From: Candidatus Xenobium occultum
Lineage (GTDB): Bacteria > Vulcanimicrobiota > Xenobia > Xenobiales > Xenobiaceae
Reading direction: 5' to 3'
NCBI GenBank assembly: GCA_002423485.1
Contig: DIWH01000081.1
Location: 11,612 to 75,611, forward strand
Length of the DNA stretch: 64,000 nucleotides
Positions within the stretch are counted from its first letter, which is position 1. The number at the start of each line of letters is the position of its first letter. A program made the position numbers and the translations under genes. The notes below the pieces were generated by a model. The model saw nothing but the letters and a program-made list of their open reading frames with translations, had not been told where the DNA came from and made no database searches. Positions 1-64,000 of the stretch are shown here, piece by piece.

Positions 1-1
1 G

Positions 2-949
2 GAGGACTCCAATCTGAGCAAGGGTGAGATCGATCGGGTCCTGCTGGTTGGCGGCTCGACCCGCATGCCGCAGGTGTACGATTTCGTTCGGGAATTCTTC
101 GGCAAGGAACCCTCCAAGGACATCAACCCCGACGAGTGCGTGGGCCTGGGAGCCGCAGTCCAGGGGGCCGTGCTCTCCGGAGAGGTCAAGGACGTGGTCC
201 TGGTGGACGTCACTCCGCTGTCGCTTGGGGTCGAGACCCTGGGTGGAGTGATGACCCGGCTGATCGAGCGGAACACGGCCATCCCGACCAAGAAGAGCGA
301 GACCTTCACCACCGCCGCGGATATGCAGACCCAGGTGGAGATCCACGTGCTGCAAGGTGAGCGCGAGTTCGCCCGGGACAACAAGTCCCTGGGGCAGTTC
401 AAACTGACCGATATCCCACCCGCCCCGCGCGGTGTGCCCCAGGTCGAAGTCACCTTCGAGATCGACTCCAACGGCATCCTGAACGTGGCTGCCACCGACA
501 AAGCCAGTGGCAAGAGCCAGAAGATCACGATCACCGCCTCGACCAACCTGTCCAAGGACGAGGTGGAGAAGATGGTGCGCGACGCTGACTCTCACGCCGG
601 CGAGGACAAGCGTCGCCGCGAGGAGATCGAACTGCGCAACCAGGCGGACAGTCTGGTCTACACCACCGAGAAGGCCCTGCGCGACGCGGGGGACAAGGTC
701 CCTGCAGACCTCAAGGCCAGGATCGAAGCTGGTCGGGACCGGGTAAAGAAGGTCCTGGAGGCCTCCACCCTGGACCGCAGCGAGCTGCAGTCCGCCATGG
801 AACAACTGGCCCAGGCGGCCCAGGGGATCGGCGAGCACCTCTATGGCCAGGCCGGAGGCGCCGGGACTCCGCCTGAAGGAGCCGGGACTCCGCCTCAGCA
901 GGGCCCGGTCGAGGGCGAAGTGGTGGACGCCGAATACGAGGTCAAGTAG
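2..949 (+). CDS. dnaK: Molecular chaperone DnaK (Hsp70), C-terminal part; 5' end outside window
   Basis: Translation shows Hsp70 substrate-binding and lid domain ([28 protein letters not shown]) with an acidic C-terminal tail. The frame is open to the window edge. Confidence 0.95.
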
Positions 950-1050
950 CCCCCGCAAGTCCGCGGGAAGTCTCAATAGAAGAGCCCCCGCAAGTCCGCG
1001 GGAAGTCTCAATAGAAGAGCCCCCGCAAGTCCGCGGGGGCTCTTCTTGTT
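950..1050. repeat. 35-bp direct tandem repeat (about 2.7 copies) after the dnaK stop; each unit carries a small GC hairpin
   Basis: Unit cccccgcaagtccgcgggaagtctcaatagaagag at 950-984 and 985-1019. A third, diverged copy from 1020 completes the hairpin. Confidence 0.85.
1013..1050 (+). terminator. Intrinsic terminator-like hairpin for dnaK
   Basis: 13-bp perfect stem gaagagcccccgc / gcgggggctcttc around the loop aagtcc, followed by ttgtt. Confidence 0.6.
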
Positions 1051-1054
1051 GGCT

Positions 1055-3589
1055 CTAGCGATCCGAGGCTTGTTCGAGAAGCCAGGCTTCAAGCTCGGGG
1101 TCGCGATTGGCCCGGGCCGTCTCGGCCATGAGGGGGGCCAGGTCCCGCTCGCGGGACTCCAGGCCGCTTCCTGCTGGCAGCAGGCCTCGGCGGTGCTGCA
1201 TCAGGGCTTTGCGAAGGCCCAGGTCCTGTTCGGACTGATAGAGGTTTCGGGGGGCGCGGTACTCCAGCAAGGGCAGGTCATCGGTATTGAGTCGGGCCCC
1301 GGCCCGCCAGGTCCGGAGGTCCTCCAGGTCACACACGTAGCGGCCGTAGAAGCCCAGGGGGGCGGAAACGCCCATGGCCTGCAGGTCCTCTCGGACTTCG
1401 GGATTCTCGCGCCAGACCGTTTCCAGGCGCTGCGGCATCCGGGAGGCGGGCCCCTCTCCCTTCCAACCCAGGAGCAGCAGATCCTTGGCGGCACCCATCC
1501 AGACCTGGCCGTGCGGAAAGACTTCGGCGAAGGTGGCGATCACCATCTGAAGATCCTCTTCCTGCAGGGCCCGCAGGTGGATCCACTGGCAGAGGATGCC
1601 GTCCGGAGTCAACCGTTCCTGGCAGACCTCGTAGAATTCCCGAGTGTAAAGGGAAGCGATTCCTGAGATCCAGGGGTTCGAGGGTTCGATGCTGAGGACG
1701 TCGTAGGGGGCGGACTCCATCAGGACGTTGCGCCCGTCGTTCAGCCGCAGGTGAACCTTGGGGTTCTTCAGGACCTCCCGGTTCCAGGGGGCGAAATATT
1801 CTGCCGCCTCGACCATGGCGGGTTCGATCTCGGCCACATCCAGATGTTCCAGGCCGGGATACAGGGTGAAGGCCCCACCCGTGATGCCGCTTCCCAGACC
1901 GATCACCAGGGCCCGTCGGGCCTGGGGGTGGGCCAGCATGGGCAGGTGTCCCAGCATGGACTGGGTGGCCATGTCCGTCTGCACGGTCGAGGCGTCGGTC
2001 TTCCCGTTCACGCGCAGATACAGGGTGTCGCCGGCCCGGTGGACGCTGACGGTGCTGTCGGAACCATCCCGGTAGAACAGCACGTCCCCGGGGGCCTCGG
2101 GGGCGGCGATTCCCGCCTTCTCCAAGAGCGACGCATAGATGGCGGGGCCGCTGACCATGACCTGCTCGCGCCAGGGGGGAATGGCCAGGGCCAGACCCAG
2201 GACCATCGCCAGTGCGCACGCCATGGCTTTGCGAATCAGGCCCGTGCTACCCGCCAGGCCCACTGCGGCGGTTAGGAGGTTGACCCCGATCGCCAGGCGG
2301 ATGCTGTTCTCCACGCCCATCCAAGGCAGCAGGACCAAACCCGTCCCGGCCGAGGCCACGATCGAGCCCACCGTGTTGGCGGCATAGATTTCGCCCAGAC
2401 GCTGGTAGCGGCGTTGGCTGTGGCTGGCTCCCAGTCGGACCAGCAGCGGCAGCGACAGACCCATCAGCAGGGCCGGCGCCAGCAGGGCCGAGCCGGCCAG
2501 GCTGAAGCCGGCGGCCAGGACCAACGGGAACGAATCGCGGACGGAGGGGAACACGGCCAGGTACAGTCGGGGCAGGATGGGGAAGTAGAGCAGCAGTCCA
2601 CTGACCGCCAGGGCCATCAGGCCCTGGCAGACCGAGAAGGCCAGGACAGGGCTGAGCCGGTTCGGCAGACGGCGAACCAGGAGGCTCCCCAGGCCGATCC
2701 CGCCCAGGAAGAGCGTCAGGACCAGGCTGAAACTGTAGACCGAAGAGCCCAGGACCAGGGCCAGGGCCCGGGTGAAGGTGATCTCGTGAGCCATTGCAGC
2801 CATCCCCGAGAGCGCGGCGGCGGCCAGCAACCAGGGGTGTGGCAGGCCGGGGCTGGAGTCCGCCGCGTGCGCGCCCTCTCCGGTCTCTCTATCGACCTCT
2901 CCAGAAGGGTCCTCGAGCAGGGCCGAGGGCCAGCGCACCGAGAGGGCTGCCCCCAGCAGGCCGACCAGCACGTTCCCCGCGGCAGCCAGGTAGAGGGTGG
3001 TCTGCAGGCCCAGGGTGGGCAGGGCCAGGAAGCCCGCCAGGCCGGCCCCGGTCATGGCTCCGACCGTGTTCAGGCCGTACAGCAATGGAAATGAGGCCGC
3101 CAGGCTGCGGTAGGACGCCGCCGCGCGGCACATCAAAGGCAGGGTGGCCCCCATCGCGACGGTGGGGGGCAGCAGGACGGGGACCACCATGGCCGCCTTC
3201 CAGCCCAGGGGAACCCCCTCCGCACCGGCCAGGCCGGCCAGGCCTTGATGCATCCGCTCGAAGAAGGTCGGGGTGAGGGCGGCGTACAGGCCCAGGCCGG
3301 CTTCCAGGACGGCATACCAGAGCAGGGCGCGAGCCGGTTGCAGTCGCTCGGCCAGGCGCCCGCCCAGCCCGCTTCCCAGCGCCAGGCCACCCATGAAGAC
3401 GGCGACCACCAGGCCGACCGCCGAGGTGGAGTTCCCCAGGATCAGGGTCAGGCTCCGGCTCCACAGGACCTGGTATACCAAGCTGAGGGCCCCTGACAGG
3501 AAGAAGAGGGCAAAGATCCAGAAGGCGGTGCCTCTTGGGGAGTGGACCCGGTTCGGTCCAGGCGGGGACGAAGGAAGATGGCTCAAGGG
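1055..3589 (-). CDS. Fused polytopic membrane protein with C-terminal spermidine-synthase (aminopropyltransferase) domain; start uncertain (no clean start codon near first TM helix)
   Basis: N-terminal about 500 aa with many TM helices. C-terminal VIGLGSGITGG...SIEPSNPW...DGILCQWIH is the spermidine synthase fold. The 938-aa ORF is N-terminally over-extended. Confidence 0.7.
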   Translation of the reverse strand, partial: PLSHLPSSPPGPNRVHSPRGTAFWIFALFFLSGALSLVYQVLWSRSLTLILGNSTSAVGLVVAVFMGGLALGSGLGGRLAERLQPARALLWYAVLEAGLGLYAALTPTFFERMHQGLAGLAGAEGVPLGWKAAMVVPVLLPPTVAMGATLPLMCRAAASYRSLAASFPLLYGLNTVGAMTGAGLAGFLALPTLGLQTTLYLAAAGNVLVGLLGAALSVRWPSALLEDPSGEVDRETGEGAHAADSSPGLPHPWLLAAAALSGMAAMAHEITFTRALALVLGSSVYSFSLVLTLFLGGIGLGSLLVRRLPNRLSPVLAFSVCQGLMALAVSGLLLYFPILPRLYLAVFPSVRDSFPLVLAAGFSLAGSALLAPALLMGLSLPLLVRLGASHSQRRYQRLGEIYAANTVGSIVASAGTGLVLLPWMGVENSIRLAIGVNLLTAAVGLAGSTGLIRKAMACALAMVLGLALAIPPWREQVMVSGPAIYASLLEKAGIAAPEAPGDVLFYRDGSDSTVSVHRAGDTLYLRVNGKTDASTVQTDMATQSMLGHLPMLAHPQARRALVIGLGSGITGGAFTLYPGLEHLDVAEIEPAMVEAAEYFAPWNREVLKNPKVHLRLNDGRNVLMESAPYDVLSIEPSNPWISGIASLYTREFYEVCQERLTPDGILCQWIHLRALQEEDLQMVIATFAEVFPHGQVWMGAAKDLLLLGWKGEGPASRMPQRLETVWRENPEVREDLQAMGVSAPLGFYGRYVCDLEDLRTWRAGARLNTDDLPLLEYRAPRNLYQSEQDLGLRKALMQHRRGLLPAGSGLESRERDLAPLMAETARANRDPELEAWLLEQASDR

Positions 3590-3751
3590 GCCTCCGGACT
3601 CTCGGCTGCCGGCGCGTCGGATGCGGGCGCCCGGACGTTCGCGGGGGAATTCCTGCCTCCTCCGCCCCGAGGGAAGATGACCCCCTCCGGGGAAGGGCGG
3701 TCCGGTCCGGGGGACAGGGATTCGGGGAATCGGATGGGGAATGGGCCGGGC

Positions 3752-6625
3752 ATGTCCTTGCAGTTGCCTCCAACCCCCCACGCCCTTCCTCCGGAGGAGT
3801 TGATCCGTTTTCTGGAGGTCGACCCGGAGGTTGGTCTGGACCTTCAGGAGGTGCAGCGCCGCCGAGAGCACTTCGGCCCCAACGAACTTTCGGCCGCCGA
3901 ACCCGTGTCGCCCTGGCGGATCCTGATCCGCCAGTTCCAGGACCTTATGGTGGCGATCCTGCTGGCCGCTGCGGCGGTTTCACTGGGGGCCTGGTTGCTG
4001 GAGGGGGCCGAGGCCCTTCCCGCCGACACCCTGGTGATCGCGGCCATCGTGGTGCTCAATGCAGGATTGGGTTTCGCCCAGGAGTTCCGTGCCGAGAAGA
4101 CGATCGACGAGTTGCGCCGCATGGCCTCGGTGCGCAGCCGCGTGCGTCGGGCGGGCCAGGAAACCAGCGTGTTGCGCGAAGAGCTGGTTCCCGGGGACGT
4201 GGTCATGCTGGAGGAAGGGGACCGGGTCCCGGCCGACCTGGTCCTGCTCTCAGCCCGGAGGCTGCGGGCCGATGAGAGCATGCTGACCGGAGAGTCGCTT
4301 CCCGTCAGCAAGCGTTCCGGCCCGGTGCCCGCCGAGTCTCCCGTGGACTCTCGGACATGCTGCGTGTTCGCGGGCAGCACCTTGACCGCGGGTCAAGGCC
4401 GGGGTGTGGTGGTGGGCACCGGAAGCGCGACCGAGCTGGGTGGGATTGCGACCAGTCTGGCCAGCACCACTCCGCCTCCCACCCCTCTTCAGCAACGCCT
4501 GGACCAGTTGGGTCGGCAGATCGGGCTGGGAGTCTTGATCCTGAGCGTCCTGATCGGCTTGACCCTTTTGGCCGTCGAGGGGCGAATGAGCATGGGCGTC
4601 CTGCTGCGGGTCCTGATGTTTGCCGTGGCCCTGGCCGTGGCCGCGGTTCCCGAGGGGCTGCCTGCCGTGCTGACCATCTCGCTGTCGGTGGGGGCGCGTC
4701 GCCTGGCCCGGCGCCGGGCCGTGGTGCGGCGGATGGCGGCCGTCGAAACCCTGGGCTCGGTGACCACCATCGTGACCGACAAGACCGGGACCCTGACCCA
4801 CAACCAGATGACCGTGCAGCGCGTGTGGTTCGACGGCCAGGAGTTGGAGGTGACCGGGCGTGGCTGCGAGGTGAGCGGAGAGGTCCTTGGGGCCCCTGTC
4901 CTGGAGGGTGGCTGGAAGGCCCTCCTGGCGGCCGGCTGCCTGGCCAGCACCGCGGATCTGCAAGAGACGCCGGGGCAGCCCCGCCGGGCCCTGGGAGACC
5001 CGACCGAAGCCGCCTTGTTGGTGCTGGCCGACAAGGCGGGCCTGGACTGGCGCGCCTTGCGTCAGGAGCAGCCGGAGCTGGCCCTGGCGCCCTTCAGCTC
5101 GGAACGGGCTCGGATGTCTTCGCTGAGGCAGGGCCCCGAGGGCGCGTGCCTCTACCTCAAGGGCAGCCCCGAGCAGGTCCTGGCCCGTTCGACCGCCATC
5201 TGGAGCGGTGGGCGCGCCGTCCCGTTGTCTCCCCTCGAGCGGGAGGCCTTGCTGGAGGCGGAGACCCGCCTGGCAGACCAGGGCCTGCGGACCCTGGCGT
5301 TGGCCTTCCGCAGGCTGGAGGTCTCCGAGGGGGGCAATCCGGCCGCCGAGGACTTCGAGCAGGACCTGGTCTTCCTGGGAATGGCGGCCATGCACGACCC
5401 CGCCCGCGAGGCCGTGCCCGCCGCCATGAAGCGTTGTCGGGGCGCGGGGATTCGGGTCTTGATGCTGACCGGAGACCACCCTCACACGGCCCTGACCATC
5501 GCCCGTTCGGTGGGCCTTTCCGAGGAGGATCCCAGCGCGCCCGCTCCCCAGGTCCTGACGGGGGCGGAGATCGCCGGGATGCAGGACGAGGAGCTCGACC
5601 AGGCGCTCACGTCCTGCCGCGTCTTCGCCCGGGTCTCGCCTCAGGCCAAGCTGCGCCTCGTCGAGCGCCTTCTGGCCCGGGGCGAGGTGGTGGCCATGAC
5701 CGGCGATGGGTTGAACGACGCGCCGGCCCTGAAGAAGGTGCACGTGGGCATGGCCATGGGATCCGGCACGGCCGTGGCCATCGAGGCCAGTGAGGTGGTC
5801 TTGCTGGACGACGACTTCGCCACCATCGTGACCGCCATCGAGGGAGGCCGGGGGGTCTTCACCAACGTCCAGAAATTCATCGCCTTCCTCTTCAGCGGGA
5901 ATCTCGGCGTCGTGCTGGCCATGTTCGCCGGGACGATCATGGCCGGGATCTACAGCCTGGTGGACCATCGGGGGATTCTGTTGCCCCTGACCGCGGGTCA
6001 GATCCTGTGGATGAACCTGGTCACCGACGGGGCCCCGGCCGTGGCCTTCTCGTTGAGCGGGACCCGCCCGGGGATGCTGGAGGAGCCGCCGCGCCGGCCC
6101 GATTCGCCCATCCTCTCACCCGATCTGTGGCGCTTCCTGGGGGTGACGGGGGTCTGGGTGGCCCTTTTGCTGCTGGTGGTCCTGGACGGCCTGTACTCCG
6201 GGGGGGTCCTGACCCTGCCCGGTTCTTGGGACCTGGCCGGTGCCGGCACCTGGGTGGACCCCGACCGGGCCCGCAGCGCGGCCTTCTACGTCGTGGTCAC
6301 GGCCCGGCTCTTCAACGCCATGAACTTCCAGGCCCTTCCCGGACCGCTCTTCTGCCGTGAGGCCTGGAAGGACCTGTACGTGCCGGCTGCCTGCCTGGTC
6401 TCGTGGGCACTGACCATGATGCTCCTGGCCTGGGAGCCCTTGCGGAGGCTCTTCTCCCTGGTTCCCCTGACGCTGGTCGAATTGGCCGTGTTGACCGGTC
6501 TGGCCTCCACCATCCTCCTGGTGGGGGAGGGGTGGAAGTGTGTGGTCGGGGTGCGCCTGGCAGCGGCGTCCGGGGAAACCTCCAGGGTGTTGACGAAGTC
6601 TGACACAGCAACGACCGAGGTCTGA
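3752..6625 (+). CDS. P-type cation-transporting ATPase (P2-type, Ca2+/Mg2+ class)
   Basis: DKTGTLT phosphorylation motif, PEGLP, MLTGDH and GDGLNDAPALKK motifs, about 10 TM segments. Start trimmed to ATG 3752 (conserved N-terminus ELIRFLEVDPEVGL). Confidence 0.9.
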   Translation: MSLQLPPTPHALPPEELIRFLEVDPEVGLDLQEVQRRREHFGPNELSAAEPVSPWRILIRQFQDLMVAILLAAAAVSLGAWLLEGAEALPADTLVIAAIVVLNAGLGFAQEFRAEKTIDELRRMASVRSRVRRAGQETSVLREELVPGDVVMLEEGDRVPADLVLLSARRLRADESMLTGESLPVSKRSGPVPAESPVDSRTCCVFAGSTLTAGQGRGVVVGTGSATELGGIATSLASTTPPPTPLQQRLDQLGRQIGLGVLILSVLIGLTLLAVEGRMSMGVLLRVLMFAVALAVAAVPEGLPAVLTISLSVGARRLARRRAVVRRMAAVETLGSVTTIVTDKTGTLTHNQMTVQRVWFDGQELEVTGRGCEVSGEVLGAPVLEGGWKALLAAGCLASTADLQETPGQPRRALGDPTEAALLVLADKAGLDWRALRQEQPELALAPFSSERARMSSLRQGPEGACLYLKGSPEQVLARSTAIWSGGRAVPLSPLEREALLEAETRLADQGLRTLALAFRRLEVSEGGNPAAEDFEQDLVFLGMAAMHDPAREAVPAAMKRCRGAGIRVLMLTGDHPHTALTIARSVGLSEEDPSAPAPQVLTGAEIAGMQDEELDQALTSCRVFARVSPQAKLRLVERLLARGEVVAMTGDGLNDAPALKKVHVGMAMGSGTAVAIEASEVVLLDDDFATIVTAIEGGRGVFTNVQKFIAFLFSGNLGVVLAMFAGTIMAGIYSLVDHRGILLPLTAGQILWMNLVTDGAPAVAFSLSGTRPGMLEEPPRRPDSPILSPDLWRFLGVTGVWVALLLLVVLDGLYSGGVLTLPGSWDLAGAGTWVDPDRARSAAFYVVVTARLFNAMNFQALPGPLFCREAWKDLYVPAACLVSWALTMMLLAWEPLRRLFSLVPLTLVELAVLTGLASTILLVGEGWKCVVGVRLAAASGETSRVLTKSDTATTEV

Positions 6626-6649
6626 CCCGGCCCTGGAGGATCCGCCAAG

Positions 6650-7435
6650 ATGCCCCTGCGATTTCGCCAAGCCGCTCTGTTGATGCTGCTGTTCCTGGTC
6701 TTCAGCGTGCCGGCCCTGGCCAGCCTGATCTCTCAGGACCAGGAGATCCAGATCGGCCGAGAAGGGTCGCGTCAGTTGGAGCAGCGCTATCGGGTGGTGA
6801 CCGACCTGCCCGTCCAGGAGCGCATCACCCGCATCGGGCAGGCCCTGGCCGGCCAGGGAACCCGAGGGATCCCCTATCAGTTCAAGGTGATCGACGTCCG
6901 CGATCTCAACGCCCTGGCATTCCCTGGGGGCTTCATCTACGCGACGCGGGGGTTGATGGACGCCATGCCCGACGGGCAACTGGCCTTCGTCCTGGGCCAC
7001 GAGGTGGCCCACGTCGAGAAGCGCCACTCGGTCCAGCAGATGGAGGCGCAGATCTACACCCAGGTCGGGGTCGGGGCCCTGATCTCGATCCTGGGAGGCG
7101 GGAAGAACGACCAGGGGACCCTCAATACGGTCCAGGTGGCCAACGCCATCGTCAGCAGCCGCTACAGTCAGGAGGCGGAGCGGGAGGCCGATCGCGAGGG
7201 GATGAGGCTGATGGGGCTGGCCGGTTTCGACCCTCAAGGCGCCGTGGCGGCCCTGGAGACGCTGAAGAGCCATGACGGAGGCCGGGAGGTTCCCGGGTTC
7301 CTCAACTCGCTGCTGGGATCCCACCCGTTGACCTCCGAGCGGATTCAGGCGGCCCGGGAACTGGCTCCCCAGATCCCCTTCAACCGCTCCCAGGCCCCGA
7401 GCCAGCCGGCCCCCTTGTTCACGCCCGTCCCCTGA
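6650..7435 (+). CDS. M48-family zinc metallopeptidase (secreted/periplasmic)
   Basis: Signal peptide, HEVAHVEKRH (HExxH) motif, M48 fold. Confidence 0.8.
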   Translation: MPLRFRQAALLMLLFLVFSVPALASLISQDQEIQIGREGSRQLEQRYRVVTDLPVQERITRIGQALAGQGTRGIPYQFKVIDVRDLNALAFPGGFIYATRGLMDAMPDGQLAFVLGHEVAHVEKRHSVQQMEAQIYTQVGVGALISILGGGKNDQGTLNTVQVANAIVSSRYSQEAEREADREGMRLMGLAGFDPQGAVAALETLKSHDGGREVPGFLNSLLGSHPLTSERIQAARELAPQIPFNRSQAPSQPAPLFTPVP

Positions 7436-7445
7436 GGCGGGGCTC

Positions 7446-8477
7446 TCAGGACGAGGAGGGGGGCGTGCGGACCAGCCCGGTTGCGTTGGGGCCTTTGAGG
7501 ATCAGGACCGGACGGTCCGCCCGGCGCACCACCACCCGGGCCGTGCTTCCCAGCGGGATGCCCACCACCGTGCGGCGGCCCCGGCTGCCCATGACCACCA
7601 GGTCTGCGTTCTGGCGTTCCGCCTGTTCGACGATGACCGTCGCGGCCGGCCCCCCATCCACCAGGCATTTACAGGGCACGGGAATCAGGCGCTCGCGCAG
7701 GGCCTCGATCTTGGCCCGGGCCGCTTCCAGGCGGAGGGCTTCCCGCTCGGGGCGTCCCCTGCCGCCCGAATTTTCCTCCATGACGTGCAGCAGGATCATC
7801 CGCGCTCCGTAGTGGCGTGCCAGCGCCACACCCACCACCACGGCTTCCTCCGCTCCGCGCGAGAAGTCCACGGGAACCAGCACCGAGCGCAATTCGACGA
7901 TGTGGGTCTGCCGCCCGTGCCGGGCCTCCTGCTTCTTCTTCGCGGCGGCACGGGAGGCGGCCACCAGCTTGCGGTCCAGCTTCTCGAAGAAGAAATCGTC
8001 GGGGCTCTTGGGGACTTGTCGCAGTTCCAGGCCTCGGACCTCGGCCATGTTGGGGGGTTCCACGTGGGGCTGCTCGAGCTCCCGGATCAGCGTCCGCTGG
8101 CTCTTGATGGTCATGATGGCGCAAGGGATGCGGCTGATGACCCGTTCGGTCACGCTGCCCAGAAGCTGGCGGTCGAGGCCGCGCCAGGCATGAGTGGTCA
8201 CGATCATCAGGGCCTGGTCCAGACTGGCAGCCACGTCGTACAGGAAGCCCACGGGCGAGGCCACTGCAATCCTGGTGCGATAGGGCAACGGAGCCAGCCT
8301 CTGGCCGATCTCCTCCAGCTTTCGACGGGCGACATCCAGGTCGCAGTCGTAGGTGCAGGCGTGAGCCAGGACGATTTCGGCTCCGTGCTCCCGGGCCAGT
8401 TCCCAGGCCACCGGGATGGCCTGTAACGAGAAGTCGGAGAAGTCCGTGGGCACCAGGATGGTCTTCAGTTCGAGCAT
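7446..8477 (-). CDS. Universal stress protein, tandem UspA domains
   Basis: Two UspA domains (ILVPTDFSDFS..., LVPVDFSRGAEEA..., GSRGR). Start trimmed to ATG 8477; the 558-aa ORF is over-extended. Confidence 0.85.
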   Translation of the reverse strand: MLELKTILVPTDFSDFSLQAIPVAWELAREHGAEIVLAHACTYDCDLDVARRKLEEIGQRLAPLPYRTRIAVASPVGFLYDVAASLDQALMIVTTHAWRGLDRQLLGSVTERVISRIPCAIMTIKSQRTLIRELEQPHVEPPNMAEVRGLELRQVPKSPDDFFFEKLDRKLVAASRAAAKKKQEARHGRQTHIVELRSVLVPVDFSRGAEEAVVVGVALARHYGARMILLHVMEENSGGRGRPEREALRLEAARAKIEALRERLIPVPCKCLVDGGPAATVIVEQAERQNADLVVMGSRGRRTVVGIPLGSTARVVVRRADRPVLILKGPNATGLVRTPPSSS

Positions 8478-8548
8478 GGCCGCCTGCTCCTCGTGGGGTT
8501 CCCAGGTGATTCGGAAGGGTCTGGCCTGGACCCTTCGCCGTCTTGCCT

Positions 8549-9724
8549 CTACCCCCCCCTGTCGGGGGGCTCGCAAGAGAGCGAGTCCAGAGGGTCGACG
8601 ATTCCTGCGGGCTGGGCCAGGAGCCGGTACAGGGTGTCCCGACGAGCTGGCAACCGACCCGCATCGCGGATCAACCGGTTGAGCTCCCGAGGAGGCTGGA
8701 ACTCGCCATGTTTCGAGCCAGCGGCCGTCGAGATGTTCTCGGCCAGCAAGGTTCCGCCCAGGTCGTTGGCTCCACAGTCCAGCAGGATCTGGGCCAGTCG
8801 AGGGCCCTCCTTGACCCAGGAGGCCTGGATGTTGCGGAAGGTCTGGCCCAGGACCACCCGCGCCAGGGCATGGACGACCAGGACCTCGCACCCGGTGGCC
8901 CCTGCCCGCAGTTCGGGGATCCTCGAGTCCAGCCAGGCCGGGGCCTGATGGTGGACAAAGCTCAGAGGCACGAACTCGGTGAAGCCGCCGGTCTGCTCCT
9001 GGATGGTTCGCAGCCTCAGCAGGTGGCGGGCCAGGTGAGACGGCTCCTCCAGGAAGCCATACATGACCGTCGAGGTCGTGGTGAGGCCCAGGCGGTGCGC
9101 CGTGGTGATCACTTCGACCCACTCCTCGACCCGGATCCGGCGGGGTGAGATCCGGTCCCGGAGGCCCTGGTCCAGGATCTCCGCCGAGGTTCCCGGCAGG
9201 CTGCCCAGCCCCGCGTCCTTGAGGGCGCGCAGCAGGTCCTCCACGCTCCGTCCGCTGGCTCGGGCCCCGTGCAGGATCTCCTGGGGCGAGAAGGCGTGCA
9301 GGTGCATCCGGGGGTGGCGCTCCTTGAGGGCGCGGGTCAGACGCACGTAGTCCTCCCCGTCCAGGTCGGGGGCCAACCCGGCCTGCAAGCAGACCTCGCT
9401 CACCCCCAGGGCGGCAGCCTGGTCGACCCGGGACTGCATCTGCTCCAGCGAGATCCGCCAGGCGTCCGGGGCTCCCGGAGGGCGCGAGAAGGCGCAGAAT
9501 CCGCAGCGCGCCGTGCAGATGTTGGTGTAGTTCAGGTTGAGGTTGGCCACCCAGGTGACCCGCTCGCCCACCTGGAGTCGGCGCAACTCGTCCGCCGCGC
9601 CGGTGAGCGCCTTCAACTCCGTGCCTCGGACCGAGGCCAGCAGGGTGGCCTCCTCCAGGGTGGTGGGATGGCCCTCCAGGGCCCGGTTCAAGGCCCGACG
9701 GACTTCGGCGCGGATGATGGTCAT
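8549..9724 (-). CDS. cofH: Radical SAM FO synthase subunit 2 (7,8-didemethyl-8-hydroxy-5-deazariboflavin synthase CofH)
   Basis: NLNYTNICTARCGFCAF (CxxxCxFCAF) radical SAM motif. ATGA overlap with upstream cofG-like gene. MqnC is the alternative family. Confidence 0.65.
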   Translation of the reverse strand: MTIIRAEVRRALNRALEGHPTTLEEATLLASVRGTELKALTGAADELRRLQVGERVTWVANLNLNYTNICTARCGFCAFSRPPGAPDAWRISLEQMQSRVDQAAALGVSEVCLQAGLAPDLDGEDYVRLTRALKERHPRMHLHAFSPQEILHGARASGRSVEDLLRALKDAGLGSLPGTSAEILDQGLRDRISPRRIRVEEWVEVITTAHRLGLTTTSTVMYGFLEEPSHLARHLLRLRTIQEQTGGFTEFVPLSFVHHQAPAWLDSRIPELRAGATGCEVLVVHALARVVLGQTFRNIQASWVKEGPRLAQILLDCGANDLGGTLLAENISTAAGSKHGEFQPPRELNRLIRDAGRLPARRDTLYRLLAQPAGIVDPLDSLSCEPPDRGG

Positions 9725-10908
9725 GGTTTTACTCCCAGTTCTCTGGACCTTTCGCGCACGGTGTTCAGCAGGCCCCCGTCCAGGTAACCCGGCTCTTCCA
9801 CGAACTCCGGGTAGATGGCCAGCCGCTCGGCCAGGACGTAACCCTCCTCGGCGCAGGTTTGGGCCAGGGCCTCGGCGTGGGGCCAGGGGGCCTGGGGGTT
9901 GATGTAGTCCCGGGTCAAGGGGGACAGGCCTCCCCAGTCGTTGATCCCCGCCCGGAGCAGCAGGCGATGTCCGCCGGGGTTGAGGTTGGGCGGGGCCTGC
10001 AGGTTCACCTCCGGGCCCAGCAGCAACCGGGCCACGGCGACGGTGCGGGCCACCTCCTCCGCGTCTGGTTCGGCGTCCCCTGGAATGAGCAGGCCGGGCT
10101 GGTGGCGGAAGTTCTGGACGATCACCTCCTGGAGGTGCAGGTCACGCAGCAGGACCAGGGCCTCCACCCGCTCGCGCGGCGTCTCGCCGATGCCCAGCAG
10201 GATCCCGCTGGTGAAGGGGATGCGCAGGTCGACGGCGTCCCGCAGGACTCGCAGGCGCACCCCGGGGGCCTTGTCGGGCGAGGCTTCGTGGGGCATCCCC
10301 TTCCCGGCCAGGCGAGGGCTGGCGCTCTCCAGCATCAGGCCCATGCTGACGTTGCAGCGCTTGAGGAGGGTCAACTCCTCCCGGGTCAGGGCGCCGGCGT
10401 TGGTGTGGGGAAGCAGTCCCTCCTCCAGGGCGATCCGGCAGGCCACGGCCACCTGTTCCGCCGTGCAGTCCACCCCCAGTTGGCGCAGGGTCTCCTGGTG
10501 GGAAGGCCAGAGCGACTCGGGCCGGTCCCCCAGGCAGAAGAGGGCCTCGGTGCAGCCGGCCCGGAAAGCCCGACGACACTCGTGGCGGACCTCCTCGAAG
10601 GTCATGGTGTGCTGGCCCGGCTGGTCGGGTTCCCGGCGAAAGCTGCAATAGGCGCAGCGGTTGCGGCACAGGTTGGTCAGGGGCAGGAAGACGTTTCGCG
10701 AGAAGCTCACCCGCCGACCGTGTCCCCGGTCGCGCATCTCTTCGGCGGCCTCCAGCAGGGCGGGCAGTTCTTCAGGGGGGCCTTCCGCCAGACGGGTTCC
10801 CTCTTCGGTCGAGAGGGGCTGCCCGCCCAGGGTCCGTTCCAGGATTCCAGTCAGGTCCAGCCTGGCCCCGGCGGTTCCCCCGACTCCCTGCTGCGCGTCC
10901 TGAGCCAT
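9721..10908 (-). CDS. cofG: Radical SAM FO synthase subunit 1 (CofG)
   Basis: RNVFLPLTNLCRNRCAYCSF (CxxxCxYCxF) is typical of CofG. Start trimmed to ATG 10908. Confidence 0.65.
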   Translation of the reverse strand: MAQDAQQGVGGTAGARLDLTGILERTLGGQPLSTEEGTRLAEGPPEELPALLEAAEEMRDRGHGRRVSFSRNVFLPLTNLCRNRCAYCSFRREPDQPGQHTMTFEEVRHECRRAFRAGCTEALFCLGDRPESLWPSHQETLRQLGVDCTAEQVAVACRIALEEGLLPHTNAGALTREELTLLKRCNVSMGLMLESASPRLAGKGMPHEASPDKAPGVRLRVLRDAVDLRIPFTSGILLGIGETPRERVEALVLLRDLHLQEVIVQNFRHQPGLLIPGDAEPDAEEVARTVAVARLLLGPEVNLQAPPNLNPGGHRLLLRAGINDWGGLSPLTRDYINPQAPWPHAEALAQTCAEEGYVLAERLAIYPEFVEEPGYLDGGLLNTVRERSRELGVKP

Positions 10909-11078
10909 GCTCGTTCCTCCCGGTCGTTCGTCGAGGGTCTTCCAGTCGAAGATCTGTCCACCTCTTCCAGAGGCCTGAAGGACTCCTGGCCCTGCCGGAC
11001 CGCGCTGATGTCGTTTGCCCGGAGGGTTGAGGCGCCCGGGCGGAGGGGCGGAGCAGGGCGGACCCCGGTTTCCGTGAA

Positions 11079-12593
11079 TTGGTCCAACGATCGCTGATGG
11101 GAGGGCCGGGAGCAGATGGGGCAGGAACACGCTGCTTTTCAGGGGGCCAGGGAACCCGGTCCCAGAATCATCCAGGACCGGGTCGGGTAGCCTGGCTGAT
11201 CGCCCTGGTCTGCGCCGGGGCCTTCATCGCGAACCTGGACGCCACCATCGTCAACATCGTCCTGCCGACCATGGCAGCGGAGTTCCAGGCCAGTCCCAGC
11301 AGGATCGCCTGGGTCTGTCTGGCCTACCTCCTGTGTGAGACCGGGTTCTTGCTCCCCTTCGGCAAGCTCGCCGACATGAAGGGCGGCAAGCCGGTGTACC
11401 TGGCGGGTCTTCTGGTCTTCCTGGTGGGGTCGGCCCTTTGCGCTTCTGCAAACAAGGTCAACGAGTTGATCCTCTTTCGGGCCCTCCAGGGGGTTGGCGG
11501 AGCCCTGCTCTACACGGTGATGCTTTCGTTTATCGCCTTGCACCTGCCGCCTGAGCGGAGGGTGGGAGCCACGGGGCTGGTCACCACCGCGGCTGCGGCG
11601 GGTTTCGGCCTGGGCCCTCCTCTTGGTGGGTGGATCGAGACCCAGGTCGGGTGGCGTTGGATCTTCCTGGTGAACATTCCCTTCTGCGCGGTCGCCTCGC
11701 TGGCTGCGGTCCGCTACCTCCCGGCAGCGCCCTATCGCCGCCTCGGGGCGCGTTTCGACCTTCCCGGAGCCGTCTTCTCCATCGTGGTCCTGGTCTGCTT
11801 CCTCTTCGGGGTCAACCAGGGGGTGGGCCGGGGTTGGACCTCTCCGATCATCCTGACCAGCCTGGCGCTGGCTGCGGTGTTCACGGTCGCCTTCGCCTTC
11901 AGCCAGTTGCGAGCTCCCGACCCGTTGCTGGATGTCCGTCTCTTTCGGGATCGCACCCTGGCCTTGATCCTGGCCTCCTTGGCAGCCAGTTTCTCGACCG
12001 TCGGTGGGGTCGTCTTCCTGTTCCCCTTCTACCTGGTCGACTACAGCCACCTGAAGCCGGATGTGGCTGGAATGCTGATGACCACGCTGAGTGTGGGGCA
12101 GTTCGCAGGCCCCTTCACGGGCCGACTTTCCCAGCGCTTCGGAGCCTATCGTCTGTGTCTTGCTGCCCTGGGCCTGTCCGTCGCGTCGTTCCTCTTCTTC
12201 CTGAGCTTGACCCTCACCAGCACGGTCCCCGTCTTGATCCTGGCCATGGGCCTCTTCGGACTGGCTCAGGGTTTTGGCAAGGCGCCGAATACCGCTCTGG
12301 CCATGGATCGCGCGCCGGCCAGCAAAGCTCACCAGGTGTCCAGTATCCTGGGCCTCGTGCGCAGTCTGCCCATGGCCTTGGGTGTCTTGTTCTTCGCGAC
12401 CCTCTTCTCCCAGGGGATTCCCAGGCACGTGTCGCTCCAGGACACGCACCTGGGCGCGCTTCCAGACCCTTCCGTTCTGGCGCCGGGATTCCACCACGCC
12501 CTGACCTTCGGACTCGTGGTCAGCGTGGCGGCCATGGTCGCCATGATCTGGGCTTGGCGGGAGTCAGCCCCTCCAGTCGTCCCGGACGCCTGA
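11079..12593 (+). CDS. MFS transporter, DHA2 (EmrB/QacA-like) family, 14 TMS
   Basis: FIANLDATIVNIVLP and ALQGVGGALLY motifs. 504 aa with 14 predicted TM segments. Exact start uncertain. Confidence 0.8.
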   Translation: MVQRSLMGGPGADGAGTRCFSGGQGTRSQNHPGPGRVAWLIALVCAGAFIANLDATIVNIVLPTMAAEFQASPSRIAWVCLAYLLCETGFLLPFGKLADMKGGKPVYLAGLLVFLVGSALCASANKVNELILFRALQGVGGALLYTVMLSFIALHLPPERRVGATGLVTTAAAAGFGLGPPLGGWIETQVGWRWIFLVNIPFCAVASLAAVRYLPAAPYRRLGARFDLPGAVFSIVVLVCFLFGVNQGVGRGWTSPIILTSLALAAVFTVAFAFSQLRAPDPLLDVRLFRDRTLALILASLAASFSTVGGVVFLFPFYLVDYSHLKPDVAGMLMTTLSVGQFAGPFTGRLSQRFGAYRLCLAALGLSVASFLFFLSLTLTSTVPVLILAMGLFGLAQGFGKAPNTALAMDRAPASKAHQVSSILGLVRSLPMALGVLFFATLFSQGIPRHVSLQDTHLGALPDPSVLAPGFHHALTFGLVVSVAAMVAMIWAWRESAPPVVPDA

Positions 12594-12749
12594 AGCGCGT
12601 TCCCCGACCCGAAGAGGGCGGCCAGCGAAAGACAGCCGGATTTTTTTGGGGGTCTCACCGCCCCGGAGGCCCGTCCATGTCCCCCTGACAGTTTCATGTG
12701 GTGGATTCTGGGCCCCTGCCTGTGGCGCGACAAGGCGGCCCCGAGCGGC

Positions 12750-12755
12750 TATAAT
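12750..12755 (+). promoter_or_regulatory. Perfect TATAAT -10-like hexamer 9 nt upstream of ATG 12765
   Basis: ctataatggggcgaccATG. No SD-like purine run between the box and the ATG. Possible leaderless or short-leader transcript. Confidence 0.35.
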
Positions 12756-12764
12756 GGGGCGACC

Positions 12765-13271
12765 ATGACCCGCCTGGCCCCCGTGTTGCTTGCAGCCCTC
12801 CTCCTGTTCGGAGCCGCTTCCCTTTCAGCCGCCCCGGCCCTGGCGCCGCCGCGCCTGGTGGATATCCGGGTGTGGTCCTACGCCTCTGGCAGCCAGGACC
12901 GCGCCCAGACGGTCCTGTGGTGGCTGCCTGAGGGCATCCAGGCCGCGCGTCCCGACACCTTTACCCACGGTGGCCTGCTGCGCGTGCGGGTCCTGGTCGC
13001 TGGCGGTCTGGACGAGGATCGCGATGGCACTTTGAACTGGTTGAGCGTGGTCTTCCACGACGCGGCTGGAGCGGAGTTCGAGCTTCCCCTCGAGCGCCGT
13101 GAGACCCGGGCCGGCGTCAAGGACGTCTGTTGGAGGATTCCCCTGGAGTGTGCTCCGGGGCCGCTGCACCTGGAGGTCCTGGCTTGGGGCGAACGCCCCC
13201 AGGGGCCCGCGCGCACCATGTCCCCGGCCGACGGCTCGGGGAAGCTCGAGTTGGGCCGTGTGGCGGACTGA
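12765..13271 (+). CDS. Hypothetical secreted protein (signal peptide), unknown function
   Basis: MTRLAPVLLAALLLFGAASLSAAPALA signal peptide. Ends 14 nt inside the ribD start. Confidence 0.55.
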   Translation: MTRLAPVLLAALLLFGAASLSAAPALAPPRLVDIRVWSYASGSQDRAQTVLWWLPEGIQAARPDTFTHGGLLRVRVLVAGGLDEDRDGTLNWLSVVFHDAAGAEFELPLERRETRAGVKDVCWRIPLECAPGPLHLEVLAWGERPQGPARTMSPADGSGKLELGRVAD

Positions 13272-14373
13272 AGTCGACCTGCCCCACCTGGAGAGGGCGC
13301 TGGAGCTGGCCGAGCGAGGTCGGTTGAGCTGCGAGCCCAATCCGATGGTCGGGTGCGTCCTGACCTCCGGTGGGCAGGTGGTGGGCGAAGGATTCCATGA
13401 GGTGGCCGGTTCACCTCACGCCGAGGTCCAGGCCCTGCGCCTGGCCGGGGAGGCAGCTCGGGGGGGGACGGCCTACGTGACACTGGAGCCGTGCACCCAC
13501 TTCGGTCGAACTCCACCTTGCGTGGGAGCCTTGCTTCAGGCCGGGATCGCTCGGGTCGTGGTGGGGCTGGAGGACCCCTTTCCCCAGGTCTGCGGGGAAG
13601 GGGTGCGCCAGTTGCGCCAGGCGGGCGTGGAGGTCGATCTGGCCCCGCGGGCCTTCCAGGAACGTTGTGCCCGCCAGAACTGCCGCTTCCTGCACCGGGT
13701 TCGTCGGGGCGGGGCCTTCGTGACGATGAAGTTCGCCATGACCCTGGACGGCAAGATCGCTACCTCCACCGGCCACGCCCGCTGGATTTCCAGTCCGGCC
13801 AGTCGGGCCCGCGCTCAGTTCGAACGCGCCGCGCATCGGGCGATCCTGGTGGGAGTGGGCACGGTCCTGGCCGACGACCCGCGCCTGGACTGCCGGATGT
13901 CGGGCGGGCGGGACCCCGTGCCGGTGGTGCTGGACAGCACCCTGCGGACGCCGGTCGACTCCAGGCTCCTGCGGGGGGGGCGGGCTCTGGTGGCCTGTCG
14001 GGAGGACGCTGATCCCGAGCGGGCCGGACTCTTGGAGCAGGCGGGGGCCGAGATCCTGCGGCTTCCCGGGCGGGGCCGGGTGGACCTCGCCGCCTTGTTG
14101 GAGATCCTGGCCGGGCGGGGCCTGGACAGCGTGTTGCTGGAGGGCGGCGGCCAGGTGCACGCCTCGGCCCTGGCCTCGGGGGCGGTGCATCGGGTCCTGG
14201 GCTTCGTGGCCCCCCTGATGGTGGGTGGCAGCCAGGCTCCCACGCCCGTGGAGGGCCCCGGAGTGGCCCGCATGGATCAGGCCTGGCAGGTCCGCCACCT
14301 GGCCTGGGAGGTCCTGGGGCCCGACCTGGTCTGCGAGGGCTTCCTCTGGGATTGGAGCGATCTGCTTCGATGA
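13258..14373 (+). CDS. ribD: Bifunctional riboflavin biosynthesis deaminase/reductase RibD
   Basis: CEPNPMVGCV...HAEVQAL...TLEPCTHFGRTPPC deaminase zinc motif, then reductase domain. GTG 13258 start gives the typical 371 aa. Confidence 0.85.
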   Translation: MWRTEVDLPHLERALELAERGRLSCEPNPMVGCVLTSGGQVVGEGFHEVAGSPHAEVQALRLAGEAARGGTAYVTLEPCTHFGRTPPCVGALLQAGIARVVVGLEDPFPQVCGEGVRQLRQAGVEVDLAPRAFQERCARQNCRFLHRVRRGGAFVTMKFAMTLDGKIATSTGHARWISSPASRARAQFERAAHRAILVGVGTVLADDPRLDCRMSGGRDPVPVVLDSTLRTPVDSRLLRGGRALVACREDADPERAGLLEQAGAEILRLPGRGRVDLAALLEILAGRGLDSVLLEGGGQVHASALASGAVHRVLGFVAPLMVGGSQAPTPVEGPGVARMDQAWQVRHLAWEVLGPDLVCEGFLWDWSDLLR

Positions 14374-14981
14374 AGTCGAACCCTCAGAGACTGCGCGTGT
14401 CCCGAGGGGCCGAGGCCTGGTTGCCGACCTTGGCCGGGGAGTTCCGGATGCTGGTCTTCCTGGGGGAGGAGGATTCCCGCGAGCAGGTGGCCCTGGTGTC
14501 CGGCTCGCTGGAGGGCGACGCTCCCGTCCTGGTGCGCATGCACTCCGAGTGCCTGACCGGGGACGTCTTCGGATCCCAGCGCTGCGACTGCGGGGCGCAG
14601 TTGGACCTGGCCCTGGCGGAGGTGGGGCGCAGCGGCCGGGGCGTGTTGCTGTACCTGCGGCAGGAGGGCCGGGGGATCGGCCTTCTGAACAAGACGCGGG
14701 CCTATCGACTGCAGGAGTTGGGCCGGGACACCGTGGAGGCCAACCTGGCCCTGGGGTTCGGGATGGACCTGCGGGACTACCGATTGGCGGCGGCCATCCT
14801 GGAGGACCTCGGGGTTCGCCGGGTCGAGCTTCTGACCAACAACCCGGCCAAGGTTCGGGCCCTGGAGTCTTGCGGCCTGGAGGTCTCCCGGCGGCCCCTG
14901 GAGATTCCGCCGACCCCGGCCAGTCAGGCCTATCTGCGGACCAAACGTGAGAAGATGGGGCACGACCTGCGTCTGGTCTGA
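14370..14981 (+). CDS. ribA: GTP cyclohydrolase II
   Basis: RMHSECLTGDVFGSQRCDCG...EGRGIGLLNK motifs. ATGA overlap with ribD stop. No DHBP-synthase domain. Confidence 0.85.
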   Translation: MKSNPQRLRVSRGAEAWLPTLAGEFRMLVFLGEEDSREQVALVSGSLEGDAPVLVRMHSECLTGDVFGSQRCDCGAQLDLALAEVGRSGRGVLLYLRQEGRGIGLLNKTRAYRLQELGRDTVEANLALGFGMDLRDYRLAAAILEDLGVRRVELLTNNPAKVRALESCGLEVSRRPLEIPPTPASQAYLRTKREKMGHDLRLV

Positions 14982-14987
14982 ACCTTC

Positions 14988-15791
14988 TCAGACTTCACGA
15001 CTTCCCGTCGGCACCAGGAAGAGTCGGGGGCGCTGGCCCGGTCCCGGCTGCACCTCCACCTGCACCCCGAAAACCTGCAGCAGCAGGGCCGGTTCGAGCA
15101 CCTCGGCGGGAGGGCCGTCCCGCAGCACGTGGCCCTGGCGCAGGGCGATCAGCCGGTCGCAGTACAGCGAAGCCAGGTTCAGGTCATGCAGGGCCGCCAG
15201 GATCGTCAGGCCGTGGGTTCGATTCAGCCGCGAAAGCAGGTCCATGACCTCCACCTGGAAGCTGATGTCCAGATGGGAGGTCGGTTCGTCCAGGACCAGG
15301 ATTCGAGCCTCCTGGGCCAGGGCCTGGGCGATCCGGACGCGCTGGGCCTCACCTCCCGAGACCTCGGTGATCCGACGCTCGGCCAGGTCCAACACGCCCG
15401 TGTCGGCCATGCAGCGACGCACCACCTCGTCGTGCCCCGAATCCAGCAGGCCCAGGCCGGATCGGTGGACGTAGCGGCCCATGGCCACTACTTCGCGGCA
15501 GGTGAAGGGCAACCAGACGTGCACGTCCTGGGGCACGAAGGCCAGGGTGGAGGCCAGGCGTCCCCGGGGGATCCGGGTCAGGTCCTCTCCGCCCAGGTCC
15601 ACGTGGCCCTGGGTCGGGCGCAGGACCCCCGCCAGCAGCTTGAGAAGCGTGGACTTGCCCGAGCCGTTCGGGCCCAGAAGACCGACGAAAGTTCCCGGCT
15701 CCAGCTCCAGGTCCAGGGGGTCCAACACCTGGGGGGAATCGGGAGTATAGGAGAAGGTCAGGCCCAGGGCCTGAAGGCGGGGAGGCGTCAC
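14988..15791 (-). CDS. ABC transporter ATP-binding protein (FecE/BtuD-type importer ATPase)
   Basis: Walker A GPNGSGKST, signature SGGEAQR, Walker B ILVLDEPTSHLD. GTG start 15791 in GTGA overlap with permease stop. The 611-aa ORF is over-extended. Confidence 0.85.
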   Translation of the reverse strand: MTPPRLQALGLTFSYTPDSPQVLDPLDLELEPGTFVGLLGPNGSGKSTLLKLLAGVLRPTQGHVDLGGEDLTRIPRGRLASTLAFVPQDVHVWLPFTCREVVAMGRYVHRSGLGLLDSGHDEVVRRCMADTGVLDLAERRITEVSGGEAQRVRIAQALAQEARILVLDEPTSHLDISFQVEVMDLLSRLNRTHGLTILAALHDLNLASLYCDRLIALRQGHVLRDGPPAEVLEPALLLQVFGVQVEVQPGPGQRPRLFLVPTGSREV

Positions 15792-16807
15792 GACAGGCCC
15801 TTCCTGCGATGCAGCAGCCAGAAGAAGAAGGGGGCTCCTACCATGGCCGTGACGACCCCCACGGGGATTTCCTGCGGAGCCCCCACGGTTCGTGCCACCG
15901 TGTCGGCCAGGACCAGGAAGGCCGCTCCCCCCAGGGCCGAGGCCGGCATCAGGACCCGGTGGTCCGGCCCCACCAGCATGCGCGTCAGGTGCGGGACGAG
16001 CAGGCCCAGGAAGCCGATCAGTCCCGAGGCCGAGACGGCCGCCGCCGTGACCAGCGAGCCCGCCAGGATGACCTGGATTTTCAGGCGCTCGACGTCGACA
16101 CCCAGGCTCCAGGCTGCCTCGTCCCCCATGCTGGCCACATTCAGGGCCGGGGAGAGCAGATACAGGGCCACCCCTCCGATCAGCAGGTAGGGGGCGACCA
16201 GGGCCACCCGCGAGGCGTCGGCCTGTCCCAGCGAGCCCATCAACCAGAAGACGACCCGGGGCAGGTCCTCGTGCGCCAAGGTCATCAGGAAGCTGACCAT
16301 GGCGCCTGCGAACGAGCCCACCACGACGCCCGCCAGCAGGAAGGTCTCCACCGGCAGGGTGTTGCCGATCCGGGCCAGGCGATAGACGGCCAGCATGGCG
16401 CCCAGGGCTCCCAGGAAGGCCAGGGCGGGAACCGGCGAGAGCCAGGGAAGGGGGGAGGGGAGGTGCAGGACGATCGCCAGGGAGGCGCCCAGGGCTGCCC
16501 CGGCGGAGGTGCCGACGATATAGGGATCCGCCAGGGGGTTGCGCAGGATCCCCTGGAAACCGCTGCCCGCAAGGGCCAGGGAGGCACCGACCAGCATCCC
16601 CAGCAGGACCCGGGGCAGCCGCAGGTCCAGCAGGATGGTGGCCGTGGCCGGGTCCAACCGGGCCGGGTCGGTCCAGGCCAGCCAGAGGTCGCCCGGGGTG
16701 ATGGGGACCGAGCCGACCAGCATCCCAACCAGGCCTGCCACGGCCAGCAGGGCGGCGCCCCCCGTGCAGGCCAGAGCCAGTCGAACGGCGAGGGAGGCCC
16801 GTCTCAT
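15788..16807 (-). CDS. ABC transporter permease, FecCD/BtuC family
   Basis: FecCD motifs (LLDLRLPRVLLGMLVGASLALAGSGFQGILRNPLADPYIVGTSAGAALGA). ATGA overlap with SBP gene. Confidence 0.85.
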   Translation of the reverse strand: MRRASLAVRLALACTGGAALLAVAGLVGMLVGSVPITPGDLWLAWTDPARLDPATATILLDLRLPRVLLGMLVGASLALAGSGFQGILRNPLADPYIVGTSAGAALGASLAIVLHLPSPLPWLSPVPALAFLGALGAMLAVYRLARIGNTLPVETFLLAGVVVGSFAGAMVSFLMTLAHEDLPRVVFWLMGSLGQADASRVALVAPYLLIGGVALYLLSPALNVASMGDEAAWSLGVDVERLKIQVILAGSLVTAAAVSASGLIGFLGLLVPHLTRMLVGPDHRVLMPASALGGAAFLVLADTVARTVGAPQEIPVGVVTAMVGAPFFFWLLHRRKGLS

Positions 16808-17658
16808 CGGCCCGGCTCTCCAAAAACCTGGACCAGGTTCCGCAATCCCTCCAGGCTGCGCATGGTCGGCCGGACCACCAGATCCGGTTCCAGCTTCCGG
16901 ACCCGACCTTCCCGCACGGCCGTCAGCCGCTCCCAACCTGCCCGATGCGGAAGATCCGCCGGTTCCAGGGTGGTCAGCAGCAGGATTTCAGGATCCCGGC
17001 GGACCAGGTCCTCCAACGAGATCGTGGGGTAGGTCTCGGAGAGGTCTCCGTAGACGTTGTTCCCCCCCGAGCGTTCGATCATCTCGTGGACCAGGCTGGT
17101 GCTCCCTGCCGTCATGAGGGGCTCTCCCCAGATCTCCACGAAGACTCGTGGAGCGTGGGGCAGGCTGCGGGCGGCCCGTTCCACCTCCTGCAGCCCGGCC
17201 TGGAAGGCTGCCAGCGCCTCAGAGGCCTTTTCTTCGGCACCCAGGGCCCGACCTAGGACTGGAAGGTTGGCCTGGAGGTCCGCCAGGGTCCTGGTCTTCA
17301 AAGCCAGGACGGGCAGGCCCAGCCCCTCCAATCGGGCACGGATCTCTTGTCCCTGCAGGTTGTCGTCCAACAGGATCAGGTCCGGGTGGAGGGCCAGGAT
17401 CCGCTCGTAGTCCGGCTGCATCCCGCCCACCCGGGGCAGGCTCTCGACCTGGGGAGGATGGTGATCGTTGTCGGTCACCGCCACCACCCGGTCTCCAAGT
17501 CCCAAAGCGAAGAGGGTCTCGGTCAGGTTTGGGGCCAGGCAGAGCAGGCGCCGGGCCTGGTCGGACCGGGCCGGCGCCGAAACTGGTGGGCGCTCGGTGC
17601 AGCCGCCCACCAGGAGCAGGACCACCAGGGCGGCCAACAGGGAACTTCTCGGTCTCAC
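16804..17658 (-). CDS. ABC transporter substrate-binding lipoprotein, BtuF/FhuD (cobalamin/iron-siderophore) class
   Basis: Lipoprotein signal LLLVGGC. Class III SBP fold hallmarks. GTG start in GTGA overlap with upstream small gene. Confidence 0.8.
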   Translation of the reverse strand: MRPRSSLLAALVVLLLVGGCTERPPVSAPARSDQARRLLCLAPNLTETLFALGLGDRVVAVTDNDHHPPQVESLPRVGGMQPDYERILALHPDLILLDDNLQGQEIRARLEGLGLPVLALKTRTLADLQANLPVLGRALGAEEKASEALAAFQAGLQEVERAARSLPHAPRVFVEIWGEPLMTAGSTSLVHEMIERSGGNNVYGDLSETYPTISLEDLVRRDPEILLLTTLEPADLPHRAGWERLTAVREGRVRKLEPDLVVRPTMRSLEGLRNLVQVFGEPGR

Positions 17659-18050
17659 TCCTCGCGAGGCTCCGGGGTCTGGGCAGGGTTCTGCTCCGAG
17701 GAGGGAAAGGCCAGGGCCACCACCTCGTCCTGGGCTTCCGGCATCCGGCGGGTCTCCAACTCGACCTCTTCAGGGGCATAGGCCGAGACAACCCGGATCT
17801 GTTCCCCGTCGGGGGTCTGGAGGCACTCGTAGCGGGTGTCATCCTGAGGGTCGCGCAGGATGAAGCTGGCCCGGGGTTCCAGCCAGCGGACCAGTTGCCG
17901 GGCTTCCAGGAAACGCCCGTGGTCCACATGGTCGCGGTACTCGCGCAGGAGGCCTTCCAGGCGGGGGGCCAGGTCCGCAGACACCTCGCCCGCTTCCTGT
18001 TCGCGGCGATAATCCAGATATTCGTCGCACCAGTCGATCTCGATCTTCAA
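17655..18050 (-). CDS. Hypothetical small acidic protein (about 132 aa) leading the btuFCD-like operon
   Basis: TTG start 18050 preceded by GGAGG at 6-nt spacing. Acidic, no recognised domain. Its stop overlaps the SBP start. Confidence 0.5.
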   Translation of the reverse strand: MKIEIDWCDEYLDYRREQEAGEVSADLAPRLEGLLREYRDHVDHGRFLEARQLVRWLEPRASFILRDPQDDTRYECLQTPDGEQIRVVSAYAPEEVELETRRMPEAQDEVVALAFPSSEQNPAQTPEPREE

Positions 18051-18167
18051 GAAAGGCCTCCCCGGGGAGCAGAGCACCCCTGACGCAATTCCCTTCGTTC
18101 CCGGTGCTCCATTCCCTGGAAGCGATGGCAGGAGGCAGCGGCGAGGCCGCGAAAGTCCGGCCTTCCC

Positions 18168-19025
18168 GTGCCCAGGACCTCCACCCGGGCCAGCAAGAGG
18201 GCCTCCGCCCCCGGGCCCGTGTTGAAGTGGGCCGGCGGCAAGAGCCAGTTGCTGGTCCAGTACGACCGCTGGTTTCCCCGCCGCTTCGCTGCCTACTTCG
18301 AGCCTTTCGTGGGCGGCGCAGCCGTGTTCTTTCACCTGTTGCCCGCCACCACCCGGCATCGGGTCCGCCTGTCGGACCTCAACGGGGACCTGATCGAGGT
18401 CTATCGGACGCTGCAGGGCGACCTGGAGGGTTTGATCCACCGTCTGGCAGAGCACGCCGGGCAGCACTCGGAGGAGCACTTCTACCGGGTCCGCTCCTGG
18501 ACGCCCGAGGATTTGGAGCCGGTGGAGCGGGCCGCTCGGACCATCTACCTGAACAAGACCTGCTACAACGGACTGTATCGGGTCAACTCCTCGGGGCAGT
18601 TCAACGTCCCCTTCGGTCGCTACAAGAATCCCAGCATCCTGGCCGAACCTCGGCTGCGTGCGGCGGCGCGTGCCTTGGAGGGCGTGGAACTGGCAGTCGA
18701 GGGGTTCGAGTCGGTCCTGGAGCACGCCCGGAAGGGAGACCTGGTCTACTTCGACCCTCCCTATCAGCCGCTGAGTGCCACCTCCAGCTTCACCGCCTAC
18801 ACGCGCTGGAATTTCGGTGCGGCCGAGCAGGTCCGCCTGGCCGAGGTCTTTCGCGAGCTGGCCTCGCGCCAGGTCAAGGTCCTCCTGTCCAACTCGGACA
18901 GCCCTCTGATTCACGAACTCTACCAGGGCTACCCGACCCACCTCGTCCGGGCCAACCGCTTCATCAACTCCAAGGGCGATTCCCGGCAGGCCATCCACGA
19001 GGTGCTGGTCTGCAGCTTCCGGTGA
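18168..19025 (+). CDS. DNA adenine (N6) methyltransferase, Dam/D12 class
   Basis: LKWAGGKSQLL N-terminus, FxGxG (FEPFVGGAAVF) SAM motif, DPPY catalytic motif. Confidence 0.85.
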   Translation: MPRTSTRASKRASAPGPVLKWAGGKSQLLVQYDRWFPRRFAAYFEPFVGGAAVFFHLLPATTRHRVRLSDLNGDLIEVYRTLQGDLEGLIHRLAEHAGQHSEEHFYRVRSWTPEDLEPVERAARTIYLNKTCYNGLYRVNSSGQFNVPFGRYKNPSILAEPRLRAAARALEGVELAVEGFESVLEHARKGDLVYFDPPYQPLSATSSFTAYTRWNFGAAEQVRLAEVFRELASRQVKVLLSNSDSPLIHELYQGYPTHLVRANRFINSKGDSRQAIHEVLVCSFR

Positions 19026-20296
19026 ACCTGGCCGAGGCCTGGGAGCTTCTGCTGAGGGACCTGCCCGAGGGCAGGCCGATCCGCGTGCTGGCGGCCGAGA
19101 TCAAGGCCCGAACGGGTCTGGAACCGCGGCTGATGGCCAAGTTCGACCATCGTCACCAGGTCCCGGAGGCCCTGCGACGGCGCAATCTGTTTGTGCTGCC
19201 GATCCGCAACGGGGAGTATGCCCTTCTTCCGGGCGAGGGCTACCACACCCTGGAGCCTTGTCCTGCCCCTGGCGACTTCCCGTCTCGGGCCGAGTTCACC
19301 TTGCGAACCCTCGAGCAGGGGCTCTCGGAGTCGCAGTACCTGGACCTGGCCTACCACTCGGGTCTTCTGTCGCACTTCACCGGGGTGGCCACGCTGTTCC
19401 CCACCATCCGCGGTCGCAAGAGGGCTCCGCGTTTCAGCTTCCGGGTGGGCGGGGCCGACCTGGATGTCGAGGGAGTCCAGGTTGAGGTGGATGCCGGCTA
19501 CGAGGGGCCCCAGGAGGTGCTGATCCTGGAGGCCAAGATCGGCGACCCGGCGGACTTCCACCTGCGTCAACTCTACTACCCCTTCCGCTTCTGGAGCCAG
19601 TTGACCCCCAAGCGGGTCCGTCCGATCTTCTTCACCTTCTCGCCCCAGGACGGAGTGATCCGGCTTCGGGAGTATCAATTTGAACCACCCGATTGTTACC
19701 GCGCCCCGCGGCTGGTCCGCGCAGCCGCCTATCGGCTCCGCCCCCGTCGGGGACGTCTGCCGGTCTGGCGGTGCGCCCCAAGCCAGGTCCTGAGCGTCCC
19801 TCAGGCCGACGATCTGGAGAAGGTGGCCCGGCTCCCCTTCCTCGTCTTTCAGGGGCTGGACCGACCCGGCCGCGTGGCCGAGGGGTTGGGTTTCAGCCCC
19901 CGACAGGGAGGCTACTACACCGAGGCCTGCCAGATGCTGGGCCTGGTCGGGATCGTCCAGGGGCGTCTGCACCTGACCGCGGCCGGGCGGGACTACGTCG
20001 AGATGGAGGTGGAGCCTCGCCACGAGTTCCTGGCGCGCCTGGTCCTGGAGCTGCCGATCATGCGGCGGGCGCTGGTGGAGATGCTTCTGTCTCCCTCCCG
20101 CCGACTCGAGCACTCAGCTCTGGTGGACCTGGTGGTCCGTGAGTCGGGGCTGGCGGGCAGCACCGCCTCGCGCCGGGCGGGAACCCTGCGCAGGTGGTTC
20201 GCCTGGCTGGGGCGGGCCCTGGGTCTGGTCCGGGTCGGCAAGGGCTCCATCGAACTGGTGGCGCCCGCTCGGGTTGAGGAACTCCGTCTTTTCTGA
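19022..20296 (+). CDS. Putative restriction endonuclease partner of the Dam-like MTase (424 aa, candidate PD-(D/E)xK motif)
   Basis: GTG start overlaps MTase stop (GTGA). Candidate nuclease motif VDAGYEGPQEVLILEAKIG (D...E-x-K). No other recognisable domain. Confidence 0.45.
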   Translation: MNLAEAWELLLRDLPEGRPIRVLAAEIKARTGLEPRLMAKFDHRHQVPEALRRRNLFVLPIRNGEYALLPGEGYHTLEPCPAPGDFPSRAEFTLRTLEQGLSESQYLDLAYHSGLLSHFTGVATLFPTIRGRKRAPRFSFRVGGADLDVEGVQVEVDAGYEGPQEVLILEAKIGDPADFHLRQLYYPFRFWSQLTPKRVRPIFFTFSPQDGVIRLREYQFEPPDCYRAPRLVRAAAYRLRPRRGRLPVWRCAPSQVLSVPQADDLEKVARLPFLVFQGLDRPGRVAEGLGFSPRQGGYYTEACQMLGLVGIVQGRLHLTAAGRDYVEMEVEPRHEFLARLVLELPIMRRALVEMLLSPSRRLEHSALVDLVVRESGLAGSTASRRAGTLRRWFAWLGRALGLVRVGKGSIELVAPARVEELRLF

Positions 20297-20312
20297 AAGG
20301 CCGATTCGAAAA

Positions 20313-20350
20313 GCAGCAAGCCTGACCGCTTGCACGGCCAGGCTTGCTGC
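20313..20350. terminator. Bidirectional terminator hairpin between convergent genes
   Basis: 12-bp perfect stem gcagcaagcctg / caggcttgctgc with 14-nt loop. Confidence 0.55.
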
Positions 20351-20378
20351 GCGGGAAGGTCGGGGGGAACTCTTGGGA

Positions 20379-21830
20379 TCAGGAGCGCTGACGCACCTGG
20401 TCCAAAGCCTCCTGGGCGTCCACGAAGCCCTTGCCCTGGTCATTGGCGCTGAACCCCGGCATGGGGTCCGCGGTGTTTCGCAGGATCTCCTTGAGCGTCC
20501 GCGGGTCCAGGTCGTTGGCCTGTTCCAGGCCGGCGACGATGCCCGCCACCAGGGGGGCGGAAAACGAGGTCCCGGGGGCGGCCACCAGGCCATCTTCGGG
20601 GATGTAGACCGGGGGCAACCCCGACTTGACGGCCTTCTCGACCTCTTCCGGGCTGCGCCGGAGGATGTCCCGCGGCAGGCCCAGGCCCTTGATCAATTGG
20701 GGCTTGTCGGTCAGCAGGGCCTTGAGCTTCTGACCGCTCATGCTGCGCAGGGTCTGAACGGTCTTGCCCGTCTGCTCCATCTCCGAACCGGGCACGCTCC
20801 AAGAGACGATGAACTCGCCCGGAGCCAGGATGTCGGGCTTGGTCAGCCCGTCGTCGGTGGGTCCACGGGAGGAGAAGTCGCTGACCTTCTGGAGATCCAG
20901 GGCGGCGCCTACGGTCAGGGCCGAGGCGGAGTCCGCGGGAGAACCCAGGGTCCTGGCATCCGGGCCGCTGTTGCCCCCCGCCGCCACGACCGTGATCCCG
21001 AGTTTGGTGGCCAGTTCGACCGCCCGGTTGATGGGGTCTTCCCGGTCAGGTCGACCATCCGGACCGGCACCCAGGGACATGTTGATGACCTCGATGCCAT
21101 ACTTCTCCTTGTTCTGGATCGCCCACTGCAGGCCCCGGATGATGTCGGAGGGCCGGCCCTGGCCGTTCTCGTCCATGACCCGGACGGCCACGATCTTGGC
21201 ATCCGGGGCGGTGGCCAGCACGTCTCCCGCCACGTGGGTGCCGTGTCCCACCGGGTCGATGGGCCGCGGAGAACCGTCGACCACGTCCTGCCAGGCCAGC
21301 AGGTTGAACTGCGGGTGGTCGAAGCCCGAGTCCAGGACGGCCACCACCTGGCCCTTGCCGGTGATCCCCTGCTGGTGCAGGCTGTCCGCCTGGGTCAGGG
21401 CCACCGGGTCCACCAGGGGCATGGAATAGTCGCCAGAGTCCAGGTTCATCTGCACCTTGGGCAGGCCCGGCCACAGGTCACGCGGGCGGTTGTCGAAGAC
21501 CAGATAGCCTTCCTTCTCGAGCTTCTCGGCGGTCTTCTGGTCCACCCTGGCGGTGACGCCCACCGTGTCCAACTGCTCCTGGACTTCCACGCCCTTCTCG
21601 GCAAGCTGCTGATTCATCTTGCGAGGATCCACGCTCTGGGTCAGGCTTCCGTCGCCCGGTGCACGCATGATGATGACGTCCTGAGGGCCATCCAGGCTGG
21701 CTGGAACCGCCTTGAAGGGGCTCTCGGCCTCGCCACGCATCGCCGCGTTGATCCGGCTGAGCTGGGTGGGTGTGAAGTACTGGCTGCTGGAGCCGCCGAT
21801 CGGTGTGCTCATTGGGTCGCCTCCCGACAT
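20379..21830 (-). CDS. Subtilisin-like serine peptidase (S8 family)
   Basis: Asp/His/Ser triad context: VAVLDSGFD, HGTHVAG, GTSFSAPLVAG. No obvious N-terminal signal peptide. An alternative ATG at 21812 has a better RBS. Confidence 0.85.
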   Translation of the reverse strand: MSGGDPMSTPIGGSSSQYFTPTQLSRINAAMRGEAESPFKAVPASLDGPQDVIIMRAPGDGSLTQSVDPRKMNQQLAEKGVEVQEQLDTVGVTARVDQKTAEKLEKEGYLVFDNRPRDLWPGLPKVQMNLDSGDYSMPLVDPVALTQADSLHQQGITGKGQVVAVLDSGFDHPQFNLLAWQDVVDGSPRPIDPVGHGTHVAGDVLATAPDAKIVAVRVMDENGQGRPSDIIRGLQWAIQNKEKYGIEVINMSLGAGPDGRPDREDPINRAVELATKLGITVVAAGGNSGPDARTLGSPADSASALTVGAALDLQKVSDFSSRGPTDDGLTKPDILAPGEFIVSWSVPGSEMEQTGKTVQTLRSMSGQKLKALLTDKPQLIKGLGLPRDILRRSPEEVEKAVKSGLPPVYIPEDGLVAAPGTSFSAPLVAGIVAGLEQANDLDPRTLKEILRNTADPMPGFSANDQGKGFVDAQEALDQVRQRS

Positions 21831-21951
21831 GGGTCCGGAACATCTTTGCTCCAGTCTCCATGATGATTCCCCGAACGCGGGGCTGTGTTGCAGAAATGTG
21901 AATGTTGTGTGGATGCAGGCCGAGTGATGGGGGAAACTTCCGGCAATGCCC

Positions 21952-23651
21952 TCAAGACGGGGACTCGCTCTGGGCGCTGCGCAGCAAGGCGCGCATTTCC
22001 AGGGCGCTGGCGCAGGCCAGCAGCAGGCGCCGGAGCTTGGGGTCCAGGAAGGTGCGGGCGAGGTCGGTCAGGATCTCGATCTGTTCGACCTCCTTGTCCT
22101 GGGGCGTGAGGACCACCACGACCGCGCGAACCTTTTCGGGGACTCCGGTTGACCTGAAGCCCTCCGGGCACAGGGCCAGGCCGACCAGCGGGGCCGGAAT
22201 CCCCGGAAGACGGCCGTGGGCCAGGCGGACGCCCGGAGCCAGATCGTCTCCGGTCAACCTTTCGCGCCGGCGGATCGCCTCCAGCAGGATTTCTGGAGGG
22301 GAACCAATGGCGGTGCACAGGCCGCCGACGACGGTTTCAACGGCCTGGACCGGGTCATTGTCGGAGTCCAGCACGAAGAAGCCGCGGTCGCGGAGGAAGC
22401 GGACGAAGCGGGCGGGCTTGCGGCGGGCCAGCATCCGCTCCATCATGGGCCCGCTCAGCATGGAGGTCACCAGGGCCATGACCACCAGGGCCACCAGCAT
22501 CCGCTCCATCATGGGCCCGCTCAGCATGGAGGTCACCAGGGCCATGACCACCAGGGCCACCAGCATCCGGTCATCGATCAGGCCAGCCTCGCGGGCCAGC
22601 AGGCCCAGGATGATCTCCATGGCTCCGCGGGCGTTCATCCCGAAGCCCAGGGCCCAGGCATCCCGGCCAGGATGGCGCCGCCCCCGCACCCCAGGATCTT
22701 GCCGACGCAGGCGATGGCCAGCACCACCAGGCACAGGGTCGGGTCGAAGGATTCGACGAAGTTCACCCGCAGGCCGATGGAGGCGAAGAAGAGCGGAGCA
22801 AGGAGCGCTGCGACGAAGTGGTGCAGGATCAGCCGGGTCCGCTCGGTGATGTGCGCCGAATCCCCCAGGGCCACCCCGACCAGGAAGGCTCCGAAGATGG
22901 CGTGGACCCCGATCCACTCGGCGAAGGCCCCGCACAGGAGGGCCAGGGAGACGCACAAGGCCAGAACGCCGGCGGGCCAGGCGGTGTGGGCCTGCACCCG
23001 GACGATGATCTGGTTGAGCGCAACCCGACCCACCGTCAGCATTCCCGCCGCGAAGGCCAGCGTGGCCATCACGGTGGTCCGGATGTCGAAGCTGCCCTCC
23101 TCCAGATGCCGCCCCGGGATCAGGCCCAGGACCAGGGCGAAGAGGAGCCAGCCGATGAAGTCGTTGACGATGGCCGCCGCCAGGATGATCATCCCCAGGT
23201 CGGTGCGGAAGAGGTGCAGGTCCATCAGGATCTTGGCGATCACCGGCAGGGCAGAGATGGACAAGGCGGTGGCCAGGAAGAGGGCATACAGGAAAGTGCC
23301 GGATTCAGGGGGCTTGCCCAGCAGGTCGGGGGCGGCGTAGACCACGGCGAAGCCCAGCGCGAAGGGGAAGACCATCCCGGCGGCGCTGACGACCGTGGCC
23401 ATCCGGCCCTGGCGCTTGATCCGGGACAGGTCGACCTCCAGGCCCGCCACCAGCAGGAAGAGGACCACCGCCACCTGGGTCATCGCCTGCAGGCCGAAGG
23501 CCGCCGGCCCGGTCTCCGGGAAGAGGCGGGCGGTGGCCTCGGGCCACAGGGTGCCCAGGATGGTGGGGCCCAGGAGGACCCCGGCCAGGATCTCCCCCAG
23601 GACGGCGGGCTGACGAAGGGCTGAGGCCAACTCGCCCAGGGCCCGGGCCAC
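21952..23651 (-). pseudogene. Cation:proton antiporter (CPA2/KefB-NhaP type) with C-terminal PTS-EIIA-like domain; frameshifted
   Basis: TM domain in one frame (22635..23651). GFGMNARGAMEII helix and EIIA-like domain continue in another frame (21952..22700). Frame switch near 22650-22670. TM1 is encoded upstream of the only start codon. Confidence 0.6.
22432..22563. repeat. Perfect 66-bp direct tandem duplication (2 copies) inside the antiporter gene
   Basis: catccgctccatcatgggcccgctcagcatggaggtcaccagggccatgaccaccagggccaccag occurs twice consecutively. It encodes duplicated MLVALVVMALVTSMLSGPMMER. Confidence 0.9.
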
Positions 23652-24550
23652 CCCGACCAGGAGCCCCAGCGCCAGGAACAGCGAGACCAGGTCTGAGTGG
23701 CTCGTGGGGTCCGCCGCGGCCGCCAGGCCAGAAGGGCACAGGGCAGGTTCAGCAGCGTCAGGTCGGTGCCGTGGGGGAAGAGGCGCTCGAGAACCGAGGC
23801 CTGTTCCTGTTGGGGGGTCGGGACGACCAGCAGGTCGGCCGAATTCTCCCGGGAGTAGCGGATCGCCTCCAGCCCTTCTCTTCCCGCCAGGCTCTCCACC
23901 CGGACGGGCAACTGGTCGGCCTGGCAGTCTTCCAGCATATTGGCCAGTCGGTGCCGGGCAGCCAGGGCCGTCACCCGGCGCTCATCCTCGGTCTGGTCCA
24001 GGTTGGCGCCTTCCTCCAATGCCAGGTTGAGGGCGGGCAGCTCCAGCTCCTGGACCACGTGCAGGGCTTCCACGTTCTCGGCGCGGGCCAGTTCCAGGAC
24101 GTCTCGCAGCATCTCCGGGGAGGGTGTGGAGGGGTCCATCACGGCCACGATGCGTCGGAAGGGCGAGGGATTCGGGTCGGGAGAGGGCAAGAGCAGGGTC
24201 GGGCAGGGGGCGGTGCGGGCGATCCGGCGGGCCACCGAGCTGAAGAAGGCGCCCAGGGGACCCTCCTGCTCGAGGGCTCCCAGGACCACCAGGTCGCTAC
24301 TTCGGGCCTCTTCGGCCACCACGTCCTCGATGCGCCCTGTCCGGAAGGTCACGTCCCCGTGTGGCTCGGCAAGACTCCGGTCCAATAAAGCCTGCAACCG
24401 GCTCTGGGTGGCAGGGGTCTTGGCACCGACGTGCAGGAAGCGCATCCGCAGACCCAGGGAACGGCTCAGTCTGGAGGCCTCTCGGGCCACCGACTCGGCC
24501 GTGGGCGAGAGGGCGATCAGGACCAGCATCTCGCCGGGCGGTCGGCTCAC
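23480..24550 (-). CDS. Universal stress protein, tandem UspA domains; 3' end uncertain (runs into the antiporter N-terminus in another frame)
   Basis: Two UspA domains ending about aa 278 (VLERLFPHGTDLTLLNLPCALLAW). No stop for another roughly 80 codons, overlapping CPA TM1 coding in a different frame. Confidence 0.6.
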   Translation of the reverse strand: MSRPPGEMLVLIALSPTAESVAREASRLSRSLGLRMRFLHVGAKTPATQSRLQALLDRSLAEPHGDVTFRTGRIEDVVAEEARSSDLVVLGALEQEGPLGAFFSSVARRIARTAPCPTLLLPSPDPNPSPFRRIVAVMDPSTPSPEMLRDVLELARAENVEALHVVQELELPALNLALEEGANLDQTEDERRVTALAARHRLANMLEDCQADQLPVRVESLAGREGLEAIRYSRENSADLLVVPTPQQEQASVLERLFPHGTDLTLLNLPCALLAWRPRRTPRATQTWSRCSWRWGSWSGWPGPWASWPQPFVSPPSWGRSWPGSSWAPPSWAPCGPRPPPASSRRPGRRPSACRR

Positions 24551-24674
24551 CGCACCGGGTCTTTTCGGGATTCCAAGACGGGTATGAGGTTCCCCCTGGC
24601 GGGTCCAGGCACAGCCCTGAATACACGGTCTGCGTCAGGCATTTCCTGGCGACGGCAGGCGATTCCTGCGGGGT

Positions 24675-25850
24675 TCAGGAGGTGGTGAGGAGCTTCTCGA
24701 CCTCGACCAGCTCTGGAGTGCCCCGGATTCCCGCCAGGATGGCCCCGAATTCCTTGCGGAACAGGACCCGCCCCCGTCCGTCTGCCAGGAGGATCCCGTC
24801 CCGGGCCTGGATTCGGATTCCCGCACGCCCCAGAGCGTCGAGCAGGCCGGGAAGATCCCGGTACCAGGCGTGACAGATGGCCCCATAGTCCTGGTTGATT
24901 TCCCGGAAGGCCCGCCGCAGGTTCGGGTGGGCGAGCAGGTTGGTGAAGAGTTGGGGGTCCTGCCGTCTGACCCAGGCCATCCAGGCCAGGATGTAGCCTC
25001 GGAACTCGGGCCAGGCCACCACCGTGGCGTCGGCATCGGCCAGGCGGGTCACCCAATCGCAGCCGCTTCCGGAGGGGCGATGGACCAGGTCCCGCACCAG
25101 GTCCAGTCCGGTGCGGGTTCCCGCGTGGTAGGCCGCGAACTCGTCCAGCAACCCGAAGATTCCGAATTTCTGGGTCGTCATGTTGGGATCCGGAGAGTCG
25201 ATGTAGGTCGCAAAGCGTTGAGCGTTCTTCAGGAAGGAGGGAAACGAGTCCGCCGCCTGGCGGGAGGAGGGGGTGGGCCGACCGCGGAGGACGAGGGTGT
25301 GACCTGGACGGAGGATGAGTCCGATGCTGCCAGGGTGGGCCAAAGCCTCGGGGTCGTTCCGGGTGGCCAGGACCCGGGTCAGGAAGTGGCAGGATTCGTG
25401 GACCATCACCGAGGCCGCGCTGACCAGTCGGCTCTTGGGCTGGTTGCGCACGAAGGCCCCGGCGTCCCAGGGCCCGAATCGGACCTCCCCGATGGACTGC
25501 GGAATGACGCCGGCATCGGCCAGCGCCTGGGCCATGACCCAGACACCCAAGGGGCTGGCCCTCTGGAGGTGCGTCAGGACTTCCTCCAGCGAGAGGTTGG
25601 CTTCCCGGGCCGCCACCGGGACCGCCAGTGACAGGCCGAAGGCTCCCAATACCCCCAGAAGGCGGCGGCGGGTCAGCAAGAGGGACGAATCCGGTCGGGC
25701 CAAGGCCAGCACCTCCTCTGCTCTCGATTCACCGGGCAGGAGGCGGCTCCTTTGCCCCTCGGGGGGCTTCGAGGGATCCCGCCGTCGAAAGCGAAGCGAT
25801 CCTGCCAGTGACCCGAATCGAGACCAGGGACCAGGGCGACCTGACGCCAC
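24675..25850 (-). CDS. Hypothetical Tat-secreted protein with HExxH motif
   Basis: Twin-arginine-like TRRRLLGVLGAFGLSLAVPVAA. VMVHESCHFLT HExxH motif. No confident family assignment. Confidence 0.5.
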   Translation of the reverse strand: MASGRPGPWSRFGSLAGSLRFRRRDPSKPPEGQRSRLLPGESRAEEVLALARPDSSLLLTRRRLLGVLGAFGLSLAVPVAAREANLSLEEVLTHLQRASPLGVWVMAQALADAGVIPQSIGEVRFGPWDAGAFVRNQPKSRLVSAASVMVHESCHFLTRVLATRNDPEALAHPGSIGLILRPGHTLVLRGRPTPSSRQAADSFPSFLKNAQRFATYIDSPDPNMTTQKFGIFGLLDEFAAYHAGTRTGLDLVRDLVHRPSGSGCDWVTRLADADATVVAWPEFRGYILAWMAWVRRQDPQLFTNLLAHPNLRRAFREINQDYGAICHAWYRDLPGLLDALGRAGIRIQARDGILLADGRGRVLFRKEFGAILAGIRGTPELVEVEKLLTTS

Positions 25851-25983
25851 AGCCTGGTCCGCCCCGCGCCTTGGCGGTGGCGGAAGCCATCGTCGGTCAA
25901 CTCTACCTCGTCTCGGTGGTGGCCGTTGCCGTCAGCCGCCTGGGCGAGGAGTCTCCTCGGACCTGAACCGGCGGGGCGAGGGC

Positions 25984-27054
25984 TCAGAACAAGAGCAGGT
26001 GGTTGGTGGCCAGGCCCAGCAGCAGGAGCAGGACTCCCAACCCCAGGCAGACCAGGAAGAGTCCCGCCACCATCGTCTCGGTGTCGGCTCGGGCTCGCCG
26101 ACGCAGGTCGCCTGCCGTCTGGGCCAACAGGTCCGGAAGCCGGCCCTCGTCCTCGCCCTGCCCGATCTGCTCGAGGATTTCTTCCGGGAAGAAGTCGACC
26201 GAGCCCAGGACATCCAGGACCGAGGCGCCCCAGCCGAGTTGGCTGGCGGACTGGAGCAGGTGTGACTCGTAGTGCAGGCTTCCCGTGCATCGGGCGGCCA
26301 GTTGGGCCGCCTGGGGCAGGGAGAGGCCGGAGGCCAGAAGCGAACTCAGCACCTCCAGGAAGCGGACGCCCACCTGCAGGCGCAGCGCCCGCCCGAACGT
26401 GCTGGTCCGGGCCAGCAGCCCCTCCAGCAGCGAACGCAGGGGGCGCCAGGAATACAGGACCCGCAGCGCAAGTCCCAGCACCACGAGCAGGCCCAACGCA
26501 GCCGCCAATGTTCCCAGGACGGCGATCAGCCACTTCTGAAGACCCTGGCGAAAAATCAGCGGAACCAGGGCCAGCATGACCACTCCACCCGACCAGATCA
26601 AGGGCCAGCGGAGTTGGTGCTGCAGGGCCTGGCGAAGGGCCAAGGTCTCCTTCAATGAGTCCGCCAGGACTCGCAACTGGCTGTCCAGGGTGCCTGATTC
26701 CTCGCCGGCCCGGACCATGCTGGTTTCATACGCTCCGAAGGTTCCCGGGAATCGCGTCATCGATTCGGACAGGCTCTGCCCGGAGACGATTCCTTGCGCC
26801 AGCCCCGGCGCCTGTCGAGGAAGGGTCTCCCGCCCGGCCTCCTCGACGGCGGTGGCGATCGATTCACCTGTCTCCAGACGGGTCCGCAGGGCCTCCAGGA
26901 AGGCGATTCGGGCGGGGAGAGGAGACTCGAAGAGGAAGTCCCGAAGGCGCTCGGCCCAGGAGGCTGAGGTCGCCGGGCAGGCTCCGGTCGGCGTGGCCGT
27001 GGGGTCGGGGACTTCCACGTCGGCCGCCCTCCAGCGCTCCTCTTCTTCGGCCAT
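25984..27054 (-). CDS. Type II secretion / type IV pilus platform protein, GspF/PilC family (short, 356 aa)
   Basis: Two T2SSF-like cytoplasmic domains (SGQSLSESMTRFPGTF...VRAGEESGTL) separated by TM helices, plus a C-terminal TM. Confidence 0.7.
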   Translation of the reverse strand: MAEEEERWRAADVEVPDPTATPTGACPATSASWAERLRDFLFESPLPARIAFLEALRTRLETGESIATAVEEAGRETLPRQAPGLAQGIVSGQSLSESMTRFPGTFGAYETSMVRAGEESGTLDSQLRVLADSLKETLALRQALQHQLRWPLIWSGGVVMLALVPLIFRQGLQKWLIAVLGTLAAALGLLVVLGLALRVLYSWRPLRSLLEGLLARTSTFGRALRLQVGVRFLEVLSSLLASGLSLPQAAQLAARCTGSLHYESHLLQSASQLGWGASVLDVLGSVDFFPEEILEQIGQGEDEGRLPDLLAQTAGDLRRRARADTETMVAGLFLVCLGLGVLLLLLGLATNHLLLF

Positions 27055-27069
27055 GATCTCCAGGGGAAC

Positions 27070-27354
27070 TCAGCGCAGGTACACCTCGCCGCCCAGGATG
27101 ATCAGGTCACGAGGTCCCAGGGAGGCCCCCTGAGGGATGGACTGGCCGTTGACCAGGGTGGTGCTGTTCACCGTCAGGCTCTGCAGGACCGGGACCCGGC
27201 CGATCCAGTGCAGGCTGGCATGCAGGCGCGAGACGGCCGTGCTCTCCAGGACGATGTCGCAGTGGGCGGCGCGACCGATCAGGGTGCGCTTCCCGGTCAC
27301 CTGATAGCGGGCCGCCGGCCGGCCATCTCCCAGCAGTTCCAGAATTCCCATCAC
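27070..27354 (-). CDS. FHA domain protein (94 aa)
   Basis: FHA signature RTLIGRAAHCDIVLESTAVSRLHASL...NGQSI. Confidence 0.75.
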   Translation of the reverse strand: MMGILELLGDGRPAARYQVTGKRTLIGRAAHCDIVLESTAVSRLHASLHWIGRVPVLQSLTVNSTTLVNGQSIPQGASLGPRDLIILGGEVYLR

Positions 27355-27698
27355 ATTGAAGTCTGCCGGCCGGCCTGTTGGTCGGGTTCAAGCCGACGGT
27401 ATTCGGCCAACAGGCTTCCCCTCTGGATTCGGGCACCCGGGGACAGGCGGGTCCGACCGCTGGCCGGCACGCCGTCCACCCGCACCGGGTTGGTGAAGGA
27501 ACGGTTGGAGATTTCGAAGGCTCCAGCCTCTTCGCACCAGTCCAGGACGGCGTGCACGCGCGAAACCGAGGGGTCCTCGAACTCCAGGGTGTTCTCCAGG
27601 CCTGAGCCCGGGCGCCCCAGAACCACCTGAGGACCTTGCAGGGGATGGACCTGCCCGGTATCCCGCCCCTCCAGGATGACCAGTTGGTGTGTGCTCAT
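27351..27698 (-). CDS. FHA domain protein (115 aa)
   Basis: FHA signature VVLGRPGSG...DPSVSRVHAVL...NPVRVDG. ATGA overlap with downstream FHA gene. Confidence 0.75.
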   Translation of the reverse strand: MSTHQLVILEGRDTGQVHPLQGPQVVLGRPGSGLENTLEFEDPSVSRVHAVLDWCEEAGAFEISNRSFTNPVRVDGVPASGRTRLSPGARIQRGSLLAEYRRLEPDQQAGRQTSM

Positions 27699-27763
27699 CT
27701 GTCGGGCAGGTTCGGCGCGTCGATTCGGGCCCCTTCAGCGCGGTGGCCGGACCGGTTCAGGGG

Positions 27764-29257
27764 TCAGTGGGTGTCGGTGAAGCCGGCCGGAGCCTCCTCG
27801 ACAATGGTTTCATGGATGCGGCTGTGGCGTATGCCGTACAGCAGGTAGATCCCCAACCCCAGAATCAGCCAGATCCCGAAACGGACCCAGGTCACCAGGG
27901 GCATGGCCGCCATCAGGTAGCTGCAAGAGAGGATTCCCAGGATCGGGACCCAGGGAACCAGGGGAGTCCGGAAGGGGCGGGGTGCCGCAGGGCGGGTGTG
28001 GCGCAGGACGATCACTCCGGCGCAGACCAGGATGAAGGCGAAGAGCGTGCCGATGTTGCACAGCTCGACCACGGCGTTGATGTCCATGAAGCCCGCGGCG
28101 GTGGCCACCGCGACGCCGGTCAGGATGGTGGTCACGTGGGGCGTGCGGTACTTCGGGTGCACCCGCCCGAAGAAGCGGGGCAGCAGGCCATCCCGGGCCA
28201 TCGAGAAGAAGATTCGGGGCTGGCCCATCTGGAAGACCAGCAGCACGGCGGTCATCGAGATCAGGGCCCCGAAGGCGATGATCCCCGAGGCCCAGTGCAG
28301 GCCCAGCTTCTCGAAGGCCGTGGCCATCGGCTCGGCGGTGCCCAACTCGGTGTAGGGGACCAGGCCGGTCAGGACGGAGGCCACCAGCACGTAGAGGATG
28401 GTGCAGATCACCAGCGAGCCGATCATCCCGATCGGCAGGTTGCGCCCCGGATCTTCGGTCTCCTCGGCGGCGGTGGAGACCGCGTCGAAGCCGATGTAGG
28501 CGAAGAAGATCAGGGCGGCGCCGGCCTTGATTCCGGCCCAGCCGTTGGGGGCGAAGGGGTGCCAGTTGGCGGGGTCCACGTAGAACGCCCCCAGGCCGAT
28601 GACGAAGAACACCACCAACAGCTTGATCAGGACGATTCCATTGTTCACGTGGGCCGACTCGCGGATGCCCCGGACCAGCAGCCAGGTCAGGGCGGCCACG
28701 ATCAGGATGGCGGGCAGGTTGAAGACGATCGGGACCCCCAGCACGTGGGGGGCGTTGTGCATGATCTCGGCGGGGGCGCTCTGGGTCGCGGTCAGGAGCC
28801 AGTCCGGAATGGGGATCCCCAGACCTCGGATCAGCGAGCCGAAGTATCCCGACCAGGAGATGGCCACGGCCACGTTGCCGACGGCATACTCCAGGATCAG
28901 GTCCCAGCCGATGATCCAGGCCACCAGCTCGCCCAGGGTGGCGTAGGCATAGGTGTAGGCGCTGCCCGCGATGGAAATCATCGAGGCGAACTCGGCATAG
29001 CACAGGGCACAGAAAGCGCAGGTGATGGCCACCAGCGCGTAGCACAGGATGACCGCCGGGCCCGCGCCGAGGTGGTTCTCTCCTCCGGCGGCTGCCGTCC
29101 CGGTGGTGGCGAAGATGCCAGCACCGATGATGGCTCCGATGCCCAGGGCGACCAGGTCTCGGGCCTTCAATGAGCGCTTCAGTCCGTGTTTGGCGCTGTG
29201 GGCGGATTCTTCGGCGATCCGCTCCAGGCTCTTGGTCCGGAAGAACTGCTCGAACAT
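27764..29257 (-). CDS. Amino acid permease (APC superfamily, cationic amino acid transporter-like)
   Basis: LVALGIGAIIGAGIFATTG N-terminal motif and 12-14 TM segments. Start trimmed to ATG 29257 (MFEQFFRTKSL). Confidence 0.85.
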   Translation of the reverse strand: MFEQFFRTKSLERIAEESAHSAKHGLKRSLKARDLVALGIGAIIGAGIFATTGTAAAGGENHLGAGPAVILCYALVAITCAFCALCYAEFASMISIAGSAYTYAYATLGELVAWIIGWDLILEYAVGNVAVAISWSGYFGSLIRGLGIPIPDWLLTATQSAPAEIMHNAPHVLGVPIVFNLPAILIVAALTWLLVRGIRESAHVNNGIVLIKLLVVFFVIGLGAFYVDPANWHPFAPNGWAGIKAGAALIFFAYIGFDAVSTAAEETEDPGRNLPIGMIGSLVICTILYVLVASVLTGLVPYTELGTAEPMATAFEKLGLHWASGIIAFGALISMTAVLLVFQMGQPRIFFSMARDGLLPRFFGRVHPKYRTPHVTTILTGVAVATAAGFMDINAVVELCNIGTLFAFILVCAGVIVLRHTRPAAPRPFRTPLVPWVPILGILSCSYLMAAMPLVTWVRFGIWLILGLGIYLLYGIRHSRIHETIVEEAPAGFTDTH

Positions 29258-29390
29258 GCGCTGACCTCTGCAGAAAGGGTGGGGAAGGTCCTGGCCTGAT
29301 TGGGTTTGGCGCGACTTCGGGGCCCGTCCCCCGCAGCCCTGCGCGATCCGCCCAGGAAGCTCGGGAAGAGCAGGCGAAAGCCGGGCCCGG

Positions 29391-30407
29391 ATGCCTGCTT
29401 CCCCCCCTGCGAGTTCGCCGAGGACCTGGCCAGGCCCGGGCCTGGGACGCTGCCTGCGGGTCCTGACCAGCCTGGGTCTGTTGGCGTTGCTGGTCCGGGC
29501 CATGGATCCCGTCCGGGTTCTGGCCCTCTTCCAGGGCCTGGAGGTCGGCTGGCTGGCGATCTCGTTTCTCCTGGCCCTGCTTCAGGTCCCCCTCGCCAGC
29601 ATCCGGCTGGGCGTCCTGCTCGACTCCTCCGGCTGGAGGGTTCGTCCCTCCGACCTTCTGAGGATGACTTTCGTCTCGGCCTTCCTGGGCACTTTTCTGC
29701 CCTCTGGAGTGGGCGGGGATCTGATCCGGCTGGGGGCCCTGGCGGCCAGTCGGGTGCCGGCTCGGGTCGGAATGGCCGCCGTGGCGGTCGATCGGCTCTG
29801 TGGGGGCGTGGGGTTGGCGCTGGCTGCCCTGCTGGTCTCCTGTTCGGCTCTTCTGCGTCAGGGGAGCCTTCGCGAACTGGCCTGGTCCGGGCTTCCGGTG
29901 CTGGCAGTCCTGAGCCTGGCCGCGCTGGCCTGGAATCGTCGGGCCTGGAGGCTGGCCCTGCTCCTGTACCGTCGGATGTCGCGATTGCCAGGTCGGGATT
30001 TCCTCCGGCGTCTGCACCATCAGGTGGCGGCCTGGAGGCGCCAGCCCCGGGTCCTGATTCGGGTCATGGGACTGGGCCTGCTGACCCAGTTGCTGCGGGT
30101 CCTCTCGTTTTGGGCTGGAGCCTGGGCCATGGGACTTTCGCCAGGTCTGCTGCCCTGCGCCGAGGCAGTGCTGCCCGCAACGCTGGTCTCGATGGTCCCC
30201 GTGTCGGTGGGAGGCTGGGGGGTCCGGGAGGGGCTCCTGGTGCTGCTCTTGCCCCTTCCCCCGGACGAGGCCCTGGGCGTTGCCCTGCTGAACCGGTTGG
30301 TCATGACGGCCTCCAACCTGCCCGGAGCCTGGTGGTTCGGCGGGCGGGGTCTGGCCCTGGAGGTCCGGAAGGGGAGGCCGGAGGAACCGGGGAACCCTGG
30401 CAGATGA
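29391..30407 (+). CDS. UPF0104 / lysylphosphatidylglycerol-synthase-TM-domain-like flippase-like membrane protein
   Basis: Multi-TM protein with the family motif PVSVGGWGVREG. Confidence 0.6.
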   Translation: MPASPPASSPRTWPGPGLGRCLRVLTSLGLLALLVRAMDPVRVLALFQGLEVGWLAISFLLALLQVPLASIRLGVLLDSSGWRVRPSDLLRMTFVSAFLGTFLPSGVGGDLIRLGALAASRVPARVGMAAVAVDRLCGGVGLALAALLVSCSALLRQGSLRELAWSGLPVLAVLSLAALAWNRRAWRLALLLYRRMSRLPGRDFLRRLHHQVAAWRRQPRVLIRVMGLGLLTQLLRVLSFWAGAWAMGLSPGLLPCAEAVLPATLVSMVPVSVGGWGVREGLLVLLLPLPPDEALGVALLNRLVMTASNLPGAWWFGGRGLALEVRKGRPEEPGNPGR

Positions 30408-32728
30408 AGATCTCAGCATTGGTTCCGACCTTGTTCCTGCTCCTTCTGGCCCTTCCCGCCTGGGCTTCCCCCGGCTCACCCGCCGTCGAAGCCCGAATCG
30501 AGGCCCTGCTGGCCCGGATGACCCTGGAGGAGAAGCTGGGCCAGCTTCAGATGCTGGGGGGCGACGCCCAGGGGACCTGCCCCGAAGAACTCTTCGAGCA
30601 GGCACGGGCCGGGAGGTTGGGGTCGACCCTGAACGTGCGCGGCGCGGCTCGGGTCAACGCCCTGCAGAGGGTCGCCGTGCGCGAGTCGCGGTTGGGGATC
30701 CCCATCCTCTTCGCCTTCGACACGATCCACGGTCACCGGACGATCTTCCCGATTCCCCTGGGGGAGGCTGCGGCCTGGGATCCGGAGGTGGCTCGGCAGG
30801 CCTCCGAGATCGCCGCTCGGGAAGCGGCCTCGACGGGATTGAAGTGGACCTTCGCCCCCATGGTCGACATCGCCCGGGACGCCCGCTGGGGGCGGGTGGC
30901 CGAGGGCGCCGGAGAGGATCCCTTCCTGGGCTCGGCGCTGGCCCGGGCCCGGGTGCGGGGCTTCCAGGGCGAGGACCCCGCGCATTCCGACCGGGTCCTG
31001 GCCTGTGCCAAGCACTGGGTGGCCTATGGAGCCGCCGAGGCTGGCCGCGACTACAACGGAGTCGACCTTTCGGAGCGCACCCTGCGGGCGGTCCACTTCC
31101 CGCCCTTCCAGGCAGCCCTCCAATCCGGGGCCGGCTCGGTCATGAGCGCCTTCAACGACCTCAACGGGCTCGCCACTTCGGGTAACCACTGGACCCTGAC
31201 CGAGGTGCTGCGCCGGGAATGGGGCTTCGACGGCGTCGTGGTCAGTGACTACGAGTCGGTCCGCGAACTCCTCTGCCACCGTCAGGCCGCCGACGAGGCC
31301 GAGGCCGCCCGTCTGGGTCTGGGCTCGGGCGTGGACGTCGAGATGGTCAGCCGCCTGTATGGCCGGCACCTGCCCGGAGAGATTGCCGCCGGGCGCTTCT
31401 CGGAGGCGGGACTGGATGAGGCGGTCCGGCGAGTGCTGCGCACCAAGTTCCGTCTGGGCCTCTTCGAGAACCCCGACGTCGACGAATCCCGCGAGGCCCG
31501 GACCCTGCTGGCCCCGGCGCATCTTCAGGCTGCGCGGCGCCTGGCAGCGCGCAGTCTGGTCCTGCTGAAGAATCAGGGCGGAGTGCTCCCCCTCTCAGAA
31601 GACCTCCGGACGCTGGCCGTGGTCGGCCCCCTGGCGGACGACCCCAAGGCGGTCCTGGGGTCCTGGTCGGGCGACGGTCGTGCCCAGGACGCCGTCTCCT
31701 TGCTGGAGGGGATCCGCGCGCGGGTGGGCGCGAAGGTGCGCGTGCTGCACGAGAAGGGCGTGGACCTGGATGTCCCGGGTGCCACCGGCAACTTCCACTC
31801 GCGTCCTGCGGACGCCACCCTGGCTGGGGGGACCAACGTGGTCGGAGCGGAGGGGATCGACCCGGCTCGTCTGGCCACGACCCCGGTCGCTCCCGAAGCC
31901 CTGGAACGGGCCATGGCTGCGGCTCGGCAGGCCGAGGTGGTCCTGGTCGTGGTGGGTGAGACGGCCGAGATGTCCGGCGAGGCGGCCAGCCGCACCAGCC
32001 TGGATCTGCCCGGCCGGCAGTTGGAACTGGTCCAGGCCATCCACCAGACGGGGAAGCCCTACGTCGTGGTGCTGATGAACGGCCGCCCCCTGAGCCTCCC
32101 CTGGATTGCCGAGAACTCGCCGGCCTTGCTGGAGACCTGGTTCGCCGGGACCCAGGCGGGCCACGCCATCGCGGACGTCCTCTTCGGCGACGTGAACCCC
32201 GGGGGGAAACTGCCGATCACCTTCCCCCGCAACGTCGGTCAATGCCCGATCTACTACGCGCAGAAGTCCACCGGCCGCCCGCCCACGGCGGAGAAGTACA
32301 CTTCGAAATACCTCGATGTCGAGGTGACCCCGCTCTTCCCCTTCGGACACGGCTTGAGCTACAGCCGCTTCGAATTGTCCGACCTGGCCCTCGCTTCGGC
32401 AAGCCAGGGGCCCGATGAAAGCCAGACGGTCTCCGTCACGGTGCGCAACCTCGGTCCCCGAGCCGGAGACGAGGTGGTGCAGATCTACGTGCAGGACGTG
32501 GCCTCCAGCGTGACCCGTCCGGTCAAGGAACTGCGTGGGTTCCAACGGGTGACCCTGCGGCCCGGGCAGGAGAAGCGCCTGTCCTTCACCCTGGGCCCTC
32601 GCGACCTGGGCTTCCTGGACCGCCAGATGCGCTTCGTCGTGGAACCCGGCCTCTTCAAAGTCTGGGCGGCCACCAGCTCGGAGGGAGGCCTGGAAGCTCG
32701 GTTCGAGGTTGTGGCCCCCAGGCCCTGA
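30404..32728 (+). CDS. Periplasmic beta-glucosidase, glycoside hydrolase family 3 (BglX-like)
   Basis: Signal peptide MKISALVPTLFLLLLALPAWA. GH3 N- and C-domains (KHWVAYGAAEAGRDYN, SDYESV, fibronectin-like C-terminus). ATGA overlap with the upstream gene. The 1142-aa ORF is a read-through artefact. Confidence 0.85.
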   Translation: MKISALVPTLFLLLLALPAWASPGSPAVEARIEALLARMTLEEKLGQLQMLGGDAQGTCPEELFEQARAGRLGSTLNVRGAARVNALQRVAVRESRLGIPILFAFDTIHGHRTIFPIPLGEAAAWDPEVARQASEIAAREAASTGLKWTFAPMVDIARDARWGRVAEGAGEDPFLGSALARARVRGFQGEDPAHSDRVLACAKHWVAYGAAEAGRDYNGVDLSERTLRAVHFPPFQAALQSGAGSVMSAFNDLNGLATSGNHWTLTEVLRREWGFDGVVVSDYESVRELLCHRQAADEAEAARLGLGSGVDVEMVSRLYGRHLPGEIAAGRFSEAGLDEAVRRVLRTKFRLGLFENPDVDESREARTLLAPAHLQAARRLAARSLVLLKNQGGVLPLSEDLRTLAVVGPLADDPKAVLGSWSGDGRAQDAVSLLEGIRARVGAKVRVLHEKGVDLDVPGATGNFHSRPADATLAGGTNVVGAEGIDPARLATTPVAPEALERAMAAARQAEVVLVVVGETAEMSGEAASRTSLDLPGRQLELVQAIHQTGKPYVVVLMNGRPLSLPWIAENSPALLETWFAGTQAGHAIADVLFGDVNPGGKLPITFPRNVGQCPIYYAQKSTGRPPTAEKYTSKYLDVEVTPLFPFGHGLSYSRFELSDLALASASQGPDESQTVSVTVRNLGPRAGDEVVQIYVQDVASSVTRPVKELRGFQRVTLRPGQEKRLSFTLGPRDLGFLDRQMRFVVEPGLFKVWAATSSEGGLEARFEVVAPRP

Positions 32729-32767
32729 ACCGCACGTCAGGGCCCGGGGCCGTGGGTCGGGTGAGTC

Positions 32768-33922
32768 TCAGGCCTCCGGACGCTCCAGGAGGACGATGCC
32801 CAGGGAGTAACCGGTTCCGAAACCCACCATCAGGAGACGGCGAGCCTGGTCCAGGCCCGCTTCCAACTGCTGGTCAAGCAGGATCGGCACCGATCCGCTG
32901 GTGGTGTTGCCGTAGCGGTCGATGTTGCAGCGCATCGCGCCGGGCGGGATGCGAAGCCTCTTGGCGATGGCCTCCAGCATCCGCATGTTGGCCTGGTGGA
33001 AGAGCCAGCAGTCGACGTCCTCGGGAGCCAGGCCCTGGGCCTCCAGGTGCCCCTGGACCCGTTCCGGGACCAGGTTCACCATATCCTTGTAGACGGCCCG
33101 TCCCTGCATCAGGACCCGGTCCCGGTTGAACTCGTCCAGGAAGAGGTCGGGCCTGCCATCCCGAACGGTGAAGCGCCAGACCGGACCGGGGGTCTCGGGG
33201 GTCGGCCGGATTTCGATGGCCTCGCCGCGGCTGCCCATGGTGAAGGTCTCGGTGGAGCGGACCCGCCAGGAGGGGTCCTGGGACCCCGAGGGCAGGCGCC
33301 CCAGCAGCACGGCTCCGGCACCGTCGCCAAAGATGGTGCAGGTGCCGCGGTCCGAGGCGTCGATCACGCGCGTCATCGCGTCCGAGCCCACCACCAGGGC
33401 CTTGGAGCCCGTCGGGTAGCTTCCCAGCATGCGGGCCGCCGTCTCCAGGGCCACCACGAAGCCGCTGCAGCCCACGCACAGGTCCAGGCCCTGGATGTGG
33501 TTGGACAGGCCCAACTCCGATTGCAGGGTGGAGGCCATGCTCGGCACCACCCGGTCGGTGGTGACGGTCGAGACGACGACGATGCGGATCGAGTCCAGGT
33601 CGGTCCGGCCCTGCAGGACCCTGCGCCCGGCGGCGATGGCCATGTCCCGGGCGTTGAGGTCGTAATCCAGGATCTGCCGGGACAGGATGCCCACCCGTTC
33701 TTCGGGGAAGGTCGGCGAGCTCAACTCGATGTGCCTGGGTTCCGGATCCTGGGCCAGGCGCGCCTGGAGGACGGCCATCAGTTCGCTCAATTCGGCGTTG
33801 GACATGGCCGCACCGGGAAGGTCTTCTCCGGGAATGGCGCGGGCCGTGCCGCAGACGGCGATGTCCGAGAGGCGGGGGATCAGGTCCTGCTCCCCGGGGG
33901 TCGATTGCTTCAGAGTGGTCAT
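32768..33922 (-). CDS. 3-oxoacyl-ACP synthase III (FabH)-like condensing enzyme
   Basis: Cys-His-Asn triad contexts LCVGCSGFVVAL, WLFHQANMRM, YGNTTSGSVP. Confidence 0.75.
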   Translation of the reverse strand: MTTLKQSTPGEQDLIPRLSDIAVCGTARAIPGEDLPGAAMSNAELSELMAVLQARLAQDPEPRHIELSSPTFPEERVGILSRQILDYDLNARDMAIAAGRRVLQGRTDLDSIRIVVVSTVTTDRVVPSMASTLQSELGLSNHIQGLDLCVGCSGFVVALETAARMLGSYPTGSKALVVGSDAMTRVIDASDRGTCTIFGDGAGAVLLGRLPSGSQDPSWRVRSTETFTMGSRGEAIEIRPTPETPGPVWRFTVRDGRPDLFLDEFNRDRVLMQGRAVYKDMVNLVPERVQGHLEAQGLAPEDVDCWLFHQANMRMLEAIAKRLRIPPGAMRCNIDRYGNTTSGSVPILLDQQLEAGLDQARRLLMVGFGTGYSLGIVLLERPEA

Positions 33923-34005
33923 GGGTCCGGTAGGTTATGGGTCGGCCGGGAAAGTCCTCCAGGTGGCTCCCACCTGGCATCGGCAGGGGGGGGCGGGGTG
34001 AGCCC

Positions 34006-34779
34006 TCAGGTGCGCAGGCCGACCCCTCTGGCCAGCAGGAGCAGGTTCAGCGCCACCAGGGCTCCGGCCAGGCCCATCAGCGTGACCAGGCCGATCCAGG
34101 TGGGGATGTCCGAGGCCCCCAGGAAGCCGAAGCGGAAGCCGTTGACCATGTAGAGGATCGGGTTGAGGCGGGAAAGGGCGCGCCAGATCGGGGGCAGCAG
34201 GCTGATCGAGTAGAAGACGCCCCCGAAGTAGGTCAGGGGGGTCAGGATGAAGGTCGGAACGATCGAGATGTCGTCGAAGCGTCGGGCGATGAGCGCGTTG
34301 CTGAATCCGGCCAGGGCGAAGACCAGGGAGGTCAGGACCAGGAAGGCCATCACGATGGCCAGGTTGTGGAACCGGACGGGGTGGAAGGCCAGCGAGACCA
34401 GCAGGACCAGGAAACCCACCAGGATCCCGCGCAGCATACCCCCGCCGACGTAGCCGGCCACCATGATCCAGTCGGGGACCGGGGCCACCTGCAACTCCTC
34501 GACGCTGCGCTGGAAGCGGGCGTTGAAGAAGGACGAGGCCACGTTCGAGAAGGAGTTGGTGATCACCGACATCATCACCAGTCCGGGGACGATGAACTCG
34601 ATGTAGCTGAAGCCGTCGATCCGCTGGATTCGCGGGCCCAGAAGGCTTCCAAAGACCACGAAGTAGATGCCCATGGTGATGACCGGGGGCAGCAGGGTCT
34701 GCATCCAGATCCTCAGGAAGCGCCCCACCTCCCGGTGCAGGAGGGTGGCCAGGGCGATCCACAGTCTTCGGGCGTTCAC
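34006..34779 (-). CDS. ABC-2 type transporter permease
   Basis: Six TM, ABC-2 family features. ATGA overlap with ATPase. Confidence 0.75.
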   Translation of the reverse strand: MNARRLWIALATLLHREVGRFLRIWMQTLLPPVITMGIYFVVFGSLLGPRIQRIDGFSYIEFIVPGLVMMSVITNSFSNVASSFFNARFQRSVEELQVAPVPDWIMVAGYVGGGMLRGILVGFLVLLVSLAFHPVRFHNLAIVMAFLVLTSLVFALAGFSNALIARRFDDISIVPTFILTPLTYFGGVFYSISLLPPIWRALSRLNPILYMVNGFRFGFLGASDIPTWIGLVTLMGLAGALVALNLLLLARGVGLRT

Positions 34780-35696
34780 AGGCGGCCTCGGCCGACCAGG
34801 TGCAGGAAGAGCTCCTCCAGGCGGTTGGACTTGTTCCTCAGGCTGATCACCTCCACGCCACGGGCCTCCAGGGCTGCGAAGACCTGGTTCAGCGTCAGCC
34901 CCTCGGGCACGTCGATCTCCAGGCGGTTGGGGTCGATCTGGCGGATCTGGAAACCCGAGGGCAGTTGCTCGAGCGTCGTGGCTGCGGCCAGATCCAGGAC
35001 GAAGGTCTGCACCTCCAGGCGGCGGACCAGGTCCTGGATGGGGCCCTGTTCGAGGATCTTCCCGTGGTCGATGATGGCCAGGTTCCGACAGAGTTTTTCG
35101 GCTTCTTCAAGATAGTGCGTGGTCAGGATGATGGTGGTGCCCTTCTGGTTGAGCTCCGTCAGGATCTCCCACAGGCCCCGCCGCAGTTCGATGTCCACCC
35201 CCGCAGTGGGTTCATCGAGGATCAACAACCGAGGAGAGTTGACCAGGGCGCGGGCCACCATCAGACGGCGCTTCATCCCCCCGGACAGGTGTTGGGCGAT
35301 CTGGTTCATCGGGTCGCCCAGGCCCAGGCGCTCCAGCAACTCCTGGGCCCGGGGCAGGGCTTCGGTGCGGGGGATGCCGTACAGGCCTGCCTGGAAGACC
35401 AGGATCTCCAAGGTCTTTTCGAACACGTTGAAGTTGAATTCCTGAGGCACCACGCCCATCAGAGCCCTTGCCCTCTCGGGGTGGGCTCGGGCATCCACCC
35501 CGAAGACGTGGATCTCTCCTGCGGTGGGGCGGACCAGGTTGGTCAGGATTCCGATCAGGGTCGATTTCCCGGCGCCGTTCGGACCCAGAAGGGCATAGAA
35601 GTCCCCCTCCTCCACGTCCAGGTCGACCCCACGAAGGGCTTCGAGCCCGCCAGAGTAGGTCTTGGAGAGGTTGCGGATGGAAAGTGCTGTGTTCAT
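34776..35696 (-). CDS. ABC transporter ATP-binding protein (ABC-2 / DrrA-NodI-type)
   Basis: Walker A GPNGAGKST, signature LSGGMKRR, Walker B ILDEPTAGVD. Start trimmed to ATG 35696. Confidence 0.85.
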   Translation of the reverse strand: MNTALSIRNLSKTYSGGLEALRGVDLDVEEGDFYALLGPNGAGKSTLIGILTNLVRPTAGEIHVFGVDARAHPERARALMGVVPQEFNFNVFEKTLEILVFQAGLYGIPRTEALPRAQELLERLGLGDPMNQIAQHLSGGMKRRLMVARALVNSPRLLILDEPTAGVDIELRRGLWEILTELNQKGTTIILTTHYLEEAEKLCRNLAIIDHGKILEQGPIQDLVRRLEVQTFVLDLAAATTLEQLPSGFQIRQIDPNRLEIDVPEGLTLNQVFAALEARGVEVISLRNKSNRLEELFLHLVGRGRL

Positions 35697-35736
35697 CGGG
35701 CAGCCACGGCGGTTTGCCGTGGGCCGCCTGGTTCCT

Positions 35737-37542
35737 TCAGGAGACGGGGACCGGTTCGTCTTCGGCGGCCAGTGGGGAGGAGGTGCCCAGGGCATCCCCC
35801 AGGGCGTGCAGGTCGTGCCCCTTCAGGCTTTCGACCTCCACGGTCACGACGCGCAGGACCTCCTCGAGGGTGGTCCAACCCATGCTGATCTTCTCCAGTC
35901 CGTCGTCCAGCAGGGTGCGGATCCCCTCCGACGCGGCAGCACGGGAGATCCGGCGCTGGGAGGACTTGCGGAGGATCTGCTGTTTGATCCGGCCGGTCAT
36001 CGGCAGGACCTCGTACAGGCCCAGCCTTCCCGAGAATCCGGTCATTCCGCACTTCTGGCAGCCCTTGCCACGGAAGTAGGAGGTGGGCAGGGGGTGGTCG
36101 GAGGCCAGGCGCAAAAACTCCAGGCGTTCCTTGGCTGGAGTGGTCTCCTCGCGACAGTGTTCGCAGATTCTCCGGACCAGCCGCTGGGCCACCACCGCCA
36201 GAAGGGAAGAGGCCACCAGATAGGGGACGATCCCCATGTGCCGGAGGCGCGTCAGGGTGGCCGGGGCCGAGTTCGTGTGCACGGTGGACAGCACGAAGTG
36301 ACCGGTCTGGGCAGCCTGGAAGGCGATTTCAGCCGTCTCCAGGTCGCGGATCTCGCCGACCATGACGATGTCGGGGTCCTGGCGCAGGATCGAGCGCAGG
36401 GCCGAGGCAAAGGTCACCCCGGCCTTGTGGTTGACCTGGAGCTGGTTGACCCCGGGCAACTGGAATTCGATCGGGTCCTCGACGGTGACGATGTTGTCCG
36501 AGACCCGGTTGCGGACGTTCAGGGTGGCGTACAGGGTGGTCGTCTTGCCGGAACCGGTCGGACCGGTGATCAGGATCATGCCCTGGGGGTTCTCGACCAG
36601 GTTCTGGTAGAGGACCAGATGGTCGGGCAGCATGCCCAGCCCCGCAAGCTGCAGCAGTCCCACGTTCTTGTCCAGGATGCGCAGGACCGCCTTCTCTCCG
36701 TAATAGGTGGGCAGGGTGCTGACCCGCAGGTCCACCCAGCGTTGGCTGAGCCGAACCCGGCTGCGGCCATCCTGGGGACGCCGCCGCTCTGAGATGTCCA
36801 TCCCGGAAGCCAGCTTGATTCGCGAGATGACCGCGTTCTGGATGGCCTTGGGCAATTCGGCCATGGTGCGGAGCACCCCGTCCACCCGGTAGCGGACCCG
36901 CAGGTTGTTCTCGGTGGGCTCGACGTGGATGTCCGAGGCCTTGATCTCGATGGCCTCGACGATCAAGGCGTTGACCAGTTGGATGATCGGGGCGTCGTGT
37001 TCTCCGAGGGTTCCTTCCTTGGGGGCCTCTTCGGTCTCTTCGTCGGGCATGACGAAAAGCTCGACCTCGGCCCCGGATCGGGTCGTCCCGAAGCGGTCCA
37101 GGGCCTCGGTCATCGCGGCGGCGCGGCCCTTGATGGCCTCCTGGATGTCGCCTCGGGGGGCCACCACCCTCTCGATGGGCCGCGAGGTGTGCATGCTGAC
37201 CACGTCTTCGGCCGTGACGTCGAAGGGATCGGCCATGGCCAGGCGCAGCCTGCCATCCGGGGTCTCGCCCAGGGGGACCACGCAGAAGTTGCTGGCCACC
37301 TCGGTGGGCAGCATGGCCAGGGCCTCGGGCCGGACGTCTCCAGGGCGGATTCGCAGGAAGGGGACGCGATAGAGGTCCGCCATGAAGGCGGCCAGGGTGA
37401 TCTCATCGATCAGTCCGCCCTCCACCAGGGCCTGCGCGATGGACATGCGCGAGTAGCGCGGGTCCTGCAGCACGGCTCGGATGGCCTCGGGTCGCACCAG
37501 GCCGGCCTCGAACAGGCTGGCCAGGAGATCCTTGCGCTCCAT
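35737..37542 (-). CDS. Type IV pilus assembly ATPase PilB / GspE family
   Basis: N-terminal GspE_N domain, Walker A GPTGSGKTTT, Asp/His boxes, tetracysteine CEHC...CQKCGMTG. ATG 37542 with GGGAGG RBS. Confidence 0.85.
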   Translation of the reverse strand: MERKDLLASLFEAGLVRPEAIRAVLQDPRYSRMSIAQALVEGGLIDEITLAAFMADLYRVPFLRIRPGDVRPEALAMLPTEVASNFCVVPLGETPDGRLRLAMADPFDVTAEDVVSMHTSRPIERVVAPRGDIQEAIKGRAAAMTEALDRFGTTRSGAEVELFVMPDEETEEAPKEGTLGEHDAPIIQLVNALIVEAIEIKASDIHVEPTENNLRVRYRVDGVLRTMAELPKAIQNAVISRIKLASGMDISERRRPQDGRSRVRLSQRWVDLRVSTLPTYYGEKAVLRILDKNVGLLQLAGLGMLPDHLVLYQNLVENPQGMILITGPTGSGKTTTLYATLNVRNRVSDNIVTVEDPIEFQLPGVNQLQVNHKAGVTFASALRSILRQDPDIVMVGEIRDLETAEIAFQAAQTGHFVLSTVHTNSAPATLTRLRHMGIVPYLVASSLLAVVAQRLVRRICEHCREETTPAKERLEFLRLASDHPLPTSYFRGKGCQKCGMTGFSGRLGLYEVLPMTGRIKQQILRKSSQRRISRAAASEGIRTLLDDGLEKISMGWTTLEEVLRVVTVEVESLKGHDLHALGDALGTSSPLAAEDEPVPVS

Positions 37543-37543
37543 T

Positions 37544-39313
37544 CTACCTCCCTGCGGCAGGCCGGGTTGGATGCCCACCGACCGGCACGACGACCAGATT
37601 CTCCGAGCCCGCCGCGACCGGCATGGTGGCCAGGACCTCGCCTCGCGAGGGGTCGAGGACCAGGACGCAGGAAGGGAACCCGCCCAGGGCCCAGATCAGT
37701 GGGCTTCGGGGTCCGCTGGCCACTGCCTTCCAGGTCTGCAAAGGAAGCTGCATGTTGGCCGAACGGGTGTCGACGGCTTCGATTCGGGCCTGGGCATCGA
37801 CAGCCCACAGGGTGTTCCCGGCGCGCAGGAGGCGCACGGCGGGATGCCTCAGGGGCCAGGTCTCGATTTTCTGGAGGGTCAGCGCGTCCCGGATCTCCAC
37901 CTCGGGCCGGGTCCGGTGGGCGACGTACAGCCTTCGGCCCCCCGGCGAGACGGCCAAGGCACCCGCTTCCGGCGCGGCGGCCCGGGCCACCAATCGCGTG
38001 GGCCGCAACCCCATCACCGTGAGGTTCCCGGCACTGGCCAGGTACAGGACCGGGGTGCTCTTGTCCCCGTTTCGGTGTCGACCGAAGGCGATCTCCACGG
38101 GAGAGGCGTCGAAGGCCACCAGGGCTTCGGAGCGGGCCGGCAGTCGGCCGGGGAGCAACCTGCGGGGTTGCAGGTCGACCACCGTCAGGATCGAGCGCTG
38201 GGGGTGGACCACGAAGAGCATGTCCCCCTCGGGGGTGATCTCCAGTTCCCGAGGGTCCGAATCCAGGACCATCTGCCCCCGGATTCGGCCCTGGCGGACG
38301 TCCAGCAGCACCAGTCGACCGGCCTGGGGTTGGGTGGCGTAGAGCAGGTCGCCGTCCGGAGAAACTGCCAGGTCTCCGGCAGGCTCTTCCAGGGGCATCC
38401 GGGACAAGGTCTGTCCGGTCGCAAGCGCGTGGAACTCGACGCCGCGGCCTTGTCCCAGGGCCACGGCCGCCTCCAGCACCGGGCGGGGGGCCGGGCGGGT
38501 TGCCCACCAGGTCAGGCCCGCCAGCACGCTCAGCACGAGCATCAAGCCCAGCACCGCGGGCCATCGGGAAGGCCGGGCGGGAGGCGAGGACACGGGTGGC
38601 AGGCTGGAAGAGGCCCGTCGGTCCCGGACGACGTGGGCGGGCTTGTCGCTGATCGGTCGCTCCAGGGCTTCCGCCATCTCGCTGAAGCTGCGGTAGGACC
38701 TGGCGGGGTCGGCGCCCTGGCAGCGGGCGGCCAGCCACAGGAATTCCCCCGCGGCGGCGTCCGGCGAGAGTTGACCCAGGGTGAAGACGAGATCTCTCAT
38801 GGCCTCGGCCATGCGGGTGCCCTCGTCGGCGTTGGCTTCGGCCTGGCGGCTCAGGCCCAGGGCGCGCAGGCGCAGGTTCCCCTCGGGGGTGAGCCACAGG
38901 TCCGCCGGGTCCAGACGGATCGGAAGCCGCCCGCCCGAGTCCCGGTGCAGCAGGTCCAGGCCGTGGCACAACCGCGAGAGGACCCGGGCCACCCGGGCCA
39001 CCGACCAGGGTGTCCAGGAAGGACCCAGGGCCTGGGACAGGGGATGCCCCGGGCCGGGGTGCTGGGCCACCAGATAGCGCCCTTCCAGGAGGGTGGCCTC
39101 CAGCAGGATCGGCAAGCCGGGGTGGGAGGAGCGGGCCAGGCGGTGCAACTGGTCCTTCAGGCTGGGGACTTCGGCGACCACCTCGACCACACAGGGTTGC
39201 CCCTGCCCATCGACTGCGTCCAGGAGGGCCGGACCGGTTTCGGGGAGTGGTTCTCGGAGCCGGATCCGGCCCTCGCACAGGGTCAGAAGCGGGTGGACGG
39301 TGACCTGGGTCAT
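37544..39313 (-). CDS. Membrane-anchored Ser/Thr protein kinase-like pseudokinase with extracytoplasmic YVTN-type beta-propeller
   Basis: Hanks-kinase-like N-domain retaining HRD (LLHRDSGG) but lacking the Gly-loop and VAIK lysine (VVEVV); DFG replaced by ALG. One TM (WPAVLGLMLVLSVLAGLTWW). C-terminal repeats SPDGDLLYAT / SPGGRRLYVA. Confidence 0.6.
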   Translation of the reverse strand: MTQVTVHPLLTLCEGRIRLREPLPETGPALLDAVDGQGQPCVVEVVAEVPSLKDQLHRLARSSHPGLPILLEATLLEGRYLVAQHPGPGHPLSQALGPSWTPWSVARVARVLSRLCHGLDLLHRDSGGRLPIRLDPADLWLTPEGNLRLRALGLSRQAEANADEGTRMAEAMRDLVFTLGQLSPDAAAGEFLWLAARCQGADPARSYRSFSEMAEALERPISDKPAHVVRDRRASSSLPPVSSPPARPSRWPAVLGLMLVLSVLAGLTWWATRPAPRPVLEAAVALGQGRGVEFHALATGQTLSRMPLEEPAGDLAVSPDGDLLYATQPQAGRLVLLDVRQGRIRGQMVLDSDPRELEITPEGDMLFVVHPQRSILTVVDLQPRRLLPGRLPARSEALVAFDASPVEIAFGRHRNGDKSTPVLYLASAGNLTVMGLRPTRLVARAAAPEAGALAVSPGGRRLYVAHRTRPEVEIRDALTLQKIETWPLRHPAVRLLRAGNTLWAVDAQARIEAVDTRSANMQLPLQTWKAVASGPRSPLIWALGGFPSCVLVLDPSRGEVLATMPVAAGSENLVVVPVGGHPTRPAAGR

Positions 39314-39320
39314 GGTCTCG

Positions 39321-40571
39321 CTAGATCCGCTGCCAGGAGGCGACGTTCAGGGCCCCTCCCCCGGCGCCTCCGCCGAAGAAGGCCTCGAAGCCGGGCACGG
39401 GCTCCTGCTGCAGGGTGCTGGTGATGCGGGCTCCGCTGTGCACGAACTCGCCATCGCCGTAGGCGATCACCCGACCCACCAGGGTGAAGGCCGCGTTGGA
39501 GTAGATGCTGCCCTGGCAGAAGATCAGCCCTTCCAGGGTGGTGGACCGGTTGAACTCGACCCGGCCGCCTCCCACGGTGCCGTTCTGTCCGTCCAGGACC
39601 ACGATATCCAGTTTGTGGTTCAGGGGGGTGTTGAAGATGGCCGAGTTGGCGTTGCCCACCACGATGGTGCCCGTCCCGACCGGCGAGGTCTTGAAGGTGA
39701 CGCCGTTGGGGTAGTAGTGGACCTTCCCGTCCAGGTCGGTGCCGTCGTAGAGGGTCTCGTTGTGGGTCACCGCGCCGGCCAGCAGGGTGGCGGGGTCGGG
39801 GTTGGGCATGACTTCTCGTCCCGCCGGGGGATCATTGGTCAGCCTGCCGTCCGCGATGAAGGGCTCGGTGGCCGCCGAGGTGTCGTTGGGCACGATCTGG
39901 GCGGCATCCTGGATCTTGTCCTGGCCGGTGATGCTGCCCCGGGCCCGAACTTCCTGGCCCGGGCCCATGTTCAGTTGGGCCTGGACGGTGAGGTTGCCGG
40001 AGGTCAAGAGGTGCCCTTCGCCGCCGATCGGCTCGACCGAGACCCGGGCGCTCAGGACCAGGTCCCCGTTGCTCTTGACGGTGCCGTAGACCACCCCGGC
40101 GGCCCCCAGGTCGACGGTTCCGCCGGAGGAGATCGTGTAGTTGTATCCGGCCGGCTGGCCTTCCAGGAAGACCGCGACCTGACGAGAGAAGCTTCCGTTC
40201 TGGCTGGTGCCGGTGGAGAGCAGGTAGATCATGCCGGGAGGGACGCTGACCCCTCCTGGTCCGTTGAGGGCGGTGGCTCCCCCCGAGTTGTTGGTGACCT
40301 GGACGGAGTATTTCTGGTCCTGCTCGCCTCCCAGGGCCACATCGGTGAACCCCGCGCTCCAGCCGGTGTCGGCCGCAACCTGGTTCAGGGCCGCATGGAT
40401 GCCGGCCTCGGCCGACTGGACGGCCGCCACCGAAGCGAGGTTGGCCTGGATCATCCTGGAGTGGCGGGCGCCGATGGCCACCACGGCCACCAGGAAGACC
40501 AGCAGCAGGGCCAGGACCAGAAGCAGGATGGCGAGGGCGGAACCTCGAGCCGGGCGAAGCTTGATCAACAT
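39321..40571 (-). CDS. Type IV pilus assembly protein PilX-like minor pseudopilin
   Basis: PilX_N-like N-terminus (RGSALAILLLVLALLLVFLVAVVAIGARHSRMIQANLASVAAVQSAEAG). ATG 40571 with GAGGAGG RBS. Large Gly/Thr/Asn-rich C-domain. Confidence 0.6.
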   Translation of the reverse strand: MLIKLRPARGSALAILLLVLALLLVFLVAVVAIGARHSRMIQANLASVAAVQSAEAGIHAALNQVAADTGWSAGFTDVALGGEQDQKYSVQVTNNSGGATALNGPGGVSVPPGMIYLLSTGTSQNGSFSRQVAVFLEGQPAGYNYTISSGGTVDLGAAGVVYGTVKSNGDLVLSARVSVEPIGGEGHLLTSGNLTVQAQLNMGPGQEVRARGSITGQDKIQDAAQIVPNDTSAATEPFIADGRLTNDPPAGREVMPNPDPATLLAGAVTHNETLYDGTDLDGKVHYYPNGVTFKTSPVGTGTIVVGNANSAIFNTPLNHKLDIVVLDGQNGTVGGGRVEFNRSTTLEGLIFCQGSIYSNAAFTLVGRVIAYGDGEFVHSGARITSTLQQEPVPGFEAFFGGGAGGGALNVASWQRI

Positions 40572-40614
40572 CTGAAACGACCTCCTCGTTGGGGCATGGG
40601 CTCCCAATGCCTGG

Positions 40615-41190
40615 TCACTTGCGGAACCAGACGCGGTCGGTCACCTGCACCGAGGTCCGTCCCCACAGGTCGTTGGCGGCCACCAGCGCCACATCGGTGG
40701 TGGAGGTTCCCGAAAGGAAGCCCAGGGACTCGATGTGCGTGGCCACCAGCTTGTGGGTCGCGTTGCTGTCGGCTCGGACCTGGCTCGAGGTCGGGATCGG
40801 GGCCGGCAGCTCGGCGGTCTCCGAGAAGGCCTGTCGGCTGCGCATCAACCCCTGATCCGTCAGGTGGAAGGCCACCCAGGCTTGCCACAGGGCCCGCCCG
40901 CTGTCGTCGTAGCGGACCGTCCCGGAGACGTCCCGGGCCGAGGGGAGGACCACGGCGTTGGTCTCGAAGCGCACGCCGGCCCGCGGGGCGCTGGCCAACT
41001 CTTCGGTGACCTCGCGCAGGCCGGTCATGGCCTGGTGCTGCACCGTGGCGAAGTTCTCGGTCCTCCGGTAGGCGTCCAGGCCCATGGCCAGGCTGGCGTA
41101 GATGGTCCCCAGGATGAAGAGGAAGAGGGTCCCCCCGATCAGGACCTCGATCAGGGTGGCTCCCTGGCGTTCAGCGGAGACGCGCCACAT
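40615..41190 (-). CDS. Prepilin-type N-terminal cleavage/methylation domain protein (minor pilin/pseudopilin)
   Basis: Class III signal: leader ending in G, then ATLIEVLIGGTLF with Glu at +5. Confidence 0.7.
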   Translation of the reverse strand: MWRVSAERQGATLIEVLIGGTLFLFILGTIYASLAMGLDAYRRTENFATVQHQAMTGLREVTEELASAPRAGVRFETNAVVLPSARDVSGTVRYDDSGRALWQAWVAFHLTDQGLMRSRQAFSETAELPAPIPTSSQVRADSNATHKLVATHIESLGFLSGTSTTDVALVAANDLWGRTSVQVTDRVWFRK

Positions 41191-41563
41191 CGGTCAACAC
41201 CTCCACGTGTCGAGCCCGTTCGCCGGCCCAGGAGACCAGGACTCGGACCCGCTTGAGATCGGTCTGGGGTTCACTGACCTGGGTCTGGACCGAGAAGTCC
41301 AGGGTCGACTCGATGCCCTGGTTGGTGGTCGAGACCTGGACGGTGTGGAGGTCGTCCTCCACGTCTTCGAAGTCCTGGCTTCGCACTTCTTCCAGGCGGC
41401 GTTCAGCCAGGAAGGTCGCACTCATGTAATCCTGGCCTTGCCGGACCGCGCGAGCCGCGGTGGGGAAGGCGGTCAAGAGCATGACGAAGGCGACGGCGAA
41501 AACCCCGACTGCGATGAGCAGTTCCAGCAAGGACATGCCTGAAGAGCTGGTTTGGGATCGCAT
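41171..41563 (-). CDS. Prepilin-type N-terminal cleavage/methylation domain protein (pilin-like, 130 aa)
   Basis: MRSQTSSSG | MSLLELLIAVGVFAVAF gives the canonical G/MxLLE prepilin motif. Start trimmed to ATG 41563. The 262-aa ORF is over-extended. Confidence 0.7.
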   Translation of the reverse strand: MRSQTSSSGMSLLELLIAVGVFAVAFVMLLTAFPTAARAVRQGQDYMSATFLAERRLEEVRSQDFEDVEDDLHTVQVSTTNQGIESTLDFSVQTQVSEPQTDLKRVRVLVSWAGERARHVEVLTDVARLR

Positions 41564-41601
41564 GATCGCGCGGGACGGTCCCGCTTGCCCCCTTTCAACC
41601 C

Positions 41602-41656
41602 CTGTGTGTCCACAGTATTCCCCAACCTGGTCGGTTTCAATGATCTGGGTTGAACC
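41602..41656. promoter_or_regulatory. Inverted repeats in the divergent pilin/pilT promoter region (candidate operator sites)
   Basis: CTGTG-tgtc-CACAG at 41602-41615 and GGTTTCAA-n8-TTGAACC at 41633-41656, in a 250-bp lower-GC intergenic region. Confidence 0.3.
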
Positions 41657-41814
41657 GATCTCGCCTTGCAGTCGAATCCATCGTGAATACCCGTGTCGAC
41701 AGGGGGCTTCGGCTGCTCTTCGCGGGCGCTTATGACCTTCATCATTGTTCGTCGGGCTGTCCCTGAAGGATGCTGGAGTGGTCTTCAGCGCATGAGTCGG
41801 GAGGGAGGGCACCC

Positions 41815-42897
41815 ATGTCAGAAGATTTGACCCCGCCGGACCTGTTGGAACTGCTCCGCACGGCACTGGATCACGAGGCCTCGGACCTGCATCTGGTGCG
41901 CGGGGCCCCGCCGAGCCTTCGGGTGGATGGCCGGATCCAGCGATTGCCAGGGCCCCCATTGCGGGCCTCCGACATCGAGACCCTGGTGGCCCCGGTTCTG
42001 AACGAGCGTCTGGCCCGCCGCCTGGAGCGAGCCCGGGACGTCGATTTCTCCTTCGAAGAGCCGGGCCTGGGCCGCTTCCGGACCAGCCTCTTCTACGAAC
42101 GCGGATCCCTGGCCGCCGCCTTCCGGGTGGTCCCCTGGAGCGTCCGCTCGGTGGAGGAGTTGGGGCTGCCCAGCGTGGTGAACGACCTGGTCATGCGGAA
42201 TGCCGGCCTGGTCCTGATCACGGGGGCGGTGGGGATGGGCAAGACCACCACCCTGAACACCATGATCGACCTGATCAACTCCGAGCGGCCCGTCCGGATC
42301 CTCACCATCGAGGATCCCATCGAGTTCATCCACACCCACAAGACAGGTCTGGTCTTGCAGCGGGAGATCCGGGGAGACGCCCGGAGCTTCCACCGCGCCC
42401 TGGTCGCGACGCTGCGTCAGGACCCCAACGTGATCTGCATCGGCGAGATGCGGGACTGGAGGACGGTGGCCACGGCCCTGACCGCCGCCGAGACGGGGCA
42501 CCTGGTGATCAGCACCTTGCATACCCAGGACACCGTCCACACCCTGGAGCGCATCGTCGACGTCTTCCCTCCCCATCAGCAGGGGCAGATTCGCTATCAG
42601 TTGGCCTCCGTGCTGCAGGCGGTCCTGTGCCAGAAGCTGCTGTTGAGGGTTTCAGGCAGGGGGCGGGTCCTGGCTTACGAGGTCATGATCGGCACCCTGG
42701 CCATGCGCCGGTTGATCCGCGAGAACAAGACCGACCAGATCCCGACGCTTCTGCAGACCGGGCGCGAGACCGGCATGATCTCGATGGACCAGTGCATCAA
42801 GAACCTCTACCTCGCCCGCAGCATCGGGTACGACGTGGCCCGAGCCGCCTTCAGCGACCCCGAGCACTTCAAAGAGCCTCAGTGGGAGCTGACTTGA
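41815..42897 (+). CDS. pilT: Type IV pilus retraction ATPase PilT
   Basis: ITGAVGMGKTTT Walker A, ILTIEDPIEF, IGEMRD, AHxxxTGHLVISTLHT PilT hallmarks. ATG 41815 with GGGAGGGAGGG RBS. Confidence 0.9.
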   Translation: MSEDLTPPDLLELLRTALDHEASDLHLVRGAPPSLRVDGRIQRLPGPPLRASDIETLVAPVLNERLARRLERARDVDFSFEEPGLGRFRTSLFYERGSLAAAFRVVPWSVRSVEELGLPSVVNDLVMRNAGLVLITGAVGMGKTTTLNTMIDLINSERPVRILTIEDPIEFIHTHKTGLVLQREIRGDARSFHRALVATLRQDPNVICIGEMRDWRTVATALTAAETGHLVISTLHTQDTVHTLERIVDVFPPHQQGQIRYQLASVLQAVLCQKLLLRVSGRGRVLAYEVMIGTLAMRRLIRENKTDQIPTLLQTGRETGMISMDQCIKNLYLARSIGYDVARAAFSDPEHFKEPQWELT

Positions 42898-43595
42898 GAA
42901 TTGCGGAACTGTTCCAGCCACTCGGTGGCGTCGGTCTGGGTCAGGGCCTGGAGGACCTGCAGGTCGGGTAGGGTCATGGTCCCATCGGCGCTCTCGATCA
43001 GATAGCCTTTGCGCCGGAATCGGCTGAAGATCCGGATGGCGGTCTCGGTGGTGGTTCCGATCATCTCGGCGAAGCCTTGTCGGTCCAGGGGGAGGCGCAG
43101 ACGCAGGCCACAAGGGTGCATCTGGCCCAGTCGGGCGGCCAGGTTCAGAAGGGCCCGGGCCGCCCGCTGGTCGGCGCTCTCCACGGCCAGGCCGACCGCC
43201 ATTTCTCGTTGCAGTTGCATCTTCTCGCGGCAGACGGCCGTGGCCTTGAGCAACAGTCCGGGGTGGCGCAGGGCCGCCTCGTGGAACCGCGCCCGCTGGA
43301 CGAACCCCGCTTCGACCTCCTCCAGGCAGACGGCGCTCAGGCTGTAGGGGGTGCACTCCGCGGTGCACAGGGCCCCACAGAAATCGCCCGGGAAGAGCAG
43401 CTCCATGATGACATCCCGACCGTGACAACTGGATTGGACCAGCTTCAGCGACCCGGTCACGATCAGGAAGAGACCCTCGGGGAGGTCTCCCTGCCGGAAC
43501 AGGGCGGCGCCGCGAGGGACACGCCGGGTCGTCAACAGGCCCTGCAGGGAATCCCTCTCTTCGGCAGTCAGTTGCGAGTAGAATCCGACTTTCAT
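42879..43595 (-). CDS. Crp/Fnr family transcriptional regulator
   Basis: cNMP-binding domain (FRQGDLPEGLFLIVTGSLKL) and C-terminal HTH (RQGFAEMIGTTTETAIRIFSRFRRKGYL). Start trimmed to ATG 43595. Confidence 0.8.
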   Translation of the reverse strand: MKVGFYSQLTAEERDSLQGLLTTRRVPRGAALFRQGDLPEGLFLIVTGSLKLVQSSCHGRDVIMELLFPGDFCGALCTAECTPYSLSAVCLEEVEAGFVQRARFHEAALRHPGLLLKATAVCREKMQLQREMAVGLAVESADQRAARALLNLAARLGQMHPCGLRLRLPLDRQGFAEMIGTTTETAIRIFSRFRRKGYLIESADGTMTLPDLQVLQALTQTDATEWLEQFRNSQVSSH

Positions 43596-43798
43596 CAAGT
43601 CCCCGGGGTTCCAGGGCCCCCTGGCTGAAGAGTCGGAGCCTTCCGTCGGGCGCCCCCCGCAGGGGGCCCTCGGGGCAGCGCCGCAGGGCAGTCTTCTCCG
43701 CCCGGCGGGGTCCATTCCTGTCACGCGAGACCCAGGCTCCTGGCCGCGGCCTCCCTGGGACCGTCCGAGCATGGGAAGGCGGACCAGGTTCTTGAAGG

Positions 43799-44260
43799 TC
43801 AGGTCCCCTCGCGCTTCGACTGGCCCCGGATCAACAGCAACGGGCAGAGGATCCGGCGCATGACCTTGGAGGCCACGCTGCCGTGCACCCAGCGGTCAAA
43901 GCCACCACGGCCGTGGGTGCACATGACCACCAGGTCGGCCTCGTCGATCTCGGCCTGGTCGACGATGGCGCTGGCCGCATCGTCCAGGCGGTGGATGGCC
44001 TTGCAGGTGACTCCGTCGGCCTCCAGGCGCTGCTTCCAGTCCTCGAGGTACTGCCGGATCGTCTCCTGCTCGGTCTCACGGTAGCGCTCCATGTAGGCGG
44101 CAGCGGTCAGATCCGGGAGGGCGTAGACCCTGTCCGGCAAGGCCGTCGCGCGCAGGAGCGTGATCTCGGCCCCATACTTCTTGGCCAGGTCCAGGGCGTG
44201 GGGAACGGCCCGCTCGGAGAGTTCCGACCCGTCCAGGGGAACCAGGATCCTGGAATACAT
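43799..44260 (-). CDS. Universal stress protein (single UspA domain)
   Basis: ILVPLDGSELSERA...VMCTHGRGG...GSVASKV. ATG 44260 with GGAGGTGAG RBS. The 689-aa ORF is an artefact. Confidence 0.85.
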   Translation of the reverse strand: MYSRILVPLDGSELSERAVPHALDLAKKYGAEITLLRATALPDRVYALPDLTAAAYMERYRETEQETIRQYLEDWKQRLEADGVTCKAIHRLDDAASAIVDQAEIDEADLVVMCTHGRGGFDRWVHGSVASKVMRRILCPLLLIRGQSKREGT

Positions 44261-44353
44261 GCGGCTCACCTCCAGATCCAGTCTTCCCGGCCCCGGGAGG
44301 GGCCGCATGGTCAGTATACCCGCTCCCGCCAGGAACAGAAATGACTGTCCGGG

Positions 44354-44443
44354 GACGCCCGAGGACCCCCTTGATCCTGGAGGATCCTCGGGCGTCTCCG
44401 GAGAACTGCCGGATGCTTCCCAGTGATTCAAGATTCTTGATTG
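44354..44443. promoter_or_regulatory. 12-bp-arm inverted repeat and an AT-rich near-palindrome in the divergent uspA / ftsA-like promoter region
   Basis: gacgcccgagga...tcctcgggcgtc (44354-44396) and GATTCAAGATTCTTGATTG (44425-44443), 50-70 nt upstream of the ftsA-like start. Confidence 0.35.
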
Positions 44444-44494
44444 TGGCGACGGCTTTGGGAGGGGGTTCCCTCCCTGGCGGATCGGAGTTCCCGG

Positions 44495-45748
44495 ATGGCC
44501 AGACTTGAAACCCTTACCGCGCTGGATGTCGGGACCAGCAAGGTCGTTTGCCTCATCGCCGAGCTGGATCGGAAGGGAGACCTCGAGGTGGTCGCCCGTG
44601 GCGTCCAGCCTTGCTGTGGTCTGCGTCGCGGGGCCCTGGTGGACGCTGAGGAGACGGTTCGGGCCATCGAGGCCGCCGTGTCGGAGGCTGAGAAGGAGGC
44701 CGGCTATCCCGTGGGGCCGGCCCTGGTCAACCTGAGCAGCGAGTTCTTGACCTCGCGGCCCAGTCACGGCGTCTGGCCCGTGGGCAACACCGAAGGAGAG
44801 ATCACCCCGGACGACGTTCGTCGGGTGGTCGAGGCCGCCCGCCAGGTCGGCATCCCTTCGGATCGGGAGATCGTGCACGCGATTCCGCGCGGCTTCACCG
44901 TGGACGGGCAAAGGGAGATTTGCAACCCGGTCGGCCTCTCGGGTCTGCGCCTGGAGGCGGACGCCCATGTGATCGCCGGCTCCTCCGCCTTCCTGCAGAA
45001 CATCCGCAAGGTCGTGCAGAGGGCGGGAGTCGAGATCCACCCGGAGGGCATGGTCGCCTCCTCGATCGCCTCGTCGTTGGCCGTCCTGACCGATGAGGAA
45101 CGCGACCTGGGCACCGCCCTGCTGGACATGGGCCTGGGGACCGTCGACTTCTCGGTCTACTGCGGAGGGGAGATCGGTCACTCGGCCGTCCTTCCGATCG
45201 GGGGCGAGTACCTGGTGCAGGACGTCTCCCGTTTCTTCCGGATTCCTCCCATGGAGGTCGAGCGGTTGATCCTGGAGGCCGGGATCGCTTCCCCCGAATT
45301 CCTCGAGGAGGCCGAAGGAGAAGAGCAGATGCTGGAGGCTCCGCCGGTCTCGGGGGACGGGGTCGTCCAGATCTCGCGGCGCGAGCTCTCGGAGGTTCTT
45401 GAAGCCCGCATCCAGGACATCTTTGAGTGGGTGGGCGACCAGATTCAGTTCGCGCGCCGCAAGCTGGGCCTGACGGTCACCAGCCTGGTCCTGACGGGAG
45501 GCGTCTCGCAGTTGCCGGGCATGGCCCTGGTGGCCCACCGGGAGGTGGAACTCCCCACCCGCGTCGCGGCCCCTTGCTACCCTCCCGGACTGCCCTTGAA
45601 CCTGGCCTCGCCGGTCTACGCGACAGCCGTCGGGCTGGTCCTGTACGGGGCCACCCGGATCCACCGCCAGGAGGGCACGGCGCCCCACGTCTCGCCGGTC
45701 CGCGCCTTCTTCGAGCGGGTCCACCGCATCCTGATCCAGGTCTTCTGA
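44495..45748 (+). CDS. ftsA: FtsA-like actin-family ATPase (cell division protein FtsA homolog; not next to ftsZ)
   Basis: ALDVGTSKVVCLIAEL phosphate-1 motif, FtsA/SHS2 organisation, amphipathic C-terminus. Next gene is nrdR, not ftsZ. Confidence 0.7.
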   Translation: MARLETLTALDVGTSKVVCLIAELDRKGDLEVVARGVQPCCGLRRGALVDAEETVRAIEAAVSEAEKEAGYPVGPALVNLSSEFLTSRPSHGVWPVGNTEGEITPDDVRRVVEAARQVGIPSDREIVHAIPRGFTVDGQREICNPVGLSGLRLEADAHVIAGSSAFLQNIRKVVQRAGVEIHPEGMVASSIASSLAVLTDEERDLGTALLDMGLGTVDFSVYCGGEIGHSAVLPIGGEYLVQDVSRFFRIPPMEVERLILEAGIASPEFLEEAEGEEQMLEAPPVSGDGVVQISRRELSEVLEARIQDIFEWVGDQIQFARRKLGLTVTSLVLTGGVSQLPGMALVAHREVELPTRVAAPCYPPGLPLNLASPVYATAVGLVLYGATRIHRQEGTAPHVSPVRAFFERVHRILIQVF

Positions 45749-45752
45749 GGCC

Positions 45753-46235
45753 GTGAACTGCCCGTTCTGCGAGCACGCCGACACTCGGGTCATGGATTCG
45801 CGCGTCACCGAGGATGGCCGCTCCATCCGACGTCGCCGGCGGTGCATGCATTGCTCGAGCCGCTTCACGACCTACGAGCGCTACGAGGAAACGCCCTTGC
45901 TTGTGCTCAAGAAGGACGGGCGGCGAGAGCACTTCGAACGGCGCAAGGTGCTCGATGGTCTGCTGAGAGCCTGTGAGAAGAGACCGGTTTCCAGTCAAGC
46001 CATCCAGGAGATGGCCGCGAGGATCGAGCAGGAGCTTCGCAACTTGGGGAAAACCGAAGTGTCGGCCGGGGAGATCGGCGAACTGGTGATGGAGAGCCTC
46101 CTGCACCTGGACGAGGTCGCCTATGTTCGATTCGCCTCGGTCTACAAAGAATTCAAGGACGTGAACCGCTTCGCTGAGGAGCTCCAGGTCTTGGAGGGGC
46201 TTCGGAAGCGGACCCGAGCCGAGGAGGAGACTTGA
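45753..46235 (+). CDS. nrdR: Transcriptional repressor NrdR
   Basis: MNCPFCEHADTRVMDSR...CMHCSSRFTTYE zinc ribbon plus ATP-cone. GTG start. Confidence 0.9.
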   Translation: MNCPFCEHADTRVMDSRVTEDGRSIRRRRRCMHCSSRFTTYERYEETPLLVLKKDGRREHFERRKVLDGLLRACEKRPVSSQAIQEMAARIEQELRNLGKTEVSAGEIGELVMESLLHLDEVAYVRFASVYKEFKDVNRFAEELQVLEGLRKRTRAEEET

Positions 46236-47059
46236 ACCCATCCCCATCCTCAATCGTCGCCCAGGCTGTCGCCGCGGTCCGCCGGGAGACGGACCTGGTC
46301 CCTGAGATCGCCCTGGTTCTGGGCTCTGGCCTGGGAGGCCTGGCTGACGAGGTCGAAGACCCCGTGGTCATCCCCTTCTCGAAGATTCCTGGCTTTGCCA
46401 CTTCCACGGTACACGGTCACGTGGGCGCCCTGGTCCTGGGCCACCTGGAGGGGCGACCTGTCGGCGTCCTGAAGGGGCGGGTCCACTACTACGAAGGTCA
46501 CAGCATGGCGCAGATCGTGCTGCCCGTGCGGGTGCTGCGGGCCCTGGGGGCGGGGACCCTGCTGGTGACCAATGCCTGTGGAGGCATCAGCGAAGACCTG
46601 AAGGTGGGCGACCTGATGCTGATTCGGGACCATCTCAACCTCATGGGAGACAATCCCTTGCGGGGGCCCAATGACGACAGTCTGGGGCCCAGGTTCCCGG
46701 CCATGTCGCGAGCCTACGATGCCGACCTTCTGGCACTGGCCCGGAAGGTGGCCGCAAAGGTTGGTTTTGAACCGGCCGAAGGGGTCTATTGTGCCCTGGC
46801 CGGCCCTTCCTACGAGACGCCAGCCGAAATCCGCATGCTCAGCCGATTGGGAGCCGACGCCGTGGGCATGTCCACGGCTCCGGAGACGATCGCGGCCGTG
46901 CACGCCGGGATGCGGGTTCTGGGGATCTCGTGTGTGACCAACATACTTCACCAGGGACCTTCCCAGGACACCCATGAGGATGTCCTGCGGGCGGCAGCCG
47001 AGGCCCGACCCCGCTTCGTCTCCCTGGTTCGCGGGGTCGTCAGGGAGGTTTCCGGATGA
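46232..47059 (+). CDS. punA: Purine nucleoside phosphorylase (PNP/MTAP family, PunA-type)
   Basis: LVLGSGLGGLAD, HYYEGH, TNACGGI motifs. TTG start overlapping nrdR stop. Confidence 0.85.
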   Translation: MNPSPSSIVAQAVAAVRRETDLVPEIALVLGSGLGGLADEVEDPVVIPFSKIPGFATSTVHGHVGALVLGHLEGRPVGVLKGRVHYYEGHSMAQIVLPVRVLRALGAGTLLVTNACGGISEDLKVGDLMLIRDHLNLMGDNPLRGPNDDSLGPRFPAMSRAYDADLLALARKVAAKVGFEPAEGVYCALAGPSYETPAEIRMLSRLGADAVGMSTAPETIAAVHAGMRVLGISCVTNILHQGPSQDTHEDVLRAAAEARPRFVSLVRGVVREVSG

Positions 47060-48366
47060 ATCCATATCAGTTGATTCTCAAGAAGCGCAACGGAGCAGAA
47101 CACACACCCGAGGAGATCCGCGAGCTGATCCTGGGCTTCGCCAACGACCAGGGCATCGAGACCTATCAGATGGCCGCCTGGCTGATGGCCGTCTGGTTCA
47201 AGGGCATGACGGTGCCGGAACTTTCGGCCCTCACCCAGGCCATGGTGGACTCGGGCGACCAGATCGATCTGTCCAGCCTGCCCGGGGTGAAGGTGGACAA
47301 GCACTCCACGGGCGGTGTGGGAGATACCACGACCCTGATCCTGGCACCCCTGGCCGCCGCCGCCGGAGCCACCGTGGCCAAGATGTCTGGCCGAGGACTG
47401 GGACATACCGGGGGGACCCTGGACAAGTTGGAGTCGGTCCCCGGTCTGCGCACCGATTTGACCTCCCAGCAGTTCCTGGATCAGGTCCGCCGGATTGGGG
47501 TGGCCGTCATCAGCCAGACGGGGAATCTGGTTCCCGCCGACGGGAAGATGTACTCCCTTCGGGATGTCACCGCCACGGTCGATTCCATCCCCCTGATCGC
47601 CTCCTCGGTCATGAGCAAGAAGATCGCCTGCGGAGCCGAGGTGATCCTCCTGGACGTGAAGTATGGCCGCGGGGCCTTCATGGAGAACCTGCCGGATGCC
47701 CGCGAGCTGGCCCGGCGCATGGTGGACCTGGGAAAGGCCCTGGGTCGAAGGGTTCGGGCCGTGATCTCCGACATGGACCAGCCCTTGGGGACCATGATCG
47801 GCAACGCCCTGGAGGTCCAGGAAGCCATCGAGATCCTGCGCAACGAGCGCCCCGGTTCGGCCCTGGAGGTCGTCTCGGTGGAACTGGCCGCGCACCTGCT
47901 GGAGATGGCTGGGGTTTCGGAGAACCTGGAACGGGCCCGCATCCGAGTCCGCGAGTTGATTCAGAACGGCGAGGGCCTGCGCAAGCTGGGCGAGATGTTC
48001 CAGGCCCAGGGGGGTGACCCGCGGGTGGTCGAAGACACCTCGCTTCTGCCCCAGGCTCCGATCATCGAGCCTGTTCCTGCGCCCTCGTCGGGTTTCGTGA
48101 CGGGGATTCACGCCCAGCAGATCGGTTTTGCGGGCACGGCCTTGGGCGCCGGGCGCAAGCGCAAAGGAGATCCCATCGATCCGGCGGTCGGGATCATCAT
48201 GGAACACCGGGTGGGCGATGCGGTGGAGGCCGGTCAGCCCCTGGCCGTGGTCCACGCCCGGGATCGCCAGACCCTTGCCGAGGCTCGGCAGATCCTGTTG
48301 GATTCCATCGCCATCGGGCCGGATCGGCCGGCACCGCGCAAGCTGATCGAGGAGATCGTCGAGTAG
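47056..48366 (+). CDS. deoA: Pyrimidine-nucleoside (thymidine) phosphorylase
   Basis: KHSTGGVGDTTTL, SGRGLGHTGGTLDKLES motifs. ATGA overlap with punA. Confidence 0.9.
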   Translation: MNPYQLILKKRNGAEHTPEEIRELILGFANDQGIETYQMAAWLMAVWFKGMTVPELSALTQAMVDSGDQIDLSSLPGVKVDKHSTGGVGDTTTLILAPLAAAAGATVAKMSGRGLGHTGGTLDKLESVPGLRTDLTSQQFLDQVRRIGVAVISQTGNLVPADGKMYSLRDVTATVDSIPLIASSVMSKKIACGAEVILLDVKYGRGAFMENLPDARELARRMVDLGKALGRRVRAVISDMDQPLGTMIGNALEVQEAIEILRNERPGSALEVVSVELAAHLLEMAGVSENLERARIRVRELIQNGEGLRKLGEMFQAQGGDPRVVEDTSLLPQAPIIEPVPAPSSGFVTGIHAQQIGFAGTALGAGRKRKGDPIDPAVGIIMEHRVGDAVEAGQPLAVVHARDRQTLAEARQILLDSIAIGPDRPAPRKLIEEIVE

Positions 48367-48379
48367 TCGCTTCTCGGTG

Positions 48380-48418
48380 CCTGCAGGACCCGACCCCCCT
48401 CGGGTCGGGTCCTGCAGG
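48380..48418 (+). terminator. Intrinsic terminator-like hairpin after deoA
   Basis: 17-bp perfect stem cctgcaggacccgaccc / gggtcgggtcctgcagg with loop ccct. Confidence 0.55.
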
Positions 48419-48878
48419 ATTCCCCGAAAGTCTGTGCGAAATCACTTGCGTTCGCGTTCCCGGAGCGGCGTTCCCTCAAAATCCATCCCGAGTGGCCCAT
48501 GGCAGGCCCTCGCGTGTGGAGTCTGGGGGCGCCCCGGATGGACGCTGGCGGCTTGTGCGAGGAGCGGAAGCGCTCGTCAAGCAGGTGCCCCGGACGGCCC
48601 GGGTCGGCCGTCTCCCCGCGTGGAGACGTGGCCCGCCCGATAGACCCGGCCTCTCCTGGGGAGGGGCGCCGGGTCGGCAGGTCCGGGACTCGGTCCCCTT
48701 GACCGGGGACAGGCCGTAGACACGCAGCGGCAGGTGGGTCCTTCTCGACAGGTGCCCTGCAGGCTGCGCGCGGCCGACCTTGGATTTTTTGGAACCGGCC
48801 GACTTCGAGCCTGCCTGCTCCAGGGCTGTTTCGGCCTTGGACCCTCGGACCTCCGGTTCCTGGAGGATTTTTCGACCC

Positions 48879-50999
48879 ATGCCGATCCGATGCGCGCGGG
48901 GGACGAAGGATGTCCTGCCCGCCGAGATTTCTACATGGCATTTCCTGGAAGACCTGGCCCGAGATCTGGCCGAAGACTATGGCTACCGCGAGATCCGCAC
49001 TCCGATGTTCGAGTATGCTGAGATCTTCCTCAAGGGGATGGGAGCCACGGCCGGACTGGTGGAGCGCGAGTTGTGGACCTTCCACGACAAGCATGGTCGC
49101 AAGTTGGCCCTCCGGGCCGACATGACGGCCCCCACCATGCGGGCCTGTCAGGACCATGCCCTGGTTCAACCTGAGCTCGGACCGACCCGTCTGTACTACC
49201 TGGGGTCGGTCTTCATGCACGGCCGGGAACGCGAGGTGGAGAGCCGTCAACTTCACCAGTTCGGGATGGAGGCCCTGGGCACCCGGGACCCTGCCCTGGA
49301 TGCCGAGGTCCTGGTGATGGTCTCGGACCTGTGCACGGCGTTGGGCCTTCCCCAGGTCGAGGTTCAGTTGAACACCCTGGGCTGCAAGAAATGCCGGCCG
49401 GCCTACCACCAGGTCCTGAAGGACTACTTCGGGGGGCGCCAGGACGAGCTGTGCAAGACCTGCAGGCGACGTTACCGTACCCACCCGACCTGGACTCTGG
49501 CCTGCCAGGCTGAGCCCTGTCTGGAACTCTCGCGGGTGGCTCCCTCGATCTACGGGACCCTGTGCCCGGACTGTCGCGAACATTTCTCGGCTTTGAAGAC
49601 CTACCTCAAAGAGCTCAAGGTCGACTATCAGTTGAATCCCCTGGTGGTTCGTGACCTGGAGTATTACGATCGGACCATCTTCCAGGTGACCTGCGCCGGA
49701 CGCCCGGTGGCCTTCGGGGGGCGCTATGACGAGCTCTCGACGGTGTTGGGAGGCCCACCCACTCCGGCGGTCGGCTGCTCGGTGGACCTCGAGCCGCTCC
49801 TGGAGGCGATGCGCGAGGCCGGCCTGGAGGCTCCCGGGCCCGAGCCACCCCGGGTTTGCCTGGCAGGCAACGGGCAGGAGGCGGTGGCCTTGCTTCTGCC
49901 GATCGTCTATGCCTTGCGTCGGGCGGGGGTCGGGGCCGACCTGGTCTACCCCTCCAAGCCTGAGGAGACCGCCGTTCAGGCCGCGGACCGGGCCACCTCG
50001 CCCTGGTTGGTCCTGCTGGAGGAGGAGGACGTGCGTCGTCGCGTCGTGACCCTGGTGGAGGTCGACAAACAGCGTCGGCAGCAGGTGCGCCTGGAAGAAG
50101 CCGTCTCGCGAATCGGTCGGGAACTGGGCCTGGAGGGACTCAAGGACGAGCTGCGTCCCGTCGAGGTCCGCCGGCTCTCCATCGGCCGGCGCCGTCGACC
50201 CGTGCGCAGTCGGGCCATGTACGGAGCGGATATCCCCCGGCTTTCGCGGACGTCGTCCTCTCGAGCCGAATCGGCCGAGGAGGCCGAACGCACCCGCCGC
50301 CGTCGTCGCCGCCGCTCGGGGAAGGGCGAAGAGGCCGAGACGCCCAGGCAGGGTTCCGCCGAAGAGCCGACCCGGCGCAACCGCAAACGCCGCCGTTCGC
50401 GGCGCGCCACCGAGACCACCCCGGCTGAAGTGGAGTCGGCTGCCGGGAGCCTGGATGCGGCCGCCCCGCAGGAGGGCTCCCGCCCAGAGACCTCCGAGAG
50501 GCCCCGTCGCTCTCGAAGGCGTCGCCACGAGTCAGAGGATTCGCTGGAGGCAGCCGCGGTTTCGGATGTGCCCTTGGAGACCTCGGCGGCCGGAGCCTCG
50601 GAGGAGTCCCCCAGACGCTCGGGTCGGGGCCGTCGGCGTCGCTCCGCTCCACCTGCGGGAGACCCGGTGGAGCCCTCCGCAGCGGAGAGCGCGGCCGAGG
50701 AAGTCTCCGGGACGGGTTCGGACGAGGAGTCCACGGGGACCCGTCGCCGTCGGGGCAGCCGTCGGCGCTCACGCCGGGGTGGTTCCCGGGGATCGGGAGC
50801 CGCCGAGGAGGCCCCTCGGAGTTCGGATTCGGAGGCTGGCTCCCAGAGGGAGGGGCCAGCGCCTGCACCCAACGGAGAGCGACCCTCCCCGGCGGCGGGA
50901 GATGCTCCTGAAGTCAAGCCCGCCAGGTCCCGGCGTCGCCGGGCTCCCAGAACCAAGGCGCAGGGTGGGGAATCGACCCCGTCCGGGGAGGATTCGTGA
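48879..50999 (+). CDS. hisS: Histidine--tRNA ligase with roughly 275-aa Arg/Ser/Glu-rich low-complexity C-terminal extension
   Basis: HisRS class II motifs (ARGTKD, ALRADMTAPTMRA, GGRYDEL) and anticodon-binding domain ending near aa 430. The same frame continues 275 aa (RRRRRRRSGKGEE...). Its stop overlaps the accB GTG (GTGA). Confidence 0.75.
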   Translation: MPIRCARGTKDVLPAEISTWHFLEDLARDLAEDYGYREIRTPMFEYAEIFLKGMGATAGLVERELWTFHDKHGRKLALRADMTAPTMRACQDHALVQPELGPTRLYYLGSVFMHGREREVESRQLHQFGMEALGTRDPALDAEVLVMVSDLCTALGLPQVEVQLNTLGCKKCRPAYHQVLKDYFGGRQDELCKTCRRRYRTHPTWTLACQAEPCLELSRVAPSIYGTLCPDCREHFSALKTYLKELKVDYQLNPLVVRDLEYYDRTIFQVTCAGRPVAFGGRYDELSTVLGGPPTPAVGCSVDLEPLLEAMREAGLEAPGPEPPRVCLAGNGQEAVALLLPIVYALRRAGVGADLVYPSKPEETAVQAADRATSPWLVLLEEEDVRRRVVTLVEVDKQRRQQVRLEEAVSRIGRELGLEGLKDELRPVEVRRLSIGRRRRPVRSRAMYGADIPRLSRTSSSRAESAEEAERTRRRRRRRSGKGEEAETPRQGSAEEPTRRNRKRRRSRRATETTPAEVESAAGSLDAAAPQEGSRPETSERPRRSRRRRHESEDSLEAAAVSDVPLETSAAGASEESPRRSGRGRRRRSAPPAGDPVEPSAAESAAEEVSGTGSDEESTGTRRRRGSRRRSRRGGSRGSGAAEEAPRSSDSEAGSQREGPAPAPNGERPSPAAGDAPEVKPARSRRRRAPRTKAQGGESTPSGEDS

Positions 51000-51424
51000 A
51001 GGACAAGTTGGAGATGGTGCGCTCTCTGGCCCGGGTGCTGCGGGAAGAGGGCCTGACCGAGCTGGAGTATGAGAACGAGGATCTGAAGGTGCGCCTGTCG
51101 GCAGAGCGGGAGGCCTCGACGGCAGCCCCACTGCCCATGGCCACGGTCCGGCCCGTTTCGCCCGCGGCCGAAGCCGAAGCTCCCGGCACCTCCATCCCCT
51201 CGCTTCTGGCCGGGGTCTTCTACCGGGCTCCCTCACCGGGGGCGGCTCCCTTCGTCCAGGAGGGGGACACCGTGGCTTGCGGGCAGACGGTCTGCATCGT
51301 CGAAGCCATGAAACAGATGAACGAGATCAAGGCCGAGGATGCCTGTCGGATCCTGAAGGTTCTGGTTGACGACTCCCAGGTGGTGCAGGCCGGCCAGCCT
51401 CTCTTCCGGATCGAGGCGCTCTGA
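50996..51424 (+). CDS. accB: Biotin carboxyl carrier protein (BCCP, AccB-like); no accC downstream
   Basis: Biotinyl-lysine motif CIVEAMKQMNEIKAE, Pro/Ala-rich linker. Confidence 0.8.
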   Translation: MKDKLEMVRSLARVLREEGLTELEYENEDLKVRLSAEREASTAAPLPMATVRPVSPAAEAEAPGTSIPSLLAGVFYRAPSPGAAPFVQEGDTVACGQTVCIVEAMKQMNEIKAEDACRILKVLVDDSQVVQAGQPLFRIEAL

Positions 51425-51451
51425 GCGTTGTCCTGCGGGCTGCGGGGCCGG

Positions 51452-52666
51452 TCAGGGGCGCTCGACCACCATCGAGAAGCCCGGGTCGTAGGGAAGCCGG
51501 GTGTTTGTGACCAGCCGGAAGCCCGCCTCGGAAAGGACCCGGAGGATCTTCTCCTGGTCGGTGTCGGCCCGGAATCCTTCATGGATGGCCAGGCGACCTT
51601 TCGGGTTCAGTGAGTGCACCAGGTTGGGCAGCATCTTCTGGCGGAACCAGCCGAGGGTGCGGTTGCACACCAGGTGGACATCTTGCATGACCATCACGTC
51701 GATCTCGGGGACTCCGGGATTGTCGGGCGCGAGGGCCATCCGGAATTCCAGGCGGGGGGCCAGCGCCCGGAATTCCGGGCGCGTCCTGGTGTACTCGACG
51801 AAATCCCCCAGGCTGGAGTCGATTTCCACCACGTAGACCTTGCCGGTGGGGCCGACCCTCCGGGCGGCCTGCCAGGCCAGAAGGCCCAGCCCCCCTCCCA
51901 CTTCCACGACCCTCTTGCCTTCCAGGTTGCCCAGGCGATCCAGCAGCGCTTCGTTGGGCGGAACGTTCTTCGCCGAGAATCGAGTGCCCAGACCTCCGCC
52001 GAGCTGGGGGAAGATTTCCCGTCTGGCCCCGAGTTCTTGGCGCTGGCGGATGAACTCCGCGGCGGATTGCCGGGGATTGGCGAAGATGAAGTCGTAGCAG
52101 ACCGTCTCGTAGGGGTCCAGGTCCTTCTTGCGATGCTCGCCCTCACCCAGTTCCTCGGTCAGGTAGGTCAGGTAGAGAACGCTCTGGAAGCGGATGCCCC
52201 TGCCGCTCCCGGGATGGGGAATTCCGGGATTGGGGATCTTCAGAAGATCTCGCGCCTCCTCCATGCGGCCCCGCAGGGCCGCCCGGTCTTCCGGTCGGGA
52301 TTTCAGGTATTCCAGGAGGATGTTCTCGGCGGCCGTTTCCGAGGGCAGCGAACCCAGGGCAAAATTCTCGGTGGACGGACCGGGGGGCGAGGTGGACATG
52401 GCCGAGGCTCCCTGAGCGAACGGGCCGGGAGGTTCCGCTGGCGAAGGAGAGGGCGCCAGGGCCTGCAGGGTCTGGTGGATGGCCACCCCAAGCAGGAGCG
52501 CCAGCATGAGGCCCCGCCAGACATTGTTGAGGCTGGACGCCCTCGGAGACCTGGACGCACGTCCTGGCTGCCGGTGGGAGCCGGAATTCGGGCTGGTCGC
52601 CCCGGGTTCCGTCCCGAGGGAGACCGGGGAGGGCCCCTGGGAACAGGAATCCGGGTCAGCTTTCAT
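51452..52666 (-). CDS. Class I SAM-dependent methyltransferase with roughly 220-aa N-terminal extension and signal/TM segment
   Basis: VVEVGGGLGLLA (GxGxG SAM motif) in the C-domain. N-terminal LMLALLLGVAIHQTLQALA hydrophobic segment. Start ATG 52666; the 718-aa ORF is over-extended. Confidence 0.7.
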   Translation of the reverse strand: MKADPDSCSQGPSPVSLGTEPGATSPNSGSHRQPGRASRSPRASSLNNVWRGLMLALLLGVAIHQTLQALAPSPSPAEPPGPFAQGASAMSTSPPGPSTENFALGSLPSETAAENILLEYLKSRPEDRAALRGRMEEARDLLKIPNPGIPHPGSGRGIRFQSVLYLTYLTEELGEGEHRKKDLDPYETVCYDFIFANPRQSAAEFIRQRQELGARREIFPQLGGGLGTRFSAKNVPPNEALLDRLGNLEGKRVVEVGGGLGLLAWQAARRVGPTGKVYVVEIDSSLGDFVEYTRTRPEFRALAPRLEFRMALAPDNPGVPEIDVMVMQDVHLVCNRTLGWFRQKMLPNLVHSLNPKGRLAIHEGFRADTDQEKILRVLSEAGFRLVTNTRLPYDPGFSMVVERP

Positions 52667-52707
52667 CGCAGTCCCCTTCCTTTTCATTGCCTTCTGGTCT
52701 GGAAGCC

Positions 52708-54876
52708 TCAGGTTCGCCTTCCGTCCAACATCAGATCCAGGTCGCGCGGTCGGGGGACGGCCGGCTCGCGGGCGTCCCAGTTGATCCACAGGTAGAGGGT
52801 GGCCGGCAGTGTCAGGGTGGTGAAATAGCGAAGGCGCGAGGTGGGCTGAAGTCCGCGGCCCTCGCTCCAGTGCCATCCTCCGAAGGGTCGCATCTGGCCG
52901 CGGGCATGGTTGTAGCGGAAGCGGGTGGGGAAGATCGGGTTGATCCGGGCGTGGAGGCGTTTGCCCCGGACCAGGCATCCCATGTCTCCCCGCATCAGGA
53001 TGTCCATGTGGGGAGCCAGCAGGAGGTTCGTCTCCACCATGGCCTCGCCCTGGCCCTCGAAGCGATCCCGCACGATGACGGTCTTGGCGTTGGGCCGGAA
53101 GAGGACGTCGCGGTGCAGAGGCCAGGCCTGGTCGGGCCCTGACCAGATGGCTCGGGTGGCGGAGAACAAGACTCCGCCTTCGCGCTCCTGCATGCGCACT
53201 TCCCGACAGGCCGGGTGCCCCTCGGGGAGTGCTCGGCAGACCAGCGGCTCGGGCTCGCCCTGAAGGCGCGGGGCAGAGTGGTAGCCGACGCGTGACAACA
53301 AGTGGCTTGCAGGGCTCTGGAGAGGGGGAAGCCCGGGCTCGATCAGGAAGGGCTCGCCATCCAGGACCAGGCAAAGGCTCAGCGCGTCGTCGTGGTGGGA
53401 AGGGTTCTCGCGTTCGGGGGGTGGCAGCACCCGGCCGTCGTGGAAGCCACCTGGGGCGGGGGCCCCCCGCAGCAGACACCAGGATGCCTTGCCCTCCCAG
53501 TGGTCGCGAGCGCAGGTCAGCCCCACCTCGCTGAAGAGCCTGCGATTGGTCCCCGGATCCTGGTTGTGCAGGCCGTTGTACTGCTCGGCGGCCCCTGGAC
53601 CGCACCACCAGTACAGTTCACCCGGCATCTCCCGATTCGGTGCCCGGAACTCTCCGCGGCGCAGGGTCAGGGCGCCGAGGGCCAGCAGTCGGCGGCCGTG
53701 CTCGGAAGACCCACAGTTCCATCCCAGGAATCCCGGCGAGGCGCTCTGGCCCAGGTCGGGCACCAGACCGGCCGGGGGGCGCAGGTGGTTGAGGGCGTCC
53801 AGGGAGGCGGTGGCAGCCTCGGTCAGTCCCGCCGGCGGAGCCGTGCGGTTCAGGAAGTGCAGGGTCAGCGGCAGGAGCAGCCACTCGGCGGCCAGGCGGT
53901 GTCGGGCCACCGAGCCGGACCGGTGCAGTCCGTCGCGTCCCAGTTCCCAGGCGGCCGATCGGGCCAGGGCGGATCCGGCCAGGTCCAGCCAGCGACGCGA
54001 CAGCAGCATCTCGGGCATGCTCAAAGCCAGGATGTACAGACCCGAGGCGGCGGCCAGGGGGGCTTGCTCCGAGTTCCGGACGAACCAGGCCAGGACGGCC
54101 CCGTGCAGGACCAGGCAGGACACGATGCGTGCCAGCAGGTCGGGGGTCAACTGCTCGGAACCCAGGAACATGTGCAGGGCCAGAAGCCAGTTGGTGCAGC
54201 GAGCGGCCACGGTCTCGGGGTCCAGCCAGTTGACGCCCTCCAGGGGGCGGTTGCGTTCGCTCCAGTCCACGACCTGGACGATGAACTCGCTGGCGAAACG
54301 CTCGTATCCGGTCAGCCAGTAGGCCCTTCCCATCTGGACGAAGTGCGAGTGGCGATTGAACTCCCAGGTCACCGCGATGGGGCCCATCTCCACCGTGGGC
54401 ATCGGCTGGCGGCCGGCAAACTGCTCGCGCAGGTCCAGCAGGTGGGCGCGCCCCCAACTGTGATCCCGGAAGTCCGAGAACCAGTCGATGGTGCCGCCAA
54501 AGGACTGCGGCTCCACCCCCAGGGGAGAGAAGCGGTGGGCCAGCAGGTCTTCGGTCCCCTGCAGGATGGCCCGGCAGTCGGTGGGATGCTGTTCGAGCCG
54601 GGGGCGAAGCAGATGGGGCTCGGAGTAGTGCAGGAAGAAGATCGGCCGGATCCGGTCGTGGAAATGCTCCAGGAACGCTTCCGCGGCCAGATCCAGCCGG
54701 CCTCGTCGGGCCTGCCCCCGGGCCTCGTCGGTGCCCGGGGTGCCGGCGAACTGGGCATAGAGATCCTCACCCTCCAGACGAAGCGAGGCTCGCTCCTCCA
54801 GACAGCGGGCCAACCGCTGCTCGAGGTCGAGGGGATTGGGACGCCTGCCCAGGCGCCGGCGCAGCCACCCGAACAT
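52708..54876 (-). CDS. Heparinase II/III-like (alginate-lyase fold) protein
   Basis: Size and N-terminal alpha/alpha-toroid then C-terminal beta-sandwich pattern of the Hepar_II_III family. Call is by overall similarity, not a single motif. Confidence 0.55.
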   Translation of the reverse strand: MFGWLRRRLGRRPNPLDLEQRLARCLEERASLRLEGEDLYAQFAGTPGTDEARGQARRGRLDLAAEAFLEHFHDRIRPIFFLHYSEPHLLRPRLEQHPTDCRAILQGTEDLLAHRFSPLGVEPQSFGGTIDWFSDFRDHSWGRAHLLDLREQFAGRQPMPTVEMGPIAVTWEFNRHSHFVQMGRAYWLTGYERFASEFIVQVVDWSERNRPLEGVNWLDPETVAARCTNWLLALHMFLGSEQLTPDLLARIVSCLVLHGAVLAWFVRNSEQAPLAAASGLYILALSMPEMLLSRRWLDLAGSALARSAAWELGRDGLHRSGSVARHRLAAEWLLLPLTLHFLNRTAPPAGLTEAATASLDALNHLRPPAGLVPDLGQSASPGFLGWNCGSSEHGRRLLALGALTLRRGEFRAPNREMPGELYWWCGPGAAEQYNGLHNQDPGTNRRLFSEVGLTCARDHWEGKASWCLLRGAPAPGGFHDGRVLPPPERENPSHHDDALSLCLVLDGEPFLIEPGLPPLQSPASHLLSRVGYHSAPRLQGEPEPLVCRALPEGHPACREVRMQEREGGVLFSATRAIWSGPDQAWPLHRDVLFRPNAKTVIVRDRFEGQGEAMVETNLLLAPHMDILMRGDMGCLVRGKRLHARINPIFPTRFRYNHARGQMRPFGGWHWSEGRGLQPTSRLRYFTTLTLPATLYLWINWDAREPAVPRPRDLDLMLDGRRT

Positions 54877-54877
54877 G

Positions 54878-55993
54878 CTATCCCACCGGGGCGGGCGCGG
54901 GTGAGAACGCCTTCAGGGCCCCCAGGACGGTCTCGATCTGCTGCTCGGTGAGTTCGGGGAACATCGGCAGCGAGAGGACCTCCGCCTGGGCCTTCTCGCT
55001 GACCGGCAGCGAGCCGGTCGACAGCCCTTGGTGGGAGAAGGCCTTCTGCATGTGCAGGCACACCGGGTAGTAGATCACCGCGCCGACGCCCGAGGCCTGC
55101 ATGTGCTTCTGCAGGGCATCCCGGTCCGGGGCACGCAGGGTGTACTGGTGGTACACGTGTTCGCAGCCTTCCTTCTCGGTGGGCGGCGTGGCGTAGGTTC
55201 CCCGCAGACCGGCCGTGTAGGTCGCGGCAATCTCTCGGCGTCGGAGGTTCCAGGCCTCCAGGTGGCGCAGCTTGACCCGCAGGACGGCGGCCTGGATCTC
55301 GTCCAGTCGGCTGTTGGTTCCCACCATGTCGTGGTAGTAACGGACCTTCGAGCCGTGTCCGCGCAGCATCCGCACCTTTTCAGCCAAATCGGGATTGCTG
55401 GTCAGGACCATCCCGCCGTCGCCGATCCCGCCCAGGTTCTTGCTGGGGAAGAACGAGAAGCAGCCCAGGTCTCCCAGGCTGCCCGCGCGGCGGCCCTTCA
55501 GGGTGGCTCCGGTGGACTGGGCGCAGTCCTCGACCAGGCCCAGGCCGTGGCGCCGGGCGATGGCCTGCAGCTCTTCCATGGGAGCGGGGTGCCCATACAG
55601 GTGGACCGCCACGATGGCTCGGGTGCGGGGCGTGATGGCCGCCTCGACGCTGGCCGGATCAAGAGTGTAGGTCTCGGGATCGATGTCGGCAAAGACCGGA
55701 GTCGCTCCCGTCAGGGCCGCCGCGCCGGCCGTGGCCACGAAGGTGAAGGAGGGGCAGATGACTTCGTCACCTGCTCCCACGCCCAGGGCCCGCAGGGCCA
55801 GGTGCAGGGCGTCGGTCCCGTTGCCGACACCGGTGCCGAACTCGGCCCCGTTCCAGGCTGCGAATTCGGCCTCGAAGGCCTCGACCTCGGGTCCCAGGAT
55901 GTAGTGGGTGGATCGCAGGGCGCGCAGGGCGGCTTCCTCGACCTCGGTCTTGATCTGGGCGTATTGGGTGGACAGTTCCAGGATGGGGATCAT
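54878..55993 (-). CDS. DegT/DnrJ/EryC1/StrS family sugar aminotransferase (WbpE/WlbC-like)
   Basis: PLP-dependent fold with FSFFPSKNLGGIGDGGMV (Lys in SKN). Confidence 0.85.
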   Translation of the reverse strand: MIPILELSTQYAQIKTEVEEAALRALRSTHYILGPEVEAFEAEFAAWNGAEFGTGVGNGTDALHLALRALGVGAGDEVICPSFTFVATAGAAALTGATPVFADIDPETYTLDPASVEAAITPRTRAIVAVHLYGHPAPMEELQAIARRHGLGLVEDCAQSTGATLKGRRAGSLGDLGCFSFFPSKNLGGIGDGGMVLTSNPDLAEKVRMLRGHGSKVRYYHDMVGTNSRLDEIQAAVLRVKLRHLEAWNLRRREIAATYTAGLRGTYATPPTEKEGCEHVYHQYTLRAPDRDALQKHMQASGVGAVIYYPVCLHMQKAFSHQGLSTGSLPVSEKAQAEVLSLPMFPELTEQQIETVLGALKAFSPAPAPVG

Positions 55994-56057
55994 CGTCTTG
56001 GCTACCTTCTATCTGGGCTCCAGAGAGCGGCTGAGCCGCTTCTCGGCCCCCCCGGTT

Positions 56058-56909
56058 TCAGGACTTCTTCTGGGCGCTGAGCAGTTGTTCGGGTGGTGTG
56101 GGGCGCACCACCCGGGCGGGCACCCCGTAGGCCACCTTCATGGCCGGAACGGCCCGGGTCACCACCGACCCGGCTCCCACGACGGCCTCCTCGCCGACCT
56201 CGACGCCGGGAAGCAGCACCGCGCCTCCTCCGATCCGGCACCCCGAGCGCAGCACGCATCCTTTGCGGTGCTTGAAGCGCTCTTCGGTGCGGGCCAGGTA
56301 GTTGTCGTTGGTGGTGGCCACCGCCGGGGCCACGAAGATGTGGTCCTCCAGGGTGGACAGGGCCGTGATGTAGACCTCGGCCTGAAGTTTGGTGGATTCG
56401 CCGATGGTCACGTCGTTCTCGACGGTGGCCCCGCGGCCCACGATCACGCGCCGGTCCAATCGGCAGCGCTCGCGGATCGAGGCCAGGTCGGCGACGAAGA
56501 CCTCTTCGGCCAGGACCGTCCCGGCGTAGATCACCGACAGGGCCCCCACTGTGCACCCGGGCCCCATCGTCAGGGGAGGCAGTTCACCGGCGGCCTTCAG
56601 CGTGCTGGTGGAAGCCGTGGTGGGCAGTTTGCCGAGGATCGTGTGGTCTCCCACCAGGCTTCGGGCGCCCACCCGGGTGCGGGGGTGGATCACCACGTGG
56701 GAACCCAACCGGACTCCGTCCTCCAGGACGGCCCCCTCGCCGATCACCACATGGGAGCCGATCTCAACTTCGGCGCCCAACCGGACGCCGCGATGAAGAT
56801 GACAGAAGGGGCCGAGGCGGCAGCCCGGCTCGATCCGGACGTCGGCCTCCACCACCGTGAAGGCGGGAAGTTCAAGGTCTGCAGGCAGTTGTGCTGAGGC
56901 GTCGATCAA
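56058..56909 (-). CDS. Left-handed beta-helix (hexapeptide) sugar N-acetyltransferase (WbpD/WlbB-like)
   Basis: Multiple hexapeptide repeats (IGEGAVLEDGVRLGSHVVIHP...). Confidence 0.8.
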   Translation of the reverse strand: MIDASAQLPADLELPAFTVVEADVRIEPGCRLGPFCHLHRGVRLGAEVEIGSHVVIGEGAVLEDGVRLGSHVVIHPRTRVGARSLVGDHTILGKLPTTASTSTLKAAGELPPLTMGPGCTVGALSVIYAGTVLAEEVFVADLASIRERCRLDRRVIVGRGATVENDVTIGESTKLQAEVYITALSTLEDHIFVAPAVATTNDNYLARTEERFKHRKGCVLRSGCRIGGGAVLLPGVEVGEEAVVGAGSVVTRAVPAMKVAYGVPARVVRPTPPEQLLSAQKKS

Positions 56910-57906
56910 GGTTGTTCTCCTCCAGGACCTTCCAGGTTCCCCCGTCGTGCAGTGACTTCGTCGCGGCCTCCAGGACCTGCACCACCTGGTGGCCCAGGGT
57001 GCCCCCGCTGCGGGGGCGCTTGCCCGCGCGCACGCAGTGCAGGAAGTGGCGGCATTCCCGAGCCAGGGGCTGCTCGGAGGCCAGTTGTGGAAAGCGGTCG
57101 GTTCCCGAGACCATGAGACCCTTCACCGGGTCGAAGCGCCGGTCGGTGACTCGCAGGCGGTTGTGGGGATTCAACTCGTCCACCACGGCCATGCCTTTGC
57201 GCCCCACCACCGTCAACCGGCGCTCCATGCCGGGATCCAGCCATGAGAACTGCGCCGCGGCGATCCGGTTCCCGGGAAAACGCAGTTCCAGGAAGACCAG
57301 GTCCTCGATGCCCGGCTGAAGCCAGGCCTGCCCGAAGCAGTGCACCTCGGTGGGCATCTCGCCCAGCAGGAACAGGAAGACGGCCACGTCGTGCGGGGCC
57401 AGGCTCCACAGCACGTTCTCGTGCTTGCGCACCCGGCCCAGATTCACCCGGCGGGCCTGCAGGTAGAGGATCTCGCCCAGGGTGCGGGCCTTCAGGACGG
57501 CCTTGAGCTCTTCGATGGCCGGCATGAACAGGGGGAGATGGCCCACCATCAGCGTCCGCCCCCGACGCCGGGACAACTCGACCAGGTGCTGGGACTCCTC
57601 GCTGGACAGGGCCATGGGTTTTTCCAGGAAGACCGGGAAGCCGGCCTCCAGGGCGCGGCGGGCCAACGGGTAGTGGGTCACCGCCGGGGTGGCGATGGCC
57701 ACGGCTTCGAAGGCGCCCTCGGCCAGGGCCTGGTCCAGCGACTCCCAGACGGGGACCTCGGGATAGGTGCCCCGCGCCTCGGCCAGCAGGTTGGGATTGA
57801 TCTCGCAGATCCCGCTCAGGGCTTCGAGGTCGTGGAAGTTGCGGATCAGGTTGCGGCCCCAGTCCCCGGCTCCCAGGACCAGGACTCCTGCACCGGGCTG
57901 TTTCAT
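56872..57906 (-). CDS. Gfo/Idh/MocA family oxidoreductase (WbpB/WlbA-like UDP-GlcNAcA 3-dehydrogenase)
   Basis: Rossmann GAGDWG and EKPMALS motifs. Start ATG 57906 in ATGA overlap with the upstream gene. Confidence 0.8.
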   Translation of the reverse strand: MKQPGAGVLVLGAGDWGRNLIRNFHDLEALSGICEINPNLLAEARGTYPEVPVWESLDQALAEGAFEAVAIATPAVTHYPLARRALEAGFPVFLEKPMALSSEESQHLVELSRRRGRTLMVGHLPLFMPAIEELKAVLKARTLGEILYLQARRVNLGRVRKHENVLWSLAPHDVAVFLFLLGEMPTEVHCFGQAWLQPGIEDLVFLELRFPGNRIAAAQFSWLDPGMERRLTVVGRKGMAVVDELNPHNRLRVTDRRFDPVKGLMVSGTDRFPQLASEQPLARECRHFLHCVRAGKRPRSGGTLGHQVVQVLEAATKSLHDGGTWKVLEENNLDRRLSTTACRP

Positions 57907-59258
57907 CGCGCCTTCCCATCCTGGTTCGGAGCGCCCAGTCGGGTGATTCCCTTGAGGCTCTCCAGGCCCCGGGTGACGCCGCGGGTGTCCACCAGGCGTC
58001 GGCTGCGCGCGGCGATCTCCGCCAGATCGTAGGTCGAGTGGTCGGTGGCCAGGACCACGCAGTCGTAGTCCTCCAGGTTCGCGAGGTCGACCGATTGCAT
58101 CTCGGTGCCCGAATGGCAGCGGAAGGTCGGGATCAAGGGGTCGTGGTAGTCCACCCGGGCACCCCGGTTCCGGAGAATTTCCAGGACCCGCAGGGAGGGC
58201 GACTCGCGAGGGTCGGCCACGTCCTTCTTGTAGGCCACCCCCAGCACCAGCACCCGGGCCCCCTTCAGGCCCTTCTCGCCCAGGGCCTCGACCACCAGGC
58301 TGACCACGTGGTAGGGCATGCGGGTGTTGATCTCCCCGGCCAGTTCGATGAACCGGGTCTGGTGGTCGAACTCGCGGGCCTTCCAGGTCAGGTAGAAGGG
58401 GTCCAGGGGGATGCAGTGCCCGCCGATCCCGGGGCCGGGATGGAAGGGCATGAAACCGTAGGGTTTGGTGGAGGCCAGCTCGATGATCTCCCAGACATCC
58501 AGGCCCATCTCGCGGCACAGGATGGCCAGCTCGTTGACCAGGGCGATGTTCACGCTGCGGAAGATGTTCTCGAAGAGCTTCTCCATCTCGGCGGCCCGGG
58601 TGGAGGTGGCCCGCTTGACCAGGTCGGGACGGTCCAGCATGCGCGAGTAGAGCAGAGCCGTCAGATCCCCGCAGGTGGGGGTCAGCCCGCCCACCACCTT
58701 GATGGTGTTGTAGGTATTGTAGTTCGGGTTCCCGGGGTCCACCCGTTCGGGCGAGAAGGCCAGGAAGTAGTCCTCGCCGGCCTGCCGGACCCGTCCTGCG
58801 GCTTCCAGGGCGGGGCGGACCACCTCCTCGGTGGTTCCCGGGTAGGTGGTGCTCTCCAGGACCACCAGGGTGCCCGGGCGGATATGCTGACCGATGCGCT
58901 GGCTGACGTCCTGGACGTAGCTGATGTCCGGCTCGCGGTTCCGGGTCAGGGGCGTGGGCACGCAGATGATGATGGCGTCGCAGGTCTCCAGGACCGAGAA
59001 GTCCCGACCGGCGTGCAGGCGCTCGGCTACCAGGGGCTTGAGTTCGTCATGGTGGCCGTCGATATAGTCGAAGCCTTCCGACAGCAGGCGAACCTTTTCG
59101 GCGTTGTCCTCCAGCCCTTCCACGGCGAATCCCCGACGGGCGAAGCCCATCGCCAGGGGAAGCCCCACGTATCCCAGGCCGATCACGGCCACCCGGGCGG
59201 TCCCCTCCTGGATCTTGCGCCGCAGGGCCCCCGCCAGGTTCTGCTCCAGGTCAATCAT
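57903..59258 (-). CDS. UDP-N-acetyl-D-glucosamine 6-dehydrogenase (WbpA/WecC family)
   Basis: VAVIGLGYVGLP NAD motif and catalytic Cys context GGHCIPLDP. Confidence 0.85.
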   Translation of the reverse strand: MIDLEQNLAGALRRKIQEGTARVAVIGLGYVGLPLAMGFARRGFAVEGLEDNAEKVRLLSEGFDYIDGHHDELKPLVAERLHAGRDFSVLETCDAIIICVPTPLTRNREPDISYVQDVSQRIGQHIRPGTLVVLESTTYPGTTEEVVRPALEAAGRVRQAGEDYFLAFSPERVDPGNPNYNTYNTIKVVGGLTPTCGDLTALLYSRMLDRPDLVKRATSTRAAEMEKLFENIFRSVNIALVNELAILCREMGLDVWEIIELASTKPYGFMPFHPGPGIGGHCIPLDPFYLTWKAREFDHQTRFIELAGEINTRMPYHVVSLVVEALGEKGLKGARVLVLGVAYKKDVADPRESPSLRVLEILRNRGARVDYHDPLIPTFRCHSGTEMQSVDLANLEDYDCVVLATDHSTYDLAEIAARSRRLVDTRGVTRGLESLKGITRLGAPNQDGKAR

Positions 59259-60303
59259 GTCGATACCCCTCTAGCACTTCCGCAATTCGCTCCGCAGCGT
59301 GCCCATCCCCGTACAGGGGCGGCCGGTCCTGAGGAGGCCTGAAGCCGTCAAGCCCCTCCAGGACCCGTTGCGGGTCCAGGCCGACCAGGCGATTCCAGCC
59401 GACCTGCACCGTCTCCACCCACTCGGTCTCTTCGCGCAGGGTCAGGCAGGGAGTGCCCAGGAAGTAGGCCTCCTTCTGCAGTCCCCCGCTATCGGTCAGG
59501 ACCAGCCGGGCATGTCGGGCCAGACCGAGCATGTCCTGGTGTCCCACCGGATCCATCAGACGGAGCGCACCATTTGTCAGACGGTCTTCCCACCCCTGCT
59601 GCCGGATCATCTTTCGGGTCCGAGGATGGCAGGGGAAGAGGATCGGTTCCCGGTGGGCCGCCAGGGCCTGAAGGAGTGGTTCCAGGCGGTCCCACGAGCG
59701 GGTGCTCTCCTCTCGATGCAGGGTCATCACCAGGTAGGGCTCCTGGGGCCTGGGGAAGGTGCTGCCGCGCTCCAGGGCCGCCCGGGTGGCGTCCAGCATC
59801 AAGTCCCCGACCTGGTGGACGCCTCGGGTGATCCCCTCGCGGGCCAGATGCTCGACGGCCACCTGACTGGGGGCGAAGAGCAGCGTCGAGAGGCGGTCGG
59901 TCAGGACCCGGTTGATCTCCTCGGGCATCGGCGCGAAGCTGCGCAGTCCGGCCTCGACGTGGGCTACGGGCAGGTGCAGTTTGGCGGCGGCCAGGGCGGC
60001 GGCCAGGGTGGAGTTGGTGTCCCCGAAGACCACGACCATCTCGGGAGGCTCGGCCAGCAGGACCTCTTCGATCTTCTCCAGCATCCGGCCGGTCATGGCC
60101 CCGTGGCTGGCGCTGCCCACGCCCAGGTGGTGGTCCGGGGCCGGCAACCGCAGCTCCTGGAAGAAGACCTCCGACATCTCCTGGTCGTAGTGCTGGCCGG
60201 TGTGGATCACGCGGGGCTGGCAGAAGCGCGGCAGCAGACGGGCCAACGGGGCCAGCTTCACGAACTGGGGTCGGGCTCCGACCACCAGCGTCAGGCGTCT
60301 CAT
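59251..60303 (-). CDS. UDP-N-acetylglucosamine 2-epimerase, non-hydrolysing (WecB/WbpI family)
   Basis: GARPQFVKLAP, HTGQHYD, DSGGLQKEA motifs. Confidence 0.85.
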   Translation of the reverse strand: MRRLTLVVGARPQFVKLAPLARLLPRFCQPRVIHTGQHYDQEMSEVFFQELRLPAPDHHLGVGSASHGAMTGRMLEKIEEVLLAEPPEMVVVFGDTNSTLAAALAAAKLHLPVAHVEAGLRSFAPMPEEINRVLTDRLSTLLFAPSQVAVEHLAREGITRGVHQVGDLMLDATRAALERGSTFPRPQEPYLVMTLHREESTRSWDRLEPLLQALAAHREPILFPCHPRTRKMIRQQGWEDRLTNGALRLMDPVGHQDMLGLARHARLVLTDSGGLQKEAYFLGTPCLTLREETEWVETVQVGWNRLVGLDPQRVLEGLDGFRPPQDRPPLYGDGHAAERIAEVLEGYRHD

Positions 60304-62096
60304 TCCGGAACCTCGGTTTCCGCTGACGTTCGCAGGGGCTCGCGCAACTGGGCTTCATAGAGCCGGCTGTAGATGCCGTGCCGGGCCATCAACTGATCGT
60401 GCCGACCCTCTTCGACGATCTGCCCGGCGTCCAGGACCAGGATCCGGTCGGCGTGGCGGATGGTGTTCAGCCGGTGGGCGATCACCAGACATGTCCGCCC
60501 CTCCATGGCCCGGGCGATGGCGTCGGCGATCAGGTTCTCGGATTCGGCGTCGATCCCCGAGGTGTACTCATCGAGGATCAGGATCCGGGGGTCCCGCAGC
60601 AGGGCCCGGGCGATGGCGATGCGCTGGCGCTGACCGCCCGAGAGGCGCAATCCCCTTTCGCCCACCTCGGTCTGGTAGCCGTCCGGCATCCGCACGATGA
60701 ACTCGTGGGCGTTGGCCAGCTTCGAGGCGCGCAGCACCTCCTCATCGGTGGCCGTGGGGCTGCCGCAGCGGATGTTGTCATCGATGGTACCCCCGAAGAG
60801 GACCGATTCCTGGATCACGGTGCCGATCTGGGTCCGCAGCGAGCGCAGCTTGACCTGCTTGAGGTCGTGCCCGTCCACCTTGACCGAGCCGGAGACCGGG
60901 TCGTAGAAGCGCGGGACCATGTTGACCAGCGTGGTCTTGCCCGCGCCGTTGGCCCCGACCACGGCCACCACCTCACCCGGCCGGATCGACAGGTTGATTC
61001 CCCTCAAGACCGGCTTTTCGGGGTCGTAGTGGAAGTGCACGGACTCGAAGTCGATGGCTCCCTGCAGGCGGGGCAGTTCCAGGGCTCCCTCGGGTTCGGC
61101 CACCTCGGGAGTCATGTCCATCAGCTCGAAGACCCGGCGCCCGGCGGCCGCTGCGCTGTTGGCGGTTCCGTAGAAGCCCGACAGGGCGCTGATGGGGTGG
61201 GAGGTCATCACCATCAGGGTCCAATACTCGGTCATCTGGGCGAAGGTCACCTGGCCCTGCATGACGCGCGTGGCCCCGAACCACACGATGGCCACGATGC
61301 CGAAAGCCCCCAGCAGCTCGACCACCGGGGACTGGATGGCCGAGACCTGCACCAGCTTCATCTGGGCGGCGAAGTTGTCCTCATTGCGGCAGGCGAAGCG
61401 GCGGACCTCAAAGTCCTCGCGGGTGTAGGCCTTCACCACCTTGATGGTGGAGATGTTCTCATACAGCAGGGCCGACAGGTCCGCCAGGCGGGCCTGGAGC
61501 TTCTCGGAGCGCTGGCCCATCCGCCGGCCGAAGTTGGCCACGGCCGTGCCCACCAGGGGGCTGATCAGCAAGACCACCAGGGTCATCTGCCAGTCGCGGT
61601 AGAACATCCAGCTCAGGCAGGCCACCACCACCAGCAGGTTCTTGACGAAGTCCGAGAGGGCCATGTAGACGCTGGTGGACAGCAGGATGTCGTTGGAGGC
61701 CCGCGAGTGGATCTCGCCCAGGCGCATCCGGTCGAAGAAGGCCATCGGCAGGCGCTGCAGGTGGGTGAAGACCTGGTCGCGGAAGTCCCGGACCGCCTGC
61801 TGGCCGCCCAGATCGATGGTGTAGCGCTGGAAGTAGGTCGAGGCCCCCATCACCGCCATCACGGCCAGGAAGGCCAGGCAGATCAGGTTCAGGCGCATGA
61901 AGGGGTCCTGGCCGTCCGAGTAGTTGAAGGACTCCTGGGACATCATGCCCATGATCAGGCCCACGAACTTGGCTTGGGACAGGCGCGCGGCGGTCACGAC
62001 GACGGTCAGCAGCAGGGCCCCCAGGACGATCTTCCAGTAGGGCCGGATGTAGCTCAAGAGGCGCCAGAGCACCTGCGCAAGCTGTCGAATCGACAA
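60300..62096 (-). CDS. ABC exporter, fused permease-ATPase (MsbA/lipid-flippase type)
   Basis: Six-TM ABC_membrane domain then Walker A GANGAGKTT, signature LSGGQRQR, Walker B ILILDEYTSGID. TTG start 62096 with GGAGG RBS. The 878-aa ORF is over-extended. Confidence 0.8.
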   Translation of the reverse strand: MSIRQLAQVLWRLLSYIRPYWKIVLGALLLTVVVTAARLSQAKFVGLIMGMMSQESFNYSDGQDPFMRLNLICLAFLAVMAVMGASTYFQRYTIDLGGQQAVRDFRDQVFTHLQRLPMAFFDRMRLGEIHSRASNDILLSTSVYMALSDFVKNLLVVVACLSWMFYRDWQMTLVVLLISPLVGTAVANFGRRMGQRSEKLQARLADLSALLYENISTIKVVKAYTREDFEVRRFACRNEDNFAAQMKLVQVSAIQSPVVELLGAFGIVAIVWFGATRVMQGQVTFAQMTEYWTLMVMTSHPISALSGFYGTANSAAAAGRRVFELMDMTPEVAEPEGALELPRLQGAIDFESVHFHYDPEKPVLRGINLSIRPGEVVAVVGANGAGKTTLVNMVPRFYDPVSGSVKVDGHDLKQVKLRSLRTQIGTVIQESVLFGGTIDDNIRCGSPTATDEEVLRASKLANAHEFIVRMPDGYQTEVGERGLRLSGGQRQRIAIARALLRDPRILILDEYTSGIDAESENLIADAIARAMEGRTCLVIAHRLNTIRHADRILVLDAGQIVEEGRHDQLMARHGIYSRLYEAQLREPLRTSAETEVPE

Positions 62097-62164
62097 GGCG
62101 TGACCTCCATCCTGGCCGTGGGCCCGAACTTCGAAACTCAAGTTTAGGGGGTTGAACCGCTTTG

Positions 62165-64000
62165 TCAAGGAGAGCCGAGGACAGGGGGCCGGGGGCTCGG
62201 GTCGGCGGGGGGCGGTCGCAGGCGGAAGAGCTCGGCCCCGAGACCCGGTTCGAAGAGCCAGGTTCCCAGCGGCTCGGCCTGAAGGTCGGGGCCCCCCGGG
62301 AACGCCTTGCGCCACGCGATCAGGGCCGCGGCGGGCCCCCGGGCGTTCACCTTCCGGCTCACCACCAGGAAGGCCGGCAGGGAGTCGCCGATTTCCGACG
62401 TGGGGATCCTCCAGCTCTGCAGTTCGCCCTGGTCCAGGGGGATGCGGGCCGGGATGCCTCGATAGTTCGCGAAGACCTTGAACCATGAGGGGTGGACCAC
62501 ATCGCCTTCGGCGCTCAGGACCCAGAGCAGGAACTCGCCTTGAGCCCGGGCGTGGGCGCACTCCAGAATCGGAGCCATCACCGGGGGCTGCAGGTGGGGA
62601 AGCTCGGCCAGCAATGGCAGGGGGCGGTTGGGAGCGTGGCTCACCGGAGCGATGCCGGCTCCGACGTAGTGTCGGAGGGGGGGCACGGGGCGCAGCGGCG
62701 CCGGGAGAGCCCAGCCCAGGACCGTGAAGACCCCCCACAGTCCCAACAAGACCGCCACAGCCCAGCGCGCCGGGCGGTTTGGAGAGGCCCATCCCGTGGC
62801 CAACAGGGCGGCGAAGCCCAGCACGTTGGCCAGGTAGATCTCGAACTTCCCCGAGACGGCGTTGATCAGGACGAAGGTCCAGACGAGCATTCCCAGGATG
62901 AAGCCCCGTCCCGGGTCGCGGTCCTCCCGGCGCCATCCGGCCAGCGCCAGGCCCACCCCCAACAGGGCCAGGTGCAGCCCGTTAAAGGATCGGTCCGCCA
63001 TGACATGCAGATAGTAGAGTGGGTCGAACCAGATCGTCCCGTGCAGCGTCCCCTCCAGGGCCGTCCGGACCCGCTCGTCCAGCATGGCGGACAGGTCCCG
63101 GACGCACAGGTAGGGCAGCAGGGTCAGCATCAGGGCGGTGCCGGCCAGAAGGGCGTTGCCGGCCCGACCGCCGGGAGGCCGGGAGCGGTTGGTCCAGGCC
63201 GCCAGGACTGCCAAGGCCAGCAGGGAGCCCAAGGCCACCAGGGGGAACGAGTCGGACCTCCCCAGGGCCAACAGGGGGCCCCGCAGCGCCAGCCAGGCGA
63301 AGGGCGCCGACAACCCGGCCAAGGCCAGGCCGAGAAGGGCCAGGGCCTTCCCGGCGCGCGACAGCGACCAGCGCAGGGGAATCCGGGCGATGAGGAAGGC
63401 CACCGGCAGGATCCACTGGGCCACGAACTCAGGCTTGGTCATGGCCCCCAGGGCCAGGGTCACGCCGAACCAGAACGAGGCCCCCCGCCGGCGCAGGAAG
63501 TCGCTGGCCACCAGCAGCGCCGCGCACAGCAGGGACAAAGCGTGGCTGCCGACCTCCAGGGGATACTCTTTGGTGATGCTGGCGAAGAGCGGCAGGGTGA
63601 AGAGGTACAGGCAGGCCAGGAACCCCGCGCCCGGGCCATACAGGCGCCGCCCCAGGAAGAAGAGCGAGGCGGCGTAGACGGGCAGCCACAGGACCTGGGA
63701 GGCGTTGAGAAGCCCCAGGGCCGGCTGACGCAGGCTGAACAGGGCCGCGGCGGGCAGCAGGCCGACGGGGCCGTAGTGCGAGACCCTCAGCGCCCCGGCC
63801 AGATCCCCCGCGACCAGGTGCCTCCAGAAGTCCAGGGCGTCCCCGGCGTGAATCGGGAAGTCATAGCTGTAGCGGACCTGGCTGTGCGCCAGCCAGGACA
63901 GGTTGTTGAGTCCCAGGACCAGGACCAGCGCGACCGTGGCCGCGGGGGCCAGCCAGGAGGCCGGCGCGGATCCCGCGCGGGAACCGCCCCCCGGGCGCAG
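62165..64000 (-). CDS. Polytopic membrane glycosyltransferase, GT39/GT83 (PMT/ArnT)-like; 5' end beyond window
   Basis: Frame is open from the window edge to stop 62165 with more than 12 TM helices. Resembles dolichyl-phosphate-mannose / undecaprenyl-phosphate-sugar dependent transferases. Confidence 0.5.
   Translation of the reverse strand: MRPGGGSRAGSAPASWLAPAATVALVLVLGLNNLSWLAHSQVRYSYDFPIHAGDALDFWRHLVAGDLAGALRVSHYGPVGLLPAAALFSLRQPALGLLNASQVLWLPVYAASLFFLGRRLYGPGAGFLACLYLFTLPLFASITKEYPLEVGSHALSLLCAALLVASDFLRRRGASFWFGVTLALGAMTKPEFVAQWILPVAFLIARIPLRWSLSRAGKALALLGLALAGLSAPFAWLALRGPLLALGRSDSFPLVALGSLLALAVLAAWTNRSRPPGGRAGNALLAGTALMLTLLPYLCVRDLSAMLDERVRTALEGTLHGTIWFDPLYYLHVMADRSFNGLHLALLGVGLALAGWRREDRDPGRGFILGMLVWTFVLINAVSGKFEIYLANVLGFAALLATGWASPNRPARWAVAVLLGLWGVFTVLGWALPAPLRPVPPLRHYVGAGIAPVSHAPNRPLPLLAELPHLQPPVMAPILECAHARAQGEFLLWVLSAEGDVVHPSWFKVFANYRGIPARIPLDQGELQSWRIPTSEIGDSLPAFLVVSRKVNARGPAAALIAWRKAFPGGPDLQAEPLGTWLFEPGLGAELFRLRPPPADPSPRPPVLGSP

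What the first reader, a model, noticed from the sequence alone, without database searches (positions are those of the whole stretch)
48879..51424. Histidyl-tRNA synthetase with a roughly 275-residue Arg/Ser/Glu-rich disordered C-terminal tail, coupled to an orphan BCCP
The HisRS catalytic and anticodon-binding domains end about residue 430, but the ORF continues in frame for about 275 more residues. The tail is highly charged and low-complexity (runs of RRRRRRR and SE/AE/PE repeats), resembling RS-like or RNase-E-like tails. It ends with a GTGA overlap onto a BCCP gene that has no accC partner. A tail like this on a bacterial aaRS is unusual. It could mediate RNA or degradosome-like interactions or phase separation. 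Alternatively it could be a separate gene fused by a missing stop or frameshift.
Basis: seen in the sequence. Interest (0 to 1): 0.65.

Follow-up and report, generated by a model that had tools for sequence, protein, structure and literature searches.

The report
Catalytically dead HisRS with disordered tail
The gene is real and its long charged tail is translated. However, the protein has lost the residues every histidyl-tRNA synthetase needs to bind ATP, so it is most likely a non-enzymatic offshoot of the synthetase, found so far only in the uncultivated lineage Xenobia.

Summary
ORF 48879-50999 (+) encodes 706 aa: a confidently folded, full-length HisRS fold (residues 1-425) and a 278-residue tail predicted disordered. 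The tail is rich in Arg, Ser, Glu and Ala. The stop overlaps (GTGA) the start of an AccB-type BCCP gene, and no accC lies in the 64 kb window.

The tail is not an assembly artefact. Fifty protein clusters and 26 species-representative genomes carry the same architecture, with tails of 150-721 aa. These include genomes of 42-46% GC, where a chance open frame of that length has P~1e-15.

The interpretation needs correcting. All 50 tailed proteins lack motif-2 Arg113, Glu115 and Arg121 and motif-3 Arg311 (E. coli numbering). All 70 normal-length HisRS hits keep them. The tailed clade also carries new invariant residues (W66, W205, D259), is monophyletic, evolves under strong purifying selection (core dN/dS 0.05) and always follows nrdR-punA-pdp.

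It is therefore a pseudo-synthetase family, distinct from HisZ and from the GCN2 HisRS-like domain. It probably acts as an RNA-binding or scaffolding protein through a blocky polyampholyte tail that carries conserved short motifs.

I could not verify that these genomes hold a separate active HisRS. The function is inferred, not shown.

The parts
48862..48866 (+). Shine-Dalgarno GGAGG, 12 nt upstream of the ATG
   Evidence: A GGAGG lies 8-12 nt before the start in all related loci, which fixes the start at 48879.
48879..50999 (+). Pseudo-HisRS gene, 706 aa plus stop
   Evidence: Proteins P0001-P0005 are 84-100% identical and all exactly 706 aa.
48978..49013 (+). Class II motif 1 (YGYREIRTPMFE), the dimer interface, conserved
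   Evidence: E38, R40, T41 and P42 are invariant in the clade.
49194..49280 (+). Degenerate motif 2: FMHGREREVESRQLHQF in place of FRHERPQKGRYRQFHQ
   Evidence: (alignment to E. coli HisRS 1KMM). R113->M, E115->G, Q118->R and R121->E. R116, R123, Q127 and E131 are kept.
49377..49586 (+). Insertion domain with conserved Cys pairs (C169/C172, C192/C195, C209/C214, C229/C232), the basic stretch CRRRYRTHP and the clade-specific W205
   Evidence: The Cys residues are invariant or nearly so. W205 is 50/50 in the clade against R in 70/70 canonical proteins, and K210 is lost.
49641..49685 (+). HisA loop, remodelled: VVRDLEYYDRT (canonical VRGLDYYTRT)
   Evidence: R258 is kept in the window protein. 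D259 is 50/50 in the clade against G in 70/70 canonical proteins.
49713..49736 (+). HisB motif FGGRYDEL, kept
   Evidence: G280, R282 and D284 are invariant, and Y283 is kept in 36/50.
49764..49805 (+). Degenerate motif 3: GCSVDLEPLL in place of GFAxGxERL
   Evidence: R311 (E. coli numbering) -> P306, and G303 -> D.
49851..50153 (+). Anticodon-binding-domain fold, sequence diverged
   Evidence: HGTP_anticodon 25 bits; pLDDT >90; Foldseek to full-length HisRS, target TM 0.88-0.91 over about 420 columns; only E=1e-3 by sequence.
50148..50174 (+). Junction motif ELRPVEVRR
   Evidence: conserved in 26/50 clusters, including the low-GC branch.
50163..50996 (+). Disordered Arg/Ser/Glu/Ala-rich tail, residues 429-706
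   Evidence: pLDDT <50; composition; charge blockiness z=8.4, 0/1000 shuffles; dN/dS 0.36 in frame.
50289..50318 (+). First poly-Arg tract, RTRRRRRRRS
   Evidence: R477/R478 are at least 90% conserved. R/K runs of 5 or more occur in 44/50 tailed proteins and 0/70 canonical ones.
50499..50561 (+). Short linear motif RPRRSRRRRHESEDSLEAAAV (R-rich, then E[SN]EDSLE..V)
   Evidence: present in 18-19 of 50 clusters across several subclades and in 0/70 canonical proteins.
50916..50957 (+). C-terminal Arg-rich patch KPARSRRRRAPRTK
   Evidence: most family members end in an R-rich patch.
50996..50999 (+). GTGA overlap: the BCCP GTG start with the pseudo-HisRS TGA stop
   Evidence: The same 4-nt overlap is called in L001, L003 and L011.
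50996..51424 (+). AccB-type biotin carboxyl carrier protein, 142 aa
   Evidence: Biotin_lipoyl 61.5 bits; TIGR00531 116.3 against cut-off 115.2; aligns to E. coli AccB 4HR7_B, including the N-terminal segment, thumb and AMK motif.
48380..48418 (+). Perfect 17-bp hairpin just after the pdp stop, separating the upstream nrdR-punA-pdp genes from this gene
   Evidence: No U-tract follows, so its function as a terminator is inferred only.

Best explanation
The gene encodes a catalytically dead derivative of bacterial histidyl-tRNA synthetase. It keeps the complete HisRS fold: catalytic domain, Cys-rich insertion domain, anticodon-binding domain and the motif-1 dimer interface. It has lost the residues that bind ATP and the tRNA CCA end, and it has gained new invariant residues in the old active-site cleft (W66, W205, D259). 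Fused to this fold is a long, intrinsically disordered, blocky Arg-rich/acidic tail. The tail carries a few conserved short motifs: ELRPVEVRR, a poly-Arg tract, R-rich+ESEDSLE, and a C-terminal Arg patch. The family is a single old lineage restricted, as far as sampled, to class Xenobia (UBP9) of Eremiobacterota/Vulcanimicrobiota. It is kept in one genomic position, after nrdR-punA-pdp, and in the high-GC branch it is expressed together with AccB. All of that is shown. The following is inferred. The protein does not charge tRNA, so a separate active HisRS must exist elsewhere in these genomes. The protein would work as a dimeric, non-enzymatic RNA-binding and scaffolding hub. The two tails would give multivalent, electrostatic RNA binding and dock partners through the short motifs, as the non-catalytic region of RNase E does. 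The remodelled core would supply a ligand- or RNA-recognition module; in the window protein the histidine-pocket residues are still present. My probabilities are about 0.85 for a dead paralogue family with a genuine translated tail and about 0.35 for the RNA-binding scaffold mechanism specifically. The confidence value given for this explanation is a compromise between the two.
For: Loss of catalytic residues: one search aligns the protein to E. coli HisRS 1KMM, and tabulate the key columns. In the 50 tailed proteins R113, E115, Q118, R121 and R311 occur 0/50 times. In the 70 normal-length hits they are kept in 70/70. Fold: one search gives pLDDT >90 for residues 1-425, and one search gives target TM 0.88-0.91 to full-length HisRS structures. 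The protein is functional rather than decaying. Core dN/dS is 0.05. New invariant residues W66, W205 and D259 are 50/50 in the clade. A strong Shine-Dalgarno is present in all loci. Single origin: the clade is monophyletic in a neighbour-joining tree, and the nrdR-punA-pdp-X order holds in all 38 clade loci. The tail is real. Tails of 150-721 aa occur in all 50 clusters. Stop-free frames of 987-1090 aa occur in 42-46% GC genomes (chance P~1e-15). Five relatives at 84-90% identity are exactly 706 aa, and in-frame tail dN/dS is 0.36. Tail grammar: it is predicted disordered, its charges are segregated into blocks (z=8.4), and it has conserved short motifs. RNase E's non-catalytic region has the same design, with Arg-rich RNA-binding microdomains and partner-binding motifs in a disordered, compositionally biased region (PMC4435900). 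Not HisZ: TIGR00443 scores 151.7 against a cut-off of 271.65, which is lower than the 181.9 a genuine HisRS scores on that model.
Against: No second, intact HisRS could be shown in any Xenobia genome, because I could not reach whole genomes. NCBIfam hisS still scores above its cut-off (324.8 against 286.75). RNA binding by the tail rests on composition and analogy alone, and no RNA partner, Rfam hit or tRNA gene lies nearby. The residues that contact the tRNA 3' strand (Q118, R121, E115, Tt R204/K209 equivalents; PMC4357726) are gone, so canonical tRNA(His) docking is unlikely. The low-GC branch has also lost histidine-pocket residues (R259->P, Q127->R, Y->C), so no single small-molecule ligand fits the whole family. 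Beyond about residue 460 the tail sequence is not conserved outside close relatives.
Confidence: 0.5

Rival explanations
1. It is the organism's working HisRS, and it has acquired an appended RNA-binding tail, as eukaryotic synthetases carry Lys-rich tRNA-binding extensions.
For: It has the full HisRS architecture and fold. NCBIfam hisS scores above its cut-off. The histidine-pocket residues Q127, E131, R258 and the Y of GGRYD are kept in the window protein, as are the 5'-phosphate clamp arginines R116 and R123 (PMC4357726). No other HisRS lies in the window.
Against: The motif-2 Arg/Glu and the motif-3 Arg, kept in 70/70 normal-length hits, are replaced in 50/50 tailed proteins. From my own knowledge, these are the class II ATP-binding residues. 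In PMC4357726, Glu114 (E. coli E115) is reported as absolutely essential for aminoacylation. The orthologous low-GC branch has additionally lost R259 and histidine-binding residues.
Confidence: 0.06
2. It is a HisZ-like regulatory subunit of a short-form ATP phosphoribosyltransferase, sensing histidine.
For: It is a HisRS paralogue without catalytic residues, as HisZ is (PMC5388404). Some relatives are named 'ATP phosphoribosyltransferase regulatory subunit' in NCBI records. The histidine-pocket residues are retained in the window protein.
Against: All HisZ models score far below their cut-offs, and no better than they score a true HisRS. The protein keeps an anticodon-binding domain and adds a tail. 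No his gene lies in the 64 kb window or in the annotated flanks of relatives. The clade branches apart as its own group. The low-GC branch has lost the histidine-pocket residues.
Confidence: 0.08
3. It is a sensor of uncharged tRNA(His) or histidine that regulates translation or gene expression. This would resemble the HisRS-like domain plus basic C-terminal region of the kinase GCN2, with the tail as the output (binding to ribosome, RNA or nucleoid).
For: The architecture is parallel: a dead HisRS-like module followed by a basic region. GCN2 is activated by uncharged tRNA binding to its HisRS-related domain (PMC4335047, abstract). R7, R116 and R123, which clamp the 5' phosphate of G-1 in T. 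thermophilus HisRS, are mostly kept.
Against: There is no kinase or other enzymatic output domain. The CCA-end and acceptor-strand contacts are lost. The anticodon-binding domain is strongly diverged. There is no sequence relationship to GCN2 beyond the common HisRS ancestry.
Confidence: 0.15
4. Its function is tied to the downstream AccB, for example as an assembly factor, tether or regulator of acetyl-CoA carboxylase. Translational coupling would ensure matched amounts of the two proteins.
For: An AccB-type BCCP lies 0-240 nt downstream, often with a 4-nt overlap, throughout the high-GC branch down to about 42% identity. In the P0006/P0008 lineage the biotinyl domain is gone, but a 65-aa N-terminal peptide remains and is still overlapped.
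Against: The low-GC branch has no BCCP next to the gene. Adjacency alone does not show interaction. No accC or accA/D lies nearby.
Confidence: 0.1
5. The tail is an artefact: a missing stop, a frameshift fusing two genes, or a spurious GC-driven ORF extension.
For: In the window alone the evidence is weak. GC by codon position is flat in the tail. The mirror antisense frame is open too (49976..50956). A chance open frame of this length has P~0.012 at 73% GC. One database protein (P0233) consists of the tail alone.
Against: Fifty clusters and 26 genomes from independent assemblies share the architecture. Stop-free tails occur in 42-46% GC genomes. Five relatives at 84-90% identity have identical length. 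In-frame purifying selection acts on the tail. The tail has conserved motifs. P0233 comes from a 0.72x-coverage contig in which all genes are broken.
Confidence: 0.01

Closest known systems
Bacterial histidyl-tRNA synthetase (class IIa; e.g. E. coli 1KMM, T. thermophilus 1ADJ/4RDX)
   Same: The domain order and fold are the same: catalytic core, helical Cys-containing insertion domain and C-terminal anticodon-binding domain. Target TM is 0.88-0.91. The motif-1 dimer interface, GGRYD and, in the window protein, the histidine-pocket residues are also shared.
   Different: It lacks motif-2 R113, E115, Q118 and R121 and motif-3 R311. The HisA loop Gly is replaced by an invariant Asp, and the 'NPLR' Arg by an invariant Trp. 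It carries a 278-aa disordered tail.
HisZ, the HisRS-like regulatory subunit of short-form ATP phosphoribosyltransferase
   Same: It is a HisRS paralogue without aminoacylation residues. HisZ is the only such prokaryotic paralogue mentioned in the aaRS survey PMC5388404.
   Different: It is not a HisZ family member by HMM (151.7 against cut-off 271.65). It keeps the anticodon-binding domain and has a tail. It is not next to his genes. It appears to derive independently from HisRS.
HisRS-like domain plus C-terminal domain of the eukaryotic kinase GCN2
   Same: A degenerate HisRS module is followed by a basic region, and in GCN2 this is used to bind RNA (uncharged tRNA) rather than to charge it (PMC4335047).
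   Different: It has no kinase domain, it is bacterial, its tail is far longer and disordered, and it arose independently.
Non-catalytic C-terminal region of RNase E (degradosome scaffold)
   Same: It is a long disordered, compositionally biased region with Arg-rich segments and embedded conserved short motifs. Sequence drifts quickly while the overall design is conserved (PMC4435900).
   Different: There is no homology. It is attached to a dead synthetase rather than a nuclease. No partner or membrane-targeting motif has been identified.
E. coli AccB (BCCP), for the downstream gene
   Same: It has the N-terminal segment, Ala/Pro linker, thumb and biotinyl-Lys motif, and TIGR00531 scores above its cut-off.
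   Different: It is not followed by accC. Instead it is translationally coupled to the pseudo-HisRS.

Membership tests
Histidine--tRNA ligase (HisRS, TIGR00442 / class IIa aaRS) | HisRS domain architecture and fold (catalytic + insertion + anticodon-binding domain) | tested here: met
Histidine--tRNA ligase (HisRS, TIGR00442 / class IIa aaRS) | Family HMM score above the curated cut-off | tested here: met
   324.8 against 286.75, but a canonical HisRS scores 486.5 and the relative P0013 falls below the cut-off (231.7).
Histidine--tRNA ligase (HisRS, TIGR00442 / class IIa aaRS) | Motif 2 fRxE Arg and Glu plus the loop Arg (E. coli R113, E115, R121), which bind ATP and A76 | tested here: not met
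   M113, G115 and E121. The canonical residues occur in 0/50 tailed proteins and 70/70 canonical ones.
Histidine--tRNA ligase (HisRS, TIGR00442 / class IIa aaRS) | Motif 3 Arg (E. coli R311) | tested here: not met
   P306 occupies the position. Arg occurs in 0/50 tailed proteins and 70/70 canonical ones.
Histidine--tRNA ligase (HisRS, TIGR00442 / class IIa aaRS) | HisA Arg259 and HisB GGRYD histidine-pocket residues | tested here: met
   R258, Y262/Y263 and GGRYD are present in the window protein. They are lost in the low-GC branch. The residue equivalent to E83 is Asp.
Histidine--tRNA ligase (HisRS, TIGR00442 / class IIa aaRS) | Histidyl-adenylate formation and charging of tRNA(His) | not testable with these tools
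   This needs an enzyme assay.
HisZ (ATP phosphoribosyltransferase regulatory subunit) | Family HMM score above the curated cut-off | tested here: not met
   TIGR00443 scores 151.7 against 271.65, and all NF0089xx models score far below their cut-offs.
HisZ (ATP phosphoribosyltransferase regulatory subunit) | Catalytic-domain-only architecture without a HisRS anticodon-binding domain | tested here: not met
   the anticodon-binding-domain fold is present, followed by a 278-aa tail.
HisZ (ATP phosphoribosyltransferase regulatory subunit) | Partnership with short-form HisG (usually a neighbouring gene) | tested here: inconclusive
   No his genes were found in the window or in the annotated flanks.
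GCN2-type HisRS-like regulatory domain | Fusion to a protein kinase domain | tested here: not met
   there is no domain other than the HisRS domains.
GCN2-type HisRS-like regulatory domain | Binding of uncharged tRNA by the dead HisRS module | not testable with these tools
   R7, R116 and R123 are mostly kept, but the CCA-contact residues are lost.
RNase-E-type disordered scaffold region (an analogy, not a homology family) | Long disordered, compositionally biased region with Arg-rich segments and conserved short motifs | tested here: met
   definition from PMC4435900.
RNase-E-type disordered scaffold region (an analogy, not a homology family) | Demonstrated RNA and protein partners bound by the motifs | not testable with these tools
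   This needs pull-down or CLIP experiments.
AccB / BCCP of acetyl-CoA carboxylase (downstream gene) | Biotinyl domain with the (A/V)MK motif, thumb and N-terminal segment, and HMM score above the cut-off | tested here: met
   116.3 against 115.2; alignment to 4HR7_B.
AccB / BCCP of acetyl-CoA carboxylase (downstream gene) | Co-located accC (typical of many bacteria, not obligatory) | tested here: not met
   no biotin carboxylase in the 64 kb window.

The most novel reading that the evidence does not exclude
This would be a third, independently evolved HisRS-derived pseudoenzyme, after HisZ and the GCN2 domain. In this reading a dead synthetase dimer serves as the folded anchor of a bacterial RNA-protein hub or condensate scaffold. 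Its remodelled pocket (W66/W205/D259) would sense histidine or an RNA end. Its blocky Arg/acidic tails would recruit RNA and partners, possibly including AccB through AccB's N-terminal segment. That would link amino-acid or tRNA status to RNA metabolism or lipid synthesis in Xenobia.
Probability: 0.2. Interest if true: 0.8.

Novelty: new variant of a known kind. Interest (0 to 1): 0.62.

Why it matters
Synthetase-derived pseudoenzymes are few, and each has revealed unexpected biology, as with HisZ, GCN2, the accessory subunit of DNA polymerase gamma and EpmA. Here a whole class-level bacterial lineage keeps a full-length but catalytically dead HisRS under strong selection. It has a remodelled active-site cleft and a eukaryote-like mixed-charge disordered tail, which is rare in bacteria.

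There are three practical consequences.

- These proteins are annotated as 'histidine--tRNA ligase' or as HisZ, and the hisS model passes its cut-off. They can therefore be miscounted as the translation enzyme or as a single-copy marker.
- The family gives a clean natural experiment on how an aaRS fold is repurposed.
- It offers a tractable candidate for a bacterial RNA-protein scaffold or condensate outside the RNase E paradigm.

Tried and rejected
1. Frame signal in the tail from GC by codon position was uninformative, because the values are flat.

2. dN/dS cannot separate the coding frame from its mirror antisense frame: 0.36 against 0.39 in the tail, and the same mirror effect appears in the core. 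Low-GC homologues resolved the question instead.

3. Rfam searches of the window, and of the 512-nt leader at relaxed thresholds, gave nothing credible. The leader is conserved only among close relatives. The hairpin that sequesters the Shine-Dalgarno is likewise confined to close relatives. I therefore make no claim of a leader RNA element.

4. There is no tRNA gene in the window.

5. The search for a second HisRS failed at every step.
   - None lies in the window or in 38 related loci.
   - I looked up the canonical hits with the highest identity, P0099 and P0076. They sit in relA-dtd-hisS-aspS contexts of unknown taxonomy.
   - A protein search seeded with P0099 returned no hit named as Xenobia and no hit on a known Xenobia contig length.

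6. A tail-only protein search was swamped by low-complexity candidates. It returned only an assembly fragment.

7. PADLOC gave no defence-system match for the protein or for the BCCP.

8. Literature searches found no description of this family.

9. The anticodon-binding domain alone has almost no sequence match in the PDB, so I could not assess anticodon-contact residues reliably.


Full report
**Observation**

The window holds an ORF at 48879-50999 on the + strand, encoding 706 aa. The ATG at 48879 is the true start. It is preceded by GGAGG at 48862-48866, and all relatives begin at the equivalent M-x-I/V-R-x-x-R-G-T with the same Shine-Dalgarno spacing. Pfam finds tRNA-synt_His at residues 8-307 (162 bits) and a weak HGTP_anticodon match at 334-412 (25 bits). 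It finds nothing in residues 430-706.

An AlphaFold2 model built on 97 homologues gives pLDDT >90 for residues 1-425. Residues 429-706 have pLDDT <50 and no secondary structure. Foldseek matches the folded part to full-length bacterial HisRS structures (4E51, 1ADJ, 1KMM) with target TM 0.88-0.91 over about 420 columns. The anticodon-binding domain is therefore structurally present.

The tail is 22% Arg, 16% Asp+Glu, 14% Ser, 13% Ala, 10% Gly and 9% Pro, with only 7% hydrophobic residues. The TGA stop overlaps the GTG start of a 142-aa ORF, giving GTGA at 50996-50999. That ORF is an AccB-type BCCP. TIGR00531 scores 116.3 against a cut-off of 115.2. It aligns to E. coli AccB over the N-terminal segment, the thumb and the AMK biotinylation motif. 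No accC was found among the window ORFs scanned.

**Is the tail really translated?**

Inside the window alone the case is weak.

- GC by codon position is flat in the tail.
- The mirror antisense frame (49976..50956) is also open.
- A 278-codon open frame at 73% GC has a chance probability of about 0.012.

The comparative evidence settles it.

- A protein search returned 50 clusters of HisRS-like proteins of 558-1135 aa before the first normal-length HisRS. Four of them (P0002-P0005) are 84-90% identical to the window protein and exactly 706 aa long.
- A scan of 185,579 species-representative genomes found 26 genomes with the same gene.
- In those with 42-46% GC, the stop-to-stop frame is still 987-1090 codons. 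The chance probability of that is about 1e-15.
- Against P0002, dN/dS is 0.05 in the core, 0.04 in residues 416-460 and 0.36 in residues 461-706 in the annotated frame. The other frames give 1.05-2.7, apart from the mirror frame, which is also low in the core.
- The only 'tail-only' protein in the database (P0233) comes from a 0.72x-coverage contig in which every gene is fragmented.

The frameshift and missing-stop alternatives are refuted.

**What the protein is**

The window protein was aligned to E. coli HisRS. I then tabulated the key columns over 120 homologues.

| Residue (E. coli numbering) | Window protein | 50 tailed proteins | 70 normal-length hits |
|---|---|---|---|
| Motif-2 Arg113 | Met | canonical residue in 0/50 | kept in 70/70 |
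| Motif-2 Glu115 | Gly | canonical residue in 0/50 | kept (E/D) in 70/70 |
| Gln118 | Arg | canonical residue in 0/50 | kept in 70/70 |
| Arg121 | Glu | canonical residue in 0/50 | kept in 70/70 |
| Motif-3 Arg311 | Pro | canonical residue in 0/50 | kept in 70/70 |

From established knowledge of class II synthetases, these are the residues that hold ATP. In the T. thermophilus HisRS-tRNA structure, Glu114 (E. coli E115) is essential for aminoacylation. In the same structure Gln117 and Arg120, together with the insertion-domain residues Arg204 and Lys209, contact the acceptor 3' strand and the CCA end (PMC4357726). The equivalents of Arg204 and Lys209 are also replaced here: W205 in 50/50, and P, E or Q at position 210.

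This is not plain decay, because the clade has new invariant residues.

- Trp66 replaces a canonical Tyr.
- Trp205 replaces a canonical Arg.
- Asp259 replaces the canonical Gly of the HisA loop.
- The insertion-domain stretch CKRRYRxHP is more basic than in canonical enzymes.

Several features are retained: the motif-1 dimer interface, the Cys pairs of the insertion domain, GGRxD, and mostly R7, R116 and R123, which clamp the 5' phosphate of G-1. In the window protein the histidine-pocket residues Q127, E131, R258 and Y283 are also kept.

A low-GC, gut-associated branch (Ca. Bruticola and relatives) has lost those histidine-pocket residues as well (R259->P, Q127->R, Y->C). It nevertheless sits in the same genomic position, so the ancestral function of the family cannot be histidine activation.

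The clade is monophyletic in a neighbour-joining tree. NCBIfam hisS still passes its cut-off (324.8 against 286.75, while a canonical HisRS scores 486.5). HisZ models fail by a wide margin (151.7 against 271.65), and they score a genuine HisRS higher, at 181.9. This explains why database records name these proteins either histidine--tRNA ligase or HisZ.

**Distribution and context**

Record titles name Vulcanimicrobiota (Eremiobacterota), Candidatus Xenobia, Candidatus Bruticola and UBP9. A few MAGs carry implausible automatic labels. A profile search of 1.84 billion representatives adds seven more members, for about 23-25 clusters at 50% identity.

All 38 clade loci show the order nrdR-(punA)-pdp, then a gap of 130-1200 nt, then the pseudo-HisRS. 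Where 10 kb flanks were annotated, an ftsA-like gene precedes nrdR.

An AccB-type BCCP follows within 0-240 nt in the high-GC branch. In the P0006/P0008 lineage it is reduced to a 65-aa N-terminal peptide that is still overlapped by 4 nt. It is absent from the low-GC branch. Coupling to BCCP is thus a conserved feature of one branch, not of the whole family.

**The tail**

Beyond about residue 460, sequence similarity disappears outside close relatives. The design, however, is conserved.

- Tails are 150-721 aa, with 29-57% charged residues.
- R/K runs of 5 or more occur in 44/50 tailed proteins and 0/70 canonical ones.
- Charges are segregated into blocks far more than in shuffles. The window tail gives z=8.4 with 0/1000 shuffles reaching it, and relatives give z of 2-8.

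Embedded in the tail are short conserved motifs.

- ELRPVEVR[RK] lies at the domain-tail junction, in 26/50 clusters.
- A first poly-Arg tract is at least 90% conserved at two columns.
- An R-rich segment followed by E[SN]EDSLE..V occurs in 18-19/50 clusters across subclades.
- An Arg-rich patch lies at or near the C-terminus.

This is the grammar described for the non-catalytic region of RNase E: disorder, composition bias, Arg-rich RNA-binding microdomains and partner-binding short motifs (PMC4435900).

**Mechanism**

Shown: the protein is a selected, expressed-looking, dimer-type HisRS fold. It cannot bind ATP in the canonical way, and it is fused to a disordered blocky polyampholyte with short conserved motifs.

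Inferred, step 1: aminoacylation is carried out by another HisRS elsewhere in the genome.

Inferred, step 2: the protein acts without catalysis as an RNA-binding and scaffolding hub. I put this mechanism at about 0.35.

The rivals, each listed with its test, are:

- a GCN2-like sensor of tRNA or histidine (0.15);
- an AccB-related role (0.10);
- a HisZ-like regulator (0.08);
- an active HisRS with an appended tail (0.06);
- an artefact (0.01).

**Novelty**

Literature searches found no description of this family. The prokaryotic aaRS-paralogue survey mentions only HisZ as a HisRS paralogue lacking aminoacylation activity (PMC5388404). I rate the finding a new variant of a known kind, namely a synthetase-derived pseudoenzyme. 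Its architecture (full-length fold plus a mixed-charge disordered tail) is unusual for bacteria.

Noticed in passing
P0241, P0242, P0243 (database proteins); L048:8001-9980: A second kind of long-tailed HisRS-like protein (502-714 aa). It keeps the motif-2 and motif-3 arginines but has His or Tyr in place of the HisA Arg259. Its tail has RD/RE repeats, an 'ARF[AD]EWAA.Y.EAAR' motif and a C-terminal GRRHGRRRPR. P0243 lies in a different context, next to STAS, anti-sigma kinase and sigma factor genes. Charged tails on altered HisRS paralogues may therefore be more widespread than the Xenobia family.
   Followed up: partly
P0318 (430 aa), P0355 (458 aa): Tail-less HisRS-like proteins with degenerate motif 2 and/or motif 3, and with Asp at the HisA Gly position. 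P0355 also has a Lys-rich N-terminal extension. These are further candidate pseudo-synthetases of unknown origin.
   Followed up: no
L003:12205-12402 and L014:~12301-12459: In the lineage 79-86% identical to the window protein, the downstream BCCP is reduced to a 65-aa ORF. It keeps only the AccB N-terminal segment (MIVQALARIVREEGLVELEFESGDLKVRL) and still overlaps the tail's stop by 4 nt. The convergent gene starts 70 nt later, so the biotinyl domain is truly deleted.
   Followed up: partly
window 48380-48418 and 48850-48866: A perfect 17-bp GC-rich hairpin lies directly after the pdp stop. A second hairpin, CCTCCGG-TTC-CTGGAGG, pairs the gene's Shine-Dalgarno with an anti-SD sequence and is followed by ATTTTT. 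The second is conserved only in the closest relatives. The 512-nt leader has no Rfam match and no conservation beyond close relatives.
   Followed up: yes
window 49976-50956 (-): A 326-aa antisense ORF is open across the whole tail in the mirror frame, and its apparent dN/dS is as low as that of the sense frame. The same mirror-frame effect appears in the HisRS core, so this is a GC and codon-phase artefact rather than a gene.
   Followed up: yes
window 51452-52507 (-): The convergent 351-aa ORF downstream of the BCCP has no Pfam match. It gives a weak PADLOC hit to mad2 of a 'mads' candidate defence system (E=3.8e-9, residues 186-334). A relative's version shows weak methyltransferase hits.
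   Followed up: no
window 52708-62936 (-): A cluster of genes for a heparinase II/III-like protein, DegT aminotransferase, hexapeptide acetyltransferase, GFO/IDH oxidoreductase, UDP-sugar dehydrogenase, UDP-GlcNAc 2-epimerase and an ABC exporter. This neighbourhood travels with the pseudo-HisRS/BCCP pair in several Xenobia genomes, in varying orientation.
   Followed up: no
record titles (L014, L017, L026-L028, L035): Several public MAGs that carry this Xenobia-specific gene and synteny are labelled 'uncultured Burkholderiales', 'Candidatus Riflebacteria' or 'Selenomonadaceae'. These are probably taxonomic mislabels in the records.
   Followed up: no
window 1055-3871 (-): A 938-aa ORF whose only Pfam match is a spermidine/spermine synthase domain at residues 635-786. 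The large N-terminal part is unassigned.
   Followed up: no

Follow-up and report, generated by a model that had tools for sequence, protein, structure and literature searches.

A seven-gene operon on the minus strand of a Xenobia genome (positions 52708-62096 of the 64,000-nucleotide stretch that we analyzed, hereafter the window) most likely directs synthesis of UDP-ManNAc(3NAc)A, judging from the families of its enzymes. The host is an uncultured bacterium in class Xenobia of the phylum Vulcanimicrobiota (alias Eremiobacterota). The complete explanation that we favor combines this sugar pathway with export of its product, a non-catalytic heparinase-like protein (HEP), and flanking genes that are neighbors; we think this whole picture somewhat likelier to be right than wrong. 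The sugar pathway would be a known, ordinary one in a new phylum. HEP is the unexplained part of the operon, apparently an uncharacterized pseudo-lyase partner.

All nine genes that a first-pass annotation had listed at 51452-64000 were found, and all are on the minus strand. From high to low coordinates, the features are:

62165 to beyond 64000, minus strand: GT-C-like polytopic membrane protein, weakly PMT_2-like; the open frame reaches the window end
62141-62168, minus strand: sigma-70-like promoter match (TTGACA, 16 nt, TAAACT), a consensus match only
60300-62096, minus strand: ABCB-type half-transporter, MsbA-like, 598 aa (ABC_membrane + ABC_tran)
59251-60303, minus strand: predicted non-hydrolyzing UDP-sugar 2-epimerase, WbpI type, 350 aa (Epimerase_2, E = 9e-99)
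57903-59258, minus strand: predicted UDP-N-acetylhexosamine 6-dehydrogenase, WbpA/WecC family, 451 aa (three UDPG_MGDP_dh domains)
56872-57906, minus strand: predicted Gfo/Idh/MocA sugar 3-dehydrogenase, 344 aa (Pfam GFO_IDH_MocA, E = 1.9e-21)
56058-56909, minus strand: predicted left-handed beta-helix (LbH) N-acetyltransferase, QdtC-like, 283 aa (Hexapep, E = 2.4e-32)
54878-55993, minus strand: predicted PLP-dependent sugar C3-aminotransferase, DegT family, 371 aa (DegT_DnrJ_EryC1, E = 1.5e-124)
52708-54876, minus strand: heparinase II/III-like protein (HEP), 722 aa (Hepar_II_III_N, E = 6e-17; Hepar_II_III_C, E = 4e-6)
51452-52507 (351 aa, ATG at 52507) or to 52666 (404 aa, ATG at 52666), minus strand: methyltransferase-like protein (Methyltransf matches of its homologues)

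The operon genes are tightly coupled because adjacent frames overlap by 4 nt (exporter and epimerase), 8 nt (epimerase and 6-dehydrogenase), 4 nt (6-dehydrogenase and 3-dehydrogenase), and 38 nt (3-dehydrogenase and acetyltransferase), and a gap of 1 nt separates the aminotransferase gene from that of HEP. The overlaps of 4-8 nt previously described for the five sugar genes hold for the two junctions of the 6-dehydrogenase gene and not for the 38-nt overlap or for the 64-nt gap between the acetyltransferase and aminotransferase genes. The exporter gene is the first of the conserved operon and has a TTG start with a GGAGG Shine-Dalgarno sequence. The promoter match falls within the 68 nt that separate the GT-C-like gene from the exporter gene, and was the sole one in 51000-64000 (score 10/12, with 0.6 expected by chance). 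The promoter-like site and the Shine-Dalgarno sequence count in favor of a putative operon start before the exporter gene.

The epimerase appears to be of the type that uses 3-N-acetylated substrates. It scored 343 bits against the UDP-GlcNAc3NAcA 2-epimerase of Thermus thermophilus (8sxv), versus 155 bits against Escherichia coli WecB. Its REETEW motif retains a Trp where UDP-GlcNAc enzymes carry an Arg, which in all of those enzymes binds the 3-OH. The other signature positions have Phe93 for Tyr96 and Leu17 for Ala18; Leu17 is the UDP-GlcNAc-type residue, the only one of that type among the three positions. The Trp was conserved in the phylum's epimerase orthologues in which the motif was found, and was kept even in operons holding only the epimerase and the aminotransferase. 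We read the signature Trp as a mark of 3-N-acetylated substrates and classify the epimerase, on its sequence, as WbpI type, in agreement with the earlier assignment.

The closest solved structures to the DegT aminotransferase were 7b0d (403 bits), DesV (366), QdtB (357), and WbpE (316), of which we take DesV, QdtB, and WbpE to be sugar aminotransferases acting at C3; the proposed equivalence to WbpE was thus borne out. The closest solved relative of the LbH acetyltransferase was QdtC (E = 7e-22), followed by two chains titled 'N-acetyltransferase', a WxcM-like protein, and WlbB (3mqg, 55 bits). QdtC and WlbB are presumably C3-amine N-acetyltransferases. C3 chemistry is assigned to the DegT and LbH enzymes because of these solved matches and the activities attributed to them. 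The Gfo protein matched the NCBIfam archaeal UDP-GlcNAc 3-dehydrogenase (NF040723) with 146 bits where the cut-off is 450, and its closest solved structure was 7bvj (83 bits), which we take to be GnnA. Against WlbA (3q2k) it scored just 33 bits, in the NAD domain alone. These matches place the Gfo protein with the UDP-GlcNAc 3-dehydrogenases and the acetyltransferase with QdtC. Neither is predicted to be an orthologue of its supposed counterpart, WbpB/WlbA or WbpD, and the earlier description of the two as WbpB and WbpD equivalents stands for their proposed roles and not for orthology.

The 6-dehydrogenase exceeded the cut-off of TIGR03026 (412 bits). Its closest solved relatives were UDP-ManNAc(A) dehydrogenases (4r16, 226 bits; Cap5O, 199 bits), and by sequence its substrate could be either GlcNAc-type or ManNAc-type.

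Based on family membership, we propose that these five enzymes convert UDP-GlcNAc to UDP-2,3-diacetamido-2,3-dideoxy-D-mannuronic acid in the cytoplasm, the route to which the first-pass annotation had assigned five consecutive sugar enzymes. The Gfo/Idh/MocA dehydrogenase would oxidize C3 (step 1), the DegT enzyme would transaminate (step 2), the QdtC-like enzyme would N-acetylate (step 3), the WbpA/WecC-family dehydrogenase would oxidize C6 (step 4), and the WbpI-type epimerase would invert C2 (step 5); this numbering fixes no order of C3 versus C6 oxidation.

The five chemical steps and the product, as predicted here from the genes, are those of the Wbp/Wlb pathway (WbpA/B/E/D/I of Pseudomonas aeruginosa, WlbA-D of Bordetella, and the cluster of T. 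thermophilus HB27; PMC10622841). Shared with that pathway are an epimerase of WbpI type, an aminotransferase close to WbpE, and a dehydrogenase in the WbpA/WecC family. The Xenobia operon differs in its 3-dehydrogenase, in having a long QdtC-like beta-helix acetyltransferase where the WbpD/WlbB type is about 190 aa, in starting with an ABC exporter and ending with a heparinase-fold protein, and in its surroundings: we found no glycosyltransferase or initiating transferase within the operon, and no glycosyltransferases, initiating transferase, wzx, or wzy near it. Another system that it resembles is that of the Methanococcus-type UDP-GlcNAc 3-dehydrogenases (NF040723) and 7bvj, the top family and structure matches of the Gfo protein. 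The Xenobia protein falls well short of the curated cut-off for that family, and its context is different, with a 6-dehydrogenase and a WbpI-type epimerase.

The first gene of the operon encodes a half-transporter with ABC_membrane (E = 1.6e-52) and ABC_tran (E = 1.1e-33) domains. Like MsbA, PglK, and Wzk it combines these two domains and has MsbA-related families as its top matches; unlike them, it reached no equivalog cut-off among the curated families (MsbA_rel, 511 bits, cut-off 780; MsbA, 497, cut-off 602; PglK, 176, cut-off 1000). This ABCB-type exporter probably carries a lipid-linked product across the inner membrane, and loading of the sugar onto lipid would fall to transferases encoded elsewhere.

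We compared synteny over approximately 35 related loci. Their taxon-bearing titles were all Eremiobacterota, Vulcanimicrobiota, or Xenobia, save for MAGs titled Burkholderiales or Selenomonadaceae, which look mislabelled. The conserved unit consists of the exporter, aminotransferase, and HEP genes, with or without the epimerase gene, and in most loci the exporter gene adjoins those for the aminotransferase and HEP. About 20 Eremiobacterota/Xenobia loci carried these three genes next to hisS/accB, four loci had the epimerase gene as well, and the full seven genes were present only in the source's genus-level lineage (L008, L030, and L040). This looks like one pathway gathered stepwise into one operon. 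The aminotransferase gene was directly upstream of that for HEP in almost every locus in which upstream DNA was covered; by gene order, the two appear linked across the whole phylum.

HEP is predicted to be a cytoplasmic protein with the heparinase III fold. We found no N-terminal hydrophobic segment, and the structural model (pLDDT 91, pTM 0.92) gave heparinase III structures as the top Foldseek matches (E = 4e-24, TM 0.57-0.70); dermatan sulfate epimerase 1 was matched too. HEP shares with heparinase III (PL12), PL15, PL17, PL33, and dermatan sulfate epimerase 1 a two-domain fold (alpha/alpha toroid and beta-sandwich), and with the heparinase III group His-x-Asp, His, Arg, and Asp in the C-terminal domain. 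It differs from that group in being apparently cytoplasmic and in a biosynthetic operon. The earlier label, heparinase II/III-like, holds for the Pfam domains and the fold and not for the family's catalytic residues.

We placed the heparinase III catalytic positions, in the numbering of the literature, on HEP by sequence alignment. Heparinase III itself carries Asn240, His241, Glu289, and Tyr294. HEP has lost the equivalents of all four, as well as four others that wider relatives conserve, and the canonical residues were also lost in 18 of the 19 other sequences of the close set. In 117 wider relatives the His, Glu, and Tyr, along with two Asp, one His, and one Tyr, were 91-97% conserved; at these seven positions the HEP clade has variable residues instead. 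The position of Asn240, occupied in the wider relatives by Asn (83/117) or Thr (28/117), is variable in the clade too. The clade has invariant residues of its own (e.g., an MRGDMG motif, R644, and W700), and loss of the canonical residues is not proof that catalysis is absent. HEP is kept under purifying selection: its dN/dS was 0.13, compared to 0.075-0.13 for the operon enzymes. The wider family, represented by 1,297 clusters at E ≤ 1e-30, shares this heparinase II/III architecture. All eight long wider relatives (8/8) were fusions with GT4 glycosyltransferases, in both domain orders, and we therefore take the family's ancestral role to be the assembly of glycans in the cytoplasm, not their degradation. 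These relatives retain the catalytic residues that the HEP clade does not. We propose that HEP cleaves no glycan and is instead a non-catalytic or re-purposed partner, perhaps a subunit that binds sugar or serves as a scaffold.

The genes on both sides of the operon were neighbors. The GT-C-like protein has at least nine hydrophobic helices and, at the C terminus, a soluble domain of some 180 aa, and its family has an invariant Asp-containing loop after the first helix. It matched PMT_2 below the cut-off (E = 1.4e-3, 19.3 bits; cut-off 26.1), and five of seven family members matched PMT_2 at a best E of 1.2e-5; its AlphaFold model had a pLDDT of 40, and no solved relative emerged from a sequence-profile search with the family. 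In sister species L040 the same operon occurs with no GT-C-like gene upstream, and a 69%-identical homologue sits elsewhere in the L037 genome. The GT-C-like gene is probably a neighbor and not part of the operon. It starts 12 codons past the window end and is complete on contig L001 (623 aa). Extension upstream, where the rest of the locus had been expected (wzx/wzy, initiating transferase), yielded only this start, a divergent Uma2 gene, and then variable DNA; no further glycan genes were found in the adjoining DNA. On the other side, the methyltransferase-like protein is predicted to be membrane-anchored and class I methyltransferase-like, with a single hydrophobic helix (residues 53-71) and, after it, a linker rich in Pro. 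Its own family matches were sub-threshold; those of its homologues (Methyltransf_31/_12/_25) reached 6e-7. In L038 the gene stays beside accB/hisS and the operon is absent at that site. Its dN/dS was 0.53, its rate of evolution is about fourfold that of its neighbors, and it was 69% identical, compared to 90-95% for the operon genes. It is a neighbor and not a conserved operon member.

We weighed two other accounts of the product. The enzymes might make two separate sugars, with the epimerase and 6-dehydrogenase as a WecB/WecC pair yielding UDP-ManNAcA and the Gfo, DegT, and LbH enzymes yielding UDP-GlcNAc3NAc with no uronic acid. Three observations that run against a UDP-ManNAc(3NAc)A route fit this account: the 3-dehydrogenase resembles enzymes for UDP-GlcNAc, not UDP-GlcNAcA, and is far from WlbA; UDP-ManNAc dehydrogenases are the nearest solved relatives of the 6-dehydrogenase; and Leu17 of the epimerase is of UDP-GlcNAc type. 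The 8-nt overlap of the epimerase and 6-dehydrogenase genes is also pair-like. We consider two sugars unlikely, and UDP-ManNAc(3NAc)A the most likely product, because the epimerase scores far higher against the Thermus enzyme than against WecB and retains the Trp in place of the 3-OH-binding Arg, even in operons with no sugar gene other than that for the aminotransferase. Very unlikely, in our view, is a lipid A module in which the exporter would serve the phylum as MsbA and the Gfo and DegT proteins would be GnnA and GnnB, supplying UDP-GlcNAc3N to a lipid A whose backbone is diamino-glucose. Published work describes the phylum as diderm and LPS-bearing (PMC9758169, PMC6664022), MsbA_rel and MsbA are the exporter's top families, 7bvj is the Gfo protein's nearest solved relative, and the exporter and aminotransferase genes are conserved phylum-wide beside housekeeping genes. 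However, the exporter is under both MsbA cut-offs, no lpx genes were found in the window, most relatives have the aminotransferase without Gfo at the corresponding locus, and the epimerase, 6-dehydrogenase, and N-acetyltransferase would have no role in a Gnn route.

Two further accounts concern the remaining proteins. HEP might be active on a cytoplasmic lipid-linked intermediate, either as a C5-epimerase that converts ManNAc3NAcA to its L-gulo form or as a lyase that trims the chain. Its fold is that of lyases and of dermatan sulfate epimerase 1, Vibrio VpsJ is a precedent for C5 epimerization of lipid-linked ManNAcA (PMC13463779), and the GT4 fusions, the strong purifying selection, and the clade's invariant residues are all consistent with activity. 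The seven conserved positions and that of Asn240, all of them variable in this clade, argue against it, and we think an active HEP rather improbable. The first-pass annotation had proposed that the ABC protein flips a lipid-linked diacetamido-uronic glycan, that the GT39/ArnT-like protein attaches it to a protein or lipid acceptor, and that the methyltransferase modifies it. The genes are neighbors on one strand, the PMT_2 matches are weak but repeated, and the polytopic architecture with its soluble C-terminal domain and invariant Asp-containing loop counts in its favor. This model seems quite improbable given the promoter-like site between the GT-C-like and exporter genes, the operon in L040 that lacks the GT-C-like gene, the homologue elsewhere in L037, the fast-evolving methyltransferase that persists without the operon in L038, and the lack at this locus of any gene for an enzyme making a polyprenyl-phosphate sugar donor. 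The roles given to the GT39-like protein and to the methyltransferase are weakened with it.

A heparinase-family gene is also found in PA14R38, which we take to be an O-antigen locus. HepP of P. aeruginosa PA14 adjoins a zinc dehydrogenase in this strain-variable cluster (PMC5732420).

All nine minus-strand genes that the first-pass annotation had listed were confirmed, and together they fill positions 51452-64000. In order of transcription they are:

62165 to >64000, minus strand, GT-C-like membrane protein (623 aa in full)
60300-62096, minus strand, ABC exporter (ABC; 598 aa, TTG start, GGAGG SD)
59251-60303, minus strand, 2-epimerase (Epi; 350 aa)
57903-59258, minus strand, 6-dehydrogenase (DH; 451 aa)
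56872-57906, minus strand, Gfo/Idh/MocA oxidoreductase (Gfo; 344 aa)
56058-56909, minus strand, LbH acetyltransferase (LbH; 283 aa)
54878-55993, minus strand, DegT aminotransferase (DegT; 371 aa)
52708-54876, minus strand, heparinase II/III-like protein (HEP; 722 aa)
51452-52507 or 51452-52666, minus strand, methyltransferase-like protein (351 or 404 aa)

The seven genes from ABC to HEP form an operon whose successive junctions are overlaps of 4, 8, 4, and 38 nt followed by gaps of 64 nt and 1 nt. The overlaps of 4-8 nt described previously are therefore accurate for the first three junctions only. The sole sigma-70-like promoter match of the region is in the 68-nt gap preceding the ABC gene, and accB and hisS are downstream, converging on the operon. 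We extended the sequence past 64000, where the rest of a glycan locus had been expected, and found instead that the GT-C-like gene is preceded by a divergent Uma2 gene and by DNA that varies between contigs. On two otherwise identical contigs (L001 and L002), positions 1-6051, which lie past window position 64000, are different DNA. One of these regions has NYN, AAA_23/SMC-like, and SNF2-helicase genes and resembles a defence island; the other has GH1, AIM24, and unknown genes. The divergent Uma2 gene is kept on both.

The conserved core of the operon consists of ABC, DegT, and HEP. We searched the nine proteins against approximately 40 related loci. The commonest arrangement across the phylum was hisS, accB, ABC, DegT, HEP, all on the same strand. 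Four loci had the epimerase between ABC and DegT, and a few had DegT and HEP alone. The full run from ABC through Epi, DH, Gfo, LbH, and DegT to HEP was found only in close relatives of the window and is inverted relative to accB and hisS. The core follows from these shared arrangements, and it seems to have taken in the pathway genes. At one locus (L003, 9478-11648) the HEP gene is in two ORFs (627 and 109 aa), reflecting a frameshift or an assembly error.

The proposal of a complete UDP-ManNAc(3NAc)A pathway was largely supported, with two of the steps assigned to non-orthologous enzymes (Gfo and LbH). The epimerase scored 343 bits against the T. thermophilus UDP-GlcNAc3NAcA enzyme (8sxv), 286 against the enzyme of M. 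jannaschii, and about 155 against E. coli WecB. The T. thermophilus enzyme is adapted to a 3-N-acetylated uronate by Tyr96, Ala18, and Trp307, the last replacing a conserved Arg that binds the 3-OH in UDP-GlcNAc 2-epimerases (PMC10622841). The window epimerase keeps the Trp (in REETEW), has a conservative Phe for the Tyr, and departs from the signature with Leu for the Ala. The Trp was present in the epimerases of related operons wherever the motif could be located. Overall, the window epimerase is predicted to correspond to the UDP-GlcNAc3NAcA-specific 2-epimerase of the Wbp/Wlb pathway.

The other four enzymes matched the pathway to different degrees. DegT matched WbpE over its full length (316 bits) and matched DesV, QdtB, and chain 7b0d more closely; 7b0d, its top solved match, was deposited as glutamine--scyllo-inositol transaminase. 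We take the solved relatives DesV, QdtB, and WbpE to be sugar C3-aminotransferases, and DegT is predicted to be a C3 aminotransferase of the WbpE type. LbH is a QdtC-like beta-helix (81 bits to QdtC and 55 bits to WlbB), and these two best named solved relatives are presumably nucleotide-sugar C3-amine N-acetyltransferases. LbH probably shares the functional class of WbpD/WlbB but is longer, at 283 aa, and nearer to QdtC. DH clearly belongs to the nucleotide-sugar dehydrogenases (TIGR03026, 412 bits); UDP-ManNAc(A) dehydrogenases are the solved proteins nearest to it, and none of its solved matches was a chain named WbpA. Gfo is not orthologous to the WbpB/WlbA 3-dehydrogenase of the Wbp/Wlb pathway: it matched WlbA (3q2k) at 33 bits, over the NAD-binding domain only, and its best matches were 7bvj, which we take to be GnnA, a UDP-GlcNAc 3-dehydrogenase, and the archaeal UDP-GlcNAc 3-dehydrogenase family. 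The WbpB/WlbA role may thus be filled in this operon by a non-orthologous enzyme.

Judged from their sequences, the five enzymes would most parsimoniously make UDP-ManNAc(3NAc)A. Pathways of this kind are known; the phylum is new for them. 2,3-diacetamido-mannuronate is known mainly from the O-antigens of Pseudomonas, Bordetella, and E. albertii and is also found in archaeal glycans, and the pathway has also been identified in Thermus. If the product is right, the pathway extends to an almost uncultured phylum, and it can be built from parts of mixed ancestry: a WbpI-like epimerase, a UDP-GlcNAc-type 3-dehydrogenase, and a QdtC-like acetyltransferase.

Conservation gave no support to the extended transfer model of the first-pass annotation, in which an MsbA-type flippase hands a glycan to a GT39-like transferase, followed by methylation. 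The ABC exporter is a standard ABCB half-transporter. MsbA-related families were indeed the closest, but all equivalog cut-offs were missed, including those for MsbA in NCBIfam (497 bits with a cut-off of 602 for TIGR02203, and 407 with a cut-off of 867 for NF008381).

The label "GT39-like" for the membrane protein is not established. The protein combines nine or more helices with a C-terminal soluble domain of approximately 180 aa, and its match to PMT_2 was weak, scoring 19.3 bits where the cut-off is 26.1. There was no match to PMT (PF02366) or MIR, and a profile search of the PDB returned no solved relative. Only seven homologues were detectable; five of the seven relatives had PMT_2 matches (best 1.2e-5), and an AlphaFold model made with the seven was unusable (pLDDT 40). 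Asp59, in the loop following helix 1, is invariant in the family. "GT-C-like" is a reasonable guess as a label. The gene is not part of the conserved operon unit. In L040, a related locus with an operon 90-95% identical to that of the window, other genes are upstream of the ABC gene, and a homologue with 69% identity is at an unrelated site in another genome. In addition, the promoter match noted above separates the gene from ABC.

The methyltransferase-like gene is also separate from the operon unit. It adjoins accB and hisS in a genome that does not have the operon at that site. The window and L040 versions of its product share 69% identity, compared to 90-95% for the operon genes, and the gene is evolving fast, with a dN/dS of 0.53 versus 0.075-0.13 in the operon genes. 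The window protein had only sub-threshold methyltransferase matches, although the motif VVEVGGGLG is visible in its sequence. One homologue (P0055) scored just over the cut-off for Methyltransf_31 (29.6 bits with a cut-off of 27; 6e-7), and the matches of the remaining homologues were under the cut-off. The protein has a single membrane helix and, after it, a Pro-rich linker, a topology that would place the SAM-type domain outside the cytoplasm, which is odd for a SAM enzyme. We also considered whether the region encodes a defence system. The sole match from PADLOC was mad2 (5.9e-9), to the methyltransferase-like protein. This is probably a generic match to the methyltransferase domain, and the defence reading was rejected for that reason.

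HEP has the predicted fold of a PL12 lyase and differs from that family in its predicted location. An AlphaFold model from 41 sequences was of high quality (pLDDT 91, pTM 0.92), and Foldseek placed heparinase III (PL12) on top (E = 4e-24, TM 0.57-0.70), with PL33, PL15, and PL17 lyases and human dermatan sulfate epimerase 1 ranked lower. The model has the two-domain architecture of PL12, an alpha/alpha toroid and a beta-sandwich. PL12 enzymes are secreted or periplasmic, whereas we found no N-terminal signal peptide, membrane segment, or other hydrophobic segment in HEP, and the N-terminus of the family is charged and helical.

The wider HEP family appears to function in glycan assembly. At E <= 1e-30, an exhaustive profile search placed HEP in a large superfamily of 1,297 cluster representatives, for which a look-up of cluster names returned almost no annotation. 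Every one of the eight long wider members checked is fused to a GT4 glycosyltransferase, in both domain orders (P0112, P0114, P0135, P0140, P0076, P0088, P0197, and P0204), and because of these fusions we place the work of the wider family in cytoplasmic glycan assembly. The fusions also suggest an assembly-line rather than a degradative role for many of the proteins that carry the label "heparinase II/III family protein" in biosynthesis loci. A literature search for heparinase II/III proteins adjoining Wbp genes returned only HepP of PA14 and otherwise unrelated papers on heparan sulfate.

The canonical active site appears to be degenerate in HEP and its close relatives. We built an alignment from the window HEP, its 19 close and 117 wider relatives, and a heparinase III fragment. 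In the wider relatives, the His, Glu, and Tyr that match heparinase III His241, Glu289, and Tyr294 are 95-96% conserved; the equivalent of Asn240 is Asn in 83 of the 117 and Thr in 28; and two Asp, one His, and one Tyr further are 94-97% conserved. In contrast, the canonical positions are variable in the window HEP and in 18 of the 19 other sequences of the close set. The window HEP has Gln271, Ala272, Ser320, and Arg325 at the equivalents of Asn240, His241, Glu289, and Tyr294, and Gln377, Ala379, Ser493, and Leu519 at the four further positions. The alignment near Tyr294 is anchored by the shared residues Asp315-Gly316, Ser322, and His326. His495, Asp497, His533, Arg589, and Asp604 are retained, and a C-domain His is kept near the presumed His424, the family His495 being two residues off the heparinase III His in the profile alignment. 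We take Asn240, Tyr294, and His424 (literature numbering) to be the catalytic residues of heparinase III, a set that HEP, as aligned, does not appear to possess. A 752-aa protein, P0063 (479 bits to the HEP profile), scores near the degenerate clade and retains the full canonical catalytic set; it may mark the point at which the catalytic residues were lost.

HEP is under purifying selection (dN/dS = 0.13), and the clade has invariant residues of its own, for example MRGDMG, R644, and W700. A pseudogene was ruled out because of this dN/dS and the reading frame, which is intact in several species. A role as a C5-epimerase has a precedent in VpsJ, which acts on lipid-linked ManNAcA (PMC13463779), and is less likely for HEP because the canonical residues are lost. 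We conclude that HEP is probably neither a conventional lyase nor a conventional epimerase, and would be a retained partner that is re-purposed or non-catalytic. We consider it rather unlikely that HEP represents a component of a new kind, derived from a glycan-assembly lyase or epimerase whose catalytic residues were lost and which was retained throughout the phylum as the obligate partner of DegT and the ABC exporter. If it did, HEP might control the passage of an acidic amino-sugar intermediate to the exporter, or bring it there, or it might have a new active site (MRGDMG, R644, W700); ABC exporter, DegT, and HEP would then make up an envelope module that defines the lineage and for which no counterpart has been described. 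The degenerate heparinase-fold protein beside the aminotransferase is an unexplained, mildly novel element. A conserved and selected protein of this fold that lacks the lyase residues and always comes after the aminotransferase is a testable case of a polysaccharide-lyase fold re-used in the cytoplasm. These findings leave textbook knowledge unchanged, and they indicate that the labels "heparinase" and "GT39" in such loci are not to be trusted at face value.

The G+C content of the window is 65-71%. HEP shares 95% identity with a fragment encoded in the MAG "UBP9_UBA1432", and the full-length relatives with a taxon label are all from Vulcanimicrobiota (Eremiobacterota), mostly of the class Xenobia, excepting MAGs that look mislabelled. 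Several loci (L009, L011, L013, L020, and L033-L036) have the Xenobia-type arrangement in MAGs titled "uncultured Burkholderiales" and, in one case, "Selenomonadaceae"; these are probably mislabelled bins. Hydrocarbon-degrading or methanogenic cultures have yielded metagenome contigs that encode an identical epimerase protein (JGI 3300002498 TOLCLC_10005265 and others). The phylum has been reported to be diderm with LPS (PMC9758169, PMC6664022), a report at the level of the phylum that is not specific to the anaerobic UBP9/Xenobia class.

The rest of the window has housekeeping, transport, and pilus genes. We looked there for lpx, wzx/wzy, and glycosyltransferase genes and found none, nor any further glycan genes, and an Rfam scan of the whole window returned no match. 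Type II secretion or type IV pilus genes are at 25987-27054, 35740-37578, and 41770-42894 (T2SSF, T2SSE/MshEN, and a second T2SSE-like ATPase). A 938-aa protein with a spermine-synthase domain (1058-3871) and a D12 Dam-type DNA methyltransferase (18168-19022) are encoded as well. The histidyl-tRNA synthetase (48780-50999, plus strand) ends in an apparently disordered tail of approximately 270 aa with a high content of Arg, Ser, and Glu, and a long HisS (620-706 aa) is also found in relatives within the phylum.
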